Source: Rhodospirillales bacterium (GTDB lineage Bacteria > Pseudomonadota > Alphaproteobacteria > Rhodospirillales > UBA2165). Taken from it: a DNA stretch of 64,000 nucleotides. Shown piece after piece: positions 1 to 64,000 of the stretch. The notes beneath the pieces were generated by a model. That model worked only from the letters and a program-made list of their open reading frames with translations, searched no databases and had not been told where the DNA came from. Location: assembly GCA_965207535.1 (NCBI GenBank), contig CBDBMR010000004.1:18788-82787 (forward strand), written 5' to 3'. Each line of letters begins with the position of its first letter. Within the stretch, counting starts at the first letter, position 1. The position numbers were made by a program, and so were the translations under genes.

Positions 1-998
1 ATCTCAAACCGGTATTTGAGAAACTCGCCCGCAAGTTCGAAAACCCGCCCTGGCTGCATGTGCTGAGTCTTGATAACTCGGGGCGACGATTGACCGTCAG
101 CGTTCAATCGCCGGATCTTGTCGAAGCAATTTATCTCCTGGATGCGAATTCGTTGGAGGTCTCTCGGCTCGCGACGCGATCGATCGAACGGTCGGCGGAC
201 AAATTTGGTAAATCGGAGCGGATCAAGATTCCGGTGAGAGACGGTTCACAACTCGACGCCATCGTCACATTGCCCCGGGGTAGGGCGAAGTCGCGCGCTC
301 CCTTGGTGGTTCGATTGCACGGCGGACCATGGGCGCGATTCCTGCCCGTGTTTGATCGCACCTCACAGCTGCTCGCGGCCAATGGCTATGCGGTCATGAA
401 TTTGAACTATCGCGGATCTTCCTTCTACGGTCGGGAGTCGCAGGAAAAGGCGGCCAAAGAACTTCTCGAGACCGCGGACCGCGATATTGCCGACGTCGTC
501 GACTGGGCGAAGAAGAACCTTCCCATCGTCGATGACAGGATCGGCGTAATGGGATTTAGCTTCGGTGGATTTCTCGCGCTGCGGGCCGCTATTTCACAGC
601 CGGGACGGTTTAAGGCGGTAATCTCAACCAACGGAATGGTTGACATGAAGCAATTCTGGCTCCGACAGCAACCGATCCCCCTTGCACGAATTATGTGGAA
701 CAAATATTTGGGCCTGGGCAGCCGGTTCCCTACGAAGAGCGACCTGGAAAAATATCTGGACGCCAAATCCCCGGTTAACAATGTTACGTACACGTCAATA
801 CCGGTGCTGGTCGTTGCCGGCGCAAGAGATGCGCGGGTGTCATCCGCCGTGACTCAAAAATATGTCGAAAGGGCGGGCAGGAACGGAATGACCATCGATT
901 CCCTTGTGCTTCCTGGGGAAGGACACACGATCCGCCGACCGAAAAACTTGATTGCTTGGCACCAGCGAGTTCTCGACTTTCTAGAACAACACCTTTAG
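1..998 (+). CDS. S9-family serine peptidase (prolyl oligopeptidase / acylaminoacyl-peptidase type), C-terminal alpha/beta-hydrolase domain; 5' end lies off-window
   Basis: The frame of ORF 60..998 is open back to nt 3 with no stop, so the gene is cut by the window edge. Ser-Asp-His order is present: nucleophile elbow GFSFGG, then AGARDARV, then GEGHTI. Confidence 0.75.
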   Translation, partial: LKPVFEKLARKFENPPWLHVLSLDNSGRRLTVSVQSPDLVEAIYLLDANSLEVSRLATRSIERSADKFGKSERIKIPVRDGSQLDAIVTLPRGRAKSRAPLVVRLHGGPWARFLPVFDRTSQLLAANGYAVMNLNYRGSSFYGRESQEKAAKELLETADRDIADVVDWAKKNLPIVDDRIGVMGFSFGGFLALRAAISQPGRFKAVISTNGMVDMKQFWLRQQPIPLARIMWNKYLGLGSRFPTKSDLEKYLDAKSPVNNVTYTSIPVLVVAGARDARVSSAVTQKYVERAGRNGMTIDSLVLPGEGHTIRRPKNLIAWHQRVLDFLEQHL

Positions 999-1085
999 CC
1001 GTAGCTCAATCCCGGGTCCGGGATTATTCAACTGTCGAATGAAAATAGAGAGTTCGTCGGAGGAAGTGATTCACCGGCGGATCGC

Positions 1086-1889
1086 ATGATAGTTCATGGG
1101 CATGTGATGATGATTTTCGATGCGGCGTCAAAAAATCATTTGCCTTGCGGGGTGCGCGAGGTGCGTAATTGGCAATTACCACATTTAAGGCGGGTGAAGT
1201 TTGAATGGCCGCCTACCCGGCTCTTGAACAAAATCCATGCGCTGCATAACCGTCACGGGATCAAGCTGAAGAAGGAAAGCCTGTCCAGCAAGCGCCGCCT
1301 GATGGCGCTCGACATCGGCCGGTTCTCCGCCCTCGAGCAGGTCGAGCTCAAGGTGGTGCGCGACCAGGCCCTGGGCCTGACCGAGTCGGTCGCCGAACTG
1401 GACCGGGAGATCGAGCGCGCCGCCGGCGCCATGGACGGCTACGACAGCCTGGTCAGCATCAAGGGTATCGGTCCGCGTGCGGCCGCGGTCTTCCTGTCCG
1501 GCATCGGCGACGTCAACGACTTCGAGAGCGCCGACAAGCTGGCCGCCTATCTCGGCATCGTGCCCAGGGTCAGTCAATCGAACGAGTCGGTCAATTCGCG
1601 AAGCGAAATGATCTTAACCGACAACCGGGGGCGGATCACCAAGCGGGGCAACAAGCTGGTGCGCACCACGCTGGTGCAATGCACGCTGATCGCGATCCGC
1701 TACTCCGGCTATCTCAATGCCTTCTACCGCCGCATCAAGGAGCGGCGGGGCGCCGGCAAGGCGATCATCGCCACCGCCCGGAAGCTGCTCAAAATCATCT
1801 ACGACACGCTGAAAAACGGCTGGGTCTTCGAAGACTTTCCAAACTTCAAGAGACAGCAGGAACCCGTTTCCGCTGGACAACCATTATAG
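1086..1889 (+). pseudogene. IS110-family transposase, 5'-truncated remnant (C-terminal half only; the N-terminal DEDD/RuvC-like domain is missing)
   Basis: From about nt 1205 the ORF reads TRLLNKIHALHNRHGI...GIGPRAAAVFLSGIGDVNDFESADKLAAYLGIVPR...RITKRGNKLVRTTLVQ...AIIATARKLLKIIYDTLKNG, the conserved C-terminal half of IS110/IS116/IS902 transposases. The first ~40 codons are unrelated lower-GC sequence. It carries an in-frame ~12-codon insert (repeat 1584..1622). Confidence 0.8.
1584..1622 (+). repeat. Copy 1 of a ~38-nt direct repeat, inside the IS110 remnant ORF
   Basis: GAGTCGGTCAATTCGCGAAGCGAAATGATCTTAACCGAC compared with 1929..1966 GAGTCGGTCAATTCGGGACGAAATGACCTTAATTGATG. The first 15 nt are identical and about 31 of 38 aligned positions match, with two small indels. 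Confidence 0.8.
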
Positions 1890-1928
1890 GAGGTTTTGGA
1901 TGCGTCGGACGGAGTTGTTACAGGGACT

Positions 1929-1966
1929 GAGTCGGTCAATTCGGGACGAAATGACCTTAATTGATG
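1929..1966 (+). repeat. Copy 2 of the ~38-nt direct repeat, at the junction between the IS110 remnant and the truncated relaxase
   Basis: See copy 1. This copy lies 40 nt after the transposase stop codon and ends 5 nt before the first codon of the relaxase ORF. Confidence 0.8.
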
Positions 1967-1970
1967 AAGT

Positions 1971-4781
1971 TTGAAGAGGTTTACGGGCGCACCTGTCGCG
2001 GTGCGCTGGATCAAACGCCTCGGCAAGCGCGGCAAGGAGGGCGAGATCCATCACCGCCCCGGCCGCGACCTGGCCTTCAGCGCGCCCAAGAGCGTGTCCC
2101 TGGCCGCCCTGGTCGGCGGCGACGGGCGCATCGTCGAGGCGCATGACCGCGCCGTGGCGGGGGCGCTCGACTGGTTCGAGCGGAACGCCGCCGAGACCCG
2201 GATGCGGGACCCGGTACAGGGGCGCATGGTCCGGGCGGGCAACCAGAAGACGGTGATCGCCACCTTCCGCCACGACACGTCGCGGAACCTCGATCCCGCG
2301 CTGCACACCCATTCGGTGATCGCCAACATGGTGCAAGGCGAGGACGGCAAGTGGCGGACCATGGCCAACGAGCGGCTCTATGCCTCGAAGATGGCGCTGG
2401 GGGCGCTCTACCGCAACGCGCTGGCGGGCGAGCTCGGGAAGCTCGGCTACGCCATAGAGAAGACCCATGCCGACGGCCGGTTCGAGATCGCCGGTGTCTC
2501 GCGGGACATCGTGGAAGCCTTCTCCACGCGGCGGGCCGAAATCGAGGCGGCCATGGAGAGCCGGGGTCTGGGCACGACGGGTGAGAACCCGCACCTCGCC
2601 CGGCGCGCGGCGCTGATGACCCGGGCGGCCAAGCGCGAGGTGGACCGCGATGAACTGCGCGAGACCTGGGAGAAGCAGGCCGCCGCCCTCGGCTTCGACG
2701 CCAAGGGGCTGGTCGCGGAGGCGGTGGAGCGGGAATCGGCCGGTATGGCCCCACGGCGCAGCCTCGATGGGACCCTCGGGCCGACGAACGGCAGGACCCA
2801 TGACGGCCCCGGCGCCGCCGGCCGGGACGGAGCACCGGCGGCGGCGCGCCAGCCGGACCTGTTCGAGCACGCCGCGAAGGCGGACCCCGCGCGAACGGCG
2901 ATGGACTGGGCATTGGCCCATCTCTCGGAGCGCGATGCGGTGTTTTCCGATACCGGCCTGTTCGCGGCCGCGCTCGCCTTTGACCCCGGTTCGGCATCCA
3001 TCGGCGCCATCGAGCGGGCGGTGGAAGAGCTCAAGCGCGATGGCCGGCTGCACGATGCGCCGGGGCTGGCGGGCGGCGGCGGATTGACCACCGACAGGGC
3101 GCTGGCCGGGGAGCGGGAGACGGTCGCGCTGATGCGGAGCGGCGAACGGCGCGGCAAGGCACCCATGCGGGGCTGGATGGTGGAGCGGCACCTGCGCAAG
3201 GGACCGCTCACTGCCGGGCAGAAACAGGCGGTCAAGCTCATCCTGACCGAAAAGGACAGAACGGTGGGCGTCCAGGGCTACGCGGGCACGGGGAAGACGA
3301 AGATGCTGGCGCGTGCGAGGACGCTCGCCGGGAAGAAGGGCTGGCGCATGGTGGGCTTGGCGCCCTCGGCCTCGGCCGCGCGCACGCTCAACCAGGAATC
3401 CGGTATCGGTTCGGAGACCCTGCAACGCTTCCTCGCCCGCAACGCGGGCGTCGCCGAGGGCAGGCTGACCAGGAGGGGCGCGAAGGAAATGCGCAAGGCG
3501 TTCGCGAAGACCGTGCTGGTGGTCGACGAGGGCTCTCTCACATCCACCGTCCAGGCCCGCGACCTGCTCAGGATCGCGGGCGAACTGCGCATCCCGAAGC
3601 TGGTGCTGGTGGGGGATTCCAAACAGCTCGACGCGGTGGATGCCGGCAAGCCCTTCGCCCAGCTTCAGCAGGCGGGCATGAAGATGGCGGTGATGGACGA
3701 GATCCTGCGCCAGCGCGATCCCGGCCTGAAGGCGGCCGTGGAGGCGAGCCTCGCGGGTGAGATCGGCAAGGCATTCGACAGGCTCGGCGCCAATGTGGCC
3801 GAGGTCAAGGCCGACAACATCGCGGGCGCGGTGGCGGCAAGGTGGCTCAGGCTCTCCCCGGAGATGCGCGAGCACACCGGGGTGATGGCCCCGAGCCACG
3901 CGCTGCGGGAAGGCATCAACGGCCATATCCGCGAGCGCCTGGTGCGCGAGGGCCGTATTACCGGCCCCGTCCTGGAGACCTCGCGCCTGGTCTCGAAGGG
4001 CTACACCAACGCCGAGAAGTCGCTCGCGGCCAACTATGCACCGGGCGACGTGGTCGCGTTCCACCGTCCCTACAAACGGATCGGCGCCGCCAACGGCGAG
4101 GAGCGCCGGGTCGCCGGCGTCGACCGCAAGGAGGGAACCGTGCTGCTCGAAGCCCCGGGCGGCGGCACCGTCGCCTGGAAGCCGTCGGAGATCGGCGGGC
4201 GGCGGGGCGGAACGGAGGTCTACCGCCGCGAGAGCATGGAGCTTCGCGCCGGCGACCGCATCCGCTGGACCCGCAACGACAAGGGGCTCGGGCTGGTCAA
4301 CAGCGGGACCGCCGAAGTCATGGGCATCCGGAACGGCCGGGTGACGTTTCGGCTGGAGGACGGGCGCAGGCTCACGCTGACCCCGGGCGATCCGCAGCTT
4401 CGCCATCTGGACCATGCCTGGTGCTCGACCGTGCATGCGTTCCAGGGCCGCACGGTCGACAATGTTATTGCTGCGATGGAGGCGAACCATCCGGCATTGA
4501 CCACGCAGAAAGCGTTATACGTGGAAATCTCACGCGCCCGCGACCGGGCGGAGCTCGTGACCGACGACGCGCAGGCGCTCAAGGAACGCCTTGAAGCGGT
4601 CACGGGGATGCGCCTCTCGGCGCTGGAAGGCATCGGCGAGGACGTAAGCAGGGCGGGCGAGCGCGACGAAAGGGCCGCCCGGGAGAAGACGGAGCCGTCG
4701 AGGGACAGGATCGCACGCTCGACGCCGGAGCCCGAGCCAGCGGCGAAGACGAAGGTGCGCGAGATGAACCTCGGATTATAA
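1971..4781 (+). pseudogene. MOBF-type conjugative relaxase-helicase (TrwC/TraI/TraA-like), N-terminally truncated
   Basis: RDLAFSAPKSVSLAALVGGD and the His triad FRHDTSRNLDPALHTHSVIANM indicate a TrwC relaxase fold. RecD-like helicase motifs follow: Walker A GVQGYAGTGKT, Walker B VLVVDEGS, and C-terminal STVHAFQGRTVDNVI. The ~60-70 N-terminal residues that carry the catalytic Tyr in TrwC-type relaxases are absent. Confidence 0.8.
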
Positions 4782-5169
4782 GCAAGGCGCCTGGCGCGTC
4801 TTCCGGCGTGGAATTGTTGATGCGGTTCACAATCCAGTCCCCTGGGTGTATCACTACGAGGGTAAAATGCAGCGGCGCAAACTGCGTTACAGTCGGGTGC
4901 GCGATCCCATTGCGCGAATGCGCCGGGCAGATTGGCGAGGGAGAACGAGGTTTGCCGGAATTCGTCGCGGACAATGCTTCTTGTACTGCCAACACACAGT
5001 CGAACGCCGACAATGCACTTCAGCCGGCGGTCAAGGATTTTGAGCAGGCGGCCGCGGCATTCGCCGGGGATCGGGAACCCGAGTGTGGTGAGTGGATCAG
5101 GCACGTCACCGATTCCTGGATGGCTGTACGTCGAACCGCCAACAGACCTGCCGAAATTGGGAGGACGCA

Positions 5170-5391
5170 ATGACCAGACACATGACCGCGATCGTTGAAC
5201 GCGAAGACGAGGGCTATGTGGCGCTCTGCCCCGAGGTCGATATAGCAAGTCAGGGCGCGAGCGTGACGGAAGCGCGCGAGAACCTCGCCGAGGCGCTCGC
5301 GCTGTTTTTCGAGACGGCGGCTGGCGAGGAAATCGACCGGAGGCTGCGCGGCGAGGTCTACGTGACCCAGATTGAGGTGGCGGTTGGCTAA
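5170..5391 (+). CDS. hicB: HicB-family antitoxin (UPF0150-type, short form)
   Basis: ATG at 5170 is preceded by GGGAGGA. MTAIVEREDEGYVALCPEVDIASQGASVTEARENLAEALALFFE matches the HicB N-terminal fold pattern. It overlaps the start of the downstream hicA. Confidence 0.7.
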   Translation: MTRHMTAIVEREDEGYVALCPEVDIASQGASVTEARENLAEALALFFETAAGEEIDRRLRGEVYVTQIEVAVG

Positions 5392-5611
5392 GTTGCGTGT
5401 CTTGTCAGGACGCGAGGCCTGCCGGATTCTCGCCGCTCACGGCTTCGTCGAAGTCCGAAGACGCGGCAGTCACATCGCGATGCAGAAGGCTGTGGGTGAC
5501 GGCACGGTGACGGTTCCGGTGCCGGATCATCGGGAACTGCGCACCGGCACGCTGTTGTCGATCATCCGCCAGTCGGGCGTCCCGCGTTCGGCGTTTGAAG
5601 GAAAATCGTGA
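5384..5611 (+). CDS. hicA: HicA-family mRNA-interferase toxin
   Basis: LSGREACRILAAHGFVEVRRRGSHIAMQK...VTVPVPDHRELRTGTLLSIIRQSG is the YcfA/HicA pattern with its conserved His. The start is uncertain: TTG at 5384 follows GAGGT, and TTG at 5372 is an alternative. It overlaps the hicB stop codon. Confidence 0.7.
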   Translation: MAKLRVLSGREACRILAAHGFVEVRRRGSHIAMQKAVGDGTVTVPVPDHRELRTGTLLSIIRQSGVPRSAFEGKS

Positions 5612-5630
5612 GCGCGTCCGGTAAATGTCT

Positions 5631-6017
5631 TCACGCTGAATCCTCGCCCAGGGCCTCCGCCATCGTCTTGCGCCCATCGTTGAGGATGTCCTCAAGCTCC
5701 TGCTTGCGCTCTTCGCGGAGCAATTCCTGACCGCGGAGCGTGGCCAGCAGGTAGACGCCGCGGTAGATGTCCTCGATCAGCGAGAGATAACCGGGCGGGA
5801 TCGCGTCCTCGTCGGGCCTGTCGAGACGCTCCTCGGCGGCGGCGAGGGTCGCGGAACGGACGAGCTGGCTGGCCGGGATCCCCTGGCGCAGGGCCGCGTC
5901 CTCGACCAGTTGCCACTCCGAATCGGAGAACCGGATGGTGCGCGAGCGGCGGAAGTCGCCCGCACGGTCTTCGGATTCGTTCGGCTTCTCGTGAGATTTG
6001 CGAGGGTTTCGTGCCAT
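5631..6017 (-). CDS. Ribbon-helix-helix protein, MobC/CopG-like (orphan relaxosome accessory protein or regulator)
   Basis: The ATG at 6017 has SD AAGGAG upstream; the longer ORF back to 6272 was rejected. RTIRFSDSEWQLVEDAALRQGIPASQLVRSATLAAA fits a beta-strand plus two helices, as in RHH proteins. Confidence 0.55.
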   Translation of the reverse strand: MARNPRKSHEKPNESEDRAGDFRRSRTIRFSDSEWQLVEDAALRQGIPASQLVRSATLAAAEERLDRPDEDAIPPGYLSLIEDIYRGVYLLATLRGQELLREERKQELEDILNDGRKTMAEALGEDSA

Positions 6018-6654
6018 GTGGTTGCTCCTTTTCAGCCCCGCCAAGGTCCGGCGCGGGCCGAAATCATTTCCGAATCCAGACCGCTTGTCCCGCTTCCGGT
6101 CGAGAATCCGCAGGGTCATCGAGGCCGTCGCGGCCCTGCACCGCCTCCCGGCCAACGGTATGGCCGATCCTCCGGAGAGGGTGAAGATCGTGCCCGAACG
6201 GGGTGTGCGGGCGGGCCGATCCGGCCGGTTCCGGCGAACACAATTCGTGTTCTCAGCGTATTGCATCGCCATGCGCCAGGCAATCGGTCGGCGAAAGAAT
6301 ATGCTTCGATCATCCTGTATGGCCGCCAGGCGTCGCCAAGGGGCGCCAAGCGTACCGGCACGAATGTGTTTAGGGCGACATGCACTCGATCCGCAATGCT
6401 CGAATCGTCTTCAGTCGTCACCGGGGGTGCTGGAGCGCACTCCAGGGTATTCAAGGGTAGGTGTTGGCGGGCCTTGCAGCCTGCTGCGTCAGGTGTGAGA
6501 ACCAAACGCCGAAAGGCGTCCCGATTATACTTCCTAACCGCACAACCCGTCGGGCCATGAAAGCCGTTGTGCCAACGGCATTTAGCCCGAGCGGCGCTTG
6601 AGCGGCAGCGCCCGCCGCGCACTTGCGGAGACAGCCTCCGAACCGCCGCGCGGC

Positions 6655-6703
6655 TTCCGGGCGGCACTATAGGAAGCAGGAGGTAACATGGCAATGCACG
6701 GAA
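6655..6703 (+). promoter_or_regulatory. Conserved leader motif, copy 1 (TTCCGGGCG..TAGGAAGCAGGAGGTRAC-N4-CAATGCASGGA)
   Basis: ttccgggcggcactataggaagcaggaggtaacatggcaatgcacgga compared with 19416..19463 ttccgggcgatagtgtaggaagcaggaggtgacggatcaatgcagggagg. Both contain the SD AGGAGGT 9 nt upstream of an ATG. Confidence 0.6.
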
Positions 6704-6976
6704 TCCTGGGCACCGTCGCCGGTCTTCACACATGGCGCACCGGGCCCGCAGGCGTTCCCTCAGCGCACACGCGCCGTCGCACATGTTCCGGAGATCAGGG
6801 AGGCGCTGTACATATGTTGCCGCTGCGCACGGGCGGATGATGAAGGTGTTGCTGATCATGGCGATGGATTCTCCTTTCTCCGATGCGGCGCTGTCCGTGC
6901 CGCCGCACCGGATGGTGACGGCAGGAATGAACGGGCCGCGCCGTAGCAACGACGCGGCCCCTCGATGCGGTTCGGA

Positions 6977-7909
6977 TTACGCGGCGGCCTTCATGACGGG
7001 GATGCCGCGCTGCCGGGCCTTGTCGATCAGGTTCTCGGTGATACCGCTGCCGGGGAAGGCGATGACGCCCTTGGGCAGGAGGTTGAGCAGTTCGTCGTTG
7101 CGGCGGAACGGGGCAGCGCGCCCGTGGCGGTTCCAATCGGGCTTGCACACCACTTGGTGGATGCCGTTCGTCTCGGCCCACTTCGCGGCGATCTTCTCGA
7201 CGCCGGGGCCGCCGCCGTGGACCAGCACCATGTCGGCATACTTGGCCCGCGCCTTGTCGAGGTTGCGGATGACGGTGCCCGCGTCGGCGACGATCTTGCC
7301 GCCGGCGACGGCGACCAGGGTGCCGGCGGGCAGGTGCGCCCGGGTCTCGCGGTCTTTACGCGCCCGGATGAAATCGCGGGCGTCGATGGCGGCGGAGGTG
7401 AGCGCGCCGGTCCGGCTGGTGTGGCTGCCGTGCCGGGGCCGCCAGGTGTTGCCGGTCACGGCGCGGTACTGTTCGGCGGCCGCGTCGCGCAGGGTCTCGA
7501 AAGCGTCGCGGCGGTCGCCGAGGTTGCGCGCTCGGTCCGTCAGCAGTTCCAGCTCGTGGGCCTTCACTTCGCTGCCGTCCTGCGCGGTCTGGAGATCGCG
7601 AATCTCCGGGGCGAGCCGGTCGACGGCGCGGTCGAGCCGCTGGGTCTGGGCGTGCAGCATGTTGACGAACCCCCACAGCATCTGTTCGCGTTCGTCGGCG
7701 ATCTGGAACCCGTCGGGGCAGACGCCCTGGGCGATGATGCGGAAGGCATCCTCGACGGCGCCAGTGGCATCGTCTTCGTCCCAGACCTCGCGGGTATCGG
7801 TCTCGCCGCGCTCGGGCGCCGCGCCGTAGAGGGCGGCGTTCTCGCAGACGGTTGCGGTCATGGACTGCGCTTCGGTGTCGATGGGGTATACGTTCTCGAT
7901 GATGTTCAT
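6977..7909 (-). CDS. DUF2493 (SLOG/YspA-like) domain protein typical of conjugative-element backbones
   Basis: SD AGGAGA lies upstream of the ATG. The C-terminal MVLVHGGGPGVEKIAAKWAETNGIHQVVCKPDW...RNDELL...VIAFPGSGITENLIDKARQRGIPV is a Rossmann-like SLOG pattern. Confidence 0.7.
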   Translation of the reverse strand: MNIIENVYPIDTEAQSMTATVCENAALYGAAPERGETDTREVWDEDDATGAVEDAFRIIAQGVCPDGFQIADEREQMLWGFVNMLHAQTQRLDRAVDRLAPEIRDLQTAQDGSEVKAHELELLTDRARNLGDRRDAFETLRDAAAEQYRAVTGNTWRPRHGSHTSRTGALTSAAIDARDFIRARKDRETRAHLPAGTLVAVAGGKIVADAGTVIRNLDKARAKYADMVLVHGGGPGVEKIAAKWAETNGIHQVVCKPDWNRHGRAAPFRRNDELLNLLPKGVIAFPGSGITENLIDKARQRGIPVMKAAA

Positions 7910-8032
7910 AACGGTCTCCTGTTGCGTCCACCGGAGCGTTGCGCGCCGATGTGATGTCTCTTTGGCTTACGCGCGCGCAGGGGAAGCACCTGGCCTTACG
8001 GGGTCTTGGGGCGGGGTGGTGCGGAAAGCCGC

Positions 8033-8090
8033 CGATCTTGGTGCGGAAGATCGCCTTTGATCTTCACGGTCGGCGGCTTTCACGGCCCGC
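8033..8090. repeat. Extended imperfect hairpin (12-bp outer stem plus 7-bp inner stem) in a 380-bp intergenic gap
   Basis: GAAAGCCGCCGA (8033-8044) pairs with TCGGCGGCTTTC (8079-8090). Inner stem: GAAGATC (8055-8061) pairs with GATCTTC (8068-8074). No U-tract follows on either strand. Confidence 0.7.
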
Positions 8091-8293
8091 CCCTAGACCT
8101 CGTTGGGCCGGGCCGCAGGGCGTCTTCGCCCGGAGGACCCCGCAGGGGTTGCTGGACCGAGCACGTGTGGGACAATGAGACAACACAGTGGCCAGCTTTT
8201 TCCTTGCCGCCCGCACGGCCCCATGGGCGGTTCGGCTCGTACGGCGTTGCCCGTCCGGGCAGAGATCGTGCCGCCCACCGCCAACGCCGGCGG

Positions 8294-8515
8294 CTACCGA
8301 AACGGGTGGGTGTCCACCATCGACGTAACCACCTCACATATGCGTCCACGCTCGTGGATGCGGCGGAAGCCTCGCGGGTCCTCGTCGAGGTGGGCGACAT
8401 AGGTCACGCCGCCGCCGGGCACGTCGCTCTGGCGATAGAGATAGCCCACGGGCTCACCGTCGGCCATGATTAGCGCTTCGTTCTCGCCGGTGCGTCTAAA
8501 GGCGATGTCGGTCAT
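8294..8515 (-). CDS. Small hypothetical protein (73 aa)
   Basis: Only the last 73 codons of ORF 8294..9361 look coding. The ATG at 8515 is preceded by GGGAGA. Sequence: MTDIAFRRTGENEALIMADGEPVGYLYRQ... Confidence 0.5.
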   Translation of the reverse strand: MTDIAFRRTGENEALIMADGEPVGYLYRQSDVPGGGVTYVAHLDEDPRGFRRIHERGRICEVVTSMVDTHPFR

Positions 8516-8667
8516 ATCGGTCTCCCTGGTGATCGGATGAGGCGGCGCGGACCCTCGGTCCCGCCGCCGGGTTCGCTGGGCGCGGGTTCGGCTGCATGAG
8601 AACGGGGCGACCCCCTGCCGAAGCCCGGCAAGGGATCGCCCCGCGAGATGTGGGTCGGGATGGGCCG

Positions 8668-9144
8668 CTAGAACGGTATCCCGTCCGTGCCGGTATCGCC
8701 GGCCTGGGCCGGGGCGTCCGCGGCCGGGCTGTCCGAACCGCTCACGGGCGCCTCGTTCCCGGCCTCGGCCGCCGCGCCGCTGCCGTTTGCCCCGTTCGAC
8801 TTGTCGAGGAACTGGATTCGCGAGCCGGGGACCAGCAGGATCTCGGTCGAGAACCGGTCGGTGTCCTCTCCGTCCTTGCGCCAGCGCCGCGTCTGCATTT
8901 TGCCCGCGACGTAGACCAACCGGCCCTTCCGGGCGTTCTTCTCCAGCATGTCGACCAGGCCGGACTGGAACGTGACGGCGCGGTGCCACTCGGTCCTGTC
9001 GATGCGCTCCCCGTTCTTGTCGATGTAGCTCTCGTCGGTGGCGATGCTGAGGTTGGCCACGCGGCCCCCCGACACCAGGTTGTTGACCGTGACGTCGGCG
9101 CCGAGGCGGCCGATGACTTCCGCGCGATTCAATCCGAAGCTCAT
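8668..9144 (-). CDS. ssb: Single-stranded DNA-binding protein
   Basis: The ATG at 9144 is preceded by GAGGAG. OB-fold N-domain: LNRAEVIGRLGADVTV...TEWHRAVTF...GRLVYVAGKMQTRRW. It has a Gly/Ala/Ser-rich linker and an acidic tail ending DGIPF. Confidence 0.9.
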   Translation of the reverse strand: MSFGLNRAEVIGRLGADVTVNNLVSGGRVANLSIATDESYIDKNGERIDRTEWHRAVTFQSGLVDMLEKNARKGRLVYVAGKMQTRRWRKDGEDTDRFSTEILLVPGSRIQFLDKSNGANGSGAAAEAGNEAPVSGSDSPAADAPAQAGDTGTDGIPF

Positions 9145-9245
9145 AATCTTGCTCCTCATGCTCTCGTTGATGACGATGGGTTCCGAACGGCCGGGGCCGG
9201 AACCTCTCTCCAGCCCCTTCCGCCCGCTTTCTTCCCGCTTTTCTC

Positions 9246-9377
9246 TCACTCTCCTTCACCGCCGGGGGGTGCGAGGACCTCGCGGACGGCCCGGGGGTCG
9301 AGCCCCGCCTCGGCCAGCAGCTCACCGCCGGCGGGAATGTCGTGGCCGGTATCGGCGTCATGATCGAAGTCGAACAT
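9246..9377 (-). CDS. Possible 43-aa acidic small protein (below the ORF-track length cutoff)
   Basis: My own translation: TAAAAGGAGATAGCG-ATG then MFDFDHDADTGHDIPAGGELLAEAGLDPRAVREVLAPPGGEGE, stop at 9246. It has a strong SD and sits between the zinc-ribbon gene and ssb. Confidence 0.4.
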   Translation of the reverse strand: MFDFDHDADTGHDIPAGGELLAEAGLDPRAVREVLAPPGGEGE

Positions 9378-9493
9378 CGCTATCTCCTTTTAGCGGCGCC
9401 CGGGGATCGGACCGTGAGACCCTCTCTCCCGACCCTCCCGGGCATTCGCCTGGAAACCGCTTTCCTCCACCTCCCGCGCGGGCCCCCGGCGGT

Positions 9494-10513
9494 TTATTCC
9501 CACGCCGCCATGGCCGCGAGCGGGCTCGCCTCGCGCACCATCTCGACCCCCTCGGGGGAGAGCTTCTCGAAGGCGAGCCAGGCGGCGGCCTCCATCTCGT
9601 CGTCGAACACGCCGAGGCACTCCCCGGTCCCGCGCAGATACACCGTGATGGTGGGCGGATAGACCGGCATCCCCCGGAAGTGGGCGGACCGCTCGTGGGA
9701 GCGCTTCGCGCAGGCGGGACAGCGGCAGGCGCCGAACGCCGGCGCGCCGCAATCGGTGCAGGCCGAGCGGGCGCGGCGGGCGGCATACCTTTTTCGGGCC
9801 GCCGCGTTCTTCCGTTCGGGACACTTGCCGGCGTCCTCGATCGCAGCGCATCGCGCACATCGGGACCGGCCGTCTAGGACCGGTGTACCGCACCGGGTGC
9901 AGCAGCCGGCGGCCCTGTGTTCGACGTACTGCCGGCGTTCCCGCTCCTGCCGTTTCTCGCGGCATGGGGCGCAGGTCGTCCCGCCCTCGACGGGCGGGCG
10001 CTTGCCGCACCGGATACAGAGGCCTGCTTCCTTGCGCGCCTTCTGGTTCCGCTTGCTCTTGGCCCGGGCGGACTTTCTCTTTGCAGTTGCATTGGCGCCG
10101 CCGTAAAGCTTCCCGGCAGCCTTGCCAGCCCGGTATTTTGCGCGGTCGGACGCCCGCCTCTTCTCCAGACACCCCTCGCAGGCGGTGCGCGCTGGCGCGG
10201 CCGGGGCCTTGCCGCAGCGAACGCAGATGCCGGCGGCCCGGCGTTCGGCGGCCAGCCGGCGGGCGTGCTTGCGCTGGAAGGCTCTCGCCTTGTCCGGGTC
10301 ACGCCTGGGCAGGGCGGCGGCCCGCAGCCGCGCATCCCGGGTCCGGGATGCGCGATTGCCCTTCTCGGCGCAACCTGCGCAGAGGCGGCGCTCCGGTCCG
10401 GGCGGGTGCACTCCACACCGCGGGCAGAGCCCGGCGGCGGTGCGTTCGGCGGTCCGTTTTCTGAACCGCTCGCGGTCGCGCTGTCGGCGAACTTCGGGAT
10501 CTGCATAGGCCAC
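9494..10513 (-). CDS. Protein with five tandem CxxCG...CxxC zinc-ribbon repeats plus a ~50-aa C-terminal YPP...DDEMEAAAWLAF domain
   Basis: A GTG start at 10513 follows GGGAG with a 7-nt spacer. The five units are CPRCGVHPPGPERRLCAGC, CVRCGKAPAAPARTACEGC, CIRCGKRPPVEGGTTCAPC, CTRCGTPVLDGRSRCARC and CTDCGAPAFGACRCPAC. Each is followed by a Lys/Arg-rich stretch. The tail is homologous to the tail of the recombinase at 32635. Confidence 0.65.
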   Translation of the reverse strand: MAYADPEVRRQRDRERFRKRTAERTAAGLCPRCGVHPPGPERRLCAGCAEKGNRASRTRDARLRAAALPRRDPDKARAFQRKHARRLAAERRAAGICVRCGKAPAAPARTACEGCLEKRRASDRAKYRAGKAAGKLYGGANATAKRKSARAKSKRNQKARKEAGLCIRCGKRPPVEGGTTCAPCREKRQERERRQYVEHRAAGCCTRCGTPVLDGRSRCARCAAIEDAGKCPERKNAAARKRYAARRARSACTDCGAPAFGACRCPACAKRSHERSAHFRGMPVYPPTITVYLRGTGECLGVFDDEMEAAAWLAFEKLSPEGVEMVREASPLAAMAAWE

Positions 10514-10608
10514 GGCCGTACTCCCTGTCGATATCGGATTCGGGATAGAAAAAGGCCAGCCGGCTGCCGACGCCGGTGGGCCGGCCGGACGTCCGATGGG
10601 GAAGGCGC

Positions 10609-10935
10609 TCAGCCGCGTTGCCGGCGGTCGTGCCATAGGGACGTGGCCAGATCCCCCCAGAGCTGTTGGCCGCCCCGGGTGCGAAGCCCGGTGCAGACGA
10701 TGATCTCGGTGCGGGCCGGGCGCAGCTCCCTGACCGCCTTCAGCGTGGCGGTGATCCGCTTCGCCGGGCGTCCCTTTCCCTTCCCCGGCGCCTCGCCGGG
10801 CCAGGGGCGAATATCGCCATCGGCGTGGGCCTTAAAGCGCTCGATCACATATTTTTCGTCGGCGAGGCCGCTGCCGAATAGGTGGACCAGGAACGTTGCC
10901 GCCGTATTGCCGGGAACCGCCATTGCTGCATTCAT
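10609..10935 (-). CDS. Hypothetical backbone protein (108 aa); a paralogous fragment lies at 34071..34256
   Basis: The ATG at 10935 is preceded by GGAGA. MNAAMAVPGNTAATFLVHLFGSGLADEKYVIERFKAH aligns with MQAAIAPRGDARTFLTHFIGGGLEDDRYVVETYRSY. Confidence 0.55.
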   Translation of the reverse strand: MNAAMAVPGNTAATFLVHLFGSGLADEKYVIERFKAHADGDIRPWPGEAPGKGKGRPAKRITATLKAVRELRPARTEIIVCTGLRTRGGQQLWGDLATSLWHDRRQRG

Positions 10936-11163
10936 CGTGCCGTCTCCGTGTTGCCGTGGGTGGGAACGGCGGCAGCGCCTCCCTCGGGGACACCAACCGC
11001 CGCCCCGTTTCCGGCCAAATTCCACTCTTATGGAGGCACACGCAGTCAGGTGGAAAATCCGGTTTGCGTCCGTACTGTGTCCGCAATTGAATTTGCGAGT
11101 TCCGCCAATACCCAGTCGCCTTAATGACGAGTTGAATTCAGGTGGATAGACTATCTGTACAGA

Positions 11164-12099
11164 CTATCTAACCGTTTTCTCCGGCGCTTCTTCGATCAGC
11201 TTTCTGAGCAGATTAAGGTGGACTACCAAGTCGTCCTCCTTGGGTAATTGAACCTGTTCCCTATTGTGGTGCAGCACGTCATTTGCAAGCTGCCTAAGTC
11301 GGTGTAACTCAGCCTTTGGGACGGGCAAGTTGGTGCAGCTCTCGATACGAGTATGCAAATTGCCGTCGGATGCCCCGTAGTGCTTGGACAAAGTCTTCTC
11401 CAGAATTGATCTCATGAGCGCGAGCGCGGCGAACGGCACTCCATACACAAATGCCTCTTGTGCTTGCCGCAACAATGTTCGAAGGGATAAAGCCTCAGTT
11501 TCTCCATGGTGGCGGTCGACGTGCCGGGGGATCAATACGAATGGCACCAGGATTCGTCGCCGGATTATGCCTCGTAAATCTAACCCCGCTTGAGAACGCA
11601 GGCGTTCCCAGTACACCACTCCTTCCAATATTTCCTCAACATAGTCTTCCGGAAATGAGCGGGACTCATCGGAGGCCTGCTCATCGGCAAAACTAATTGC
11701 CTCCTCTATCCGATTAGCCTGATATCGAGCATGGGCATCAGCCGCCTCTATCTCCGATTCAAGGCTTGGTTTCGAAGTAAAGAATTTAGTGACGGATTCA
11801 CTACCCAGAAAGTCAGAGAGAGAAACGTTCTCCACCGGAATTGCATACCGTTCTTCAAAGTCTCTCCATTTATTCACAAATTGTGGGTTCTCCGGGCCAG
11901 CAAAGAGTTGGCGTTCCAACCGTTCGTAGCGCCTTAGCCGGGAAGCCACGTCAAGAACTTCGAGGCAAATCCCTTTAACCGGCTCATCGGACTCGGCCAG
12001 CGCCTCGAGTCCAGACGGATCATCGTCAGTGTATTCCTGGAGCTTGAAATACAGGGCCATAAATTTCACAACTAGTTCGTGGTCCTTCTCGACCGCCAT
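11164..12099 (-). CDS. Hypothetical protein with a DUF4145-like (HEPN-related) C-terminal domain
   Basis: Lower-GC gene. The C-terminus AQEAFVYGVPFAALALMRSILEKTLSKHY...LHRLRQLANDVLHH resembles the DUF4145 pattern (helical hairpin, then hxxhRxxGNxxxH). Confidence 0.45.
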   Translation of the reverse strand: MAVEKDHELVVKFMALYFKLQEYTDDDPSGLEALAESDEPVKGICLEVLDVASRLRRYERLERQLFAGPENPQFVNKWRDFEERYAIPVENVSLSDFLGSESVTKFFTSKPSLESEIEAADAHARYQANRIEEAISFADEQASDESRSFPEDYVEEILEGVVYWERLRSQAGLDLRGIIRRRILVPFVLIPRHVDRHHGETEALSLRTLLRQAQEAFVYGVPFAALALMRSILEKTLSKHYGASDGNLHTRIESCTNLPVPKAELHRLRQLANDVLHHNREQVQLPKEDDLVVHLNLLRKLIEEAPEKTVR

Positions 12100-12204
12100 C
12101 GTCGACCGCTTTCGCCTTTGCTCTTAGTGGTTCATCGGGGCCTATTATGAATGATTGATTGGGAGCTTATATGGAAGACTTGAGAGTTTGACGGAAAAGC
12201 CGCC

Positions 12205-12243
12205 ACTCCCTAGCCTTTCCCGTGAAGGGCAGGGGAGGAAAGA
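12205..12243 (+). promoter_or_regulatory. 5' leader of 12244..12849; inverted-repeat partner of 13272..13316
   Basis: ctccCTAGCCTTtCCCGTGaagggcaGGGGAGGaAAgaATG compared with the reverse complement of the right copy, tttCCTAGCCTTcCCCGTGtttgtcacGGGAGGgAAAaATG. Confidence 0.6.
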
Positions 12244-12849
12244 ATGGGGCTAAAAAACTGGGCCAAACGCGAGCGCCGTTCCCTGCTGGCAATCCTGATG
12301 ACACCCGCTCTTGTCACCGCCTTGTGGCTGGCAAGCGCGACCCTGGTTGCCGCCGAGGAAGTGAGCATTACCGACAAGGTCAGACTGTTTAACCAGTGCG
12401 GCGGCGTTTATCTGTCGGTAAACATCATTGATTTCGATAGAGCCGAAAAAAATAGGCTGACAGAAAAGCAGGTTGCGGCGGAGGTGCGCAACCGACTTCA
12501 GCGAGCCCGTATTTACAATACAGAACCCAACTTCAATAGGATGTTGAGGCTGGATGAGAAGGAGAGGTGGATCTTCGAGTCACCCAAGAATTTGAGGAGG
12601 CTCCATGTCTACATGCGTTTTGATAGACCAATAGCCAGAATAGACATTTCTCTCCAGAGGGTTATTAACCATCCTACTACACTGGGCCGCGACGGTCCTT
12701 TCAAAACAACTTGGAACAAACGAGTCTTTGGCATACATGTAGCCGTCGATGAAAGCCGCCCCTACGGCTATGTTTGGCTTAACCTCATCGACTTAATTGA
12801 CGAATTCATCGAGGAGTACCTTCGGGTAAACGCGGACGCCTGCAAGTGA
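12244..12849 (+). CDS. Exported hypothetical protein (N-terminal signal/TM helix)
   Basis: SD AGGAGGA upstream. The N-terminus RRSLLAILMTPALVTALWLASATLVAAEE is signal-peptide-like. No recognisable domain. Confidence 0.55.
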   Translation: MGLKNWAKRERRSLLAILMTPALVTALWLASATLVAAEEVSITDKVRLFNQCGGVYLSVNIIDFDRAEKNRLTEKQVAAEVRNRLQRARIYNTEPNFNRMLRLDEKERWIFESPKNLRRLHVYMRFDRPIARIDISLQRVINHPTTLGRDGPFKTTWNKRVFGIHVAVDESRPYGYVWLNLIDLIDEFIEEYLRVNADACK

Positions 12850-12896
12850 TCGAAAGTGTCCAAATCCCGCACCCTGTCAAGTTTTCTATATAGGTC

Positions 12897-13271
12897 CTAT
12901 CTCTTTAAGGTTTTGATGACAGCCAAGTCCCTAAGGCGTTGCCGTAGGTTTGCCAATTTCCTCTTGGCGGCCCCAACTCGGTTGTTAGCCAGATTCCAAT
13001 TCCAACTATCGTCGAAAATTGCCCGGCCATCTGCCACCACCTGTGGCACGCTCTCAATCCGGGCTCTGTCGGCTTCAGCGTTTGCCAATTCGGACTCCAA
13101 CTGATGTATCTGTCTCAGCAAGACATCGGGGTCGGTCGAATAACTGATATTCGGCTGAGTGCGATTGTTCTGATAGCCGCCGCTGCCAACACAGCCAGTT
13201 AGAACTAATCCAAGTGCTACCAATAGGCAGACCGAAATTCGACCAGTTGCTTTGCCGCATCTACCGACCAT
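12897..13271 (-). CDS. Hypothetical lipoprotein
   Basis: The ATG at 13271 is preceded by GGGAGGG. Lipobox: ISVCLLVALGLVLTGC. The C-terminal half looks coiled-coil (QLESELANAEADRARIE...). Confidence 0.55.
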   Translation of the reverse strand: MVGRCGKATGRISVCLLVALGLVLTGCVGSGGYQNNRTQPNISYSTDPDVLLRQIHQLESELANAEADRARIESVPQVVADGRAIFDDSWNWNLANNRVGAAKRKLANLRQRLRDLAVIKTLKR

Positions 13272-13316
13272 TTTTCCCTCCCGTGACAAACACGGGGAAG
13301 GCTAGGAAACAGCGGC
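13272..13316 (-). promoter_or_regulatory. 5' leader of the lipoprotein gene; inverted-repeat partner of 12205..12243
   Basis: See 12205..12243. It contains the hairpin CCCGTG/CACGGG, whose 3' arm overlaps the SD. Confidence 0.6.
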
Positions 13317-13839
13317 TATTTCGTCAATCTGTCAGGCTTTCTATATAAGCTCCTAAGGAAATGTCGGATTTGGCATTTGTGAAACGTCGCTGGCGTTTCA
13401 AAGGCGATTATTGTTCCAACCTTCTCCGCCCCTGTGACAACGTATGGATCGGCAAGGTAGGCGCAGTAACTCGCTGGTAGGTAGGCGACTCCCGCCCGAT
13501 ATCCTTCGAGAACAGCAAGGCGCCCGGGTCGCGGTATCCAGGCAGCGCCTCGACGACGGGCCGCGCGGCTGCGCTGAGCGGACCGGCCTTCGAATCGTCG
13601 AAAGACACTGTCGGGGCCATGGAAAAACCGACCGCTGGATCTCGCCGACTTGTGCGAGCGCACCGAGGCCGACGAAAACATCGCCGTCATCTTCGATCTG
13701 GACGCCGGAGACTCCAACCAAATCGTTAACCTATGCACGAAGAGCAAGAACATATGAGAGGCGAGATACGTGCACCACACACGCCACCCGGGCCAGCGCC
13801 GGCCGCGTCCGGCCGGCGTGGAACGATGTGGTTTCTCGG

Positions 13840-14145
13840 TCAGACGAGTTTGGCGCCGGTTGGCACTAGACCGGTTTCAGAGAACCGCCAAAGCGCAATA
13901 AGCAGCTTGCGGGCGAGCGCCACAACCATCACCCGGCGGATGCGCCCGCGAGCCCCGGCGGTGCGCTCGTTGAACTACTTGCTGAGCGCGCTATCGGGCT
14001 GATAGCGCAACCAGCGCCAGGCCATTTGGATGAGTTGTGCCCGGATCCATGCCGGATCGTCGCGGCCAATCCCCTGGTCGCGCTGCGTCTCGCGGCGACC
14101 GTCGCAGTGGAACCGGATTTATGCAGCGCCTTGGTCATGTTCGAA
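13840..14145 (-). pseudogene. IS110-family transposase 3' fragment with an in-frame stop
   Basis: My own translation of the minus strand: ...RDQGIGRDDPAWIRAQLIQMAWRWLRYQPDSALSK*FNERTAGARGRIRRVMVVALARKLLIALWRFSETGLVPTGAKLV*. This is the characteristic IS110 C-terminus (AWxWLRxQP...SxWF...IVALARKLLIALWR). A TAG sits where Trp is expected, and the 5' two-thirds of the gene is absent. Confidence 0.75.
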
Positions 14146-14348
14146 CCCTATCACGTTCCTTCGGCGGGGGTGATAAGCGATTGCTCCGGTGCGATTGCCC
14201 CGGGATTTCCCCGTGCTGGCGGACTGCGGTGGGCCGGCTGGGCAGCATGGGTGTGCCAAGGACGGTTCAGCCGTGCAGCGACCGGCAGCGATTCAATCAG
14301 ATCGCATTTGGAGCGGTTGGAAGGCTTTGGCCCTATAGTCGCCGATGC

Positions 14349-17300
14349 TCAAACGGACCTCTTTCGTGCCCTCCAAGGCAAAAGACTCTTTGTGACTCTC
14401 TGTGTGGTGAATGTCTGCTGCAGCGACTTCTCGTTGTCCGATATGGCGCGTTTGAACGCATGCCTCTGCTGTTTTACGAACCGCCGCTTCAAATCTTCTA
14501 AGGAGCCGTTTCCAACTGCATATTGGTCGTAGTCCTGGGACATCCATGTCCTGGCACGCCGGTCGCTACAGGCTATGAACAAACGCCAAAAGGCATGAGC
14601 AGCCTCGGCCGTATCAGCTTCGGCAAACTTCCGAAACCAATGGACGGCGAAGGCCTCTCTTTGGCCCATAATCCAGGAGTCATCATGTATATCCTGATAT
14701 TCGCCTATCGACGGGCCGCTTGGCCATTCCGCATCCCCAGCGATAGTGGGTCGAACGAACATGGGCTGAAGAAAGGCAGCCCGGCGTCGGTGTGCTGGGC
14801 AAGACGAACTTTCGTCTGAAGAAATTCTCTGCCCTAACCAGTCGATCCGGCCGGAACTTCGGGCCGCAACGACGATATCGAGTAAATCTTCGTCGGTTCG
14901 CGCTTCGTCGAGGTCGCATAGTTCATCCAAGACGGATTCGACCGCAGGACAATCCGGCGCCATGAATGGAGCAAATTTCAATCTGTCGATCCCGGTAAGG
15001 CCGATGAACCTCGTGGACTGACACTCTCGCAGGGCACGCCACAAAGGAATTCCACGAGACGGGTCACGTTTCAATACGGCCTCACATAGCCCGACGAAAA
15101 ACCCCTCGGCCAATCGAACTCTCCGGCGAAATTCATCCGTGAGCCGGTCGATGCCATCAAGCCAGCGGTCCAACGCCTCTGGACAGAGGTCGAGAACCTG
15201 ATCGAAGTCATCGGCGTGAAATCGGGTATGAAGAAATTGTGCCCCAGACTGCCGCGCCTGCCCGACGGCATTGATATAGGATTGAATGATCGTTCGTCGG
15301 CGCTCTTCATACTGTTCTGGCCTATTGACCCGTTCAAGGAGGGAACGGATATCATTCCCGTCGTCGCGATCTTCCACGATTTCACCGATCGTGAAATTGT
15401 AGTTCCCGGTGGAAGAGGCCTCATAGTCATGGAAGATATCGAGCCCCGATTCTGGAGCGTCCTTTTGGTATTGAGCCAGCGCGTTGGAAAGCAGATCCAC
15501 AGCAAGCTGTGCTTCATCCGGGAGCCGCGCTTCCCGGGACAGGGCTTCCAGCAACAGGAAGGGGGCGATCCGAGCGGCAAAATCAGAAAATCGGCGACCA
15601 CGGTGCGAGGCAATGATACCTCTTGAACCCATGATGTTTACCATGTGCGGCTGTGAGCACGACCATGACCAGTCTCTTTGATCGAGAGCATGTCCCAAGC
15701 ATTCTGCAGCGTTGGAACCCAGCAGGGCCCACGCTGCTTCAGAGGCGCCGTCTGAATCGGTGGAGAACAGGAGCTCGGAAAGGGCGTCGAACGCAGTTTC
15801 ACTGAGATCCAATTCGTATTCGACAAGGACGCTTGCTAATCGGTTCAACTTCCGCCTGTCGCCACCGCACAAAGCAATCAACTGATCGAGTTCGCTGGCG
15901 GACGGAGAATGGCAGACTCCCCCAAGACCCAGGAAGACGGGATCGATTTCTGAATCCAGAATTTTCGTCACTTGTTCTATAGGTGAGGCGCACTGAATTT
16001 CAGCAATCAGTAGGCCGGTCTGAATCAAGAGTTCGTCATCGTCAGATTCCCCGTGCCCTTGTTTCCTCAAGGTTTGCAGAGCTGCACTTTCTTCGTCCCT
16101 TACCAAGAGCATGACTTCCGGGGCAGCGAGCGCGGAACCAAAACGCTGATCTGGCGTACGTTCTGCAAATTGCCTCAATCGAGCGCGCTCGCAGTTAGCA
16201 AGACAGTCTGGATTGCATCTTGCAAGAGCGAGAGACAGGCGTTTCCATTGATCATCTTCGGACGTACGGTCCCTGCCCGTTGCCGTTTGGCTGAAATCGA
16301 AGCTCTCCGACACTACCGTCAGTTCATCAATGAAGTCTTGGGGAACCTGAAAGCTCGGATCGAGCAAAGCATCCTTTGACTTATTTATCCGACCAAACAT
16401 GGCAAGCGTCTTATCACAAAGCACCCTCGCCACGTGTCTTCGTTCGAGCCGAAAGTAAGAGCGCGCAGGATCGGAGAGATAGTCTCGCTCGTATTCAAAG
16501 ATGTGATCGATCTTGGGATCCATCGTCCAAGCCTCTTGCGCATCTTCGGAATATCCGGTGCGCCAAAGCAGGATGGATGCAATCCGCGCGTTGAGTTTCG
16601 GATGGTGGCCGGCTTCTACGGGAAGTGACCGTATTTCTTGGGATGCCGATCGAAGTCCTGCGGCTGTCTCTTCAGGATCAACGACATTGAGAATGTTCAG
16701 CCAGTACTGGGTTTCCTGTGCTGCCCCGCTACCAACGAGAGCAATTTGAATTGCCCCGTGAACGAAGAACTCGACGGCGTCCTTTAAGGGGCGTCCTTGC
16801 AACAGTTGAGCCGCCGCGACAATCAAATCTTCACCACTGTAGTCGACGATCTCGAAATTGCGGCACGCAATGGCGATCGTACCCGGCTCGGCTACACCTA
16901 TACGCTCCTTCAGGCGTTTGCACCGGCGCGCGTAACGTGAGTTGTCGGTGCGATCTGCTTCGTCCCCCCTCTTCTCGAGAGAGATGCAGTCTAGCCATCT
17001 CGATACGCGTTCCGCGATGGTTGCTGCAACGGCGGGGTCAGCCTTGTCGACCGCAGCTAGTACGTCGATGGCGATGTGCCTTGCAGTCGTTAGCGAATGC
17101 CCGCGGGAGGTTTCGATGACATCGAGCATCGGCGTAACCAGTGCGGGCGCAAGGACTTCAAGGTCGCCAAGATGGCTCTCGGGAACGTTCTGAGAATGAA
17201 GCCAACGAGTGCATAATGTGCCGAGCCATGCCGGTGATTCTGACTCGCTTCGCAGGAGGGCAATGGTCACAGCGGCGCGGAGAATCTCGGCGCGAACGTC

Positions 17301-19016
17301 ATATCCAGCGATGGGATCAAGGAAGTTGTCGAGTATGGTTGCCGGCTGTTCGCCGGGCTTGGCCCTGTCCATCTGAGAGACCAGCGCAAGACCCACGGCA
17401 TGGGAAACGAAATCGGGGTCGAATTCCAGCTCACCGTCCCGGTCGAGGGTGGCGAATATGCCGTCGATAACGCCTGAAACCCGGTGATAAACCTGATCCG
17501 ATGTTTGTATGGCCGAGGCGCTTAAGCTCTCGATGCGTTGACGTGTCGAGCGATTGCTTCCGTCTCTGTAGTCACGTGCCAGTTCCAGCAAGAACTGTCG
17601 CCATTCCGCCTCGCTGAAGGCACCGACCGATGCTTCTTGGATCGTGAATGCGCCGTAGGCCCAGAGAAGGCGATGGACGGTGACCTCTCCAACATCACCC
17701 AACTCCGACCTTAAACGGATGATGAGATCGAACATGCGCGGAATAGCGGCATGGTGAAGCAGCCGATCAGGCAAGTCGCCTCGGGAAAGGCCGGCGCCCT
17801 GCAGTTTCAGGTCCAATTCTCCGCCGGGTGTCAGATCGTAGTTTCCCACGTCGGTCCGATGGAGCGGAGCGATAAGGTTCGAAAGACGATGGAGCCGGTC
17901 CTCAAAAAAAGCGGTGCGCGTCGAAATCAGAGTTTGGACGCGTTGGTGGAAAGGAGCGTCTTCCAGCTGATGAAGGAGGCCGAGCCAATCACGCGAAGGG
18001 AGCTGGTTAATGCCATCGAAAAAGAGAAGGAACACATGGCCTTCATCGGCGGGCCGCGTTAGGAACCGTCCAACCCGTTTCTCCCAGTACAAAACGTCAC
18101 GCACTTCCGAAATATCGTGCAGGTACCGCGCAATCAAATGTAGCGCTTCATTTCCCCCGGAATCCGCGTGGCCAAGGGCTGAGGAGGGGGCGAGCACAAC
18201 TATAGGCAAGCTGTTTTGCCGATATTGCAGCCAATCCAGTGCAGCCCATGTCTTGCCCACACCTTCGGAGCCCACCAACGCCCCAACGGTGCCGTCATCA
18301 GAGCTATCGAGCCAAGAATCCAGGCTATCGATCAGGTTTGATCGGCGCACATGTCGTGCATTCTCGTCGCCGCCGGCCACATTCTGGCGAAACTTAGCCT
18401 GCGCCCTCCGACGCGAAGTCCAGATTTCTCGAAGGCGGCGATGACTGGAGTCTCGTACGGCGTCGTATCCGATCAACCAACTCTGGAGTTCTCTCTCGAT
18501 GAGTTGCAGCGTGGAAGCGTACTCTGGCAGTTCCGATATTCGCTTGAGAAGGGGCCTGTGTTGTTCGCCGAACTCGGTCGAAAAAAATTCCGGGCAGCTG
18601 GCGGCGAGAGCGGCAAGCCTCGGCAAAGGACGCGGCAACCAGTCGATCGAGACTGTGGCGATGCCATTGCTCAGGCCGACCTCGCCCATGGCATCCTGGA
18701 TCTGTTCAGGAACTTCTAGAGTCGTAACCAAGAGCCAAGCTTCGAGATCGGGGTGGCGTTTGCATGCCTGATCGATTTCACCGCGGATGCTTCGCTCGTC
18801 GAGCCTCGAGTTCGACCCGTAGCGGCGGGCCTCGAACACAAGGTATCTTCCTCCAATGCCTGATACACCCCCGTCGCCTCCTCTCTGGTTGCCGGAACGG
18901 GCCTGCCTGAATGGAACCCTCAGCAAGGCACCCAGGGCGAATCCTGCAAGTCGTTCGAGATGCTTCGGATCGGCTTCCAACAGGATCGAACGGAGTTGAT
19001 CGCACAAATCAGGCAT
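14349..19016 (-). CDS. Giant Mrr-like nuclease / STAND P-loop NTPase / long helical C-terminal region protein (Avs-like antiviral STAND candidate), 1,555 aa
   Basis: The ATG at 19016 is preceded by GGGGAG. N-terminus: LERLAGFALGALL...RGGDGGVSG...YLVFEARRYG...AWLLVTTLEVPEQ, which follows Mrr-cat logic (DGG-D ... E-x-K/R ... hhhTT). Walker A GSEGVGKTW lies at 18249-18272, and the Walker B-like motif is HVFLLFFDGINQL. More than 1,000 further residues carry no motif I recognise. Confidence 0.7.
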   Translation of the reverse strand: MPDLCDQLRSILLEADPKHLERLAGFALGALLRVPFRQARSGNQRGGDGGVSGIGGRYLVFEARRYGSNSRLDERSIRGEIDQACKRHPDLEAWLLVTTLEVPEQIQDAMGEVGLSNGIATVSIDWLPRPLPRLAALAASCPEFFSTEFGEQHRPLLKRISELPEYASTLQLIERELQSWLIGYDAVRDSSHRRLREIWTSRRRAQAKFRQNVAGGDENARHVRRSNLIDSLDSWLDSSDDGTVGALVGSEGVGKTWAALDWLQYRQNSLPIVVLAPSSALGHADSGGNEALHLIARYLHDISEVRDVLYWEKRVGRFLTRPADEGHVFLLFFDGINQLPSRDWLGLLHQLEDAPFHQRVQTLISTRTAFFEDRLHRLSNLIAPLHRTDVGNYDLTPGGELDLKLQGAGLSRGDLPDRLLHHAAIPRMFDLIIRLRSELGDVGEVTVHRLLWAYGAFTIQEASVGAFSEAEWRQFLLELARDYRDGSNRSTRQRIESLSASAIQTSDQVYHRVSGVIDGIFATLDRDGELEFDPDFVSHAVGLALVSQMDRAKPGEQPATILDNFLDPIAGYDVRAEILRAAVTIALLRSESESPAWLGTLCTRWLHSQNVPESHLGDLEVLAPALVTPMLDVIETSRGHSLTTARHIAIDVLAAVDKADPAVAATIAERVSRWLDCISLEKRGDEADRTDNSRYARRCKRLKERIGVAEPGTIAIACRNFEIVDYSGEDLIVAAAQLLQGRPLKDAVEFFVHGAIQIALVGSGAAQETQYWLNILNVVDPEETAAGLRSASQEIRSLPVEAGHHPKLNARIASILLWRTGYSEDAQEAWTMDPKIDHIFEYERDYLSDPARSYFRLERRHVARVLCDKTLAMFGRINKSKDALLDPSFQVPQDFIDELTVVSESFDFSQTATGRDRTSEDDQWKRLSLALARCNPDCLANCERARLRQFAERTPDQRFGSALAAPEVMLLVRDEESAALQTLRKQGHGESDDDELLIQTGLLIAEIQCASPIEQVTKILDSEIDPVFLGLGGVCHSPSASELDQLIALCGGDRRKLNRLASVLVEYELDLSETAFDALSELLFSTDSDGASEAAWALLGSNAAECLGHALDQRDWSWSCSQPHMVNIMGSRGIIASHRGRRFSDFAARIAPFLLLEALSREARLPDEAQLAVDLLSNALAQYQKDAPESGLDIFHDYEASSTGNYNFTIGEIVEDRDDGNDIRSLLERVNRPEQYEERRRTIIQSYINAVGQARQSGAQFLHTRFHADDFDQVLDLCPEALDRWLDGIDRLTDEFRRRVRLAEGFFVGLCEAVLKRDPSRGIPLWRALRECQSTRFIGLTGIDRLKFAPFMAPDCPAVESVLDELCDLDEARTDEDLLDIVVAARSSGRIDWLGQRISSDESSSCPAHRRRAAFLQPMFVRPTIAGDAEWPSGPSIGEYQDIHDDSWIMGQREAFAVHWFRKFAEADTAEAAHAFWRLFIACSDRRARTWMSQDYDQYAVGNGSLEDLKRRFVKQQRHAFKRAISDNEKSLQQTFTTQRVTKSLLPWRARKRSV

Positions 19017-19415
19017 ATGGACGCTCCCCTGCATACCGATCATTCCGGGTTGGCAGCTCGATCGTGTGCCAAACGTACCTGGAAATGCAGCGTCCTCGCT
19101 CGGATGCTGTTCCTATACGGTCTGTGTCCTATAACCGAAAATCCACAGCGCGGTGTCAAGACACGCTCAAGAGGCAACACGCGCGAGCCCTAGATCCAGG
19201 CAGTCATTAGGAACCTGTTCTAAGTACATAGTCACTAATCCCAAAGCCCGAACGATGTCGCCATCATCAGACAAGGTGACCGGACTTCGGTTATTCTGCA
19301 TTTATTTCTCCTGCTTGTGGTCAAATGATATTGATCTCTGTTTGTCTGGCGAGGAACTGGGGGTAGCAAGTGTGACGTGAGACTTAACTTCTCTCTAGTC
19401 ATGGGGAGAGACCGG

Positions 19416-19544
19416 TTCCGGGCGATAGTGTAGGAAGCAGGAGGTGACGGATCAATGCAGGGAGGCGCGCGCACCGGCAGCGTGACTTGCCCGGCCAGCA
19501 TCCTTTACGGAAGGCGTAAAACACAGTACGGTCGGCAAGCATGA
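19416..19544 (+). promoter_or_regulatory. Conserved leader motif copy 2 plus a 29-codon uORF overlapping the higB start (ATGA)
   Basis: Motif as at 6655..6703. The uORF runs from ATG 19455 to TGA 19542-19544 (MQGGARTGSVTCPASILYGRRKTQYGRQA), and its stop codon overlaps the higB ATG at 19541. Confidence 0.5.
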
Positions 19545-19819
19545 TTCGAAGCTTCAAGGATCGGGATACGCGCCGCTTCTTCGAGGGGCGGCGCGTCGCG
19601 GCATTCCAGGGCTTCGCCGGTCAGGCCGTGCGCCGGCTGATTTTGCTGGATGGCGCGGAGACGCTTGGCGACCTCGCCGCGCTGCCGAGCAACCGGCTCG
19701 AAGCGTTGCGCGGCGACCGCGCCGGTCAGCACAGCATTCGGATCAACGCGCAATGGCGTGTCTGCTTTCGTTGGACGGACGAAGGGCCGTGCGACGTGGA
19801 GATAGTGGATTATCACTGA
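19541..19819 (+). CDS. higB: HigB-family toxin (RelE/ParE superfamily, 'plasmid maintenance system killer')
   Basis: MIRSFKDRDTRRFFEG...LPSNRLEALRGDRAGQHSIRINAQWRVCFRWTDEGPCDVEIVDYH is the canonical HigB pattern. Confidence 0.85.
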   Translation: MIRSFKDRDTRRFFEGRRVAAFQGFAGQAVRRLILLDGAETLGDLAALPSNRLEALRGDRAGQHSIRINAQWRVCFRWTDEGPCDVEIVDYH

Positions 19820-19837
19820 GGGAGGAGGAGATTTGAC

Positions 19838-20143
19838 ATGAACGCCAGGAACGGAATGAGGCCGGTGCATCCCGGCGAAATCCTGCGCGGCGAGCTTGAT
19901 GAACTCGGGCTGTCGGCCAACGCGCTGTCGAAGGCGCTGGGCGTGCCGGTGAACCGGGTGACGATGATCCTGAACGGCCAGCGGGGCGTGAGCGCGGACA
20001 CGGCGCTGCGGCTGGCGCGGTATTTCGGGACGACGCCGCAACTTTGGCTGAATTTGCAGAAGACGTGGGAGCTTCGCCAAGCGGAGATCGCGGCGGGCCG
20101 GGAGATCGCGAAACGCGTGACGCCCCGGCAGTCGGCGGCGTAG
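19838..20143 (+). CDS. higA: HigA-family antitoxin (XRE HTH)
   Basis: SD GGAGGAGGAG upstream. MRPVHPGEILRGELDELGLSANALSKALGVPVNRVTMILNGQRGVSADTALRLARYFGTTPQLWLNLQ. Confidence 0.85.
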   Translation: MNARNGMRPVHPGEILRGELDELGLSANALSKALGVPVNRVTMILNGQRGVSADTALRLARYFGTTPQLWLNLQKTWELRQAEIAAGREIAKRVTPRQSAA

Positions 20144-20155
20144 CGGAGCGGCCTG

Positions 20156-22936
20156 ATGCGCCTGTCGTGGAACGAGGTTCGCGCCCGCGCCGCCGTCTTC
20201 GCCGAGGACTGGAAGGACGCGGCCTACGAAAAGGGCGAGACGCAGAGCTTCTACAACGCCTTCTTCGACGTGTTCGGAGTGCAGCGGCGGAACGTCGCCC
20301 GCTACGAGCAGCACGTCGCCAAGCTGGACAACCATTCGGGCTTCATCGACCTGTTCTGGCCGGGCGTGCTGCTCGTCGAACAGAAGAGCGCCGGGCGCGA
20401 TCTCCGCAAAGCCTACGAACAGGCCGGGGAGTATTTCGACGCGCTGCCGGAACGCGAGCGCCCGCGCTTCATCCTGGTGAGCGACTTCCGGACCTTCGAG
20501 CTGCACGATCTCGACGAGCGGGAGACCGCCGCCTTCCCGCTCGCCGACCTGCCCGCCCATGTCGAGTCGTTCGGCTTCATCCTCGGGGTGCAGCGCCGCA
20601 CATTCCGCGACCAGCACCCGGCGAACATCGAGGCCGCCGAACTGGTCGGGCGGCTGCACGACGCGCTCGACGCGGCCGGCTACCAGGGCCACGATCTCGA
20701 ACGCTTCCTGGTGCGGATCGTCTTCTGCCTGTTCGCCGACGACACCGGCATTTTCGAGCCGCGCGACATCTTCCTCGACTTCATCGAGACGCGGACGAGC
20801 GAGGACGGGGCCGACCTCGGGCCGTGGCTCGCGCAACTGTTCGAGGTGCTCGACACGCCGGAGGACGGGCGCGCGGCGACCCTCGACGAAGACCTCGCCC
20901 GGTTCCCCTACGTCAACGGCGCGCTGTTCGACGAACCGCTCAGGATTCCATCCTTCGACGCAGGGATGCGCGGGGCGTTGCTCGACGCCTGCCGTTTCGA
21001 CTGGTCGAACATCTCGCCGGCGATCTTCGGCGCGCTCTTTCAGTCGGTCATGGACCCGGCGGAGCGCCGCGCCCAGGGGGCGCACTACACGACCGAGAAG
21101 AACATCCTCAAGGTGATCGAGCCCCTGTTCATGGACGACCTGCGGGCCGAATTCGAACGCCTGAAGGCGCGGCGCGACAACCGCCGCCGGCCCGACCTGC
21201 TGCGCTTCCAGGAACGGCTCGGCGCACTCCGCTTCCTCGACCCGGCCTGCGGCTGCGGCAACTTTCTCATCATCGCCTACCGGGAATTGCGGCTGCTCGA
21301 AATCGAGGTGCTGAAGGAGGTGTACGCCAGCGGCCAGCTCGACGCCCTGGCGGAGACGCTGTCGCTGGTGGACGTAGATCAGTTCTACGGCATCGAGCTT
21401 GGCGAGTTCCCGGCCCGCATCGCGGAGACGGCGCTGTGGATGATGGACCACATCATGAACAACCGGCTGAGCCTTGCGCTCGGTGAAACCTTCGTCCGCA
21501 TTCCGCTCGAGAAGTCGCCCCACATCGTCCACGGCGACGCGCTGGAAACCGACTGGGCCGAACTGCTGCCGCCGGGCGATTGCTCGTTCGTGCTGGGCAA
21601 TCCGCCGTTCGTGGGCTCCAAGTACCAGACGGCGGAACAGCGCGCCCAGGTGCGCGAAATTGCCGCGCTCGGCAAGAGCGGCGGCACGCTCGATTACGTC
21701 GCCGCGTGGTTCATCAAGGCGGGCGAGTATGTGAAGGGCGGCGGGGCCCGGATCGGCTTTGTCGCCACCAACTCGATCACCCAGGGCGAACAGGTGGCGC
21801 AGCTATGGCCGGTCCTGTTCGAGCGCTGCAAGCTGGAGATCGCCTTCGCCCACCGGACCTTCGCCTGGGGATCGGACGCGCGCGGCAAGGCGCATGTGCA
21901 TGTGGTCATTCTCGGCCTCGACCGGCGGGAGGCCGCGCGGGCGGAGAAGCGGCTGTTCAGCTATCCCGACATCAACGGCGACCCGGAGGAAAGCCGTCAC
22001 GCGGCGCTGTCGCCGTACCTGTTCGATGCGGGCGGGTTGTCCGACCCGCATTTGGTGGTGCGGGAGGAAAGCGGGCCGATCAATGGGATGTCACAGCTTC
22101 TCACCGGCTCACAGCCAATCGACGATGGGCAATACATTTTCGACGCGGCGGAACGCGCCACGTTTTTGGAGGCGGAGCCGGACGCCGCGCCGTGGCTTCG
22201 GCCTTTCATCGGAGCGCGGGAATACTTGCAGGGCGCCGAGCGGTGGATTTTGGCGCTGCACGACGCGCCGCCCGAAGTGCTGTCGCGGCTGCCCCAAGTG
22301 CGGGAGCGGATCGCTGCCGTTCGGGCGTTTCGGCGGGAAAGCAAACGCAAATCAACCTTGAAGCTGGCCGACACACCGACGCTCTGGCAGGTCAACGTGC
22401 TTCCCGACGCGCCGTTTCTGGTGATTCCGGAAGTCAGTTCGGAACGCCGGGAGTACGCGCCCATCGGCTGGCTGGAGCCGCCGGTCATTCCGAGCAATCT
22501 CGTGCGGATTCTGCAAAACGCGAGCTTGGCCAATTTCGCGCTGCTCACGTCGTCCATGCACATGGCGTGGCTGCGCCATATCGGCGGACGACTCAAGAGC
22601 GACTACCGCTACTCCATCGGCCTCGTCTACAACACCTTTCCGCTGCCGCCCAAGGACTCGAACCTGTCAAAATTGGGGCCGCTCGCCCAGGCCGTGCTGG
22701 ACGCCCGCGTCGCTCATCCGGGCGCGACGCTCGCCGACCTCTACGACCCGGACCTGATGCCGCCGAACCTGCGCCGGGCGCATCAGGCGCTCGACCGCGC
22801 CGTGGACCGGCTCTACCGGCGCTCGGGGTTCGCGTCCGAGCGCGAGCGCGTCGAACATCTGTTCATGCTGTATGAGAAGATGCGGGCGCCCTTGGAAATC
22901 GGTATGAAGAGGAAACCACGCCGACGGCGAAAGTGA
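20156..22936 (+). CDS. MmeI-family type IIL/IIG restriction-modification enzyme (N-terminal PD-ExK nuclease fused to an N6-adenine methyltransferase and a target-recognition domain)
   Basis: Nuclease motif: FIDLFWPGVLLVEQKSAG, giving D65-X9-E75-X-K77. Helical spacer: ERFLVRIVFCLFADDTGIF. SAM motif I: FLDPACGCGNFLI. Catalytic motif IV: LGNPPFVG. At 926 aa it has the single-polypeptide size typical of this family. The start lies 12 nt after the higA stop codon. Confidence 0.8.
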   Translation: MRLSWNEVRARAAVFAEDWKDAAYEKGETQSFYNAFFDVFGVQRRNVARYEQHVAKLDNHSGFIDLFWPGVLLVEQKSAGRDLRKAYEQAGEYFDALPERERPRFILVSDFRTFELHDLDERETAAFPLADLPAHVESFGFILGVQRRTFRDQHPANIEAAELVGRLHDALDAAGYQGHDLERFLVRIVFCLFADDTGIFEPRDIFLDFIETRTSEDGADLGPWLAQLFEVLDTPEDGRAATLDEDLARFPYVNGALFDEPLRIPSFDAGMRGALLDACRFDWSNISPAIFGALFQSVMDPAERRAQGAHYTTEKNILKVIEPLFMDDLRAEFERLKARRDNRRRPDLLRFQERLGALRFLDPACGCGNFLIIAYRELRLLEIEVLKEVYASGQLDALAETLSLVDVDQFYGIELGEFPARIAETALWMMDHIMNNRLSLALGETFVRIPLEKSPHIVHGDALETDWAELLPPGDCSFVLGNPPFVGSKYQTAEQRAQVREIAALGKSGGTLDYVAAWFIKAGEYVKGGGARIGFVATNSITQGEQVAQLWPVLFERCKLEIAFAHRTFAWGSDARGKAHVHVVILGLDRREAARAEKRLFSYPDINGDPEESRHAALSPYLFDAGGLSDPHLVVREESGPINGMSQLLTGSQPIDDGQYIFDAAERATFLEAEPDAAPWLRPFIGAREYLQGAERWILALHDAPPEVLSRLPQVRERIAAVRAFRRESKRKSTLKLADTPTLWQVNVLPDAPFLVIPEVSSERREYAPIGWLEPPVIPSNLVRILQNASLANFALLTSSMHMAWLRHIGGRLKSDYRYSIGLVYNTFPLPPKDSNLSKLGPLAQAVLDARVAHPGATLADLYDPDLMPPNLRRAHQALDRAVDRLYRRSGFASERERVEHLFMLYEKMRAPLEIGMKRKPRRRRK

Positions 22937-22990
22937 TGACTTTTTTGCGATGGTCTTGGTTTGGCTTGGCGGATCACGAGAACGAATCCG

Positions 22991-24091
22991 ATGGATAAAA
23001 GCTATCTCTGGCCGAGTACGCTTCTTTTGCCGGTACGACCCCCAAAGATCGTATACCTAGATTTGAATCATTGGATCACTCTGGCGCAAATCGCCTCTGG
23101 CAGCCGTGATGGAGCAAGAGATAAGGAAATCCTTACCTTTTGCTTTACTTCTGCCGACAATGGGGACGCTATTTTTCCGATTTCACTAAGCATTTTTACG
23201 GAAATACTTAAGACAAAGAACCGTCAGATACGCCTAAATCTCCGTAAAGTCATTGAAAGGCTGAGCCAGTACATGGTTGTGACAAACCGGTTCGTAGTCG
23301 CAACTCATGAAATTGAAGCTCTCCTGGACAAAAAGGTCGGCCCTAATCCTGTACCGATCAACACGATGGATTACCTGGATTGGGGCGTATTTTGGGCTTT
23401 GGGTATTGATGGTGGCATTAGGGTCAGGTCAGAAGCCGGCGAAGACGTTACAGCCACAGTTCGTCAATCGTTTACCGGTGGCCCGAAAGCGTTCGATAAG
23501 ATGGTGAATAATGCGGGATTGGAGCTGAATCGACAGGTGCTCGATGGTCCACCGCCGGACGAAGAGCTTGAATTTCGACGACTAGGTTACAACCCCGAAG
23601 CGATACTTGAGTTGTATGATCGTGAAGCTACATACGAAGCGGAGTGGGCACGTCTACTCGACAAAAACTCGAAATGGAGGCGTGGTCGCCTGAGCGATCT
23701 TGTTTCAGCCCGAGAAGTAGCTTTTCATATCAACAGCATTCTCAAGAGAGGATGTAATGAGCGCAATATTGACTCTCTCCAATGTCTGTTTTCTTCAGTC
23801 GAAGATACACGCAATGCGTTCAATTCCATGCCCAGCTTCGATACCTCGGTGACGTTAAAGACATTTATTCACCGAAATGGCAGCCATCGTTGGAGCAATA
23901 ACGATATTCATGACATTCATGCTTTAGCGGTAACGTTGCCGTATTGCGATATTGTTGTGACTGATCGTGCAATGGCATCACAGGCGATACAATCCAAATT
24001 GGCTGAAAAATTGAGTACGGTAGTGCTTAGCAAGCTTTCCGATCTTCCCAAACATGGCGTAATTCCGGCGTTCACTCCCCTGGGCCTATGA
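22991..24091 (+). CDS. Hypothetical protein with possible split PIN-like termini (366 aa)
   Basis: Lower-GC gene. The N-terminus PKIVYLDLNHWITLA resembles PIN strand 1 with its Asp. The C-terminus NDIHDIHALAVTLPYCDIVVTDRAMA resembles the last PIN acidic residue. About 300 residues in between are unassigned. The start is uncertain (ATG at 22991 or TTG at 22961). Confidence 0.4.
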   Translation: MDKSYLWPSTLLLPVRPPKIVYLDLNHWITLAQIASGSRDGARDKEILTFCFTSADNGDAIFPISLSIFTEILKTKNRQIRLNLRKVIERLSQYMVVTNRFVVATHEIEALLDKKVGPNPVPINTMDYLDWGVFWALGIDGGIRVRSEAGEDVTATVRQSFTGGPKAFDKMVNNAGLELNRQVLDGPPPDEELEFRRLGYNPEAILELYDREATYEAEWARLLDKNSKWRRGRLSDLVSAREVAFHINSILKRGCNERNIDSLQCLFSSVEDTRNAFNSMPSFDTSVTLKTFIHRNGSHRWSNNDIHDIHALAVTLPYCDIVVTDRAMASQAIQSKLAEKLSTVVLSKLSDLPKHGVIPAFTPLGL

Positions 24092-25490
24092 TGCGGGGTC
24101 GTGGGCGCCGCGCCCCGTTAGGCTAAGCAAGGAGAGTGACCATGGGTGAGTACGTTGGCTTTGATGTTTCGAAGGAAGAGACAGCATTTTGCGTGAAGGA
24201 CGGTGCAGGAGAGATTTTGGCGCAAGGCAAGGCGGAGACCGACCCTCGGGCGTTGTTTGAGGTGTTGAAGGAGCATTGTCTGTGTCCGGATCGGATTGTT
24301 CTGGAGACCGGGACACTGTCGGGCTGGCTGGCACGGAGTCTGGACGAGATGGGGATTGCGGTGGAAGTGATCGATGCCCGCCAGGCCCATGCGGTGATGC
24401 GTCTTCAACACAACAAGACCGATGCCAAGGACGCCGAGCTTCTGGCGGAGATCGCGCGCACCGGCTTCTGCCGCCCTGTATCGGTGAAGAGCGAGTTGGC
24501 CCAGGAGAGTCGGGTTCTGCTCAAGGCTCGGTCTCACCTGGTGCGCCAGCGCCGCGATACTCACAACACGATCCGGGGTCTTCTTGCCTCGTTGGGGATC
24601 CGTTTTCCCAAGGGCACGAGCAAGCTGCTCCGCGGAGTGCGCGCGCAGCTCGAGGACCGTCCCGAGCTACGCCCGGCGATTGCGCCGTTGCTGTCCTCGC
24701 TCACGGCGCTGGACAGCACGATTGCGGAGCTGGATGAGGCGGTCGCTGCGCGCGTCAAGGACGATCCGGCCTGCCGCCTGCTGATGACCGTGCCCGGAGT
24801 CGGACCGCTCACGGCGCTGGCCTATGTGAGTACCATCGGCGACGCCGGGCGCTTCGCCCGATCGCGCAGCTTGGGCGCTTATCTCGGGCTGACCTCCAGA
24901 CGTTGGCAATCGGGCGAGATGGATTACAGCGGGTGCATCTCCAAGCACGGCGACGCGATGCTGCGCAGCTTATTGTACGAGGCCGCCAACAGCCTGCTTG
25001 TGGTGGTGCGCCGGGCCCATCCGCTCAAGGACTGGGCGCGGCGGATCAAAAAGCGGACCAGCCACAAGAAGGCCTGCGTGGCCCTGGCGCGCAAGCTTGC
25101 GGTGATCCTCCATCGCATGTTGATCACTGGCGAGCCGTTCCGCTGGCCGGCCCGAGAGATTCAGGCGGCATGAGTGAGAGAACGGACTGCGTAGACGACG
25201 GTAACGAGCACGAGGAGACAACATAGTTCCGCACGAGCGGAAAGGCGCGTCCCCGCCGGGACGTCGGCCGAGGCCATCCCGTTTTATGTGTTGCAAGGCG
25301 GCTCAGGCCGCCAACAATGCGTCCTCTGACCCTGGGAGGCCGAAGCCAAAGGGCACCATCATGAAGCAAGCCAGCCAGAGCGCCGGCAAAGACTTCGTAG
25401 ACAACCCTGTACCCGGCGGCGGCAAGCCCGGAGGAGTTGACCCGAACGCCGGAATTAGACAACACATTTAGAGCGATGGGGGTTATGACG
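24092..25490 (+). mobile_element. IS110-family insertion sequence (IS1111-like layout: short 5' end, long 3' non-coding end); boundaries approximate
   Basis: The high-GC block begins right after the stop codon of the low-GC upstream gene and ends where the low-GC sequence resumes, near 25480-25500. Only 44 nt precede the transposase ATG, while about 300 nt follow its stop codon. Confidence 0.6.
24136..25173 (+). CDS. IS110-family transposase, full length (345 aa)
   Basis: SD AAGGAGAG upstream. N-terminus YVGFDVSKEETAFCV carries the first Asp of the DEDD motif. C-terminus: LMTVPGVGPLTALAYVSTIGDAGRFARSRSLGAYLGLTSRRWQSGEMDYSGCISKHGDAMLRSLLYEAA...KKACVALARKLAVILHRML. Confidence 0.9.
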   Translation: MTMGEYVGFDVSKEETAFCVKDGAGEILAQGKAETDPRALFEVLKEHCLCPDRIVLETGTLSGWLARSLDEMGIAVEVIDARQAHAVMRLQHNKTDAKDAELLAEIARTGFCRPVSVKSELAQESRVLLKARSHLVRQRRDTHNTIRGLLASLGIRFPKGTSKLLRGVRAQLEDRPELRPAIAPLLSSLTALDSTIAELDEAVAARVKDDPACRLLMTVPGVGPLTALAYVSTIGDAGRFARSRSLGAYLGLTSRRWQSGEMDYSGCISKHGDAMLRSLLYEAANSLLVVVRRAHPLKDWARRIKKRTSHKKACVALARKLAVILHRMLITGEPFRWPAREIQAA

Positions 25491-25708
25491 TGGTGCGGTC
25501 AAGATCGGAAAGACCAGTTTACTTCCCCGTGCTAAATTAGCCTGTATCGATTCAGTTAGATTATGGAATGAATCGTGGCGCTGATTCCAGCCAGTTACCT
25601 AATAGCAGTCGTTTCTCTCGGGACATTCGACGACTCGTTTGAACACGTCGGTACGGGGTTTCTGTACGCCCACCCCCTACCCAATAGGCGGAACCGGACA
25701 GGCGCGCG

Positions 25709-26176
25709 GTGAAATTCACCCCTGAAATTCTGGTGCCGATGTTTCGGAAGGCCGCAACACTGCGTAACGAAATGCTGGCGGCAGGATTTACCGACAACGG
25801 TGGGGCCATTCACAGCGCCGAGCGGATACTGGATATCCTGGGCGTCCGCCTCAATTATCCGGTTCTGTCTCATATCAACAACCTTTGCGAATACCCGGAC
25901 GCGGAATTTTCCGAGGCGGCCTGGGCCGCCCATGAACGAGGCGAGCAAGTCTTCATTGAACACGTCTCGCCCACGAGAGACTTCACCCGCCATGCGATAA
26001 GGCTTCTCGACGAAGGGGCGAGTGACGAAGAATTCACTGATTATGTCGTTGAACACTACCGGCTGGTCTTACTGACCAAGGAAGAAAGGCAGCGCCTGGA
26101 TAGGATCAACCGCTCTCGAATGACGCCGGACCGATTGGGTGAAGCCGGTATCCAGGTTCAGCGGCGAGCCGGCTGA
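25709..26176 (+). CDS. Hypothetical protein, possible small His-Me-finger (DUF1524-like) nuclease
   Basis: GEQVFIEHVSPTRDF and a later YRLVLLTKEERQRLDRINRS resemble the (D/E)H-x-x-P ... hhLLt...N pattern. The start is uncertain (GTG at 25709 or ATG at 25739). Confidence 0.35.
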   Translation: MKFTPEILVPMFRKAATLRNEMLAAGFTDNGGAIHSAERILDILGVRLNYPVLSHINNLCEYPDAEFSEAAWAAHERGEQVFIEHVSPTRDFTRHAIRLLDEGASDEEFTDYVVEHYRLVLLTKEERQRLDRINRSRMTPDRLGEAGIQVQRRAG

Positions 26177-26386
26177 CGGTTGCAGCAACGCACGATTTTT
26201 GTGCGACTACGAATAGCGCTCTCGGCTTCGATTGTTGGAAGGGGCAGAAGGCGACAAGTGATGGATATTGAACGTCAGAAATATCGCGAAGAAAACACGC
26301 GCTGGCAGGGGGTTTCATTTGAGGAGATACGCTAAATCCAATTGAGCTAAGCCGAGGCGCTTCAATCTGATTCAAATGCGTTTCAC

Positions 26387-26758
26387 TTAGGACAGACCTA
26401 TGGCTTCCTTGCCCAATTCAACCAAACACGCCTTTAGCACATCGAATGCGAGGCCGCCCGTTGTTTCAAGGCATTTCTCCTTTGCCTTCTTCCAAATTGT
26501 ATCGTTTCGGGCAGCATCCAAAAAATCATGACCTTCCCATGTCATCCCGTAGATCTCGCACCGCGTGATCCTGTGGGCGCGTCCGTCACCGCTCGGAATG
26601 GTAACCCCTTTGACCAGCCCATGTTCGATCATGAGTTCTACATGAAGCTTGGTTTCCTCCTCGCTGTGGCCGGTAACATCAAGTTTGATTTCCTTTCCGG
26701 GATCGGTCGCTTCGATCTGCAAAAGGATTCCACGGACAAGGTCCATATTTCGTTTCAT
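26387..26758 (-). CDS. DUF2513-family protein (winged-helix-like)
   Basis: The ATG at 26758 is preceded by AGGGGG. MKRNMDLVRGILLQIEA...HVELMIEHGLVKG...ITRCEIYGMTWEGHDFLDAARNDTIWKKAKEK matches the usual DUF2513 opening and core. Confidence 0.6.
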   Translation of the reverse strand: MKRNMDLVRGILLQIEATDPGKEIKLDVTGHSEEETKLHVELMIEHGLVKGVTIPSGDGRAHRITRCEIYGMTWEGHDFLDAARNDTIWKKAKEKCLETTGGLAFDVLKACLVELGKEAIGLS

Positions 26759-26886
26759 GCAAACCCCCTGTCGGTCTTCGGCTTTTTGACCCCGAACATC
26801 ATGATCGCGGTTAGCGCGGTAGGGGGACAACTTTGCGATGATTCGGCCCAAGGTCAACGGTTTCCCGGATCGACAGGGGGTCTCGA

Positions 26887-28095
26887 TCAAAGCTGGCGGT
26901 CCCGGTCCAACCGAGGAGGTGGGCGGGACGATGTCCGGCCGCATGGGAGGCGCATCGCCTCGGCGATCAAGCTCCCGACCTTCTCCGCCGCCTCGACCAG
27001 ATGGCCGTCGTCAAGGTGGGCGTATCCCGCCGTGGTCTCGTACCGCCGGTGACCGAGCAGCTTTCCGACCAGCGCCAGGTTCTCACCCGCCATGACGGCC
27101 TGGCTGGCCGCCGTGTGGCGCAGGTCGTGCAGGCGCAGGCGGCCAAGCCCCGCATCTTCACAGACCGTCCGCCAGCAGTTCGTGAGAACCCAGATTCCCC
27201 GGCCTTCGGCATGGCGCGGAAACAGGAACGCATCCGGGTCGCCAGGACCGGGCAGCACCTCGATGAGCGCCCGCGCGGCCTCGCCGAGCGGCACGGCGCG
27301 CGGGCCGGTTTTCGAATCTTCGAGGTTCAACGCATCCGCGCTGACATTGCGCCAGCGCAGATTCAGAACTTCGCTGCGGCGGCACCCGGTCAGGGCCAGC
27401 AGCCGGATCGCAGCGACGGCCTCGGGCCAGCGGTCCTCATGGGCGTCGAGCGCACGCCCGAGTCGCGTCAGTTCATCGGTATCGAGGAACCGCGCGACCT
27501 TCTTCCTCGGGTTCTTCCGGATACCCAGGCAGGGGTTGGTGTCCCGCTCGCGCATTCCCCACTCCTCGGCCCGGAACATCATCGCGCGCAGGATCTCGAG
27601 CGCGCGGTTGGCCGCGCCGGGTTTGTCCCTGCTCGCCGCGTCGAACCACGCGGCCACGTCCTCCAGACCGATTTGGTCGAGAGGCATCCTGCCGAACGTG
27701 GGCAGGATGCGGGCTTTCAGGTAGATGCGCACGGTCCTGCGCCCGGAGGGCTTCCAGTGCGGATCGCAGCGCCGCAGATACTCGTCTGAAAACTCCCGCA
27801 GCGTCGGGGTCTGCTTGTCTTTCTGGATGTCGTCCGCGGGATTATCGCCCGCGCGGATGCGGGCGAGCATGTCGCGGGCGCGGCGGCGGGCCTCCACGAG
27901 CTCCATCTCTCCATGCCGGGCGATGACGATGCGGCGGCTCCGCCCCTCGATGCGGGCCTGCACGATCCAGATCTTGCTGCCCGAGGGATGGATGCGAAGG
28001 CCGAAGCCGGGCAAAGCCTTGTCGAACAGGATGGTGTCCTTCGGGCCGGGCCGGCTCGCGCGGGCCAGCTTCGCGGTAAGATCAACCCTTGGCAT
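26887..28095 (-). CDS. P4-type tyrosine integrase (DUF4102 arm-binding N-domain), downstream member of an overlapping pair
   Basis: The ATG at 28095 is preceded by GGGAGAG. N-terminus: FDKALPGFGLRIHPSGSKIWIVQARIEGRSRRIVIARHGEM. Catalytic residues: LTGCRRSE, LHDLRHTAAS, LGHRRYETTAGYAHL. Confidence 0.85.
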   Translation of the reverse strand: MPRVDLTAKLARASRPGPKDTILFDKALPGFGLRIHPSGSKIWIVQARIEGRSRRIVIARHGEMELVEARRRARDMLARIRAGDNPADDIQKDKQTPTLREFSDEYLRRCDPHWKPSGRRTVRIYLKARILPTFGRMPLDQIGLEDVAAWFDAASRDKPGAANRALEILRAMMFRAEEWGMRERDTNPCLGIRKNPRKKVARFLDTDELTRLGRALDAHEDRWPEAVAAIRLLALTGCRRSEVLNLRWRNVSADALNLEDSKTGPRAVPLGEAARALIEVLPGPGDPDAFLFPRHAEGRGIWVLTNCWRTVCEDAGLGRLRLHDLRHTAASQAVMAGENLALVGKLLGHRRYETTAGYAHLDDGHLVEAAEKVGSLIAEAMRLPCGRTSSRPPPRLDRDRQL

Positions 28096-29272
28096 GATCG
28101 CACTCTCCCTTGTTCTTCGCACCGTTTCCGGCCAGGGCCGCATGGATGCGGTTCGATACCCGGTCGGCGGCGTCCGTGACCGACCGGTCCGACAGATGGA
28201 CGTATCGCTCGGTCGTCTCGACCAGCGAATGGCCCAGCAGCTTGGCGATGGTCACCATGTCCAGGCCGTTCATGGCCGCGATCGAAGCCCAGCTATGGCG
28301 CAAATCGTGCAGCCGCAGACCGGGCAGTCCGGCCTCGGCGCGGATGCGGTTCCAATGGGACGCGATGTTGTCGATGGGCCGCGTCGGCGGACGGACGGGA
28401 AACAGATACGGGCAATCCTCGCCATAGCGCGGGATGGCGTCGATCACGGCCCGCGCCGCGCTCGACAGCCAGACCGTACGCGGACCCGACTTCGAGTCGG
28501 GAAGGAATATCCGCTTGCCCTTGATCCAGTCCCATTCGAGCGAGGCGATTTCGCCGAAGCGGCAGCCGGTCAGCATCAGCAAACGGATGACGGCGACGGC
28601 CTGGGGGCAATAGAACTCGTCGCGGGTGAGCACGGCGTTAAGCCGGGCCATCTCCTCGGCGTCGAGGAACCGCTCCTTCGGCTCCATCCTGTATCGTTTG
28701 GCGTTCTTGCACGGATTGGAGTTGTGCCGGCGGTATCCCCAAAGCTCGGCCATGCGCATCATCATGGACAGCACCGGCATGGCGCGGTTGGCGACGCCGG
28801 GCCGCCCGGCCATGGACGCGAACCAGTCCTTGACGTGCTCGGACGCGATGGCGTCCACGGTCAGATGACCGAAGGCGGGCAGGATGTCCTTGCGGACCAT
28901 GTAGGCGTTGGTCTCCTGGGTCCGGGGCTTCCAGTGCCGGGCCTGCCGGTCGAGGAATTCCTCCGCGAAGGCATCCATCGGATGCCCCGGCGTCCTGGGG
29001 CCGCCGCCGTTCTTCACCGTTTCGGTGAAGGCGGCAATCAGCCTGCGGGCTTCGGCGCGCGCCTCCGGGACCGTCATGGTCTCGGCATTGCCCACGGTGG
29101 CGTAGCGCCTGCGGCCGCGCAACGTGGTCTCCAGCGTGAAGCTGCGCGCGCCGCTCGGGAAGACACGGAGCCTCAGGCCGGGCACCGCGTCGTCGCGGAC
29201 GTCGAAGCGCTTGTCGCGGGGCTTGGCGGCGCGGACGCGCCGGGCGAAGGTGGATTTGGTCTGCTCGCTCAT
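28082..29272 (-). CDS. P4-type tyrosine integrase (DUF4102 N-domain), upstream member of the overlapping pair
   Basis: SD GAGGAG upstream. N-terminus: VRDDAVPGLRLRVFPSGARSFTLETTLRGRRRYATVGNAETM. Catalytic residues: LTGCRFGE, LHDLRHSWAS, LGHSLVETTERYVHL. Its stop codon at 28082-28084 lies 14 nt inside the next integrase ORF. Confidence 0.85.
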   Translation of the reverse strand: MSEQTKSTFARRVRAAKPRDKRFDVRDDAVPGLRLRVFPSGARSFTLETTLRGRRRYATVGNAETMTVPEARAEARRLIAAFTETVKNGGGPRTPGHPMDAFAEEFLDRQARHWKPRTQETNAYMVRKDILPAFGHLTVDAIASEHVKDWFASMAGRPGVANRAMPVLSMMMRMAELWGYRRHNSNPCKNAKRYRMEPKERFLDAEEMARLNAVLTRDEFYCPQAVAVIRLLMLTGCRFGEIASLEWDWIKGKRIFLPDSKSGPRTVWLSSAARAVIDAIPRYGEDCPYLFPVRPPTRPIDNIASHWNRIRAEAGLPGLRLHDLRHSWASIAAMNGLDMVTIAKLLGHSLVETTERYVHLSDRSVTDAADRVSNRIHAALAGNGAKNKGECDHAKG

Positions 29273-30264
29273 GATCGCGGCTCCTCGTTCAGGCCGCGCG
29301 GCTGAGCCGTAGGACAGGAAGCAGCCGCGGCGGCGTTTCGTCGGGGAAGCCGCGCGGCGGCGCGGGACGGGACGGGCCGTAAAGCCCTGTAATCACCGAA
29401 CTTTTCGTCCCAACAAGGGGTGGCGGGCGCTGGCGGGAAGTGCACCTTCGGTGCGTCAGGTGTGACGAAACAACCGCTCCGCGGTCCAGAAGGCTAAAAT
29501 CGTGCAGCGATTTTTGTGGGGGAATCGCCGCCGGCGAGAGCGGCGGCGGCGGTGTCCACACCGGTGCGGATAGAGAGAAGACGGGACCGGAATCGGTGAA
29601 CGGGATCGGGTGGTGACGTGGCGGGGCGACGATGCGTCGGCGGCAGCCAGATGGTTGCAGGCGCCGCGGCGGCATCGGCCGGGACGGACGACGGCGATAT
29701 TGAGCGGATGAGATGATGGCCGAACGGCCGATATCTCGCCGCCGCCCGCCCTCGGCTGCCGGCGCCTCTGGCGTCCGGGTCACCGGCATGGAGCCTGGGC
29801 GGTGAAAATCGCGGTCGGCACGCCCGGCACATGGGCCTGGGCCTCGGCCTCGCCGGGTTGTTCGGCCCGGTGCCTGTCGCCGGCGGAGGACCATCGAAAG
29901 CGGCATCGCCCCCATAATCGCGCTGTTGGCGACAGGACGGCGATACACATGACGGCGGGTGGCGGGCCGACGGCACGTGCCGGAAGCCGCCGCGAGCCCG
30001 GCCCCCGGGCACATCCTGCCGGAATGGGCCGTCGAGACGCGGGCCGCTAGACGCGCCCCGGAAGAACTGTTCTTCTCGGCGGCCGGTGAAGCGGAGCTGC
30101 GATACGGCGCGGCAATGGGCTGCGCTCGACCGGCCGGGCGCTACGATCACGGTCGGGCAATTCGGCAATCAAGAGCGCGCGCTGGAGTTTGATTAAACCG
30201 CCGTTGCTTTCAGGGGACGAACTCAACTAGGGTACCGGCATCGCAGCCACGGGCGCCAATCGTC

Positions 30265-31017
30265 ATGAAGATTCTGACCACCGCACTGATCTGCGTCCTG
30301 CTCTCCTTCGCGCCCGCAATCGGTGGCGATGCGGCCGGCGACAAGCTGCGCATCGGCGTGGATCCCGGCTACCCGCCCTTCAGCGGAACCGACGATGCGG
30401 GCCGGCTTCAGGGCTTCGACATCGACATCGCCAAGGCGCTGTGCGCGAAGCTGGAAACGGAATGCGCGTTCGTGCCAACACTGTGGGAGGGGTTGATCCC
30501 GGGGCTGCTCGCCGGGACCTTCGACGCCATCGTCTCCAGCATGTCGATAACCGAAAAGCGCCGGCAACTGGTCGCGTTCACGGACCGCTACTACAGCAAT
30601 GTCGTCCGCTTCGTCGCGCGGAAGGGCTCGGGCTTCGATCCGGCCGCGCCGGCGGGACGGGTCATCGGCGCGGCCCGCGCGACCATCGCCTCGGACTGGC
30701 TGGAAGCCAACATGGAGGAGCTTGCGGAGATCAGGCTATTCGGCGGACAGGGGGCGCTCCGCCGGGCGCTGCTGGAGGGCCGGGTGGACGCTGCGTTCGG
30801 CGACGGGCTGGGCTTCTGGACCTGGCTCCGCAGCCCGGCGGGCGCGGACTTCGCGTTCGCGGGCGAAGGATACCGCCTCGACGAAGGCATCGGCATTGCC
30901 GTGCGCAAGGAGGACGAGACCCTGCGCGGTCGTCTCAACCGGGCGCTCCGGGACATCCGCCGCGACGGCGCCTACCGCGGGATCAACGCGAAATACTTTC
31001 CGTTCGACATTTACTGA
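30265..31017 (+). CDS. Periplasmic amino-acid-binding protein (ABC family-3 SBP, His/Lys/Arg/Orn type); orphan, with no permease or ATPase gene nearby
   Basis: It has a signal peptide. LRIGVDPGYPPFSGTDDAGRLQGFDIDIAKALCAKL...WEGLIPGLLAGTFDAIVSSMSITEKRR is the SBP_bac_3 pattern. Confidence 0.8.
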   Translation: MKILTTALICVLLSFAPAIGGDAAGDKLRIGVDPGYPPFSGTDDAGRLQGFDIDIAKALCAKLETECAFVPTLWEGLIPGLLAGTFDAIVSSMSITEKRRQLVAFTDRYYSNVVRFVARKGSGFDPAAPAGRVIGAARATIASDWLEANMEELAEIRLFGGQGALRRALLEGRVDAAFGDGLGFWTWLRSPAGADFAFAGEGYRLDEGIGIAVRKEDETLRGRLNRALRDIRRDGAYRGINAKYFPFDIY

Positions 31018-31122
31018 CCCGCCGGGACGGCTTGATCCGGCGGCCGGCGGCGCGTAGGGTTCCGGGACTGATCAGCCCCTTCCTATCCCCTGGGTTCCTG
31101 ATTGGTGAACGAACCTGCTACC

Positions 31123-31163
31123 GAAGCCGCCCGGGTTTGGCGTCCGGGCGGCTTCACCTTTTC
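31123..31163 (+). terminator. Rho-independent terminator candidate downstream of the SBP gene
   Basis: GAAGCCGCCCGG (31123-31134), a 9-nt loop, then CCGGGCGGCTTC (31144-31155), followed by ACCTTTT. Confidence 0.6.
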
Positions 31164-31742
31164 AGGCCGCCGGATCCCCTAAGGCACAAAGCGAAGCGAC
31201 TGCCTTGGACTGCCGAAAACCGCCTGAAACAGGCAGTCCAGGTCAGTCCCGGTCAAGATTTTTGACCGTTCTTCGCTGAATGCCCGGCTTCAGTTTGTGC
31301 CTTATGTGGCGGCGGGCGAAGCCGCGCTCAGGACCGGCGGCACGTGCAATCCCCGCTTGCGAGGCCTCGGAGCGCTTTACGGGCAGCGGTGAAGGGCGAG
31401 TATGGCAATCGAACTCCGGAGATTAGTCGCGGCGCCATAATCCGACCGGGCGGTGATTTGCCGCTCGACCAAACCGCGGTGCTTCAACTCGGCGGCGGCG
31501 CGGCAGATGCGCGTTACCGGCAGCAACACGCCCGGCTCCGGCGGTTGGCGCCTGGGACGCCGGCGGCCCGCCGGTTCCCATGGGGAACACGGGTGAAGCG
31601 CGCCGGATGGACCGGCGGCCGAGTGGAAGGTTCGACGGGTTGCGGTTGGAATTGGAGAAAAGAAGCCCCGCCGCACGAGGGGACTCGGCGGCGGGGCAAG
31701 GCAGCGGGCGACTCCATGTAACCCACTGCCGGTCGGCAGGAA

Positions 31743-31790
31743 CCTAAATCAAGATGAAGCCGCCCGAGGTCGGACAGCCCGGGCGGCTTC
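31743..31790 (-). terminator. Hairpin/terminator candidate downstream of 31937..32227; its stem sequence is nearly identical to the one at 31123
   Basis: On the minus strand, GAAGCCGCCCG pairs with CGGGCGGCTTC, followed by ATCTTGATTT. Confidence 0.45.
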
Positions 31791-31936
31791 ACGGGAGTAG
31801 TGGAAGATCGAAGTTGCGTTCGTTCTTCCATCAACCGGGCCGCTTCTCCACCGGAAAGGACCGTAACCGGAGCGGCCTGGTTGATGACAGGCTATTTGCC
31901 CGCGGTCCCCAACGCAAACGGAATTGGTCAGGCCTC

Positions 31937-32227
31937 TCATATCTGGATGATCGCCCGGACCGTCCCGAAATCGACGATGGCAAAGTCGCAACGCGGCTGG
32001 TTCCGGATCGGCCGGGCGTTCCGGAAGTAGACGGCGTGTTCATCTTCGCGCCGCTGACCGGGCTCGTGCCAGGCGTTTAGCCGCTCGTTGTCGATGGTGG
32101 CAACTGTCTCCGAGGTTAAAATCACGGAGTCGTTGTCGGTCTGCCGTTCTGCAAGATAGCCAGAGAGCTTTTCGGCGGCGGCGTTGATCCGGTCCCAGTC
32201 GGCTTCGGTCAATTGGGAAAGGTCCAT
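31937..32227 (-). CDS. Hypothetical protein (96 aa)
   Basis: ATG at 32227. MDLSQLTEADWDRINAAAEKLSGYLAERQTDNDSVILTSE... No recognisable domain. Confidence 0.45.
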   Translation of the reverse strand: MDLSQLTEADWDRINAAAEKLSGYLAERQTDNDSVILTSETVATIDNERLNAWHEPGQRREDEHAVYFRNARPIRNQPRCDFAIVDFGTVRAIIQI

Positions 32228-32634
32228 TCCATTTTCCCTGTTTGTAACCGAGCCGGGGCGCACGCTTCGGGCCGGTGTCTTATGGCGCCATGACCTTGGC
32301 GTCCGCATTGTTGCGCCTGGCCCATTGCCGCGCCGTCCCGCGGATGTGGAAAGAGCCTGGGCACGAGGCCCAGGCTCCCTGAAGTAGCCATGTGGTTACC
32401 AACCACACCGACAAAAAGGACGGCATCGACGCCAGCCTCACCGCCTTAATTGTCGAAACATCGAAGCAACCGCAAGGTAAGGAATCGCCTCGATGTCTGA
32501 CGCCACAACACCGTTACGGGAGAAACCGTGATGTCGGGCGCCACGATAATCTCCCCCGCGGCCGGGCGCAAGGCGCGCATCCCGGCGGGCGGCGGGACGG
32601 CGGCGCAGCACGGCGAGCCCCCGCCGCGGCGGGG

Positions 32635-34014
32635 CTATTCCCAGGCGGCCAGCGAGACGATCTCCACCTGGCCGCGGTCGATCCTCTGGAAGGCGAGCCA
32701 GGCGGCGACCTCCATCTCGTCGTCGAGGACGGCAAGCGGCTCGTCGGCGCCGCGCAGGAACACGGCGTAGCGCGGCGGATAGTCCGCGACCTCGCGGAGG
32801 GCGTTGAGATCGACCTTGGCGTACACGGCGGTGGCCGACGGGCTGCGATGGCCGAGAAAGTCCCCGATCTCCTTCATCGACATGCCCTGGTCGAGGAGAT
32901 GCCGGGCAGCGGCATGGCGCAGCGCGTGAGGCCCGCGGGGGCCGTCGACGACACCGACCCGCCGCAGACGGTTGCGGACGATGCTTGCCATCACACCCCG
33001 GCTGAGCGGTCGGATCGGAGCGAAGAGCGTGAGGAAGAGGGTGCGTTCGGGGCGCGGCGGACGAACTTCGAGAATGTAGCGGAGAATGGCCTGTCCAACG
33101 CCCCGGGACAGGGGGAAGATATGCGTCCGGCCGGACTTGGAGCGGTGCACGCGCAGCGTCTCGTTCTCCCAGTCCAGGTCATCCAGTTGCAAGCGGCCGA
33201 CCTCGCCCGAGCGCAGCCCGTAGGCGACCAGCAGCATCAGGATGGCGCGGTCGCGCTTGTCGACCGCCCGCTCACCCTCGGTAGTGGCCAACAGGCGCTC
33301 GACATCCTCCCGGCTCAGCCCCGCCGGCACCGGATCGGTCGGATAGACCCGCGGAGGGATCATCGCGGCGGCTATCCCCGGTCTGCACCAGCCGCGATCC
33401 TCGGCAAAGCGGAAGAACCCGCGAATGCATCCCGCGTACCGCCTTATCGAACTCCGGCTGTAGCGCCCGGTGGCGCTCTTCGCCACGATGGCGGTGTCGA
33501 CATCCGTCAGAGTGACGGAGGAAAGCGATACATCATTGGCATCCAGCCGGTCGAAGAAGTTATCGAGGTCGAGGCGGTACAACCGGATCGTCGACTCCGA
33601 CAACCCGCGTTCTTCGCGCATCCATGCCCCATAGGAATCGAGTTCGGCACGGTGGGGAGGCTGGGCCATCGGCGGCTCTTCGAGCCAACCGAGAAAGCGC
33701 AGCCACCGAATCGCACCTCGCACCACGCGCTTTGCCGACGCCGGTGAAGTCGGCACCGTCCGGTGGTACCTGTGATCCCCGGGACGCGACCATTCCGCGA
33801 TCGCAGCCTCGAGCTGGGGAATGCTGACCGTGTCGCCTGCCTTCAAATCCAGAAGATGGACCAGACGGGTCTGTTCCATCGCGGTGAGGCGCAACGTCCG
33901 CCGGCTGGCGCCCGATTGCGCGAGATGGTCGAGATAGCTCAGCCGCTGATCGGCGAGCGGCGCTGTTTGGTGCTTCTCAAGTGCTTGCGGCGTCGTGAAT
34001 AGTTCTTCGAACAT
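32635..34014 (-). CDS. XerC/D-like tyrosine recombinase (459 aa) fused in frame to a ~50-aa YPP...DDEMEVAAWLAF tail homologous to the zinc-ribbon protein C-terminus
   Basis: The ATG at 34014 is preceded by AAGGAG; the upstream 209 codons of ORF 32635..34641 were rejected. Catalytic residues: LLVAYGLRSGEV, PHALRHAAARHL, LGHRSPSATAVYAKV. The tail YPPRYAVFLRGADEPLAVLDDEMEVAAWLAFQRIDRGQVEIVSLAAWE follows directly. Confidence 0.8.
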   Translation of the reverse strand: MFEELFTTPQALEKHQTAPLADQRLSYLDHLAQSGASRRTLRLTAMEQTRLVHLLDLKAGDTVSIPQLEAAIAEWSRPGDHRYHRTVPTSPASAKRVVRGAIRWLRFLGWLEEPPMAQPPHRAELDSYGAWMREERGLSESTIRLYRLDLDNFFDRLDANDVSLSSVTLTDVDTAIVAKSATGRYSRSSIRRYAGCIRGFFRFAEDRGWCRPGIAAAMIPPRVYPTDPVPAGLSREDVERLLATTEGERAVDKRDRAILMLLVAYGLRSGEVGRLQLDDLDWENETLRVHRSKSGRTHIFPLSRGVGQAILRYILEVRPPRPERTLFLTLFAPIRPLSRGVMASIVRNRLRRVGVVDGPRGPHALRHAAARHLLDQGMSMKEIGDFLGHRSPSATAVYAKVDLNALREVADYPPRYAVFLRGADEPLAVLDDEMEVAAWLAFQRIDRGQVEIVSLAAWE

Positions 34015-34070
34015 GATCGTCTCCTTTTTGCTGGAGCCATGATCATGTCCACCGTGTAGTGCTGTGAAAA

Positions 34071-34256
34071 TTATGTTGACTTCAACTTCGTCGATGACCC
34101 GCCAGAGACCGGGGTCCGTCGCCGCCGCAACATAATCGGCTGCGCAACATATGAGCGGTAGGTCTCGACCACATAGCGGTCGTCTTCGAGACCGCCGCCG
34201 ATGAAGTGGGTGAGGAACGTGCGCGCGTCGCCGCGCGGTGCGATTGCCGCCTGCAT
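34071..34256 (-). pseudogene. Truncated paralogue of 10609..10935
   Basis: SD GGAGG upstream. The first ~36 codons align with the 108-aa protein; after ETYRSY the sequence diverges and stops. Confidence 0.5.
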
Positions 34257-34452
34257 GATGTCGCCTCCGTCTCGCTTGATGATGGTGAACGGCGGCCGAT
34301 GCCCTCCCCGGGCATCCGGCCACCGCCCCGTTCACGGCCAAGCCTCTCCTCTTTATGGAGAAGAGCACGGGGATGGAGACGGCGACGGAATGGCCGACGC
34401 GGAATTCATCGGTTTTCATTGATGTGCGTACCGGCATGCGGTACGGATAGCC

Positions 34453-34731
34453 ATGATCCGGAGCTTTCGTCATCGAGGCCTCAAGCGGATGTATGAGCGA
34501 GGAGATAGGAGAGGGGTGGGATTCGATCTCTTGGATCGTATCGCGCTGGCGCTGGCCGACCTCGACGACGCGGGCAAACCCTCCGACCTCAATCTGCCTG
34601 GCTATCGGATTCATCCGCTGAAGGGCAATCTCAAGGGGCACTGGAGCATCTCAATTTCAGGAAACTGGCGGGTGACCTTTCGCCTCGAGGACGGAGACGT
34701 ATACGATGTCGACTTGGTCGACTATCACTGA
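34453..34731 (+). CDS. higB: HigB-family toxin (second copy)
   Basis: [18 protein letters not shown]...[45 protein letters not shown]. Confidence 0.85.
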
Positions 34732-34745
34732 CGGGAGCCAAGAGT

Positions 34746-35042
34746 ATGCCGATGATCGATCCTCCCCATCCTGGACGAAGCGTCCGCGAAAACTGTCTGG
34801 AACCGCTAGGCTTGAGCGTGACCGAGGCGGCGCGTGTGCTCGGCGTTGCCCGTCACACACTGTCCCGGGTGCTGAATGGCCACGCAGGGATTTCACCTGA
34901 AATGGCGATCCGCCTCGAAAAGGCGGGCTGGTCAAATGCCGAATTCTGGTTGCGGCGCCAGACCACCTACGATCTCGTCCAGGCGCGGAGACACGAGGAC
35001 CAAATCGCGGTGCGGCGTTATCAGCCACATGCGGCGGCATGA
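34746..35042 (+). CDS. higA: HigA-family antitoxin (second copy, XRE HTH)
   Basis: [72 protein letters not shown]. Confidence 0.85.
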
Positions 35043-35173
35043 CTGTTCTACATGTTCGATCCCCGCGGGCTGATCGTCGCGACATACAATTCCATGATCG
35101 CAATGCCGTACCGGCCGTTCAGGTGTCCGGCGGTCAGCGGATTCCGGGTGCCCATTGGCTGGATGTATTAAAG

Positions 35174-35932
35174 CTACCGGAACCGCGCGTCATCGAGTTG
35201 CCGATAGGCGTCCGTATTCTTTAATTTGCCGTTGCCTTTAGCCAGATCGAAGGGGACCCGGCCGCGTTGGTCTCGCGTCGCGGGGTCCGCCCCGGCATCA
35301 AGCAAGGCGTTGACGGTTTCGGCGGAGCCGAACCTCACCGCCACGTGCAGCGGGGTTAGGCCATGTACGGTTCGCGCTTCGATATCGGCCCCGGCATCAA
35401 ACAAGGCGTTGACGGTCTCGGCGGTGCCGGCCACCGCCGCCGCCACGTGCAGCGGGGTCTGACCGTCTTTGGCTCGCGCTTGAATGTCGGCCCCGGCATC
35501 AAGCAAGGCGTTTATGGTCTCGGCGGAGCCGAGCGCCGCCGCCATGTGCAGCGGGGTCAGGCCGTTTAGGTCTCGCGCCTCAATGTCCGCCCCGGCGCGA
35601 AGCAAGGCGTTGACGGTCTCGGCGGTGCCGAACCCCGCCGCCCCGTGCAGCGGGGTCAGGCCGTTTACGTCTTGCGCGTCGATGTCCGCCCCGGCGCGAA
35701 GCAAGGCGTCGATGGCCTCGACGGCGCCGGCCCCCGCCGCCATGTGCAGCGAGGTCAGGCCATGTTCGGCTCGTGCTCCAATGTCCGCCCCGGCATCAAG
35801 GCACCGCTTCACATCCGCGCCGGCGGCGGTTTTGAAGAACGCCTTTGTGTTCCACGACGCGCAATCGGGTTGCGCATGGGCCGGGCCGGTCAGGGCCAAG
35901 GCAAGCGCACTGGCGGCAAGCAGTCGAAGCAT
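35174..35932 (-). CDS. Secreted ankyrin-repeat protein (about six ANK repeats)
   Basis: ATG at 35932. Signal peptide: MLRLLAASALALALTGPAHA. Repeats have the form GLTPLHMAAxxGxAETVNALLxAGADIxAR. Confidence 0.85.
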   Translation of the reverse strand: MLRLLAASALALALTGPAHAQPDCASWNTKAFFKTAAGADVKRCLDAGADIGARAEHGLTSLHMAAGAGAVEAIDALLRAGADIDAQDVNGLTPLHGAAGFGTAETVNALLRAGADIEARDLNGLTPLHMAAALGSAETINALLDAGADIQARAKDGQTPLHVAAAVAGTAETVNALFDAGADIEARTVHGLTPLHVAVRFGSAETVNALLDAGADPATRDQRGRVPFDLAKGNGKLKNTDAYRQLDDARFR

Positions 35933-36052
35933 GGAGGGTCCTTTCAGCCTATTCGGTTGGAGTGTGCACTTCGCCGGAGTGTTTTCCTTGAAGCGGCCTT
36001 GGACCGTCCGCACCCCTTCGCGCGCAGGGGATGTTCCCGCAACAGAGATCGT

Positions 36053-36973
36053 TTACCGCGCAACCTCACGTCGCGGACGCACCTCGTATGACAATGCAGG
36101 AAGAGTCCTTATCGCTTCGAAAATAGTTCCTCGCCAACGCCATCCTTGACCGTATGTGAAAATCCCTGGCCCGCGTACCGGTCCTACGGCGGCATTATCG
36201 GGTATGAACCAAGTCATCGACATATCCCTTAGTAGTAGTCGGGTTATTTCGGCCAAACCCACAAGCATTCCCGGGTTGGCCAAAATCTTTTGGAATTCGT
36301 TGGCCAAAATATTTCGCAATTCGCCGGGGTCTTCCTCGTCGATGTCCCTCAGGACCGTTATCGCAATCTTCATTTCTTCCTGACACAGTTCGGGCTTCTC
36401 TTCTGACGCGCACGAAGCCTCGAGATCGGGAAGATCCTCGATTGCCGGGCGCGGAACTTCGGCAACCGACACCCTGTAGGGGTTGTAGACGCCGGTCAAC
36501 GGTTCGACATGCATACCCAAGACATCTTCGGCGAAGCCGGCCGGCAGCGTCCTCGGGTCGTAAGGGCCTACCTGGATGGAACAGCCGTTCCCCCTGATGC
36601 CCGAGTACTTGAAGTTTATCGGCACAGGCACGGCCGAATAGGGTATCCCCTGACGTACAAAAGCATCCTTGTCGAATATGTGATCCGCCAACATGCATGC
36701 GTTGGCGGCCGAGTTGAGTTCGGCCCGCATTTCGGCAAGAAACGTTTGCTCCTTCACGTGTGACTTTAGACCCGGCCGCTCCGAGAGGTGCGTGACGGCG
36801 TCATGAAACGAGGCGATGTATGAAAGCATCGACATCTTGGGTTGCAATAGAACACGGTCAATTATCTGCCCATCTTCGAGGACCGTGGTCGTCCCCTCGA
36901 CTTTCAGGCACCCCGAAAGGACAATCGAGAATCCGATTACCGCGAAAACGAGTTTCCAAGATCTCATGTTCAT
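36053..36973 (-). CDS. Hypothetical lipoprotein
   Basis: Lipobox: WKLVFAVIGFSIVLSGC. The start is ambiguous (ATG at 36973, 36967 or 36994). Lower-GC gene with no recognisable domain. Confidence 0.5.
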   Translation of the reverse strand: MNMRSWKLVFAVIGFSIVLSGCLKVEGTTTVLEDGQIIDRVLLQPKMSMLSYIASFHDAVTHLSERPGLKSHVKEQTFLAEMRAELNSAANACMLADHIFDKDAFVRQGIPYSAVPVPINFKYSGIRGNGCSIQVGPYDPRTLPAGFAEDVLGMHVEPLTGVYNPYRVSVAEVPRPAIEDLPDLEASCASEEKPELCQEEMKIAITVLRDIDEEDPGELRNILANEFQKILANPGMLVGLAEITRLLLRDMSMTWFIPDNAAVGPVRGPGIFTYGQGWRWRGTIFEAIRTLPALSYEVRPRREVAR

Positions 36974-37204
36974 GTAACTTCTTTTGCCGAACATTGTCCC
37001 CATTCCGGGATTTTCGTGCTCCCGGAAAAAATCGGAATATTTGGCACCTTCCGCCTCCGGCATGTGGCGCTCGGTCCAGTTTCGCACTGTATGGCGGGGC
37101 CGCAGGAAACACAATATGGCGCGTACCCTTGCGGCGACGGTGATGACAACGCGGTCACCCGCCGGAGCAGGACCGCCGGCAGCGGCACCGCCCCTTGCCA
37201 GCCC

Positions 37205-38056
37205 TCACGGCAGGACCGGCACTGCCCGCAGATAATCGAAGATCGCCCCGGCGATGCGCCGGCGCTCTGCCTCCGGCAGACGGTTCGAGAGCGCCGGCAT
37301 CGTCGCGCCCTCGCGCTCCGAGGCCGGAACCAGCATGGGCCGCAGGAATGCCGCCCTGTCGGCGCTCTTGGCGATCTCAGCCAGATTGCCCACGAACTTC
37401 TCGCCGCCATAGCCGTTGACCTTGTGGCAGGTCAGGCAATAGGCCTTGACCAGCATCGCGCCCGGCCGCAGGCGAGGATCGAGACCTTCAGGCAGCAGCG
37501 CGGCGTCCGACAGGGCGACAGGGTTCACCACCGCCACCTGGTAGGGCCAGTCGCGCGCGCCCTCGGCAATCAGCGCCGGATTGCCCATATTGTCCCAGAC
37601 CAGATAGTAAGGCCCGAGAGGGACGTTCTTCTCGTTCTGCCGGATGTTGTCCACCGTGAAGGGGGCGCCGTCCCCGTGCGCGAAGACGATGAACGCCTTC
37701 TCCTCGTGGAAGCGCCGCACCGGGATGCGCGAGACGTAGCCGTCCAGGGCGCGGAACTCGATCGCCCCGCCCCGCCGGTTCCAGTCCCCGCCCAGGATGC
37801 GCTGGAGCACCTCGACCGCCGGATAACCGACATAGCGAACCTCGACATGGCGGTCGCCTACGCTCAGATGAGGCTCGTAGACGGCGACCGTCCCGGGCGG
37901 CGTTCCCATCCGCCGCTCGAGTTCCTCCGGCGGCGGCAGTTCCGCCGCCCCCGCCGTGCCGGCCAGGAGGACGGTCCCCCATAAGGTGCAGCGGAGAATG
38001 CCCGTCCCCCGCTTCCGCCGGGGCTTGAATCCCCTGCCGGTCTCCTTGTTTTTCAT
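37205..38056 (-). CDS. Periplasmic protein with a C-terminal mono-haem c-type cytochrome motif
   Basis: N-terminal basic/hydrophobic signal: RRKRGTGILRCTLWGTVLLAGTAGAAE. Haem-binding motif: YCLTCHKVNG, with a downstream Met (GATMPAL). The N-domain is unassigned. The long ORF back to 38449 was rejected. Confidence 0.55.
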   Translation of the reverse strand: MKNKETGRGFKPRRKRGTGILRCTLWGTVLLAGTAGAAELPPPEELERRMGTPPGTVAVYEPHLSVGDRHVEVRYVGYPAVEVLQRILGGDWNRRGGAIEFRALDGYVSRIPVRRFHEEKAFIVFAHGDGAPFTVDNIRQNEKNVPLGPYYLVWDNMGNPALIAEGARDWPYQVAVVNPVALSDAALLPEGLDPRLRPGAMLVKAYCLTCHKVNGYGGEKFVGNLAEIAKSADRAAFLRPMLVPASEREGATMPALSNRLPEAERRRIAGAIFDYLRAVPVLP

Positions 38057-38163
38057 GTTGCCCATCCCGCGTCGATTCACCCGTTCAGCCGCACATGATC
38101 GCCCGGCGCACCGGAAACGGCGGTTCGACCGAATCCGGAGGCGAGTTCCGTCTTGTATCGCGC

Positions 38164-39318
38164 TCAACTCAAAATATCTTCCCCGATGCTGGCAGCGACC
38201 TTGGCCGACGACGCCTTGATGGAATCCCGCGCCAGATGCGCATAGCGCGACGTCGTCTCGATCTTGTTGTGCCCCAGCAGCTTGCCGATCATCGAAAGCG
38301 ACTCCCCGAGGGCCAGCGCCCTGGATGCGAACGAGTGCCTGAGATCGTGAATCCGCACGTCCTCGAGGTCCGCCTCCGCCCGCACCCGGTCCCAGTAGTG
38401 GTTGAGATCGGCAAGGCGACGGCCCGGCTTGGTGCCCGGGATCACCCACGGGTTGCCTTCGATGCGCGGCAGTTCCGCCAGTACCCGCGCCGCCGCCGGC
38501 GACAGCGGCACCAGCCGCGCGCCGGTTTTCGAATCGGCGAGCCTCAACTCGCCCGCTTCAAGGTCCACGTGCTTCCACTGGAGCTCGACGATCTCGTTCC
38601 GCCGGCACCCGGTCAGCATCAGCAGCCGGATCGCCGCCGCAGGGTAGGCCGTCAATCTTCCCTCGGCCTCCATCTCGTTCAGCACCGCGCCCAGGTGGCG
38701 GAACTCCGCCTCGGTCAGGAAACGCTCCCGCTTCTTCTCCTGGTATTTGCGCACGTACTTGCAGGGATTGCCCCCAGTTCGCAGCTTCCATTCCTCGGCG
38801 AAGTTGAACAGGCTGTTGCCGATCTCCAGCGCCCGGTTCGCCTGATAGGGAATATGGCGGAGATCGCGGTGCAGTTCGTCGATGTGCTTGCGCTCCACAT
38901 CCTCCACCGCCATCTTTCCGTAGGACGGCACGATGAAGCGCTCGACCACGCTGCGGTACATCTTGCGCGTGCTCTCCTTGCAGCGCATGTCCACATGCTC
39001 TTCCAGATAGCGCGCGGCAAGCTCGGCCACCGTCACCGCGTCTCGCTCCACCGGATCCTCGCCGCTCCGAATGCGGTTGAGGGTCGTGGCCGCCTTCTTG
39101 CGCGCCTCGTCGGCGGTGATAACCCCGTGGCGTCCCAGCGTCACCCGGTGCGACCTCCCCTTGCGCCGGGTCTGGACGACATACACTTTCGCTCCCGACG
39201 GATAGACCCTGACCCCGAAGCCGGGGATGCGGTCATCCCAGAAGACCGCGTCGCGGTTCTCCACCGAGAGTGCATCGACGGTGCGTTTGGAGATGGTTCG
39301 GAACTTCAGCTTGGCCAT
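38164..39318 (-). CDS. P4-type tyrosine integrase (DUF4102 N-domain), third copy
   Basis: SD AGGGAG upstream. N-terminus: FWDDRIPGFGVRVYPSGAKVYVVQTRRKGRSHRVTLGRHGVITADEARKKA. Catalytic residues: LTGCRRNE, IHDLRHSFAS, LGHNKIETTSRYAHL. Confidence 0.85.
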   Translation of the reverse strand: MAKLKFRTISKRTVDALSVENRDAVFWDDRIPGFGVRVYPSGAKVYVVQTRRKGRSHRVTLGRHGVITADEARKKAATTLNRIRSGEDPVERDAVTVAELAARYLEEHVDMRCKESTRKMYRSVVERFIVPSYGKMAVEDVERKHIDELHRDLRHIPYQANRALEIGNSLFNFAEEWKLRTGGNPCKYVRKYQEKKRERFLTEAEFRHLGAVLNEMEAEGRLTAYPAAAIRLLMLTGCRRNEIVELQWKHVDLEAGELRLADSKTGARLVPLSPAAARVLAELPRIEGNPWVIPGTKPGRRLADLNHYWDRVRAEADLEDVRIHDLRHSFASRALALGESLSMIGKLLGHNKIETTSRYAHLARDSIKASSAKVAASIGEDILS

Positions 39319-39702
39319 GTGGTGCTCCCTGTCGGAATGATTCTCACTCCACCCGGCCGCCCGGGATATTCCGTTCCGTAAGCGTAAGCTAGACGTAAGC
39401 GACCGGAGTGGTACTCCCGGATCTTGTATCGTAGCTGAGGGCGGGTTTCAAGGGGTGTCGACATGGCCAGAAACCCTTGTAACGTTGGGAATAACCCAGG
39501 AAATGTCGTCTCCTGCGTTCTACAGGCAACTCAAGCGTACTTGTGTCCAGATATCCGGAAATGGGTCTCTATTTAAGTGCCGCCGATATCGGCGGCAAGG
39601 CGCAGGCTGCCACTTTGTTCGCGCTTTTTGGCCAATGTCGTGTCTCTCCCCCTAACCGGCAGGATATGGTTTCCGTCTATTGCCGCGACCGGATTTGCCG
39701 CC

Positions 39703-40887
39703 CTAGATTTCCGGCCAGTGACTGATCGGGAGCCCCGTGTGGTTTTCGGCGTAGACGATTTGTGGAGGCCTATCACTGATCAGATACCGAAGCTGTGCCT
39801 CGTGCATTCGGGCGTCAAACGGGGTGCGATCCGGATAGATGTGGTACATCGCGGTGTTTGACCAAGAGAATCGTTGAACCTGCCAGTTTCGTTCCAAGGC
39901 AATGTCCGAGTATTGCCGAAGCAGCGACTCATCGCTTTTCGTGAAATGGTCGATCAACGCTGCCGAAAGCACGCTGACATCTGCAACGGCCGAGTTCAAA
40001 CCCTTTGCACCGGTGGGGGGAACCACATGTGCTGCATCCCCCGCCAAGAACAGGCGCCCATGTTGCATCGGTTCGGAGAAGAAGCTCCGCAACGGCGTGA
40101 CCTCCTTTTGAAGTATCGGCCCACGCTCGAGCGTCCATCCAGGCGCCCCCAACCGTGTTTCCAACTCATCCCATATCCGGTCGTCGGACCATTCCGACAA
40201 TTCTTCATCTGGCTCGCATTGGAGATATAGGCGGCTGATCGTCGGTGATCTCATGCTCAACAGGGCGAAGCCGTTCTCGTGGTGGGAAAAAAGTGCAACC
40301 TCTTTTGACGGGGGGGCCTCAGCCAAGACGCCCAGCCAGCCGAATGGATACACCGTTTCGTAGGTTTTCAGGATGTCGACCGGCATGGCCTTCCGAGATG
40401 CCCCATGGAAGCCGTCACAACCGGCAATGATGTCGGCCGTCAACTCGTGAGTCCGGCCGTTGTGCTCATAGCGAACCGTCGGCCGATCACCGTCAATGTC
40501 CTCGATCGCAACAACGGGCGCTTCATAAATGACATTGTGGTTTTCCTTGGCGAGCGCCCCGAGCAAATCGCGCGTGATTTCCTGTTGACCATAAACCGTA
40601 ACACCACGGCCGATCAGCTCTTCAAAATCGAGCATGTAATGCCGGTTCCGATAGCCGATGCAGACGCCGCGATGGTACATGTGCTCTATCCTCAACCGGT
40701 CACCAAGACCGGCCTTAATCAGCATATCGACGGTGCCCTGCTCCAAAACGCCCGCACGAATTCGCTGCTCTACATATTCGCGGCTTCTTGCCTCGAGGAT
40801 GATACTCTCAATGCCGCGGAGACGAAGGATCCAAGCCAATAGGGATCCCGAGGGGCCGGCCCCAACGATTGCCACGGGAACGTGCAT
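39703..40887 (-). CDS. pobA: 4-hydroxybenzoate 3-monooxygenase
   Basis: The ATG at 40887 gives a 394-aa product. VAIVGAGPSGSLLAWIL..., ...CDGFHGASR..., LFLAGDAAHVVPPTGAKGLNSAVADV. Confidence 0.85.
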   Translation of the reverse strand: MHVPVAIVGAGPSGSLLAWILRLRGIESIILEARSREYVEQRIRAGVLEQGTVDMLIKAGLGDRLRIEHMYHRGVCIGYRNRHYMLDFEELIGRGVTVYGQQEITRDLLGALAKENHNVIYEAPVVAIEDIDGDRPTVRYEHNGRTHELTADIIAGCDGFHGASRKAMPVDILKTYETVYPFGWLGVLAEAPPSKEVALFSHHENGFALLSMRSPTISRLYLQCEPDEELSEWSDDRIWDELETRLGAPGWTLERGPILQKEVTPLRSFFSEPMQHGRLFLAGDAAHVVPPTGAKGLNSAVADVSVLSAALIDHFTKSDESLLRQYSDIALERNWQVQRFSWSNTAMYHIYPDRTPFDARMHEAQLRYLISDRPPQIVYAENHTGLPISHWPEI

Positions 40888-40952
40888 AATGGTTACCTCT
40901 CTGCCCGGCGTGCGCTCGTGACGCACGGCAGGAACGCAAGTTGGGAAAAAAG

Positions 40953-41798
40953 CTAGGCGGCGTCCTGCATGGTGATCAGACCCATGCCGGTGGTCATCGG
41001 CGCGTAGTAATTGCGATGAATCCTTTGGACATCGGGGGTCATGGCGCCACGCATGGTGAGCCACATGATGAGCTCGACCGCTTCGGCACCCGCCTGCTCC
41101 ATCAAATCAAAATGGGTCATGTCGCAAATTGCCTGCGGGTCCGATTCAATTTTGTCCAAGAACCAATTGTCGAAGTCGGAGTTCAAATGCCCGAACCGCT
41201 CCCCGTGCAGTTGATGCGACATGCCTCCAGTGCCCATGACGGCCACATTGATATCCTGGTCATAGCTTTCGACGGCGCGCCTCAAGGCAGCACCCAGCTT
41301 GAAGCAACGGAGCGCGGTCGGAATGGGATGTTGGAGGACATTGACCTGCACCGGGATGACCTTGACCGGCCACTCGCCTTGCTGCGGAAAACACAGATCC
41401 ATCGGAACCAGCAGACCGTGTTCGACGGCCATTTCCTTGCAGATAGTGATGTCGAACTCTTCTTCGTAGACAAGATGCCTGCAGATATGGGTGGAAAGTT
41501 CCAGATCACCCTTTATCGACGGCAACGGCCGGACGCCGAAGCCCTCATCGGCGATCGCATATTCGGACGCGGCGCCAACGGCGAATGTCGGATATTTGGA
41601 GAAGGAAAAGTCGCAGGCGTGATCGTTGTAGATGACGATGACCACGTCGACCTTCCTCTCATCCGACAGCCAGGCCTGTACCGGCTCGTAGGCGTCAAAG
41701 AGAGGTTTCCACTCCGGCGTATTCTGTCTTCCGCTATCCACGACGGCGCCAATCGACGGAACGTGCGAGGTTCCAATTCCTGCAACAATCGTAGCCAT
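40953..41798 (-). CDS. ligB: Protocatechuate 4,5-dioxygenase beta subunit (LigB-type extradiol dioxygenase)
   Basis: MATIVAGIGTSHVPSIG...VVIVIYNDHACDF...VEHGLLVPMDL...VAVMGTGGMSHQLHG. Its start lies directly after the ligA stop codon. Confidence 0.8.
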   Translation of the reverse strand: MATIVAGIGTSHVPSIGAVVDSGRQNTPEWKPLFDAYEPVQAWLSDERKVDVVIVIYNDHACDFSFSKYPTFAVGAASEYAIADEGFGVRPLPSIKGDLELSTHICRHLVYEEEFDITICKEMAVEHGLLVPMDLCFPQQGEWPVKVIPVQVNVLQHPIPTALRCFKLGAALRRAVESYDQDINVAVMGTGGMSHQLHGERFGHLNSDFDNWFLDKIESDPQAICDMTHFDLMEQAGAEAVELIMWLTMRGAMTPDVQRIHRNYYAPMTTGMGLITMQDAA

Positions 41799-41799
41799 C

Positions 41800-42159
41800 T
41801 CAGGTCGCTCCCTTTTCATTGCGGGTTTCGAGAAATTCCTCGTAGGACATGCCGAGTTGTTGAGCCCCCAACGGGTAGAGACCAACGTCAAAGATCGCGG
41901 CAATCCGAACGACGTTGTAGATATTGCCGCCGGCTTTCACGAGATTGAGCCAGTCGTTATCGAGGATCAGCTTCTTCTCCTCGTCCGTTAGTTCGAATTG
42001 ATCCATGACGGCGCCCGTGTTCGATTTGAATGCGTCACGGTTTTCCGCGCTGTTCAACCACTCGGCCAACCGGTTGATGCGCAAGCCTTTCTCGCTCATC
42101 GTCAAATCAAAGACGTAAGTGTCCTTGATCGATTTGCCGGGCTTTAGCTGGTCAACCAT
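41800..42159 (-). CDS. ligA: Protocatechuate 4,5-dioxygenase alpha subunit
   Basis: A small subunit directly upstream of ligB. YVFDLTMSEKGLRINRLAEWLNSAENRDAFKSN...FELTDEEKKLILDNDWLNLVKAGGNIY. Confidence 0.75.
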   Translation of the reverse strand: MVDQLKPGKSIKDTYVFDLTMSEKGLRINRLAEWLNSAENRDAFKSNTGAVMDQFELTDEEKKLILDNDWLNLVKAGGNIYNVVRIAAIFDVGLYPLGAQQLGMSYEEFLETRNEKGAT

Positions 42160-42282
42160 CTCATCACCCTCGTGTCGTGATCCAACGAACCGAGGCGATT
42201 TTAAATAGAGCGGAATAGTTGGACAATATATTATTTTTAAAACATATTATCCCATATTTATTGACAATTAGGTGGTCGAAGC

Positions 42283-43188
42283 ATGGCGAACCAGCTTGAT
42301 CAAATGAGGGCTTTCACGGCCGTCGTCGATACGGGTGGATTTACGAAAGCGACCAAGCGCACCGGTACATCGAGGGCGGCGGTAAGCCGCCATATTCTTG
42401 ATTTGGAGGAGCGGCTTGGCGCCAGGCTTCTGAACCGCACAACCAGGCAAATGAGCCTCACGGATGTGGGCAGCAACTTCTACGAAAGGTGCTGCCAAAT
42501 CCTCGACGAGATAGATATTGCGGAGCGCAGCGTTTTGGATTCCAACTCCGGGCCTCAAGGAACATTGCGCGTCGTCGCGCCAATCAATTTTGGCCTGAAC
42601 GATTTGGGAGAGGGTGTTGTCGAATTTCTACGGGAATTTCCCCTCATCCGGTTGGATTTGAGCCTGAATGACCAGTTGGTCGATCCAATGGAGGGCGGAT
42701 TTGATATCGCCATCCGTTTGCTTCAGTCCGAACCGCAGATACCGAAGACCCTAGGTATTCATCGGCTATTCCAATCAACGCGAATGCTGTGCGCGTCACC
42801 CGGCTATCTTGACCAACATGGCGAGCCGACTACGCCCGATGAGTTGGCCCGGCACCAATGCCTGTCTTACAGCTATGTCGAGGATCCCGGCATCTGGCGC
42901 CTATCCCGTAACGGTCGCGATTACCTTGTGCCTGTTTCAAGCCGGGTAACCACGAGCGCGGGACGGGTAATCGCGGCTGCGGCCGAGCAAGGTCTCGGAA
43001 TCGCCTATGGGCCGGAGGCATTTTTTCGTGAACAACTCGCCCGCGGAACCGTCAGGCAGGTAATGGGCGACTACGACCTCCCGCGCGCGTCGATCTACAG
43101 CCTGTTTGCGCGGAGCAAATATGTGCCGGCGAAAATCGATGCCTTCAATGGGTTCATGGAGCGGTTCTTCGAAGGAAAAATCTTTTGA
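42283..43188 (+). CDS. LysR-family transcriptional regulator, divergent from ligAB
   Basis: N-terminal HTH: LDQMRAFTAVVDTGGFTKATKRTGTSRAAVSRHILDLEERLGARLLNRTTR. C-terminal LysR substrate-binding domain. Confidence 0.85.
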   Translation: MANQLDQMRAFTAVVDTGGFTKATKRTGTSRAAVSRHILDLEERLGARLLNRTTRQMSLTDVGSNFYERCCQILDEIDIAERSVLDSNSGPQGTLRVVAPINFGLNDLGEGVVEFLREFPLIRLDLSLNDQLVDPMEGGFDIAIRLLQSEPQIPKTLGIHRLFQSTRMLCASPGYLDQHGEPTTPDELARHQCLSYSYVEDPGIWRLSRNGRDYLVPVSSRVTTSAGRVIAAAAEQGLGIAYGPEAFFREQLARGTVRQVMGDYDLPRASIYSLFARSKYVPAKIDAFNGFMERFFEGKIF

Positions 43189-43354
43189 CCTGCAAGCAGT
43201 CGTAGCGTGATTTCAGATGTCTCCGTTGGGTCCGGAAGCGACCAGCTCAACGTCCGCTTTCTCGGTTCGGACACGGCCCAGAGCGGACGACGCTGCGGAA
43301 TAGGTAGCTGCCGGCCGAATGAGCGCTCTCCTCTTCTGTGATCAGGTCACGAAG

Positions 43355-44998
43355 CTAGCGTCCGACAACGACATCAAGGATTTGATCCGGAATGCCCGGC
43401 TCGGTATCGCCGCGCCAGGCCACGTGCTGATCGGGGCGGATTAGCGCCAACGGCTTTTCATAAAGCGCCAACAGGCCTGGCTCGGTTACGTCTACGACCG
43501 TCATCGGAATATCACGGTCCGCCGCTGCTTTCTCAAACCCCGTCACTGGGGGCGGGTTTTCACCCATGCGCAACAGCGTGAACCCGGGACCAAAGCGGTC
43601 AAACAATGACTCTCGTTCTTCAATCCAGTAGTGGGGCGCCCGCCCCCCGGGTGTTGCCGAAGGCACGTAGGCTTTTGGGTCATCGGGCGGCGGGGTCGTA
43701 CCATCGTCAACGATGATCGGCGAGCCGTCATACCGGGCCCCAAGCTGAATTCCCAAGCTGGCGAATTCTTCGCGAAAGGTTTCCACTTCGTTTGCGAATT
43801 CGGCGCGTTCAGCGTCCCCTTCCGGCGAGTCCTCTTCGATGTGGGGCGGTATCTCAAGATTGGCAATTTGTTCAGCGAGATTGCCGGACTCCGTGGTGTT
43901 GCGCACGCCGATGGGTTGGCGTTCCGCTTCGTAGCTCTCGAGCAATTTGGCCCCGCCCCAGCCGTGGTGAACGGCGGCCAGCTTCCAGGCCAGGTTCGCG
44001 GCATCATCCATGCCTGTGTTGAAGCCGAATCCGCCCGAAGGCGTGAATAAGTGAACCGAGTCGCCGGCGAGCAGAACCCGATCCGACTGATAGTGATCCA
44101 GTACCAGGGCAAGCCCAGCCCACCATTCCTGGACGGATACGACCTCGGCACCGACATCAGCTCCGATGGTCGTGTGAAACAATTCCTGAATATCGATGTC
44201 CTCGATTTCGGCGTCCTTGTCGATATGGGCAAGAATGACGAACTCCCCCTGGCAATCGAGGGAGATGCAGTCGAACCGCCGATCGGAGTTGATCGTCAGG
44301 TAGTGCCATCCGATGGGCATCGTCAAAATGTCATAGACCTTGGGGGCGCGAAGGTAGATCGAGAGCATGCGCCCGTCATAAAAGTCGGTGCCCGAAGACG
44401 AGCGGCCGCTGTATTTGAAACCGAGCCTCCGGCGGATCATTCCATTCCCGCCATCGCATCCGATCATGTAGCCGGCTCGGACAGCCTTGGTCTCGCCGGT
44501 GGATATTTCCTCTATTTCGGCCTCGACAAAGCCATCGCCCTGTTCAAATTCGTTCATCCGCCAGCCGAAGCGCAAATCGGAGGCCGGGTGCATTTCAGCG
44601 TGCCGCCGAAACACCGGCTCAAGATAAAATTGATTGCAGCGATGAATGGGTTCAGGCGTCAGCAGTGTCGGGCCCCACGGTCCCGGGTTGCCGACTTTTT
44701 CGTTGGTGCTGGGCATCTCGATCCTGCCCAGTTCGTACCCGTTGAATCGAGTCAGATAGACGATATCGGTTGAATAATCCGGTGGAACACCAATCTGCCG
44801 CAGCTCGGCCGCGACACCAAGGCGCCGCAAGTGCTCCATCGACCTTGCATTGACCGTACTGCCCTTGGGGTGGGTCGACGTCGTTTCCTTGACGTCGACA
44901 AGTAGAAACGGAACGTCCTTTACGCCCAACTCAACGGCAAGAAACAGGCCTACCGTCCCGCCGCCAACGATTAGTACAGGTGTCTCGATGTCTGCCAT
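43355..44998 (-). CDS. FAD-dependent aromatic-ring monooxygenase (PheA/TfdB-type)
   Basis: VLIVGGGTVGLFLAVELG (GxGxxG), LLAGDSVHLFTPSGGFGFNTGMDDAANLAWKL, and a thioredoxin-like C-terminal domain. The start is either ATG at 44998 or TTG at 45031. Confidence 0.75.
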   Translation of the reverse strand: MADIETPVLIVGGGTVGLFLAVELGVKDVPFLLVDVKETTSTHPKGSTVNARSMEHLRRLGVAAELRQIGVPPDYSTDIVYLTRFNGYELGRIEMPSTNEKVGNPGPWGPTLLTPEPIHRCNQFYLEPVFRRHAEMHPASDLRFGWRMNEFEQGDGFVEAEIEEISTGETKAVRAGYMIGCDGGNGMIRRRLGFKYSGRSSSGTDFYDGRMLSIYLRAPKVYDILTMPIGWHYLTINSDRRFDCISLDCQGEFVILAHIDKDAEIEDIDIQELFHTTIGADVGAEVVSVQEWWAGLALVLDHYQSDRVLLAGDSVHLFTPSGGFGFNTGMDDAANLAWKLAAVHHGWGGAKLLESYEAERQPIGVRNTTESGNLAEQIANLEIPPHIEEDSPEGDAERAEFANEVETFREEFASLGIQLGARYDGSPIIVDDGTTPPPDDPKAYVPSATPGGRAPHYWIEERESLFDRFGPGFTLLRMGENPPPVTGFEKAAADRDIPMTVVDVTEPGLLALYEKPLALIRPDQHVAWRGDTEPGIPDQILDVVVGR

Positions 44999-45288
44999 GA
45001 CCGTGTTCGCAATGGTTTTCGGTTCGGACAAGCAAGCCCATAGAGTTGCTGTTTGATAGTAACTCTGTCAATGGGACCAGCGGTCGGAAACGACCAACCT
45101 GAAGCGCAGTGGTGGATTGCGCCTCACCAGGTGATAAGCCGCTGCGACCTGTCATCAAATTCGGACAGATGAGTTTTATGGTGATGACAACGCACCGGGG
45201 GGTTCGCATATTTGCACGTAATCAATAACCGCCGTCTAAACGGGGCGGTCAAACTGGCAGACCTACTATTCTAGAACGCATTGTCAAA

Positions 45289-45750
45289 ATGCTGGCCCTG
45301 GTCAGCGGAGTGACTCTCTTGGCGCTCATGTGCCTGATCGTCTACTCCGTCTTCATGCGGCGCGTCTTTAACGCCCCGCCCCTCGGGGTCTATGACACCG
45401 CCGAAGTCATGCTGATCCCCGTGGTTGCGTTTTCGTTGGCGTATACGGGCCTGACCAAGGGCCACATCTTCGTTGATCTGCTGTCGTCGTTCGCGAAACC
45501 GCGCACCATTCAGAGGAGCGATGCCGTCGTCCTGCTTGTCTGCGGGCTGCTGGTCGCGCTCCTGACCTGGGAGAGTATTCTTTTGGGCGTCCGCGCGATC
45601 GAGGTGAACGAAGTCACACAGATGGTCGAGATACCCTATTTCCCGTTCATTGCGGCGCTGGCGCTGGGCGCGGCGTTGTTCGCCATCGTCCTGTTCAAGC
45701 AGGCCTGGCAGGCACTCAAAGGCATAGAGAGTCCCCCGGAACATGACTAA
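45289..45750 (+). CDS. TRAP transporter small permease (DctQ-type)
   Basis: Four-TM profile. LALMCLIVYSVFMRRVFNAPPLGVYDTAEVML. It overlaps the start of the large permease gene. Confidence 0.75.
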   Translation: MLALVSGVTLLALMCLIVYSVFMRRVFNAPPLGVYDTAEVMLIPVVAFSLAYTGLTKGHIFVDLLSSFAKPRTIQRSDAVVLLVCGLLVALLTWESILLGVRAIEVNEVTQMVEIPYFPFIAALALGAALFAIVLFKQAWQALKGIESPPEHD

Positions 45751-47056
45751 CACCATGTTCGGGCTGGTTGGGCTTGCGAGCCTGTTCACCTTGCTGGCGC
45801 TCCGCATGCCGGTGGCCATTGCCATGGCGCTGGTGGGCGTCGTCGGCTTTGGCGTCATGAATGGCTGGTCGCCCGCCATATCCATGCTGGCCGACGAGGC
45901 CTTCGTCATCTCCAACAACTATGAACTCATCGTCATTCCGCTGTTCATTCTGATGGGCAACTTCGCTTCCGTGTCGGGTATGAGCCGTGACCTGTACAAC
46001 GCGGCCTATAGCTGGTTCGGCCACTGGCGGGGCGGGCTTGCCTCGGCGACCATCGCAGCCTGCGCGGGCTTTGCCGCCCTGTCCGGCTCTTCGGTCGCCT
46101 CGGCGGTGACCATGGGGCGGGTGTCGCTGCCGGAGATGAAGCGGTACAATTACAATTCCAAGCTGGCGACGGGCTGTATCGCCGCGGGCGGCACACTCGG
46201 CATACTGATCCCGCCGTCCACCGGCTTTATCATCTACGCCATCCTCACCGAGGAATCCATCGGCCGGCTGTTTCTCGCCGGCGTGATTCCGGGCATTCTG
46301 CTGGCCGTCCTGTTCATCGTTTCGATCTACATTCAGACCCGCATCAATCCGGAACTGGGACCGGCGGGTCCGAGGGCTTCGGCAAAGCAGCGGGTGCAGT
46401 CCGTCGGCCAATCGACGGCGATGATCGTCATCGTCCTGATCACCATCGGTGGGATTTACGGCGGCGTGTTTACGCCGACCGAGGCGGCCGGCGTCGGGGC
46501 CATGCTGTCGTTTCTCCTGACGCTTTATCGCCGGCGTTTGACGCGCGAGTCGCTGGCCGACGTGTTGTATCGGACAATTCGGACGACGGGTCTGGTATTC
46601 TTCATCCTGATCGGCGCCCATGTCTTCAATCCGTTCTTGGCGCTGACCGAGATACCGTCGGACCTCGCCAGCCTGCTGACCGGGCTGGACGTTTCGCCCA
46701 TCACGGTCATTCTCATCCTGATGGGCGCCTACATCGTGCTCGGGTCGTTCCTCGAGGGCTTTGCCATGCTCGTCCTGACCCTGCCCATCGTGCATCCGTT
46801 GATCGTCGAGTTGGGATTCGACCCCATCTGGTTCGGTGTATTGATCGTCATCATCATTGAAATCGGATTGATCACACCGCCCGTCGGTGTCAACGTATTC
46901 GTCGTTAAGGGGATCGCCGGCGATGTGCCGCTCCGGCACATTTTCGCCGGGGTCATTCCATTTTGGATCGCGATGATCGTCTGCATCCTGATTTTGATCG
47001 TGTTTCCCGAGATCGCCCTGTTCTTGCCGAACACGATGATCGAGGCGACCGGATAG
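45743..47056 (+). CDS. TRAP transporter large permease (DctM-type)
   Basis: 437-aa polytopic protein. FILMGNFASVSGMSRDLY...AALSGSSVASAVTMG. Confidence 0.85.
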   Translation: MTNTMFGLVGLASLFTLLALRMPVAIAMALVGVVGFGVMNGWSPAISMLADEAFVISNNYELIVIPLFILMGNFASVSGMSRDLYNAAYSWFGHWRGGLASATIAACAGFAALSGSSVASAVTMGRVSLPEMKRYNYNSKLATGCIAAGGTLGILIPPSTGFIIYAILTEESIGRLFLAGVIPGILLAVLFIVSIYIQTRINPELGPAGPRASAKQRVQSVGQSTAMIVIVLITIGGIYGGVFTPTEAAGVGAMLSFLLTLYRRRLTRESLADVLYRTIRTTGLVFFILIGAHVFNPFLALTEIPSDLASLLTGLDVSPITVILILMGAYIVLGSFLEGFAMLVLTLPIVHPLIVELGFDPIWFGVLIVIIIEIGLITPPVGVNVFVVKGIAGDVPLRHIFAGVIPFWIAMIVCILILIVFPEIALFLPNTMIEATG

Positions 47057-47143
47057 ACTGATTGGAGGGGTATCCCAATAAGTCCGGGTCAAAAAATAGC
47101 CCGGCGCATCAATTCCAAACGAACGTGCAAGGAGGTAGTCACG

Positions 47144-48178
47144 ATGAAGACCATGAAAACGACTTTGATGCTGACGGCATTTGCCGCCGGCATTGCCGGC
47201 CTGGCCGGGGCGCCGGCACCGTCCTCGGCCAGCACCGTGGAACTAAAACTCGCATCCTTCACAGGCCCCAAACATGCCATGAACCGGGCCTTCTTCACCC
47301 CGTGGGTGAAAAAAGTCGGCGCGGAATCCAACGGCACATTGCAGATCAAGATGTTCGTCGGCGGCAAGCTCGGCAAGGGCGGCCCGCGCCAGTTCAAGCG
47401 CGCGGTGGACGGTGTGGCGGACATTACTTTCGGCCTGCAAGGCTACACGTCCAGCCAGTTCCGCCGCACATCGCTGATCGAACTGCCGGGAATCGCCAAC
47501 AATGGCGTCGAAGCCACCCGCGCGCTGTGGGCGGCCTATGAGGGCCACCTGGAAAAAGAGTACGGCGAGGTCAAACTCCTGTTCATGTGGTCGGTTGACC
47601 GTCCGGTCATCATGACCAAGAACAAGCCGATCAAATCCATTTCCGACCTCGAGGGCATGAAGATCCGCACGCCCTCGCAGGCCCAGGCGAAGACGCTGAA
47701 GTCTTTGGGCGCGGTGCCGATCGCCATGCCCATCACCAAGGTTTACAACGCCATGGCGCGGGGACTGCTCGACGGCGTCTTGACCTCGACCACGACCCTG
47801 ACCGGCTTCAAACTCATCGAGGTCACCAAATACTTCACCGAAGGATTGCCGTGGGGAACCTCGCCCATGTTCCTGGTGATGAACAAGAACTCGTACAACG
47901 GCCTGTCGGCGGCGCACAAGGCGGTCATCGACCGGACCACCGGTCCGAAACACAGTGAAATGGGATCGGCGGTCTATGACAAGGAGAGCGTCGACGGCTT
48001 CAATCTGGTCCGCAACTCGAAGAACCACGAACTGTACAGGTTCTCCGACGCGGAGATCCGAAAAGGAACCAATCTCCTGATGAAGGCGGCCGGCGACATT
48101 ATCGCCGAGACCGAAGCCGGCGGCGTTCAGGCGCGGACGATCGTCAAGAAAATGAAAGCGGCGAATCCGACGAATTAG
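47144..48178 (+). CDS. TRAP transporter solute-binding protein (DctP-type)
   Basis: SD AAGGAGG upstream, with a signal peptide. Last gene of the QMP set. Confidence 0.8.
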   Translation: MKTMKTTLMLTAFAAGIAGLAGAPAPSSASTVELKLASFTGPKHAMNRAFFTPWVKKVGAESNGTLQIKMFVGGKLGKGGPRQFKRAVDGVADITFGLQGYTSSQFRRTSLIELPGIANNGVEATRALWAAYEGHLEKEYGEVKLLFMWSVDRPVIMTKNKPIKSISDLEGMKIRTPSQAQAKTLKSLGAVPIAMPITKVYNAMARGLLDGVLTSTTTLTGFKLIEVTKYFTEGLPWGTSPMFLVMNKNSYNGLSAAHKAVIDRTTGPKHSEMGSAVYDKESVDGFNLVRNSKNHELYRFSDAEIRKGTNLLMKAAGDIIAETEAGGVQARTIVKKMKAANPTN

Positions 48179-48327
48179 GTTCCCGAAACAGGTAAATTTT
48201 CCAATACGGACTGGGGCATCGGCGTATCCGATGCCCCAATTTTTTTGCCGGCGCTCCGGCTGCCTCGAATTTGGATCGATATATCCCGTGTCCGCTCTGG
48301 GCCGGGAGGCGGACGTTCGCACTGCGT

Positions 48328-49479
48328 TTATTGCAGCGCCATTGCCGCACCTTGAGCAAGATTGGCTAGTTTCCTCCACACGACCGAACGGGCCACCACT
48401 TCCCGGCCGGCAACGGTGCCGAAACCGCAATCGGTTCCGGCAATCACCCGGTCCCCGCCAACGATTTCCACGAACGACTTCAGGCGCTGGGCGATCAGAC
48501 GGGGGGTCTCCACCAGATTGGTGGTGGTATCGATGACACCCGGAATGAGAACGGTATCGTCGTTCAGTTTTGCCGCCTGCCAGTCTTCCCACTCATGGGC
48601 ATGGGCGGGGTTGGCGGCCTCGAACAGGATCGCCGGCGGATTGGCCTTCATGAGCGCCGGGATAATTTTTGCGACCGGCAGATCATGGGTATGGGGGCCG
48701 GGATAGTTGCCCCAGCAAATGTGCATGCGGAGCCGATCCTTGGGTAATCCCTCGGTGGCAACATTAAGGGCCTCGATATTTCGTTCGGCGACCATGAGGA
48801 AAGTCTCGTCGGAAACATCCTGGTAGTTCATGTGGCGGATCATGGCCAGATCCGGACAATCGATCTGGAGTTGGAATCCGGCGTCCAGGATCGCCTCATA
48901 TTCCGTCCGCATGGCGGATGCCAAGGCGGCCAGGAATGTTTCCTCGTTGCCGTAATGCAGATCGTGGACGAAGTGGGCGAGAGTGCCGGGCGCGGCGCTG
49001 TTGATGAAGGCCGACGACGGTTCGACACCCGCCTTCCTCGCGGCGGCCGTCAAATTGGCGATATCACGTTCCACCGGGCCTGTGTCTTCGTAGGAGATCG
49101 GCCCCTCGCAGACGACCGGAGCCAGCAACCGGCGGGCGGTGCCGCGTCCGGGCCCCTCTCCCACATCGGGATGATCCCCCTGATCCCGGGGCGGCTTGGG
49201 CGGGCCGCCGCCAGGCTGCCCCGTCGTCACGCCGGCCAGCCTATGTTTCACATAGTGGGTATAGGAGGACTTGCTCATCTCTCCATCACCTACGATGTTG
49301 ATCCCGGCGTCGACCTGCTGGGCAACCGCGCTGTCGACGGCCTCCGTGGTTTGCCGATGGAGTTCGTCCCGGTCGTGGACCTCACCCCCGTCCTCCAGGA
49401 TCAGCAGATCAAAAAGCGGTTCCGGACGGGGAAGGCTACCGACGTGAGTGGTTTGGAGGGGAGAAGCCAAGCTGGTCAT
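48328..49479 (-). CDS. Cobalamin-independent methionine synthase (MetE C-terminal domain)-like family protein
   Basis: TTHVGSLPRPEPL...INIVGDGEMSKSSYTHYV...IDCPDLA...MHICWGNY are features of the MetE-like Zn methyltransferase fold. Confidence 0.65.
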   Translation of the reverse strand: MTSLASPLQTTHVGSLPRPEPLFDLLILEDGGEVHDRDELHRQTTEAVDSAVAQQVDAGINIVGDGEMSKSSYTHYVKHRLAGVTTGQPGGGPPKPPRDQGDHPDVGEGPGRGTARRLLAPVVCEGPISYEDTGPVERDIANLTAAARKAGVEPSSAFINSAAPGTLAHFVHDLHYGNEETFLAALASAMRTEYEAILDAGFQLQIDCPDLAMIRHMNYQDVSDETFLMVAERNIEALNVATEGLPKDRLRMHICWGNYPGPHTHDLPVAKIIPALMKANPPAILFEAANPAHAHEWEDWQAAKLNDDTVLIPGVIDTTTNLVETPRLIAQRLKSFVEIVGGDRVIAGTDCGFGTVAGREVVARSVVWRKLANLAQGAAMALQ

Positions 49480-49503
49480 CGAGACATTATCCTTAAATTT
49501 GCC

Positions 49504-51852
49504 CTAGGAGCGGGCAGGGTATTCCTGACGGGCAAAAAAGCGGTGTACGGCCAGAAGAATCAGAGCGGCGGCCAAGGCGCTCACGGCTATGAGCGGAGAC
49601 TTGAATAGGATGAGAACCGCAAGAACCAGCCGAAGACAGACCGAGAGGTTGGAGATGCGCGCGGCGTCGAAGAGGCTCAACGCGCTGGCGACAAGATAGA
49701 GGCTCACCAGGAGGCGGGCGAGCAACCAGGCCAGCCCCGGGAAATCGACCGACCCGTCATAGCCGGGCAAGAACTTCCTTCCGCCCTCGCCGCCTGACGG
49801 CGCAAGTTGGGCCTGCTCGATCAGCAGCAATTCCGGATAAAATGCGAAGACAAAGGGAATGACGAACATCACGATTCCGGCTCGGACGGCCGCCACTCCC
49901 GTCGCCATGGGGTCCGCTTTGGTAATGGAAGCCGCGGCAAACGCAGCGATTGCAACGGGCGGCGTTATCGAAGAGGCAACGGCAAAATAGAAGACAAACA
50001 TATGAGCCGTCAGAGTGGAAACGCCGAGGGCAATCAACAAAGGTCCGAGCAGCAATATGACATTCACATATGCCGGTAGCGTCGGCATCCCCATGCCCAG
50101 GAGGATCGCGGCCAACATGCCGATGGTAAGCGCGACAAACAGATAGAGAGGCCCGCCTAACGCAAACTCCATTCCCAGGAAGGAAAAGTGCTCGATGGAC
50201 GACAGCCATTTCAGGACATCCCCTGTAATGAGGCCCGGCAGGTCGGTAAAGCTGATACAGATATCGATAACCGCAACGGCGAAGAACATCAGGAACAGGC
50301 GGCTGATAACCACGCCGCCGTCGGAGAGGACTCTCAGGACGATCCTTGGCTTTTGCCGGATGGCGGAGTCCATGAACAGCATCCCCAGCAACACCATGAC
50401 CGCCCAAAAGCCGGCGGAGTCGGGATCGCCCGCGGCATTTCTTATGAGCAGCAGCCCCCAGGGCATTTCCTCACCGGAACCGACGTCATAGCCAACCCAT
50501 TGCGCCAGGGTGCCCGAGGTCAGGGCATCCTTGGACGTCAGCAGCAGAACCAAAATCACCAGGATCGGGACGAATACCATCGCCAGATTCATCCAATCAG
50601 CCCGGGTAAGCCGCATCTCCGCCGTAAGCTCACCGACCCGCTGGATGTTCTGTCGGCGGGATTCGAAGACCACGGTCATGAACAGGCTGGCAAAATAGGC
50701 GATGGCCGGCAGAAACGCCGCAATGATGATCTCGGAATAGGGGATTGCGGTGAGCGACGCCAAAACGAAGGCGGCGACCCCCATCACTGGCGGCATGATT
50801 TGACCACCGCTGGAGGCCGCGGCCTCGACCCCGCCGGAGAATGTGCGTTTAAATCCGCGTTCGGCCATCATGGGAATGGTCAGCGTGCCGGTACCCAGCA
50901 CATTGACCACCGGTCCACCCGAGATGGTGCCGAATAGAGCGGAGGAGACGATTGCCGCATGGGCAGGGCCGCCCCGTAAATGCCGGGTTATCACCACGGC
51001 CAGCTTGATCAAGGAGCGGCCTCCGGCCGAAGCGCCGAATAGGACCCCCAGAATGACATAGGGGAAAACGATGTTCATGAGCACGTTGAGGAACTGACCC
51101 AACAGGCCGTGTGATTCCAGGGTAATGGCATCGCTGGCCCCGGTGATCGCCTTGTCGAATGTGCGTCCCGACGGCAGGTCCGCGCCTATAACCGTGATCA
51201 GGTACTTGTTGCCCGACCAGTCGAACAGCCAGGAGAGCGAACTGAGGATTGTGTAAATCGTGAAAATGATGGCGATGGCCACCAAGGGAAAGCCCCAGAC
51301 CTTGATGTTATAGACGAAGAACATGGAGACGATGCCGAGAAGGATGGGGATCACCCATCCGCCCAGCTGCGCTTGGCACTGGGGCAACTCTTCCGGCGGG
51401 TCGGTTCCGAATAAGGTTCGGTATTCCTCCGCGCGGGCGGCATTGGCCGCCAGAATACGGTCTCGTTCCCCGGTGATCTGATCGATCAGGCAGACCTGAT
51501 CATTCTGAATCCAATAGGCCAGGACCAGCAGTACCGTCGTCAGCACCATGACCACGTCGGTGGTGAGGCCGACGGAAAATCGCGCCGCCCCGCGGTCCCT
51601 CCAGTCCCGGGCGAAGGAATCGTTCAGAACGACGACAACCATCATTATCAAAAAGACGATGGGGAACAGGAATTCCGCATCGAATTTGGAAATGCGTTGG
51701 ATGCCGCCCAATCCGGGAACCATCCGCACGAGTTCGAGCAGACCCGGCACCGTCGGCAAATTGTTGATCATGCCGATAACGACCAGGATCAGACCCAACC
51801 CCAGCGCCAAGCGCTGGGCCCAATCCTGCGTCTCGGGATTCCGGTCCGGCAT
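49504..51852 (-). CDS. TAXI-type TRAP transporter fused permease (4TM/12TM fusion)
   Basis: 782-aa polytopic protein adjacent to a TAXI solute-binding protein gene. Confidence 0.8.
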   Translation of the reverse strand: MPDRNPETQDWAQRLALGLGLILVVIGMINNLPTVPGLLELVRMVPGLGGIQRISKFDAEFLFPIVFLIMMVVVVLNDSFARDWRDRGAARFSVGLTTDVVMVLTTVLLVLAYWIQNDQVCLIDQITGERDRILAANAARAEEYRTLFGTDPPEELPQCQAQLGGWVIPILLGIVSMFFVYNIKVWGFPLVAIAIIFTIYTILSSLSWLFDWSGNKYLITVIGADLPSGRTFDKAITGASDAITLESHGLLGQFLNVLMNIVFPYVILGVLFGASAGGRSLIKLAVVITRHLRGGPAHAAIVSSALFGTISGGPVVNVLGTGTLTIPMMAERGFKRTFSGGVEAAASSGGQIMPPVMGVAAFVLASLTAIPYSEIIIAAFLPAIAYFASLFMTVVFESRRQNIQRVGELTAEMRLTRADWMNLAMVFVPILVILVLLLTSKDALTSGTLAQWVGYDVGSGEEMPWGLLLIRNAAGDPDSAGFWAVMVLLGMLFMDSAIRQKPRIVLRVLSDGGVVISRLFLMFFAVAVIDICISFTDLPGLITGDVLKWLSSIEHFSFLGMEFALGGPLYLFVALTIGMLAAILLGMGMPTLPAYVNVILLLGPLLIALGVSTLTAHMFVFYFAVASSITPPVAIAAFAAASITKADPMATGVAAVRAGIVMFVIPFVFAFYPELLLIEQAQLAPSGGEGGRKFLPGYDGSVDFPGLAWLLARLLVSLYLVASALSLFDAARISNLSVCLRLVLAVLILFKSPLIAVSALAAALILLAVHRFFARQEYPARS

Positions 51853-51915
51853 GTCGGAGGGCGATGGCTAAGGCGGCGCCAGGCGGGCGTCCGCCGCCTT
51901 AGCCGGTCTCCCGTG

Positions 51916-52956
51916 TTACTTGGCGCAGTCTGGAACCTTGTAGCCTGCTTTTTCCAAGGCGGTAACGGCGCCCGGATGGTATTTTAGGCCGACCGGCCCG
52001 CACATGCTCACGTTGGTGTTGATGCCGGCATGGCCCATGGCTTTGGCGAATGGGGCCTTTTTGTAGAAATCCGGCAAAGATCCCATGAACGCGGTAACTA
52101 GTTTCTCGGCCAGATCGTTGGACATGCGCTTGTGCACCACGTCACCGCCGGTGATCGAAATGGAGCGATATTTTCCATCCTCGGAGATTAATTTCACATT
52201 GTCGCCGTAGCCGGTGGCTGCTTTATCCAGGATAATCGGCGCATGGCCCGGGCTACGGGAAAAGCCTTGAAATTTCTTGGATTCGAACACCGCTTTAGGC
52301 ACGGAGATCAGATTCATCTTGCCGGCGGATCCAACTACGGTCATCCAGTTGGAGGGAAAGGAACCCGGACGTAACGAAGCGTCGACCGAGCCGTCCAGCA
52401 TCACAGAAGGGGCCTGGGGCCAGGGGACCTGCCGGCCGGTATATTCCTTGCCGTCGGTCATGCCGGTGACAAGGCGGATAATATTGCGGGCGTCATTCAG
52501 CGCGCCGCCTCGGGGCGGGCCATTGTGGACTTTTTTGCCTTTCAGGTCCTGAAAGCTGTCAATACCGGAACTCTGGTAGGCAACCAGGTGGTAACTGCCC
52601 AGGAAGTAGGGGAAGAGCAAACGCAGGTTGCCGGCCAGTTCAGCACCCTTGTCCTTGCCCAGTCCGCCATACATGGCCAACCCCTTCTTCATCAAAAGGA
52701 CCAGGATCATCGGTGCGACGGTAATGTCGGTATTGCCCGACCCCACCTTTTGCACGGAGTTGGAGAGTGTCTGACCTGCGTTGATCTGAAGATTGGCGAT
52801 GTTGCTCGCACTGGCCACGGCGGCCAGGTGGGACGTTGTCAGATGCGGAGCGTCACCGGGCGAGCCCGTATCCGCGGTCAGTTTGACTTGAGACAGGGCC
52901 GGTGTGGCCATCAATGATGCGGCTATTGCAAAGGAAAACACTTTGGAATTGAGCAT
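51916..52956 (-). CDS. TAXI-family TRAP solute-binding protein
   Basis: The ATG at 52956 is preceded by GGGAGG. It has a signal peptide. GSPGDAPHLTTSHLAAV...GNTDITVAPM...YFLGSYHLVAY. Confidence 0.75.
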   Translation of the reverse strand: MLNSKVFSFAIAASLMATPALSQVKLTADTGSPGDAPHLTTSHLAAVASASNIANLQINAGQTLSNSVQKVGSGNTDITVAPMILVLLMKKGLAMYGGLGKDKGAELAGNLRLLFPYFLGSYHLVAYQSSGIDSFQDLKGKKVHNGPPRGGALNDARNIIRLVTGMTDGKEYTGRQVPWPQAPSVMLDGSVDASLRPGSFPSNWMTVVGSAGKMNLISVPKAVFESKKFQGFSRSPGHAPIILDKAATGYGDNVKLISEDGKYRSISITGGDVVHKRMSNDLAEKLVTAFMGSLPDFYKKAPFAKAMGHAGINTNVSMCGPVGLKYHPGAVTALEKAGYKVPDCAK

Positions 52957-53100
52957 GAATCGCCTCCCGTTGTATTGCTTGGCTTCTACTGGATCAAAAT
53001 TTATTGTTGCATATGCTACAATATTGACCGTACAAGTGCAATAGGCTGCCTGCATCCGTCTCAAGTATTTGCAAAACCGAAATTTCGAGGCCTGAACACG

Positions 53101-53568
53101 ATGACATCCACGTTGGTACCCGAGATGGAAATCGACGACATCCTGAATGTCAGAATTGTTCGGCTTGCCGCAAAGCTATCCCTTGCCTTCCAGCGGGAGG
53201 CCCTCGTCCCCGCGGGTCTGACGTTACAGGAATGGCGTCTGATATTTGGTTTGGCGCAGTTTGGGGACTCCCATCTCCGTGGAATTTCCCGCTTGATTCA
53301 GCTGCATGCGGCACATACCAGCCGCGTCGCTCAGCAGCTTGAAGCAAAAAATTTCCTGCGGAGGTCATCCGACCCCAATGACAGCCGCAAGATTCTGCTG
53401 TCTCTCACCGAGGAAGGGCGAGACATGTTCTTCGATGTTTGGCCCAAAGCCTATGATTTCAGCATGCGTCAGAAAGAGGCTTTGGGAGCGGAGAAGTTCG
53501 CCATGCTGAAGGGTATCCTCGACGATCTTAAAGGCTACGCCGATGAGTCGTTGGAGGTGGAGTATTAG
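53101..53568 (+). CDS. MarR-family transcriptional regulator
   Basis: LTLQEWRLIFGLAQFGDSHLRGISRLIQLHAAHTSRVAQQLEAKNFLRRSSDPNDSRKILLSLTEEG is a winged-HTH pattern. Confidence 0.8.
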   Translation: MTSTLVPEMEIDDILNVRIVRLAAKLSLAFQREALVPAGLTLQEWRLIFGLAQFGDSHLRGISRLIQLHAAHTSRVAQQLEAKNFLRRSSDPNDSRKILLSLTEEGRDMFFDVWPKAYDFSMRQKEALGAEKFAMLKGILDDLKGYADESLEVEY

Positions 53569-53703
53569 GCAGTTAAGCCTTACCCCACTATCACGGTTTC
53601 GATTTTCAAGGCTGATCCACCGCCCTCTGGGTAGGCTTTGCAGCTGTCCGCTGTGGGCCGGATAGTTGCACCTGAGCCGATACCGGCGCTCTAGGTTAGG
53701 CGA

Positions 53704-55227
53704 CTAGACGACCTCGACGGCCTGCATCATGCCCAAATCCTCGTGGCGCAGTATGTGGCAATGAATGACGAACTTCCCTCTGAATTTCTTGAAGTTTGTC
53801 CTGAAGATGACCGAGCCGGGTTCGCGGCCCCGCCGAACCGGCAGGGCGATCGTGTCCTGCCAACGGCGCAGCGGGGAGTCGATTGCCAGTTCCACTCCGT
53901 CGATATGGGTCACGAAAAACGGATTCACGTGGATGTGGTAGGGATGTACGCCGTTCGAGTTGTTTCGGACCGTCCATTCCTCCGACTCGCCTAGCTTCAT
54001 GGTTTGCCGAACTTGGCCCGAATAAGCCTCTCCGTCGATCCGAAAACCCGGTCCAAACGTTATGGTTCTCGTTTTCAGTTCGTGACTATCGAAACTCGGT
54101 AGTCCCGGTCCGGGGCCCGGCAGGGTGTCTTCCTCGGACCATTCATGGTCAACCGGGCGGCCCGCGATGCGGACTGCAAGCTGGACCGGCTCGGTATTCG
54201 TCAATACGCCGTCCAAGTGGAGAAAATGGGCTAGGGAGCGCAGCGCCGAAACCATCGTCAGTCCGGTTGCCGCATCGGGGGGAACGCGCACCATGAGGTC
54301 CATGCGATTACCCGGTGACAGGGCCGCCGGGTTCAGCCAAGGCTGTTCGCGTCCGGTGGACAGGACTCTATGGCGTTTCGACAGGGTAATTCCGTCAAAG
54401 GCAATCTGGTGGAGTTCGAGGCTGGGGTTGCTTGAGGAAACGTGAACGAACGAATCCGCCGTCGTTGCCGCATTTATGATGCGCCATCTCTGAACTTCCC
54501 CCGGCCTCATGGTAATTGTCGGATCGGGTTCTCCGCCGCCCGCGGGATCCACCCTGACCAATCCGCGATTGGTGATCATGAAAATCTGCTCGACCGCATT
54601 TTCGATATAGCTCGGCATGGCGCCTGGGCGGTCTTTGACGACCAGGGGACCAAACAACCCGCCACCGACCTGCTGATTTGTCGAACCGTGTTTATGTGCG
54701 TGGTACCAAAACGTTCCGGTGGGATGGTCCGCCGGAATTTCGAAACGATACCTTGTTTCGTATCGGCGAAAATTCGGCGAGTCACAGTTCAGCCTCTGTT
54801 CTCTCGGGACCACCTCAAGGAACATATCGTCGGCATCATACCGGCCGCTGGAATCGGTCGTTGGAGAGACATGCAGACCATGGGTATGGAGGTTCGTCGT
54901 ATTCAGGCCGTGAAAGTTGTTGTGATCGGAAACACAATCGTCGTCGAGAGCAGGAAGACTGTTCGTGAGGTGCACATCCAGCACCTCTCCCGGATTGGTA
55001 TAGATAGTCGGTCCCGGAGATTTTCCGTTGTAGGTATAGCGGCGCCCGGCCCGGCCCACGTCCAAATGAACACCGGCGAAGCCGGATTTCTTGCTTTTTG
55101 CATTTGCCGACGCAACCAAACCATTCGCGCCAAGTGAGCTGGACGCCACGGCGGCACCGAGCGTCGCGCCCGACCATCCCAGTAATTTTCGGCGGCTTAT
55201 CTTCCGGCCGCTTCCTTCGCGCGCCAC
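53704..55227 (-). CDS. Multicopper oxidase with a Tat signal
   Basis: Tat motif: SRRKLLGWSGATLGAAVA. Copper-binding motifs: HTHGLHV, WYHAHKHG, HPYHIHVNPF, HCHILRHEDLGMM. Confidence 0.85.
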   Translation of the reverse strand: MAREGSGRKISRRKLLGWSGATLGAAVASSSLGANGLVASANAKSKKSGFAGVHLDVGRAGRRYTYNGKSPGPTIYTNPGEVLDVHLTNSLPALDDDCVSDHNNFHGLNTTNLHTHGLHVSPTTDSSGRYDADDMFLEVVPREQRLNCDSPNFRRYETRYRFEIPADHPTGTFWYHAHKHGSTNQQVGGGLFGPLVVKDRPGAMPSYIENAVEQIFMITNRGLVRVDPAGGGEPDPTITMRPGEVQRWRIINAATTADSFVHVSSSNPSLELHQIAFDGITLSKRHRVLSTGREQPWLNPAALSPGNRMDLMVRVPPDAATGLTMVSALRSLAHFLHLDGVLTNTEPVQLAVRIAGRPVDHEWSEEDTLPGPGPGLPSFDSHELKTRTITFGPGFRIDGEAYSGQVRQTMKLGESEEWTVRNNSNGVHPYHIHVNPFFVTHIDGVELAIDSPLRRWQDTIALPVRRGREPGSVIFRTNFKKFRGKFVIHCHILRHEDLGMMQAVEVV

Positions 55228-55475
55228 GTTGTCAATTCCCGACTTTTCCGCGTGACATACCTGAACCGTTTCCGCTCAAACGACGCCAATTCGAAATTCC
55301 GTCGCCTGCCCGATGACCCGGAATGATGTGCATCTCTCCCCGGGGATCGAAGCATTCATCGACCAGGTGAGAGTTTCGGGCCGCCAAATCGGCCGGGCTT
55401 CGAAGTCCGGCGTATGGCCGAACACCGAGCGATTGCCGCCTCCACCTTGATATATCTCCGAGGTTGAATCCAAGT

Positions 55476-56174
55476 TCAGATGCCCGGATCGTCGGTGAGC
55501 GGGTTGGGTTTCGCCAGCACGCGAAGATCCGGCACTTTTGTCAGGCTGATTTTGGCGCCGTCCACGATCACGCCGTAGGGTGCCAGCGTGTTGAACGCCC
55601 TCGATAGATTTTCCGGGGTCATACCAAGCAGGGCGGCAAGCGTCTTCTTGTCGATTGCGAGATTGACGATGCCGGTCGTTCCCTGCTGTTCATATTCATG
55701 GAGCAGATAGTTGGCGAGCCGCTCCACCGAGGTGCGCAGCTTTTGGTTCTTCAGCGATTTCACCATGTCGCGATAGCGGATCGACAGTTCCTGAACGATT
55801 GACCGCGCGAACTCGGCGTCGCGTTCGAAGACCGCGCGGGCATTTTCCGAGGGGATCATGAGAATTCGCGACGGGGCCAGTGTCCGTGCCGACATGAGAT
55901 GGGGCGCATCACGGAGCACGGCGGCGAGAATGAACGTGGCCACCGGTTGAATGATGGCCAGTGTCGTTTCGCGGCCGTTGTCATGGGCAAACAATTCAAC
56001 GCTGCCTTCGACCACCACATGGAGAAAGTCGGCGGCGTCGCCCTCGGCGATGAGTTCAACCTGTGGCGGGAACCGCTGCAGGTACGCCGCCTGCATGATT
56101 TCCTCAAAGTTGTCCTCGGCCATCCCGGCGAACAGCTCAAGCTCCCGAATCACCGGCAAATCATCTGGTCGCAA
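55476..56174 (-). CDS. Crp/Fnr-family regulator, Dnr/NnrR-type (no N-terminal Cys cluster)
   Basis: It has a cNMP-binding-like barrel and a C-terminal HTH (KKTLAALLGMTPENLSRAFNTL). It is divergent from narK. Confidence 0.8.
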   Translation of the reverse strand: MRPDDLPVIRELELFAGMAEDNFEEIMQAAYLQRFPPQVELIAEGDAADFLHVVVEGSVELFAHDNGRETTLAIIQPVATFILAAVLRDAPHLMSARTLAPSRILMIPSENARAVFERDAEFARSIVQELSIRYRDMVKSLKNQKLRTSVERLANYLLHEYEQQGTTGIVNLAIDKKTLAALLGMTPENLSRAFNTLAPYGVIVDGAKISLTKVPDLRVLAKPNPLTDDPGI

Positions 56175-56206
56175 CCTGTGCCTCCCCTACGCGGCAAGCG
56201 GCTTCT

Positions 56207-56220
56207 TGACAATTATCAAA
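56207..56220. promoter_or_regulatory. FNR/Dnr-type box TTGAC-N4-ATCAA
   Basis: ttgacaattatcaa lies in the divergent dnr-like/narK intergenic region. Confidence 0.6.
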
Positions 56221-56319
56221 CAGCTTTTCAGAAAACCGAACCGGTCACAACAGCTCGATCAATCGGCAACTAAACAATTGATTCGACGACACTTATTTTA
56301 TCGTCGGCAGCCCTGATCC

Positions 56320-56333
56320 TTGACCGCCGTCAA
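56320..56333. promoter_or_regulatory. FNR/Dnr-type box TTGAC-N4-GTCAA
   Basis: ttgaccgccgtcaa lies about 50 nt upstream of the narK1 start. Confidence 0.55.
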
Positions 56334-56380
56334 GTTCATCTCGTCCCGCCTCGTTCAATGTCGACCCGTTCAGTCCGCTG

Positions 56381-57802
56381 ATGGCGTCAAAGAGGGGCAA
56401 GGCGATGAATGAACTGGATGGGGTGAGCGGCTCGGCACAGAACCGTATTCTCGGGATGAGCACACTGGCTTTCACCGTGTGCTTCGCGGTGTGGACGATC
56501 TTTTCCATCATCGGCGTGAAGATCAAACAGGACCTTGGGCTGTCCGATACGGAATTCGGTTTGCTTGTCGGCACGCCGATCCTGACCGGCTCCCTCAGCC
56601 GGATTTTCCTGGGCATCTGGACCGATCAATATGGCGGCCGGATCGTTTATTTCCTCACGATGGTGTCCGCGGCCGCGGCCACCTTCCTGCTGTCCTTCGC
56701 GACGACCTACGAACTCATGCTCGTGGCCGCCCTGGGCGTAGGACTGGCCGGCGGCTCGTTTGCCGTCGGTATTGCCTACGTTTCCAAATGGTACCCGCCC
56801 GACAGGCAGGGAACCGCCCTCGGCATTTTCGGCGCCGGCAACGTCGGTGCGGCGGTCACCAAGTTTACCGCGCCCTTCGTCCTGGTGGCGTTCGGGTGGG
56901 AGATGGTCGCCCAGGTATGGGCCGCCGCCCTGGTGGTCATGGCGGTCGTGTTCTGGTTCACCACCAACGATGACCCGGAGCTCGCGTCGCGGAAGCAAAC
57001 AGGGGAAAAGGCCCGAAGCGCTTTTCTGCAGCTCGATCCGCTGAAGTATCAGCAGGTCTGGCGCTTCGCGATCTACTACTTCTTCGTCTTCGGGGCCTTC
57101 GTCGCGCTGGCCCTCTGGCTGCCGCGCTATCTGGTTGGCGTCTACGGACTGGACATCAAGACGGCCGGTATCCTGGCGGCGTTCTATTCGGTGCCGGCGA
57201 GTATCTTCCGGGCCTACGGCGGTCACCTTTCCGACAAATACGGCGCCCGGACAATCATGTACTGGACATTCGGCGTCTCGGCGGTGTGCTGCTTCCTGCT
57301 GTCCTATCCGGACACCGACTATGTCGTGCGAGGGATCGAGGGTCCCATTGGCTTCACCATCAATATGAACCTGGTCCCGTTCGTCGTGCTGGTCTTTGTC
57401 CTTGGGTTCTTCATGAGCCTCGGCAAGGCGGCGGTCTATAAGCATATCCCGGTCTACTATCCCGACCATGTCGGATCGGTAGGCGGCCTTGTCGGCATGA
57501 TCGGCGGCCTCGGCGGTTTCGTGCTGCCCATCGCCTTCGGCCTGATGAATGACCTTACCGGCGTCTGGACCAGCTGCTTCATGCTGCTGTTCATTTTGGT
57601 CGCCACCGCGTTCGTCTGGATGCACGGCGCCATCCTGCACATGGAGAAGAAGGCCACGGTGGCGCAGCGCGCCGGCCTGCCGCAACTTCCCGAGCTCGCT
57701 CACGTCCACCGGCCGGAGCACGAGGGCGCGCTGGGGCCACGGGGCGCCGAGCCGGGAGATCCGCCTTCCGGCCTGACCAACCGGCCCACCCCGGCGCAGT
57801 AA
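56381..57802 (+). CDS. narK: MFS nitrate/nitrite transporter (NarK1-type)
   Basis: 12-TM MFS protein. GLLVGTPILTGSLSRIFLGIWTDQYGGR is the NNP signature region. Confidence 0.85.
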   Translation: MASKRGKAMNELDGVSGSAQNRILGMSTLAFTVCFAVWTIFSIIGVKIKQDLGLSDTEFGLLVGTPILTGSLSRIFLGIWTDQYGGRIVYFLTMVSAAAATFLLSFATTYELMLVAALGVGLAGGSFAVGIAYVSKWYPPDRQGTALGIFGAGNVGAAVTKFTAPFVLVAFGWEMVAQVWAAALVVMAVVFWFTTNDDPELASRKQTGEKARSAFLQLDPLKYQQVWRFAIYYFFVFGAFVALALWLPRYLVGVYGLDIKTAGILAAFYSVPASIFRAYGGHLSDKYGARTIMYWTFGVSAVCCFLLSYPDTDYVVRGIEGPIGFTINMNLVPFVVLVFVLGFFMSLGKAAVYKHIPVYYPDHVGSVGGLVGMIGGLGGFVLPIAFGLMNDLTGVWTSCFMLLFILVATAFVWMHGAILHMEKKATVAQRAGLPQLPELAHVHRPEHEGALGPRGAEPGDPPSGLTNRPTPAQ

Positions 57803-57841
57803 TCCGGACGGCACCCGCAAACGCATGGAGGAGCGGACGAG

Positions 57842-59236
57842 ATGAGCACAGCAGACCAGACCGGGGGACGGCAGGGACATACGTTGACCGATTGGCGGCC
57901 CGACGATCCGGAATTCTGGAAATTCTCCGGCCGTAGGATCGCGTCCAAGAATCTCTGGATATCCATCCCGTGCCTGCTCCTGGCCTTTTCGGTGTGGCTG
58001 GTGTGGAGCGTGGTGGTCGCCAAGCTGCCGTCCATCGGTTTTGCGTACAACACCAACCAGCTGTTCTGGCTCGCCGCGCTGCCGGGTCTATCCGGTGCGA
58101 CGCTCCGCATTTTCTATTCCTTCATGGTGCCGATATTCGGCGGCCGGCTGTGGACGGCGCTGTCCACGGCCTCCCTCCTGATCCCGGCGGTGGGCATCGG
58201 CTTTGCCGTGCAGAACCCGGACACGCCCTATGTGCTGTTCCTGGCGCTCGCCTTGCTGTGCGGATTGGGCGGCGGCAATTTCGCCTCGTCAATGGCCAAT
58301 ATCAGCTTCTTCTATCCCAAGTCGGAAAAGGGCCATGCGTTGGCGATGAACGCCGGGCTCGGCAATGCCGGCGTGAGCGTCATGCAATTCGCCGTGCCGC
58401 TGGCCATCACCGCCGGCGTGTTTGGCGCCATGGGCGGCGAACCGCAGACCGCTACGGACGGAACCAAGCTGTGGCTGCAGAATGCCGGCTTCGTTTGGGT
58501 GCCGTTCCTTTTGATCACGTCCATCGCCGCCTGGTTTGGAATGGACAACATCGAAAGCGCCCGAGCCTCATTCAAGGAGCAGTCGATCATCTTCAAACGG
58601 AAGCACAACTGGATCATGTGCGTTCTGTACACCGGGACCTTCGGTTCGTTCATCGGCTATTCGGCGGGATTTCCGCTTCTCGCGAAGACCCAATTTCCCG
58701 AGGTCAACTCATTACAGTTCGTGTTCCTGGGACCGCTGATCGGCGCGCTCAGCCGGGCCGCCACCGGATGGGTGTCGGACAAGTATGGCGGCGGACGGGT
58801 TACCTTCTGGACGTTTTTGGTGATGATTTTGGCCGTTGGCGGGGTGTTGTTCTTCCTCGGCATCAAGGAGACGCCGGGTGCCTTCTGGGGCTTTTTCGCC
58901 ATGTTCATGGTGCTGTTCTTCGCCACCGGCGTCGGCAACGCCTCCACCTTCCAGATGATCCCGATGATCATGGGCCAGGAGGTCGGCCGGCTGATGCCCG
59001 ATAAGCAGGGAACCGAGTTCCAGCGGCAGGCCGACCGGGAGTCGGCGGCGATCATCGCCTTCACCTCGGCTATCGCAGCCTATGGCGCGTTCTTCATTCC
59101 CAAGGCGTATGGCACGTCCATCACGCTCTCCGGCGGCCCCGAGCTCGCGCTCTGGGTATTCATGACCTTCTACGCCGTCTGTGTGGTCATCACCTGGTTC
59201 TATTACACAAGGCGCAACGCGCCGGTTCCGTGCTGA
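57842..59236 (+). CDS. narK: MFS nitrate/nitrite antiporter (NarK2-type)
   Basis: WRPDDPEFW opening. LSGATLRIFYSFMVPIFGGR. Located directly upstream of narG. Confidence 0.85.
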   Translation: MSTADQTGGRQGHTLTDWRPDDPEFWKFSGRRIASKNLWISIPCLLLAFSVWLVWSVVVAKLPSIGFAYNTNQLFWLAALPGLSGATLRIFYSFMVPIFGGRLWTALSTASLLIPAVGIGFAVQNPDTPYVLFLALALLCGLGGGNFASSMANISFFYPKSEKGHALAMNAGLGNAGVSVMQFAVPLAITAGVFGAMGGEPQTATDGTKLWLQNAGFVWVPFLLITSIAAWFGMDNIESARASFKEQSIIFKRKHNWIMCVLYTGTFGSFIGYSAGFPLLAKTQFPEVNSLQFVFLGPLIGALSRAATGWVSDKYGGGRVTFWTFLVMILAVGGVLFFLGIKETPGAFWGFFAMFMVLFFATGVGNASTFQMIPMIMGQEVGRLMPDKQGTEFQRQADRESAAIIAFTSAIAAYGAFFIPKAYGTSITLSGGPELALWVFMTFYAVCVVITWFYYTRRNAPVPC

Positions 59237-59256
59237 GCGGAAGGAGGAGAAAAACC

Positions 59257-62200
59257 ATGAGCCATCTTCTGGACCGACTGAATTTCTTCAAACCGGCCAA
59301 CGTCGGCAAGTTCGCCGATGGTCACGGGGTGACCCGGCGCGAAAACCGGGATTGGGAGGACGGATACCGAAGCCGTTGGCAGCACGACAAGATCGTCCGT
59401 TCCACCCACGGCGCCAACTGCACGGGCTCGTGTTCCTGGAAGATCTATGTGAAGGGCGGCATCGTTACCTGGGAAACCCAGCAGACCGATTATCCCCGCA
59501 CTCGCCCGGACTTGCCCAACCACGAGCCTCGCGGCTGTTCCCGGGGGGCCAGCTACTCCTGGTACCTCTATTCCGGCAACCGGGTGAAATACCCGCTTGT
59601 CCGCTCCCGGCTGATCAAGCTGTGGCGCGAAGCCCGCGCGGTCCAAACCCCCGTGGCCGCGTGGGCATCCATTGTCGAGAACCCCGAGAAGCGTGCCGCC
59701 TATACGAAAAAGCGCGGCCTCGGCGGGTTCGTCCGCTCGTCGTGGGATGAGGTGAACGAGATCATTGCCGCGGCAAATGCCTATACGGCGAAAACCTACG
59801 GACCCGACCGGGTGATCGGTTTCTCGCCGATCCCGGCCATGTCCATGGTTTCCTACGCCGCGGGGTCGCGGTACCTGTCTCTCATGGGCGGCGTCTGCAT
59901 GTCGTTTTACGACTGGTACTGCGATTTGCCGCCGGCCTCGCCGCAGACCTGGGGTGAGCAGACGGACGTTCCCGAAAGCGCGGACTGGTACAATTCCGGG
60001 TTCCTCATGCTATGGGGGTCCAACGTCCCGCAGACCCGAACCCCAGACGCCCACTTCTATACCGAGGCGCGATACAACGGCACCCAATCGGTGGTCGTCA
60101 GCCCGGATTACTCGGAGGCGTCCAAGTTCGCCGATTTGTGGCTGCATCCCAAGCAAGGCACCGATTCGGCCCTCGCCATGGCCATGGGACACGTCATCTT
60201 GCGCGAGTTCCATCTCGACCGCCAGGTGCCGTACTTCGAGGACTACGCCCGTCAGTACACCGACATGCCCATGCTGGTGCGGCTGGTTGAAAAGGACGGT
60301 CACTACGTGCCCGACCGGATGCTCCGGGCATCCGACTTCGCCGACGGCTTGGGCGAGACGACCAACGCCGAATGGAAGACCGTCGGCATCGACGCAAAAA
60401 GCGGGGAGCCCGTGGCGCCCCGAGGCTCGGTCGGCTTCCGTTGGGATGAGCCGGGCAAGTGGAACTTGGAGGAAAAGGACGCCGCCGGTCGGAATACCCG
60501 ACTGAGCCTGACCTTCATCATGGAAGAGGACCACGATGGTGTGGTCGAGGTTGGTTTCCCCTATTTCGGCAATCGCGAACACGACGTGTTCAAGGGTACC
60601 GACCATCCTGACGTGCTCTATCGCCGGCTGCCGGCAAAAGAGGTCGCGCTCAAGGACGGCAAGGCGCTGGCCGCAACCGTGTTCGACCTGTTTGTCGCCA
60701 ACTACGGTCTCGACCGGGGCCTCGAGGGCCAACATGTCGCCACCGGCTACGAGGACGATGTTCCCTACACGCCGGCCTGGGCGGAAGCGATCACCGGCGT
60801 TCCGGCGGCGCAGATCATCTCGGTCGCCCGCGCCTTTGCCGACAATGCCGAGAAGACCAACGGCAAGTCCATGGTCATCCTCGGGGCAGGTCTCAACCAC
60901 TGGTATCACATGGACATGAACTACCGGGGCATCATCAATCTCTTGGTGATGTGCGGGTGCGTCGGCCAATCGGGGGGCGGCTGGTCCCATTATGTGGGGC
61001 AGGAAAAGCTCCGGCCCCAGACCGGCTGGTTGCCGTTGGCCTTCGCCCTCGATTGGGGGCGACCGCCCCGGCATATGAACTCCACGTCCTTCTGGTACGC
61101 GCACACGGACCAGTGGCGCTACGAGACTTTGGGGGTCGACGAAATCATCTCCCCGACGGCCCCCGAGGGACCGTGGGACGGGGCGCTGATCGACTACAAC
61201 GTCCGCGCCGAGCGCATGGGCTGGCTGCCGTCGGCGCCCCAGCTCAAGGGCAATTCGCTCAACATCGCCGACGAGGCCGCCGAGGCCGGCAAGGAGCCCA
61301 AGGAGTACGTGGTCGATGCGCTGCGTTCGGGCGAATTGCAGATGTCCTGCGAGGACCCGGACGATCCCGCCAACTGGCCCCGCAATCTCTTCGTCTGGCG
61401 ATCCAACCTGTTGGGGTCATCGGGCAAGGGGCACGAATATTTCCTCAAGCATCTGCTCGGAACCTCCCACGGGGTGATGAACAAGGATCTCGGCGAACAG
61501 GGAGGCGCCAAACCCAACGACGTGACCTGGCACGACGAAGCGCCGGAAGGAAAACTGGATCTTCTCGTGACCCTCGACTTCCGGATGTCCACCACCTGCG
61601 TCTATTCGGACATCGTTTTGCCGACGGCCACTTGGTACGAGAAAAACGACCTCAACACCTCCGACATGCATCCGTTTATCCATCCGCTGACGGGCGCGGT
61701 GGATCCGGTTTGGGAATGCCGTTCGGATTGGGACATCTACAAGGGGATCGCCGAGAAATTCTCCGAGGTGGCGCCCGAGGTCCTGGGGGTCGAGAAGGAC
61801 GTGGTCATGGTGCCGATCCAGCACGACACGCCGGCGGAGATCGCTCAGGCCCTCGACGTGAAGGAATGGAAGAAGGGGGAGGTCGATCCCATCCCCGGCA
61901 AGACCATGCCCCAAATCGCCGTGATCGAGCGGGACTATCCGAACCTCTACAAGCGGTTTACGGCGCTGGGACCCCTGATGACCGAACTCGGCAACGGCGG
62001 CAAGGGGATCAACTGGAACACCGCCCGCGAGGTGGAGAACCTGGCAGGCCTCAATGGGGTTGTGACCGAGGAAGGTCCGACCAAGGGCATGCCCCGGATC
62101 GAAAGCGACATCGACGCCACCGAGGTGATCCTCATGTTGGCGCCCGAAACCAACGGCGAGGTTGCCGTGAAGGCGTGGGAGGCATTGTCCAAGAATACCG

Positions 62201-63000
62201 GACGCGACCACTCCCATCTCGCCGCTCCCAAGGAGGATGAGAAGATCCGGTTCCGGGATGTGGTAGCGCAGCCCCGAAAGATCATCTCGTCGCCCACCTG
62301 GTCGGGCCTGGAATCGGAGAAGGTCTGTTACAACGCGGGCTACACCAACGTCCATGAGCTGATTCCGTGGCGGACCCTCTCCGGACGGCAACAGCTCTAT
62401 CAGGATCATTTGTGGATGCGGGCGTTCGGCGAAGCGCTTTGCGTCTACCGTCCGCCGGTCGATCTCAAGACGGTCAAGCCGATCATCGACGAGAAACCGA
62501 ACGGCAACGACCAGGTGGTCTTGAACTTCATCACCCCGCACCAGAAATGGGGCATCCACTCGACCTATACCGACAATCTGCTGATGCTGACCCTCAATCG
62601 GGGCGGGCCGGTGGTCTGGATTTCCGAGGTCGACGCCCGGAAGGCGGGGATCGAGGACAACGACTGGGTCGAGGCCTATAACATCAACGGCGCGTTGACG
62701 GCGCGGGCGGTGGTCTCCCAGCGGATGCGGGAGGGCACCATCTTCATGTACCACGCCCAGGAGAAGATCATTAATACCCCGGGCGCGGAGACGACGGGCA
62801 ACCGGGGCGGCATCCACAATTCGGTGACCCGCGCCATCGTCAAGCCCACCCATATGATCGGCGGATACGCCCAACAGTCCTACGGCTTCAATTACTACGG
62901 AACCGTCGGGTCCAACCGGGACGAGTTCGTCATTGTCCGCAAAATGGAAAACGTTGATTGGCTCGAGCGCCCGGCGCCCGATGCCGAGGAGATCGTCTGA
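59257..63000 (+). CDS. narG: Respiratory nitrate reductase alpha subunit
   Basis: The ATG at 59257 is preceded by [20 protein letters not shown]...[23 protein letters not shown] is the FS0 His/Cys cluster. The product is 1,247 aa. Confidence 0.95.
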   Translation: [1247 protein letters not shown]

Positions 63001-64000
63001 TGAAAATCCGCGCACAAATCGGAATGGTGCTCAATCTCGACAAGTGCATCGGCTGCCACACCTGTTCGGTGACCTGCAAGAACGTGTGGACCAATCGCGA
63101 AGGCATGGAATACGCCTGGTTCAACAATGTCGAGACCAAGCCCGGCGTCGGTTATCCCAGGGAATGGGAGAACCAGGACAAGTGGAACGGCGGATGGAAG
63201 CGCACCGGCAGCGGCAAGCTCCACCCCAAGATGGGCAATAAATGGCAGATCCTCGCCAAGATTTTCGGCAATCCGGACCTGCCCGAGATCGACGACTATT
63301 ACGAACCGTTCGACTTCGATTACGAGCATCTGCAAACCGCCCCCGAGCTGGAAGCGACTCCGACGGCCCGGCCGCGTTCGGCGATCACCGGCGAACGGAT
63401 GGAGAAGATCGAATGGGGACCCAACTGGGAGGAGATTCTCGGCGGCGAGTTTTCCAAACGGTCCGCGGACAAGAACTTCGACGACATCGAAAAATCAATC
63501 TACGGCGAATTCGAGAACACCTTCATGATGTATCTGCCGCGGCTGTGCGAGCATTGCCTCAATCCGACCTGTGTCGCGGCGTGTCCCTCGGGCGCCATCT
63601 ACAAGCGCGAAGAAGACGGGGTCGTGCTCATCGATCAGGAAAAGTGCCGGGGCTGGCGGATGTGCGTGTCGGGCTGCCCCTACAAGAAGATTTATTACAA
63701 CTGGTCGACCGGTAAATCCGAGAAGTGCACCTTCTGCTATCCGCGCATCGAGGCCGGCGAGCCGACGGTGTGTTCCGAAACCTGCGTCGGCCGCATCCGT
63801 TACCTGGGCGTGGTGCTCTATGACGCCGACGGCATCGAAAAGGCGGCGGCGACGGAAAGCACGGCCGACCTCTACGAAGCGCAGTTGGATGTCTTTCTCG
63901 ACCCCGACGATCCCCACGTGCGGTCTCAGGCGCGCAAAGACGGCGTACCCGAGGCCTGGCTGACGGCGGCGCAGGCCTCGCCGGTCTACAAGATGGCCAT
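63000..64000 (+). CDS. narH: Respiratory nitrate reductase beta subunit, 3' end off-window
   Basis: My own translation: the ATG overlaps the narG TGA (ATGA). MKIRAQIGMVLNLDKCIGCHTCSVTCKNVW..., with later CEHCLNPTCVAACPSGAIYKR and CRGWRMCVSGCPYKK ferredoxin clusters. The frame is open to the window end, so it is absent from the ORF track. Confidence 0.9.
   Translation, partial: MKIRAQIGMVLNLDKCIGCHTCSVTCKNVWTNREGMEYAWFNNVETKPGVGYPREWENQDKWNGGWKRTGSGKLHPKMGNKWQILAKIFGNPDLPEIDDYYEPFDFDYEHLQTAPELEATPTARPRSAITGERMEKIEWGPNWEEILGGEFSKRSADKNFDDIEKSIYGEFENTFMMYLPRLCEHCLNPTCVAACPSGAIYKREEDGVVLIDQEKCRGWRMCVSGCPYKKIYYNWSTGKSEKCTFCYPRIEAGEPTVCSETCVGRIRYLGVVLYDADGIEKAAATESTADLYEAQLDVFLDPDDPHVRSQARKDGVPEAWLTAAQASPVYKMA

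Follow-up and report, generated by a model that had tools for sequence, protein, structure and literature searches.

Do two integrase genes that overlap by a few nucleotides form a single recombination system, or are they the remains of two mobile islands that came to lie side by side? The question is raised by intA and intB, which share 14 nt in the layout ATG-N8-TGA on the reverse strand of the window, that is, of the whole 64-kb stretch of DNA that was analysed (Table 1). ORF listing, inspection of the sequence and Pfam searches bear out the description in an earlier note of two intact P4/DUF4102-type integrases overlapping by 14 nt, with the upstream stop codon at 28082-28084, the downstream start at 28095 and the SD sequence GGGAGAG located within the upstream gene, 8-14 nt 5' of the intB ATG. 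The ORF listing gives the second reading frame as 26887-28143 (-), with the conserved intB ATG at 28093-28095; the start at 28095 was preferred over the longer ORF from 28143 because all related loci share this ATG as well as the N-terminus MP(R/T/S/K)V(D/E)LT. No att or core-like site was found inside or between intA and intB. The 14-nt overlap leaves no room for a second promoter or regulatory feature that would separate the genes.

Table 1. Coordinates of the integrase genes, the predicted island ends and the cargo in the window.
Feature	Position	Strand	Remarks
intA	28082-29272	-	396 aa; A-type arm-binding tyrosine integrase (Pfam domains)
intB	26887-28095	-	402 aa; B-type arm-binding tyrosine integrase (Pfam domains)
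Coupling junction	28082-28109	-	SD GGGAGAG 28103-28109; intB ATG 28093-28095; intA TGA 28082-28084
Left flank	29466-29549	-	right-end remnant of a YAcAr-type backbone, YAcAr gene gone; same sequence adjoins YAcAr in L056 and L001
Predicted attL core TCACACCTGACGCA	29452-29465	-	180 nt 5' of intA ATG; homology to all related loci begins here
Palindrome GCACC-GAA-GGTGC (5-bp)	29442-29454	-	overlaps inner end of attL core
Left arm (intA 5' region)	29273-29451	-	strongly conserved across loci; candidate arm-type site CCGCCGCGCGGCTTCC at 29345-29360
DUF2513 gene	26387-26944	-	first ORF after intB; not a recombinase
IS110	24136-25173	+	cargo
376-aa partner	22961-24091	+	cargo
MmeI-type IIG restriction-modification	20156-22936	+	cargo
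HigBA	19541-20143	+	cargo
Truncated internal copy of inner part of right-end segment	19416-19490	-	5' of higB; repeat search and alignment
1564-aa protein of no known family	14349-19043	-	cargo
DUF4145 gene	11164-12099	-	cargo
SSB	8668-9249	-	cargo
YAcAr/DUF2493	6977-7909	-	cargo
Right arm ('seg')	6499-6697	-	candidate arm site 6643-6658, hairpin GACGCC-TTTC-GGCGT 6506-6520, TTGGTTC, then core
Predicted attR core TCACACCTGACGCA	6485-6498	-	exact direct repeat of attL; right-end homology to other loci ends here
Palindrome GCAGC-AG-GCTGC	6476-6487	-	spans end of attR core and right flank
Int3	38164-39318	-	intact B-like singleton (Pfam; B side of tree)

IntA, IntB and a third integrase of the window, Int3, each carry the domains Arm-DNA-bind_3 (PF13356, formerly DUF4102), Phage_int_M/SAM_3 and Phage_integrase; the E-values for Arm-DNA-bind_3 (2.6e-09, 1.6e-13 and 3.9e-13, respectively) all pass the Pfam cut-off. 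The claim that R...HxxR...Y is kept in all three proteins holds, as R, K, HxxR, H and Y could be read off the alignments of each. Their pairwise identity of 35-40% (38% for IntA versus IntB) identifies them as old paralogues rather than recent copies. IntA and IntB are not members of the XerC or XerD equivalogs, scoring 42-58 bits on TIGR02224 and TIGR02225 in NCBIfam, for which the cut-offs are about 330. Int3, 9 kb away, does not belong to the same system: it is a B-like singleton beside chromosomal catabolic genes (FAD monooxygenase, LigB and LysR upstream), it has no partner gene, and its upstream region shares no repeats of at least 12 nt with the region 29.5-38.2 kb. Int3 is outside the pair and its island. 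An Int3-like gene is also present in L036. Given that such B-like singletons exist, a B-type enzyme may not need a partner.

The overlapping arrangement is not unique to this genome. IntA has 1460 homologues, the best 120 of which display 74-92% identity. Among the related loci, 39, spanning at least seven bacterial lineages, have an identical ATG-N8-TGA overlap of 14 nt together with a purine-rich SD; many of the related loci are MAGs, some of them from error-prone long reads, and several represent one contig twice. Wherever the intA orthologue is complete and the sequence extends far enough downstream (47 genome and 6 metagenome loci), intB lies 3' of intA. This A-then-B order is kept in distant pairs of only about 30-48% identity, with an A-like gene upstream and a B-like gene downstream (L019, L026, L028, L032, L039, L060, L057 and, on plasmids of cultured bacteria, the megaplasmid of Shewanella oneidensis MR-1 and a plasmid of Aurantiacibacter); several of these distant pairs overlap by 4 nt. 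Matches of IntA on enterobacterial and Pseudomonas plasmids are single integrases of about 29% identity and were set aside as not relevant. The maintenance of overlap and SD in 39 loci, the distant A-then-B pairs and the lack of an att site between the genes support the earlier view that the geometry is of the coupling type and does not result from two independently accreted islands.

In a phylogenetic tree, the A-type and B-type proteins of the pairs form separate clades, and R-K-H-R-H-Y is conserved in both, distant pairs included; the A/B split, as judged from the distant pairs, is ancient. The identity matrices of A and B are correlated (r = 0.67, Mantel 0/5000), and dN/dS ratios of 0.15-0.45 for intA and 0.19-0.27 for intB indicate that purifying selection acts on both genes. 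The C-terminus of IntB varies, with protein lengths of 384-416 aa across loci, and some loci contain frameshifted integrase copies, in which mostly both genes are hit and of which some are perhaps long-read sequencing errors. Together, intA and intB are a conserved, co-inherited pair, and the presence of the same pair in bacteria of several phyla suggests that the two recombinases work together.

The att sites could be defined computationally as a 14-nt direct repeat, TCACACCTGACGCA, at 29452-29465 and 6485-6498. It occurs in only two exact copies within the window, and 0 of 100 shuffles reached the observed match count. On sequence grounds, the repeat constitutes the att cores bounding an island of ~23 kb (~6485-29465). 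In related loci, the core is located ~190 nt 5' of intA in most cases and recurs 4-11 kb 3' of intB in many, and one core family, CACACC-NN-ACGCA (13 bp), is present at both unit ends, within the window as well as across dozens of loci. The core is asymmetric: CACACC is invariant on one side, while on the other a covarying palindrome adjoins it, with a perfect GCAxC-N2-4-GxTGC arrangement in three covarying versions at 44 of the 54 distinct core sites, as compared to 0.35% of shuffled tails. A repeat search detected no second class of terminal repeat.

Between the cores and the island interior lie the two conserved arms. A 16-mer, GGAAGCCGCGCGGCGG, has two exact copies in the window, one per arm and inverted relative to each other. 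The right-arm segment recurs 3' of intB at 76-88% identity in 27 loci, and in all loci but one, where it is inverted, it ends at the core. We considered whether the conserved right-end segment (213 nt) encodes a structured RNA and rejected this, since covariation in RNAalifold was near nil (2 of 41 pairs compensatory); we read it as putative protein-binding arm DNA combined with an inward-facing RBS/promoter region.

In agreement with the earlier note, ARAGORN revealed no tRNA or tmRNA gene in the 64 kb; Rfam gave no match in the window at gathering thresholds, and permissive Rfam scans detected no tRNA-like fragment at either island end. On these scans of the window and both ends, a tRNA or tmRNA was rejected as the target. 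To regard the absent tRNA as an anomaly was an overstatement, because DUF4102 (IntSXT-subgroup) integrases also use non-tRNA targets (PMC8138268) and the island has an att repeat.

Comparison of related loci provides evidence for mobility. L059 and L060 share a 100% identical backbone up to the core and then carry different integrase-pair islets, representing two pair lineages that are 42-48% identical and have the core in common. L004/L059 and L006, in turn, contain the same islet next to different left flanks, with the divergence set exactly at the core. Such homology breakpoints at the core in differing contexts mark the unit, as far as can be judged from sequence comparison, as an integrative mobile element. 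No excised circle of this particular island turned up, nor did its empty site, and the IntA of the window is absent from the contig collection. L056, the sole metagenome match to the exact left-junction 31-mer, was rejected as an empty site: it has a YAcAr-type backbone end on the flank side of the core, and on the island side there is a gene for an AAA_15/21 ATPase but no integrase pair. In related loci, tandem arrays of whole pair-bearing units occur around such core sites, and islets are nested beside ICE-type backbones (SSB-Toprim-YAcAr ... TrwC); on the left, islets adjoin a YAcAr end or a chromosomal flank, which makes at least two contexts. With 10-kb flanks considered, a YAcAr-core-intA junction may represent units in tandem, an assembly that is circular or permuted, or a docking site borne by an ICE.

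The cargo, spanning 6977-26886, was annotated by Pfam and PADLOC (Table 1). GC content falls to 0.51-0.58 in the island, versus 0.65-0.70 in the flanks. The truncated right-end copy at 19416-19490 indicates that the island is composite. No recombination directionality factor (RDF) was found, and no excisionase/RDF gene is conserved beside the pair, the gene 3' of intB changing from locus to locus. Copies from different bacterial classes show a synonymous divergence of only about 0.5-0.6, and the family appears to shuttle restriction-modification and toxin-antitoxin cargo among bacteria that are only distantly related.

Based on these data, the best explanation is that intA and intB together form the integration module of a site-specific mobile island of ~23 kb, with the two enzymes acting jointly; we put the probability of this reading at roughly 60%. 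Most likely, the module encodes a coupled, jointly acting and probably hetero-oligomeric recombinase that uses an asymmetric core together with arm sites. Coupling through the overlap would cause IntB to be made in a fixed ratio to IntA, and the two would be active jointly, the likeliest form being a hetero-oligomer that resembles XerC/XerD. One enzyme would engage the invariant CACACC side and the other the GCAxC...GxTGC palindrome side, any assignment of A and B to these sides being speculative. Strand exchange would be expected inside the CACACC-NN-ACGCA identity block, while the N-terminal arm domains would bind the repeated GGAAGCCGCGCGGCGG-type sites in arms of ~180 and ~200 nt. In the excised form, both conserved arms would flank the core, with a predicted circle junction of ...TTTGGTTC-TCACACCTGACGCA-CCGAAGGTGCA... 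and a predicted attB such as CTCACCCCACGCATCCAGGATGC. As integration would regenerate the core on both sides, further pair-bearing islets could dock beside residents, and repeated docking would build tandem or composite arrays beside ICE-type backbones. A more far-reaching version makes IntA and IntB an obligate hetero-oligomer of two arm-binding P4-type integrases, with an XerCD-like split of strand exchange inside a lambda/P4-style intasome, of such age that at least two pair lineages (42-48% identical) have kept one 13-bp core in common, and makes core plus palindrome a portable docking site at which defence islets are swapped, both ICE-side and in the chromosomes of several phyla. We advance this version tentatively, at somewhat less than even odds.

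The same observations were weighed against other explanations. FimB/FimE, a recombinase pair with directional bias, is a model for a split by direction, in which one integrase would carry out integration (attP x attB) and the other would catalyse or bias excision (attL x attR), with no mixed complex; such a split might also stand in for a classical excisionase. The lack of a conserved excisionase/RDF gene, the completeness of both proteins as integrases with arm domains and the existence of B-like singletons would suit such a division of labour; nevertheless, strict coupling geometry and a fixed order over deep divergence better fit stoichiometric co-production, and an overlap of 14 nt allows no second promoter or separating regulatory feature. 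We consider a split by direction unlikely. It is distinctly unlikely that IntA and IntB each have their own att site, serving alternative targets or, respectively, the islet and the larger composite ICE: a single core family occupies both unit ends, here as in dozens of loci, this core also serves a second pair lineage, and a second class of terminal repeat was not detected, even if the nesting of islets beside ICE-type backbones in at least two left contexts and the three palindrome variants adjoining the core might be read in this way.

The variable C-terminal length of IntB (384-416 aa) and the frameshifted copies in some loci could further hint that one of the two proteins is decaying or serves as a non-catalytic accessory paralogue, for example in DNA bending or regulation, kept only through its operon position. 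Conservation of the six catalytic residues in both clades, distant pairs included, similarly low dN/dS for both genes and disruptions that usually hit both render this very improbable. The earlier note had also envisaged a collapsed junction of tandem islands. In such an accident of accretion, two independent islands, each with its own integrase, would have inserted side by side and lost the intervening DNA, an att site included. Tandem arrays of whole units are indeed known among the relatives of the pair, but 39 loci of different phyla have the same 14-nt overlap, pairs of only about 30-48% identity retain the A/B order, the genes are co-inherited, and no core-like site lies in or between them. 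This proposal was rejected, its probability being close to nil.

The family runs counter to two habits, namely the annotation of every DUF4102 integrase as a stand-alone enzyme and the design of island finders that expect one integrase by a tRNA. Its diverged integrases come as a fixed pair, its core is short and not part of a tRNA gene, and its units are often arrayed in tandem or nested next to conjugative backbones. Should the mixed complex prove true, it would offer a compact, testable model of arm-binding paralogues that share the two strand exchanges, as well as a recombinase pair with a defined target of ~25 bp as a possible tool. The apparent movement of cargo between distant bacteria bears on the spread of defence genes in the communities from which the MAGs originate.

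Literature searches for a described DUF4102 integrase pair gave only general precedents, of the GInt, Tn554, RIT and ICEPmu1/ICEMh1 types. With P4-type/IntSXT integrases, IntA and IntB share the order of arm-binding, SAM-like core-binding and catalytic domains and the catalytic residues, and their island shares short direct repeats at the ends and an integrase beside one end, reading inward. Known members of that group function as products of a single integrase gene, in many cases alongside a distinct excisionase, and many of them insert at tRNA genes, tmRNA genes or conserved gene ends. Here, in contrast, two diverged paralogues invariably occur together, with a short non-tRNA core and a small palindrome; insertion into tRNA/tmRNA 3' ends, which is typical of the P4 cluster and not a trait of the whole subgroup, is not seen. 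As with XerC/XerD, the pair consists of two distinct paralogues, each predicted to be catalytically competent. In the Xer system, each paralogue takes one half-site of an asymmetric core and exchanges one strand pair, and we propose this scheme as the working model for IntA/IntB. XerC and XerD are without an arm-binding domain, are usually encoded by unlinked genes and serve chromosome dimer resolution, and mobile elements borrow them. IntA and IntB differ in having arm domains and linked genes.

A tyrosine recombinase pair is likewise found in ICEPmu1/ICEMh1, where an 'XerCD-like pair' is assumed to integrate the ICE jointly (PMC6861422); compared by description, those ICEs insert into tRNA-Leu. 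Tn554 resembles the present locus in its adjacent tyrosine recombinase genes, TnpA and TnpB both being needed for movement of the element (PMC3414803). By description, Tn554 and the related actinobacterial pairs are set apart by a third gene, tnpC, and by one abnormally long member (actinobacterial), IntA and IntB being ~400 aa each and equipped with arm domains. In GInt, all genes of ginABCD are required for excision as well as integration; three recombinases are accompanied by a small HLH protein, GinC is without some catalytic residues, and no DUF4102 domain is reported (PMC5385486). GInt is similar in having a recombinase operon at the 5' end of a cargo island, with imperfect direct repeats of 10-17 nt, and different in that the present module has two recombinases and no conserved fourth gene. 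GInt and Tn554 are precedents for systems in which each of several adjacent tyrosine recombinases is indispensable. RIT elements also contain overlapping, co-oriented tyrosine recombinase genes whose families are distinct by position, whereas BIM elements, which combine one recombinase with an unrelated protein, are excluded as a class for this locus (PMC3414803). Membership in RIT was rejected as well: there are only two recombinases here, the next ORF is DUF2513, and downstream neighbours vary by locus. RIT elements comprise a compact trio (ritA, ritB, ritC) of ~3.5 kb that is bounded by terminal inverted repeats and lacks cargo, as opposed to a pair with direct repeats and kilobases of cargo.

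In the accretion model for ICESt1/ICESt3 and CIMEs, regenerated att sites let elements dock, resulting in tandem or composite arrays. Tandem arrays are also on record for SXT (cited in PMC5587801). The present family differs from the accretion model in that every unit that docks supplies an integrase pair of its own, and one core is shared by different pair lineages.

Two overlapping integrase genes, intA and intB, are present on the minus strand, and the IntB start codon is preceded, at a distance of 8-14 nt, by a GGGAGAG motif; the overlap measures 14 nt (see table). Pfam searches revealed the domains Arm-DNA-bind_3 (formerly DUF4102), Phage_int_M/SAM_3 and Phage_integrase in IntA, IntB and the third integrase of the window, Int3, which assigns all three to the arm-binding tyrosine integrases. 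The three proteins are 35-40% identical in pairwise comparison, and each of them contains the catalytic residues R, K, HxxR, H and Y. ARAGORN detected no tRNA or tmRNA in the 64-kb window, Rfam yielded zero matches in the window at gathering thresholds, and near the two island ends it showed nothing resembling a piece of a tRNA. ORF, Pfam, ARAGORN and Rfam analyses thus bear out the intact overlapping pair, the third integrase and the missing tRNA/tmRNA described in an earlier note. The expectation, also expressed there, of a tRNA or tmRNA beside a P4-type integrase applies to only part of the DUF4102/IntSXT subgroup (PMC8138268), to which IntA and IntB each belong by domain content.

Features of the window (coordinates in nt; strand where assigned)
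Feature	Position	Strand	Remarks
Partial IS110-family transposase	1086-1889	plus	precedes TrwC-type relaxase
TrwC-type relaxase	1971-4781	plus	without first ~60 profile positions; truncated by IS110 fragment
TCACACCTGACGCA, right-end copy	6485-6498
Backbone protein	9494-10636
1564-aa ORF	14349-19043	minus
Truncated inner copy of right-end segment	19416-19490		upstream of higB
IS110, complete	24136-25173
IntB	26887-28095	minus	402 aa; conserved start, ATG at 28093-28095
IntA	28082-29272	minus	396-aa ORF; TGA at 28082-28084
TCACACCTGACGCA, copy beside intA	29452-29465		180 nt upstream of IntA ATG
Left-flank remnant of YAcAr-type backbone end	29466-29549
Fourth tyrosine recombinase	32635-34641	minus	668 aa
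Second toxin-like ORF and HTH_3 antitoxin-like gene	34453-35042	plus
Ankyrin-repeat gene	35174-36013		99-nt periodic repeat family at 35253-35840
Int3	38164-39318

The two integrase genes are inherited together and subject to purifying selection; both the unit and its coupling geometry are conserved. More than 1000 close relatives of IntA were found, the best 120 of which are 74-92% identical. We compared 6 metagenome and 47 genome loci, the latter from MAGs labeled as Rhodospirillales, Defluviicoccus, Thalassobaculaceae, Paracoccaceae, Ca. Binatia, Thermodesulfobacteriota, Acidobacteria, Nitrospirales, Ca. Foliamicus and Pseudomonadales. Wherever intA was complete and sufficient sequence was available in these loci, an IntB orthologue was always next downstream. 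The junction of the window, ATG-N8-TGA following a purine-rich Shine-Dalgarno sequence, recurs in 39 loci (approximately 33 non-redundant). IntA measures 396 aa in nearly all loci, and the IntB N-terminus reads MP(R/T/S/K)V(D/E)LT across loci, which confirms the start codon. Pairwise dN/dS amounted to 0.15-0.45 for IntA and 0.19-0.27 for IntB, and the correlation of their identity matrices (r = 0.67; Mantel test, 0/5000 permutations) shows co-inheritance.

Near-identical pairs were seen in MAGs of different phyla (related loci L007-L053), and synonymous divergence is only ~0.5-0.6, e.g. between the window and a gammaproteobacterial copy; the pair may therefore have moved between phyla in recent times. 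Several of the MAG names look like those of sponge-microbiome bins, a likeness of names alone, the habitat being unstated.

The pairing is old, and the pair is a conserved unit rather than an accident. Several loci contain far more distant pairs, with 36-48% identity to IntA and IntB, and in each of these the upstream gene is nearer IntA and the downstream gene nearer IntB. The same A-then-B order is found in annotated pairs of cultured bacteria, one on the megaplasmid of Shewanella oneidensis MR-1 and one on a plasmid of Aurantiacibacter atlanticus (4-nt ATGA-type overlap in each), and on an IMG/VR contig. The A side stands apart from the B side in a neighbour-joining tree, one pair of distant A-like genes being poorly resolved, and all six catalytic residues are retained in both clades, obviously disrupted copies aside. 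The A/B split, the catalytic residues, dN/dS and co-inheritance rule out a recent duplication as the origin of the pair as well as the decay of one copy. The collapsed junction of tandem islands, offered as an alternative in the earlier note, is refuted by the old A/B split, purifying selection and co-inheritance.

The island has a defined core and arms, with breakpoints at the core. The window contains exactly two copies of TCACACCTGACGCA, both oriented alike; homology to all related loci starts at the copy beside intA, and right-end homology ends at the other copy. Based on these repeats and homology boundaries, the island extends over ~6485-29465 (23 kb). Encoded on it, in the order of a minus-strand reading, are IntA, IntB, a DUF2513 protein, IS110, an MmeI-type IIG restriction-modification gene with its partner, HigBA, the 1564-aa unknown protein, a DUF4145 protein, SSB and a YAcAr/DUF2493 protein, and GC content is lower in the island than in the flanks. 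Searches of Pfam, NCBIfam and PADLOC gave no match for the 1564-aa ORF, which lies among defence-type cargo in the low-GC part of the island. Across loci, the core C[A/T]CACC-NN-ACGCA is located ~190 nt upstream of intA and again, in the same orientation, 4-11 kb downstream of intB.

The right end consists of a 213-nt segment (76-88% identity in 27 loci) that terminates in a GC hairpin, TTGGTTCT and the core, and in which no RNA covariation was found; the left arm, which spans the stretch between the core and the start of intA, is conserved to a similar degree. The 16-mer GGAAGCCGCGCGGCGG has exactly two perfect, mutually inverted copies in the window, one per arm, and we regard these as candidate arm-type sites of the N-terminal domains. 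A perfect 5-bp palindrome, GCAxC-N2-4-GxTGC, adjoins the core on its inner side at 44 of 54 distinct sites (rate in shuffled tails, 0.35%). It exists in three covarying versions and is found in the left ends of elements and also in target flanks. Judged by sequence, the site is asymmetric, one side being invariant (CACACC) and the other bearing the palindrome. Since the attL/attR identity block stops short of the variable positions of the palindrome, strand exchange should take place inside CACACC-NN-ACGCA. At the inner edge of the right-end segment, alignments revealed a conserved, island-facing RBS-like GGAGGT with an ATG (6655-6715 and 19416-19476), preceding different cargo genes per locus (higB in loci L030 and L039); it resembles an expression signal common to whichever genes occupy the right end.

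Related loci bear signs of use of this site. The same IntAB-MmeI-HigBA islet, with identical IntA protein, is present in loci L004/L059 and L006, the left flank being an SSB-Toprim-YAcAr backbone in one and chromosomal genes (Iron_traffic, SnoaL) in the other, and the sequences part at the core. L059 and L060, from different samples, share an ICE-type backbone (positions 1-11228; AAA_34 helicase, Gp49/HTH, SSB, Toprim, YAcAr) that is 100% identical through TCTCACACCCCACGCA inclusive, followed by complete divergence: L059 continues into IntAB, L060 into a second pair lineage (380 and 436 aa, overlapping by 4 nt, with 42% identity to IntA and 48% to IntB), whose left end opens with the GCATC...GATGC version of the palindrome. 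As an identical backbone carries different islets, these appear to have been exchanged recently at one docking site. Pair-bearing units often form tandem and nested arrays, some of them decayed, and the window itself is a composite, containing a truncated inner copy of the right-end segment and, as left flank, the remnant of a YAcAr-type backbone end. The right flank is syntenic with loci L022 and L042, in which the islet is followed by a 213-aa gene and a TrwC relaxase; given the truncated relaxase and the partial IS110 transposase preceding it, the conjugative backbone beside the island is degraded.

In three related loci, distant pairs lie inverted directly beside the core of an IntAB unit (L019, 7274-9582; L032, 7289-9726; L026, 4737-7269), with two intA-type genes reading away from a shared region of ~420 nt; in L026 a core is present on the minus strand.

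Int3, an intact integrase without a partner, groups with the B side of the tree. Its neighbours are chromosomal genes of aromatic catabolism (FAD monooxygenase, LigB, LysR), a search for an att repeat of its own was negative, and it belongs to a different element than the intA-intB island. A fourth tyrosine recombinase, absent from the earlier note, combines an XerD-like SAM_1 and catalytic part (residues 335-611) with a 330-aa N-terminal extension without Pfam match; over its last ~55 residues it shares 48% identity with the C-terminus of the backbone protein listed in the table. The toxin part of the toxin-antitoxin-like genes at 34453-35042 shows ~72% DNA identity to genes just inside the right-end segment of islets in L019, L021, L024 and L026. 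The 99-nt repeat was rejected as a separate feature, as it matches 33-residue ankyrin units.

We propose that IntB synthesis is coupled to IntA translation and that the two enzymes work together, with a mixed tetramer on the asymmetric core as the most likely arrangement. Arm binding would organise the IntA/IntB complex, and strand exchange would be split in an XerCD-like manner within a P4/lambda-style intasome. B-like singletons such as Int3 argue against an obligate heteromer. IntA and IntB might instead be split by reaction direction, or one member might be an accessory paralogue. A split by site, i.e. a two-site system, would be a further explanation, but it is disfavoured, as only one core family was found and the second pair lineage uses the same core.

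NCBIfam holds no specific model for IntA or IntB, and in RefSeq the pairs of cultured bacteria carry no label beyond that of two integrases. Full-text searches of the literature, subscription journals aside, yielded no account of a DUF4102 A/B pair, although one may exist in those journals. The intA-intB pair is not a module of RIT, BIM or GInt, and neither protein scores as XerC or XerD. Precedents for jointly required adjacent tyrosine recombinases are TnpA/TnpB of Tn554 (PMC3414803) and ginABCD of GInt, for which the requirement was demonstrated by mutation (PMC5385486), while for ICEPmu1/ICEMh1 an "XerCD-like pair" was assumed (PMC6861422).

What the first reader, a model, noticed from the sequence alone, without database searches (positions are those of the whole stretch)
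32635..34256. Cassette swap: a tyrosine recombinase occupies the slot held by the zinc-ribbon array in the paralogous backbone copy, and is fused to the same C-terminal tail
The two loci compare as follows.

Copy A (minus strand):
- 108-aa gene (10935->10609)
- zinc-ribbon gene (10513->9494)

Copy B:
- first ~36 codons of the 108-aa gene (34256->~34148)
- unrelated sequence plus a recombinase (34014->~32790)
- the last ~50 codons, homologous to the zinc-ribbon protein tail

The DNA stretch gaaggcgagccaggcggcg-N-cctccatctcgtcgtcga is shared by 9570-9610 and 32690-32730. The upstream non-coding regions also align (10940-11060 with 34260-34400).

So a ~1.36-kb recombinase module has replaced ~1.16 kb in one copy and reads in frame into the old 3' end. 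This looks like integration into, or gene conversion of, the zinc-ribbon gene, with the target's 3' end retained. It may mark the recombinase's own att site.
Basis: partly seen in the sequence, partly recalled or inferred. Interest (0 to 1): 0.65.

Follow-up and report, generated by a model that had tools for sequence, protein, structure and literature searches.

The report
Truncated recombinase-trio transposon fused to neighbouring gene
The "swapped-in" recombinase is the surviving first third of a known transposon type (a RIT, recombinase-in-trio element) that landed in a small gene of a decayed mobile island, and a later ~3.2-kb deletion joined it in frame to the end of the next gene; this is ordinary genome decay, though the intact junction marks a favoured landing site of these poorly understood transposons.

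Summary
Copy B (32635-34341) matches copy A only in two patches: the 5' end and upstream region of the 108-aa gene, and the last ~48 codons of the zinc-ribbon gene. A tyrosine recombinase lies between them and reads in frame into that tail.

The recombinase is RitA of a RIT element. Its closest relatives (82-91% identity) are all 418 aa, end ...LREVADFDLEGLA*, and are followed by overlapping ritB and ritC inside a 3417-bp unit with perfect terminal inverted repeats. The window keeps only positions 1-1375 of that unit (34153->32781). It has no ritB, no ritC and no right end.

The left junction (34154|34153) is a genuine RIT end. At least eight other p108 alleles elsewhere are hit at the same nucleotide. 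The right junction (32782/32781) lies inside ritA, 7 codons before its stop, at a 2-nt microhomology, so it is a deletion scar and not an att site.

The tail is native to the zinc-ribbon family. The fusion is found on one contig only. This is a decayed RIT in the remnant of a second, tandem mobilizable island, and its interest is low. The recurrent target site is the more useful by-product.

The parts
34257..34341 (-). Upstream (promoter/RBS) region of the 108-aa gene, copy B, homologous to 10936-11018 of copy A
   Evidence: BLASTN 10840-11018 vs 34164-34341, 66.9%. The same stretch aligns with backbones L006, L007, L009, L010, L015, L016 and L023.
34154..34256 (-). 5' fragment of the 108-aa gene (p108): 34 codons + 1 nt, MQAAIAPRGDARTFLTHFIGGGLEDDRYVVETYR|. 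Mechanically it reads on into the RIT end as a 61-aa ORF (34071-34256).
   Evidence: tblastx vs copy A. Homology with other backbones stops at 34155/34156. Sequence read.
34123..34153 (-). Left terminal inverted repeat of the RIT element (CATATGTTGCGCAGCCGATTATGTTGCGGCG); the only copy in the window
   Evidence: Exact match, 0 expected by chance, no second (right-end) copy. Identical to the ends of full elements in L001-L004.
32781..34153 (-). RIT remnant: positions 1-1375 of a 3417-bp element (left IR, 139-bp leader, ritA codons 1-411)
   Evidence: BLASTN of the full L002 RIT vs the window: 1-1375 = 34153-32781, 85.6%. No ritB or ritC anywhere in the window.
32782..34014 (-). ritA codons 1-411 (the native protein is 418 aa). 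The positions I take, from general knowledge of tyrosine recombinases, to be the catalytic ones (R256, K293, H363, R366, H389, Y398) are kept.
   Evidence: 82-91% identity to RitA of complete trios. Invariant columns listed. Pfam PF00589 and PF02899.
32781..32782 (-). Deletion junction: the CT dinucleotide shared by both parents (RIT ...GCGGACT|TCGAT..., zinc-ribbon gene ...GCCGCTCT|ATCCGCC...)
   Evidence: Alignments. Homology with backbones L006, L007, L010 and L015 starts at exactly 32782.
32635..32781 (-). Last 48 codons + stop of a zinc-ribbon-family gene (YPPRYAVFLRGADEPLAVLDDEMEVAAWLAFQRIDRGQVEIVSLAAWE*), with a 7-residue gap relative to the family
   Evidence: Alignments A5 and A7. 86-87% nt identity to L007, L010 and L015 against 72.5% to copy A.
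32635..34014 (-). Chimeric ORF, 459 aa = RitA(1-411) + zinc-ribbon tail(48)
   Evidence: In the protein collection this exact protein is on one contig only, while 8 of the other 9 cluster members are 418 aa and one is a 77-aa fragment.
10609..10935 (-). Intact 108-aa gene (p108) of copy A. The position equivalent to the RIT insertion is between 10830 and 10829 (TTTAAGG^CCCACGCC).
   Evidence: An intact p108 sits directly upstream of the zinc-ribbon gene in most of 80 related loci.
9494..10513 (-). Intact zinc-ribbon gene of copy A (339 aa; tail = 9494-9661)
   Evidence: Family of conserved 339-aa proteins, with one member 100% identical. Weak Zn_Ribbon/DZR Pfam hits.
34453..35042 (+). HigB/HigA toxin-antitoxin pair of decayed element B (paralogous to 19541-20143 in element A)
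   Evidence: Pfam; tblastx A vs B.
38164..39318 (-). P4-type integrase of decayed element B, next to the chromosomal flank
   Evidence: Pfam. About 42% aa identity to the element A integrases. Housekeeping genes start at ~40.9 kb.

Best explanation
The window carries two related integrative mobilizable elements in tandem. Element A (about 1971-29272) is intact. Its gene order is two integrases, cargo, p108, the zinc-ribbon gene, SSB, a YAcAr protein and a TrwC relaxase. Element B (about 32.6-39.3 kb) is a decayed sister element. In B, a 3.4-kb RIT transposon (ritA-ritB-ritC between perfect terminal inverted repeats) inserted into p108, one nucleotide past codon 34. This RIT subfamily uses that position again and again. 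Later, an illegitimate deletion of about 3.2 kb, at a CT microhomology, removed seven things: the last 7 codons of ritA; all of ritB and ritC; the right inverted repeat; the 20-bp palindrome module; the 3' part of p108; and the first ~284 codons of the zinc-ribbon gene. By chance (1 in 3) the deletion joined ritA in frame to the last 48 codons of the zinc-ribbon gene. The result is a 459-aa chimeric ORF. With one end and one of three recombinases left, the remnant can no longer move. Shown directly: the identity and truncation of the RIT, both breakpoints, the native origin of the tail, and the recurrence of the target. Inferred: the order of events, a single deletion, and loss of function.
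For: RitA identity. In one search (2791 hits with E <= 1e-10) the 120 best, which are the ones listed, are 398-421 aa (one of 549 aa has an N-terminal extension) and cover 86-90% of the query, and the alignment shows them all ending ...LREVADFDLEGLA*. The window reads ...LREVAD|YPPRY...AAWE*. The closest homologues P0001, P0003, P0004, P0005 and P0006 all sit first in overlapping trios of 418/313/331 aa (ritB called short, 245 aa, in L099). A Cupriavidus plasmid carries the same trio at 39/45/53% identity.

Truncation. The full element is 3417 bp with 31-44-bp perfect terminal IRs. The window aligns to positions 1-1375 only. It has one IR copy, no palindrome and no ritB or ritC.

Left junction. 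The conserved element sequence begins at the same base in all loci. The p108 5' flank abuts a RIT end at the same nucleotide in L001, L004, L089/90, both sides of L093, L098 and L099. The p108 3' part flanks RITs in L001, L004, L095 and L104. The p108 alleles differ from one another.

Right junction. RIT homology stops and zinc-ribbon homology starts within CT. Four independent backbones begin aligning at exactly 32782.

Tail. It is present in every zinc-ribbon family member aligned. The profile search finds it almost only at C-termini.

Backbone. p108 followed by the zinc-ribbon gene is conserved in ~80 loci from alphaproteobacterial MAGs. Region B shares integrase, HigBA, the p108 5' end and the tail with A, in the same order.

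The fusion is a singleton. Truncated RITs are known from the literature (PMC3414803) and are seen here in L043 and L105.
Against: No relative with an intact element B (a full RIT in p108 followed by an intact zinc-ribbon gene of the B lineage) was recovered, so the order of events and a single deletion are inferred. The chimeric ORF is intact, and its lineage-specific changes are 9 synonymous to 5 non-synonymous. That gives no sign of decay, so a recent event and retained function cannot be told apart. The contig comes from a metagenome-type assembly and read support for the right junction could not be checked.
Confidence: 0.85

Rival explanations
1. One reading: a self-contained ~1.36-kb tyrosine-recombinase cassette integrated site-specifically into the zinc-ribbon gene (or converted it). 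Both junctions are its att sites, and the target's 3' end is kept as part of the design, as in elements whose attP lies inside the int gene.
For: The in-frame read-through into the tail and colinear flanks on both sides. The left junction is indeed a real element end.
Against: The recombinase is the first gene of a trio in every close relative. The right junction is internal to ritA, with no inverted repeat or binding-site motif. The left junction lies in p108, not in the zinc-ribbon gene. No other member of the protein cluster carries the tail.
Confidence: 0.04
2. The right junction is an assembly artefact: a chimeric join or a collapsed repeat in a metagenome-assembled contig.
For: The source looks like a MAG contig (239,977 bp). 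Genomes of this group hold many copies of both the backbone and the RIT, which invites misassembly.
Against: Both flanks belong to the same backbone in the right order and orientation. The B tail is a distinct allele with its own 7-codon gap, and it continues ~40-70 bp past the stop into backbone-like intergenic sequence. The join is at a 2-nt microhomology, not inside a long repeat.
Confidence: 0.06
3. The chimera is a selected, functional protein: RitA domesticated by gaining the small C-terminal domain of the zinc-ribbon protein, for instance to recruit it to the island's DNA-processing machinery.
For: An intact 459-aa ORF with the presumed catalytic positions conserved. No excess of non-synonymous changes. 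The tail is predicted to fold as a compact beta-beta-alpha-beta-alpha domain (pLDDT 80).
Against: It is found on one contig only. It lacks the conserved C-terminal FDLEGLA of RitA, its partners RitB and RitC, and one element end. The tail has a 7-residue deletion. Other accidental read-through chimeras into the same tail exist: a transposase-like protein, a helicase-like protein and one other. Element B is otherwise decayed.
Confidence: 0.05

Closest known systems
RIT (recombinase in trio) elements: Van Houdt et al. 2009/2012 (PMC3414803), Ricker et al. 2013, Nielsen et al. 2017 (PMC5737581)
   Same: ritA is 82-91% identical to the first gene of complete ritA-ritB-ritC trios with 4-8-bp gene overlaps. 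The full element is ~3.4 kb with terminal inverted repeats and an adjacent palindrome. They are frequent inside genomic islands and other mobile elements, and truncated copies are already described.
   Different: The window keeps only the left 40% (one IR plus ritA minus 7 codons), fused in frame to a host-island gene. This subfamily, from uncultured marine or sponge-type Alphaproteobacteria, is only ~40-53% identical to RitA of cultured Rhizobiales, Rhodobacterales and Burkholderiales.
Tn916 / Tn554 / SE-type tyrosine-recombinase transposons that carry 'coupling' flank bases between sites (PMC10214605)
   Same: In full relatives, the 5-6 bases next to the IR or the palindrome look carried over from an earlier p108 site. 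Examples are AACGG, the reverse complement of p108 CCGTT, and CAAGG in L002/L003. No regular target duplication is seen.
   Different: This is pure sequence inference from about a dozen junctions. RIT movement has never been reproduced experimentally, and the window itself keeps only one junction.
Integrases whose attP lies inside their own gene (SSV1-type partition of int on integration; from my own knowledge)
   Different: Here the break is not at a recombination site, the element has two further recombinase genes in all relatives, and the exchange is unique to one contig.
Read-through or deletion chimeras created by mobile-element insertion next to a host gene
   Same: Other proteins end in the same zinc-ribbon tail after an unrelated N-terminus: P0320 (transposase-like), P0333 (helicase-like) and P0326.
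   Different: In the window the partner is a RIT recombinase, and the join was made by an internal deletion rather than by the insertion itself.

Membership tests
RIT (recombinase in trio) element | Three adjacent, overlapping tyrosine-recombinase genes ritA-ritB-ritC | tested here: not met
   Only ritA is present. tblastn with RitB and RitC finds nothing but weak paralogous hits on ritA and the P4-type integrases. All close relatives do have the trio. The window copy is therefore a remnant, not a complete member.
RIT (recombinase in trio) element | RitA orthology (first, longest recombinase, ~410-420 aa) | tested here: met
   82-91% identity over residues 1-411 to RitA of complete trios. 39% to the RitA of a Cupriavidus trio.
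RIT (recombinase in trio) element | Terminal inverted repeats at both ends, unit length ~3.4-3.5 kb | tested here: not met
   The left IR is present and exact (34123-34153). There is no right IR and no palindrome in 64 kb. 1373 bp of 3417 bp are kept.
RIT (recombinase in trio) element | Mobility as a unit | not testable with these tools
   Near-identical full copies at different sites in one genome (L002/L003) and the same RitA next to different p108 alleles argue for mobility of the family. The remnant itself lacks the parts needed.
Tyrosine recombinase (Phage_integrase, PF00589) | Catalytic domain with the R..K..HxxR..H..Y residues | tested here: met
   PF00589 E = 4e-30 and PF02899 E = 1e-13. 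R256, K293, H363, R366, H389 and Y398 are invariant columns in alignment A1; reading them as the catalytic residues rests on my own knowledge of the family.
Zinc-ribbon-array protein family of the island backbone (unnamed, no Pfam or NCBIfam model) | C-terminal ~55-residue YPP...AAWE domain following the CxxC repeats | tested here: met
   The copy B tail aligns over its whole length and keeps all six invariant positions (V7, D20, L29, F31, E40, W54) but has a 7-residue gap. The CxxC array itself is absent from copy B.
   The junction is internal to ritA and has no IR or binding motif. It is unique to one contig.

The most novel reading that the evidence does not exclude
The intact left junction (34154|34153) is one of at least nine independent hits of this RIT subfamily at the same nucleotide of a small conserved island gene, so RIT elements would be site-preferring transposons. 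Junction anatomy in the full relatives suggests how they move. The unit is a bare IR on one side and IR + 5 bp + 20-bp palindrome + 5 bp on the other, which forms two core-like sites with 8-bp inverted arms and 6-bp spacers. The 5-6 flank bases appear to be carried from the previous site. Together these point to a circular intermediate that can open at either of two sites and tolerates heterologous overlaps, as Tn916 and Tn554 do. RIT movement and target specificity have never been demonstrated.
Probability: 0.4. Interest if true: 0.55.

Novelty: new member of a known kind. Interest (0 to 1): 0.27.

Why it matters
As it stands it matters little. It is a worked example of how insertion followed by deletion can produce an in-frame chimeric ORF that looks like a designed cassette swap, and a warning against reading such fusions as att sites or domain architectures. 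The useful by-product is a natural data set for RIT elements, whose transposition and target choice remain untested in the literature. It comprises many independent insertions at one nucleotide of one gene family, in both orientations, with empty sites available for comparison. That gives concrete substrates (the p108 target, the IR ends, the palindrome) for a first in vitro or in vivo transposition assay.

Tried and rejected
- Exact scans for the 31-nt RIT end in genome contigs and metagenome contigs found nothing. More RIT copies were obtained through the proteins instead.
- A search for the 20-bp palindrome as a solo excision footprint in 100+ loci found it only next to RITs.
- The extra p108 5' fragment in L026 looked like a second case but has no RIT next to it.
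- P0285 (465 aa, tail at 410-462) looked like a second recombinase-tail fusion but is just a long zinc-ribbon variant.
- The tail has no Pfam or NCBIfam family. Its model (pLDDT 80) has no significant PDB fold match, best E = 1.2, so its function stays unknown.
- Rfam on 29000-40500 gave only a sub-threshold SorX-like hit.
- There is no tRNA in the window to mark an att site.
- A relaxed-selection test on ritA was uninformative (9 synonymous / 5 non-synonymous).
- I looked for RIT binding-site motifs at the right junction as a sign of recombinase-mediated deletion and found none.
- The exact source record of the window could not be retrieved.

Full report
**Observation**

A self-comparison of the window and a sensitive pairwise BLAST of 9300-11300 against 32400-34800 show exactly two homologous patches.
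- 9537-9678 matches 32657-32798 at 72.5% over 142 nt. This is the last ~48 codons of the zinc-ribbon gene, 54% identical at protein level, from YPP... to ...AAWE*.
- 10840-11018 matches 34164-34341 at 66.9% over 181 nt. This is the first 34 codons of the 108-aa gene (p108) plus ~85 bp upstream.

Between the patches, copy B has a 459-aa ORF (34014->32635) with Phage_integrase and SAM-like domains that runs in frame into the tail. The only correction is that the upstream match is shorter than stated.

**What the recombinase is**

The protein search returned 2791 hits with E <= 1e-10. The 120 best, which are the ones listed, are 398-421 aa (nearly all 415-421; one of 549 aa has an N-terminal extension) and cover 86-90% of the query. 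In the alignment they all end ...LREVADFDLEGLA*, whereas the window protein reads ...LREVAD|YPPRYAVFL...AAWE*. So the tail is not a native recombinase domain, and the recombinase has lost its own last 7 codons.

The genomic context of the closest homologues settles its identity. P0001 (91%), P0003, P0004, P0005 and P0006 each sit first in a trio of overlapping tyrosine-recombinase genes of 418/313/331 aa (ritB is called short, 245 aa, in L099). This is the RIT (recombinase in trio) architecture described by Van Houdt et al. and Ricker et al.. A Cupriavidus plasmid, from the genus in which RITs were defined, carries the same trio at 39/45/53% identity.

Aligning the flanks of the full copies fixes the unit at 3417 bp, with perfect terminal inverted repeats starting CATATGTTGCGCAGCCGATTATGTTGCGGCG. 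The window aligns only to positions 1-1375 of this unit (34153->32781, 85.6% to L002). It contains one copy of the terminal repeat and no ritB, ritC, right repeat or palindrome.

**The two junctions are different in kind**

The left junction (34154|34153) is a true element end. Conserved RIT sequence begins at the same base in every locus, and upstream of it the window carries p108 up to ...GTCGAGACCTACCGCT.

The right junction lies inside ritA.
- The RIT parent reads ...GAGGTCGCGGACT|TCGATCTGG...
- The zinc-ribbon parent (L006 type) reads ...GGCATGCCGCTCT|ATCCGCCG...
- The window reads ...GAGGTCGCGGACTATCCGCCG...

Only CT is shared, and no RIT binding motif is nearby. Independent backbones (L006, L007, L010, L015) begin to align with copy B at exactly 32782 and stop at exactly 34155/34156 on the other side. 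The right junction is therefore a deletion scar.

Reconstructing from full relatives, about 3.2 kb was lost:
- 2042 bp of RIT;
- the 30-bp palindrome module;
- ~224 bp of p108;
- ~95 bp of spacer;
- ~852 bp of the zinc-ribbon gene.

This total is inferred. The in-frame outcome has a 1-in-3 chance expectation.

**The tail and the backbone**

The zinc-ribbon protein belongs to a conserved family, typically 339 aa, with no Pfam or NCBIfam model. Every aligned member carries the YPP...AAWE tail. The copy B tail is a different allele from copy A: 86-87% nt identity to L007, L010 and L015 against 72.5% to copy A, and it has a 7-residue gap.

A profile of the tail finds 209 cluster representatives, with the match nearly always at the C-terminus. 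A few have unrelated N-termini: P0320 is transposase-like, P0333 is helicase-like, and P0326 is a third. So accidental read-through into this tail recurs. The tail is predicted as a small beta-beta-alpha-beta-alpha domain (pLDDT 80) with no fold match.

The backbone has the order two P4-type integrases, cargo, p108, zinc-ribbon gene, 41-aa gene, SSB, YAcAr protein, TrwC relaxase. It is conserved in loci from uncultured Alphaproteobacteria and Rhodospirillales, often in several copies per genome.

In the window, element A (TrwC at 1971-4781 through the integrases at 26887-29272) is complete. Region B shares with it, in the same order, an integrase (38164-39318), a HigBA pair (34453-35042), the p108 5' end and the tail, and nothing else. 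Chromosomal genes begin near 40.9 kb. Copy B is thus the remnant of a second, tandemly integrated sister element.

**Status of the chimera**

The exact 459-aa protein occurs on one contig only. Of the other nine members of its 90% cluster, eight are 418 aa and one is a 77-aa fragment. Lineage-specific changes in the window ritA are 9 synonymous to 5 non-synonymous, similar to or better than those of intact copies. The truncation is therefore either recent or neutral so far, and the test does not discriminate. Lacking RitB, RitC, the conserved RitA C-terminus and one end, the remnant is most likely immobile and non-functional. That last point is an inference.

**A by-product worth recording**

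The p108 gene is hit by this RIT subfamily at the same nucleotide in the window, L001, L004, L089/90, both flanks of L093, L095, L098, L099 and L104. The L104 RitA is only 70% identical and its IRs have diverged. The p108 alleles differ from case to case. Other targets are a vapC gene, a tniB-like gene and hsdR. The vapC site shares the 15 nt CGATGGCCGACGGCA with the p108 3' flank of L095.

Full elements carry one extra module (5 bp + 20-bp palindrome TTATGTKGARYTCMACATAA + 5 bp) beside one IR. The p108 5' part always touches a bare IR and the 3' part always touches the palindrome, whichever way ritABC points. The flanking 5-mers look carried over from earlier p108 sites.

A palindrome next to the IR was noted in the literature, but movement and target specificity of RITs remain untested. 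A more distant subfamily (64% RitA identity) sits in reverse-transcriptase genes instead. These points are preliminary and rest on about a dozen junctions.

**Verdict**

The finding is real as an observation. It is explained by known processes: insertion of a known transposon type into a decaying island, followed by an illegitimate deletion that made an accidental in-frame fusion. It is a new, broken member of a known kind, and its interest is low. Only the left junction says anything about the recombinase's own target.

Noticed in passing
L001:3700-3790 and 7185-7260; L004:5800-5870 and 9270-9390; L089, L093, L095, L098, L099, L104 flanks; window 34154|34153: The same nucleotide of the p108 gene is the insertion point of RITs in at least eight different p108 alleles, in both orientations, and for RitA variants down to 70% identity. 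An unrelated vapC target (L002) shares CGATGGCCGACGGCA with the p108 3' flank of L095. This suggests sequence-specific targeting, which the literature lists as untested.
   Followed up: partly
L001:7195-7224; L002:9277-9306; L003:5830-5859; L004:5830-5859; L091-L097 right ends; L104:~780-810: Each complete RIT has one extra module beside one IR: 5 bp + the 20-bp palindrome TTATGTKGARYTCMACATAA + 5 bp. With the IR it forms core-like sites (8-bp inverted arms, 6-bp spacer). The 5-mers (AACGG, CAAGG, CGCGC, TGCGG) look like flank bases carried from earlier sites. The palindrome never occurs alone in 100+ loci.
   Followed up: partly
L093:300-372 and 3788-3865: One RIT has p108 5' fragments on both sides in inverted orientation. 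L091 and L092 share a right flank but differ on the left. This implies recombination or inversion between RIT copies sitting in different island copies.
   Followed up: no
L011:2970-5753; L043:5571-5732; L105:4501-10251: A distantly related RIT sits between p108 and the zinc-ribbon gene, which then starts at aa 13 (L011). Only a ritC 3' remnant lies next to a zinc-ribbon gene truncated to aa 27 onward (L043), the mirror image of the window case. Two RITs lie head to head with one truncated (L105).
   Followed up: partly
proteins P0320, P0333, P0326: Other chimeric ORFs end in the same zinc-ribbon tail after a transposase-like, a helicase-like or another N-terminus. The 3' end of this gene is repeatedly left behind and read into.
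   Followed up: partly
window 1-39400: The first ~39 kb is a tandem pair of related integrative mobilizable elements. Element A holds a TrwC relaxase (1971-4781), a YAcAr protein (6977-7909), SSB (8668-9249), a DUF4145 protein (11164-12099), HigBA (19541-20143), an MmeI-type restriction-modification enzyme (20156-22936), an IS110 transposase (24136-25173) and two overlapping P4-type integrases (26887-29272). No tRNA is present to mark the att site.
   Followed up: partly
window 12159-12247 and 13268-13356: An 89-bp inverted repeat (76% identity) flanks a 201-aa ORF (12244-12849) in the lower-GC cargo region of element A. It may be a small mobile unit.
   Followed up: no
window 29935-30116 and 32565-32635: Short stretches match intergenic backbone sequence of other loci: downstream of the zinc-ribbon gene in L016 (86% over 74 bp) and upstream of p108 in L009 and L010. 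These are probably further scraps of element B or the end of element A.
   Followed up: no
window 35260-35800: Internal ~100-bp tandem repeats at 80-83% identity correspond to the ankyrin repeats of a secreted-looking 279-aa protein (35174-36013). From my own knowledge, ankyrin-repeat proteins are common in sponge-symbiont genomes, and several of the related MAGs appear to be of that kind.
   Followed up: no
L101:3341-4500; L103:85-1244; L102:4300-4360: RITs with 64% RitA identity sit inside reverse-transcriptase (RVT_1) genes. They have their own palindrome variant (CAGATGTTGCGTGCAACATCTG) next to the IR, which suggests that different RIT subfamilies have different preferred targets.
   Followed up: no
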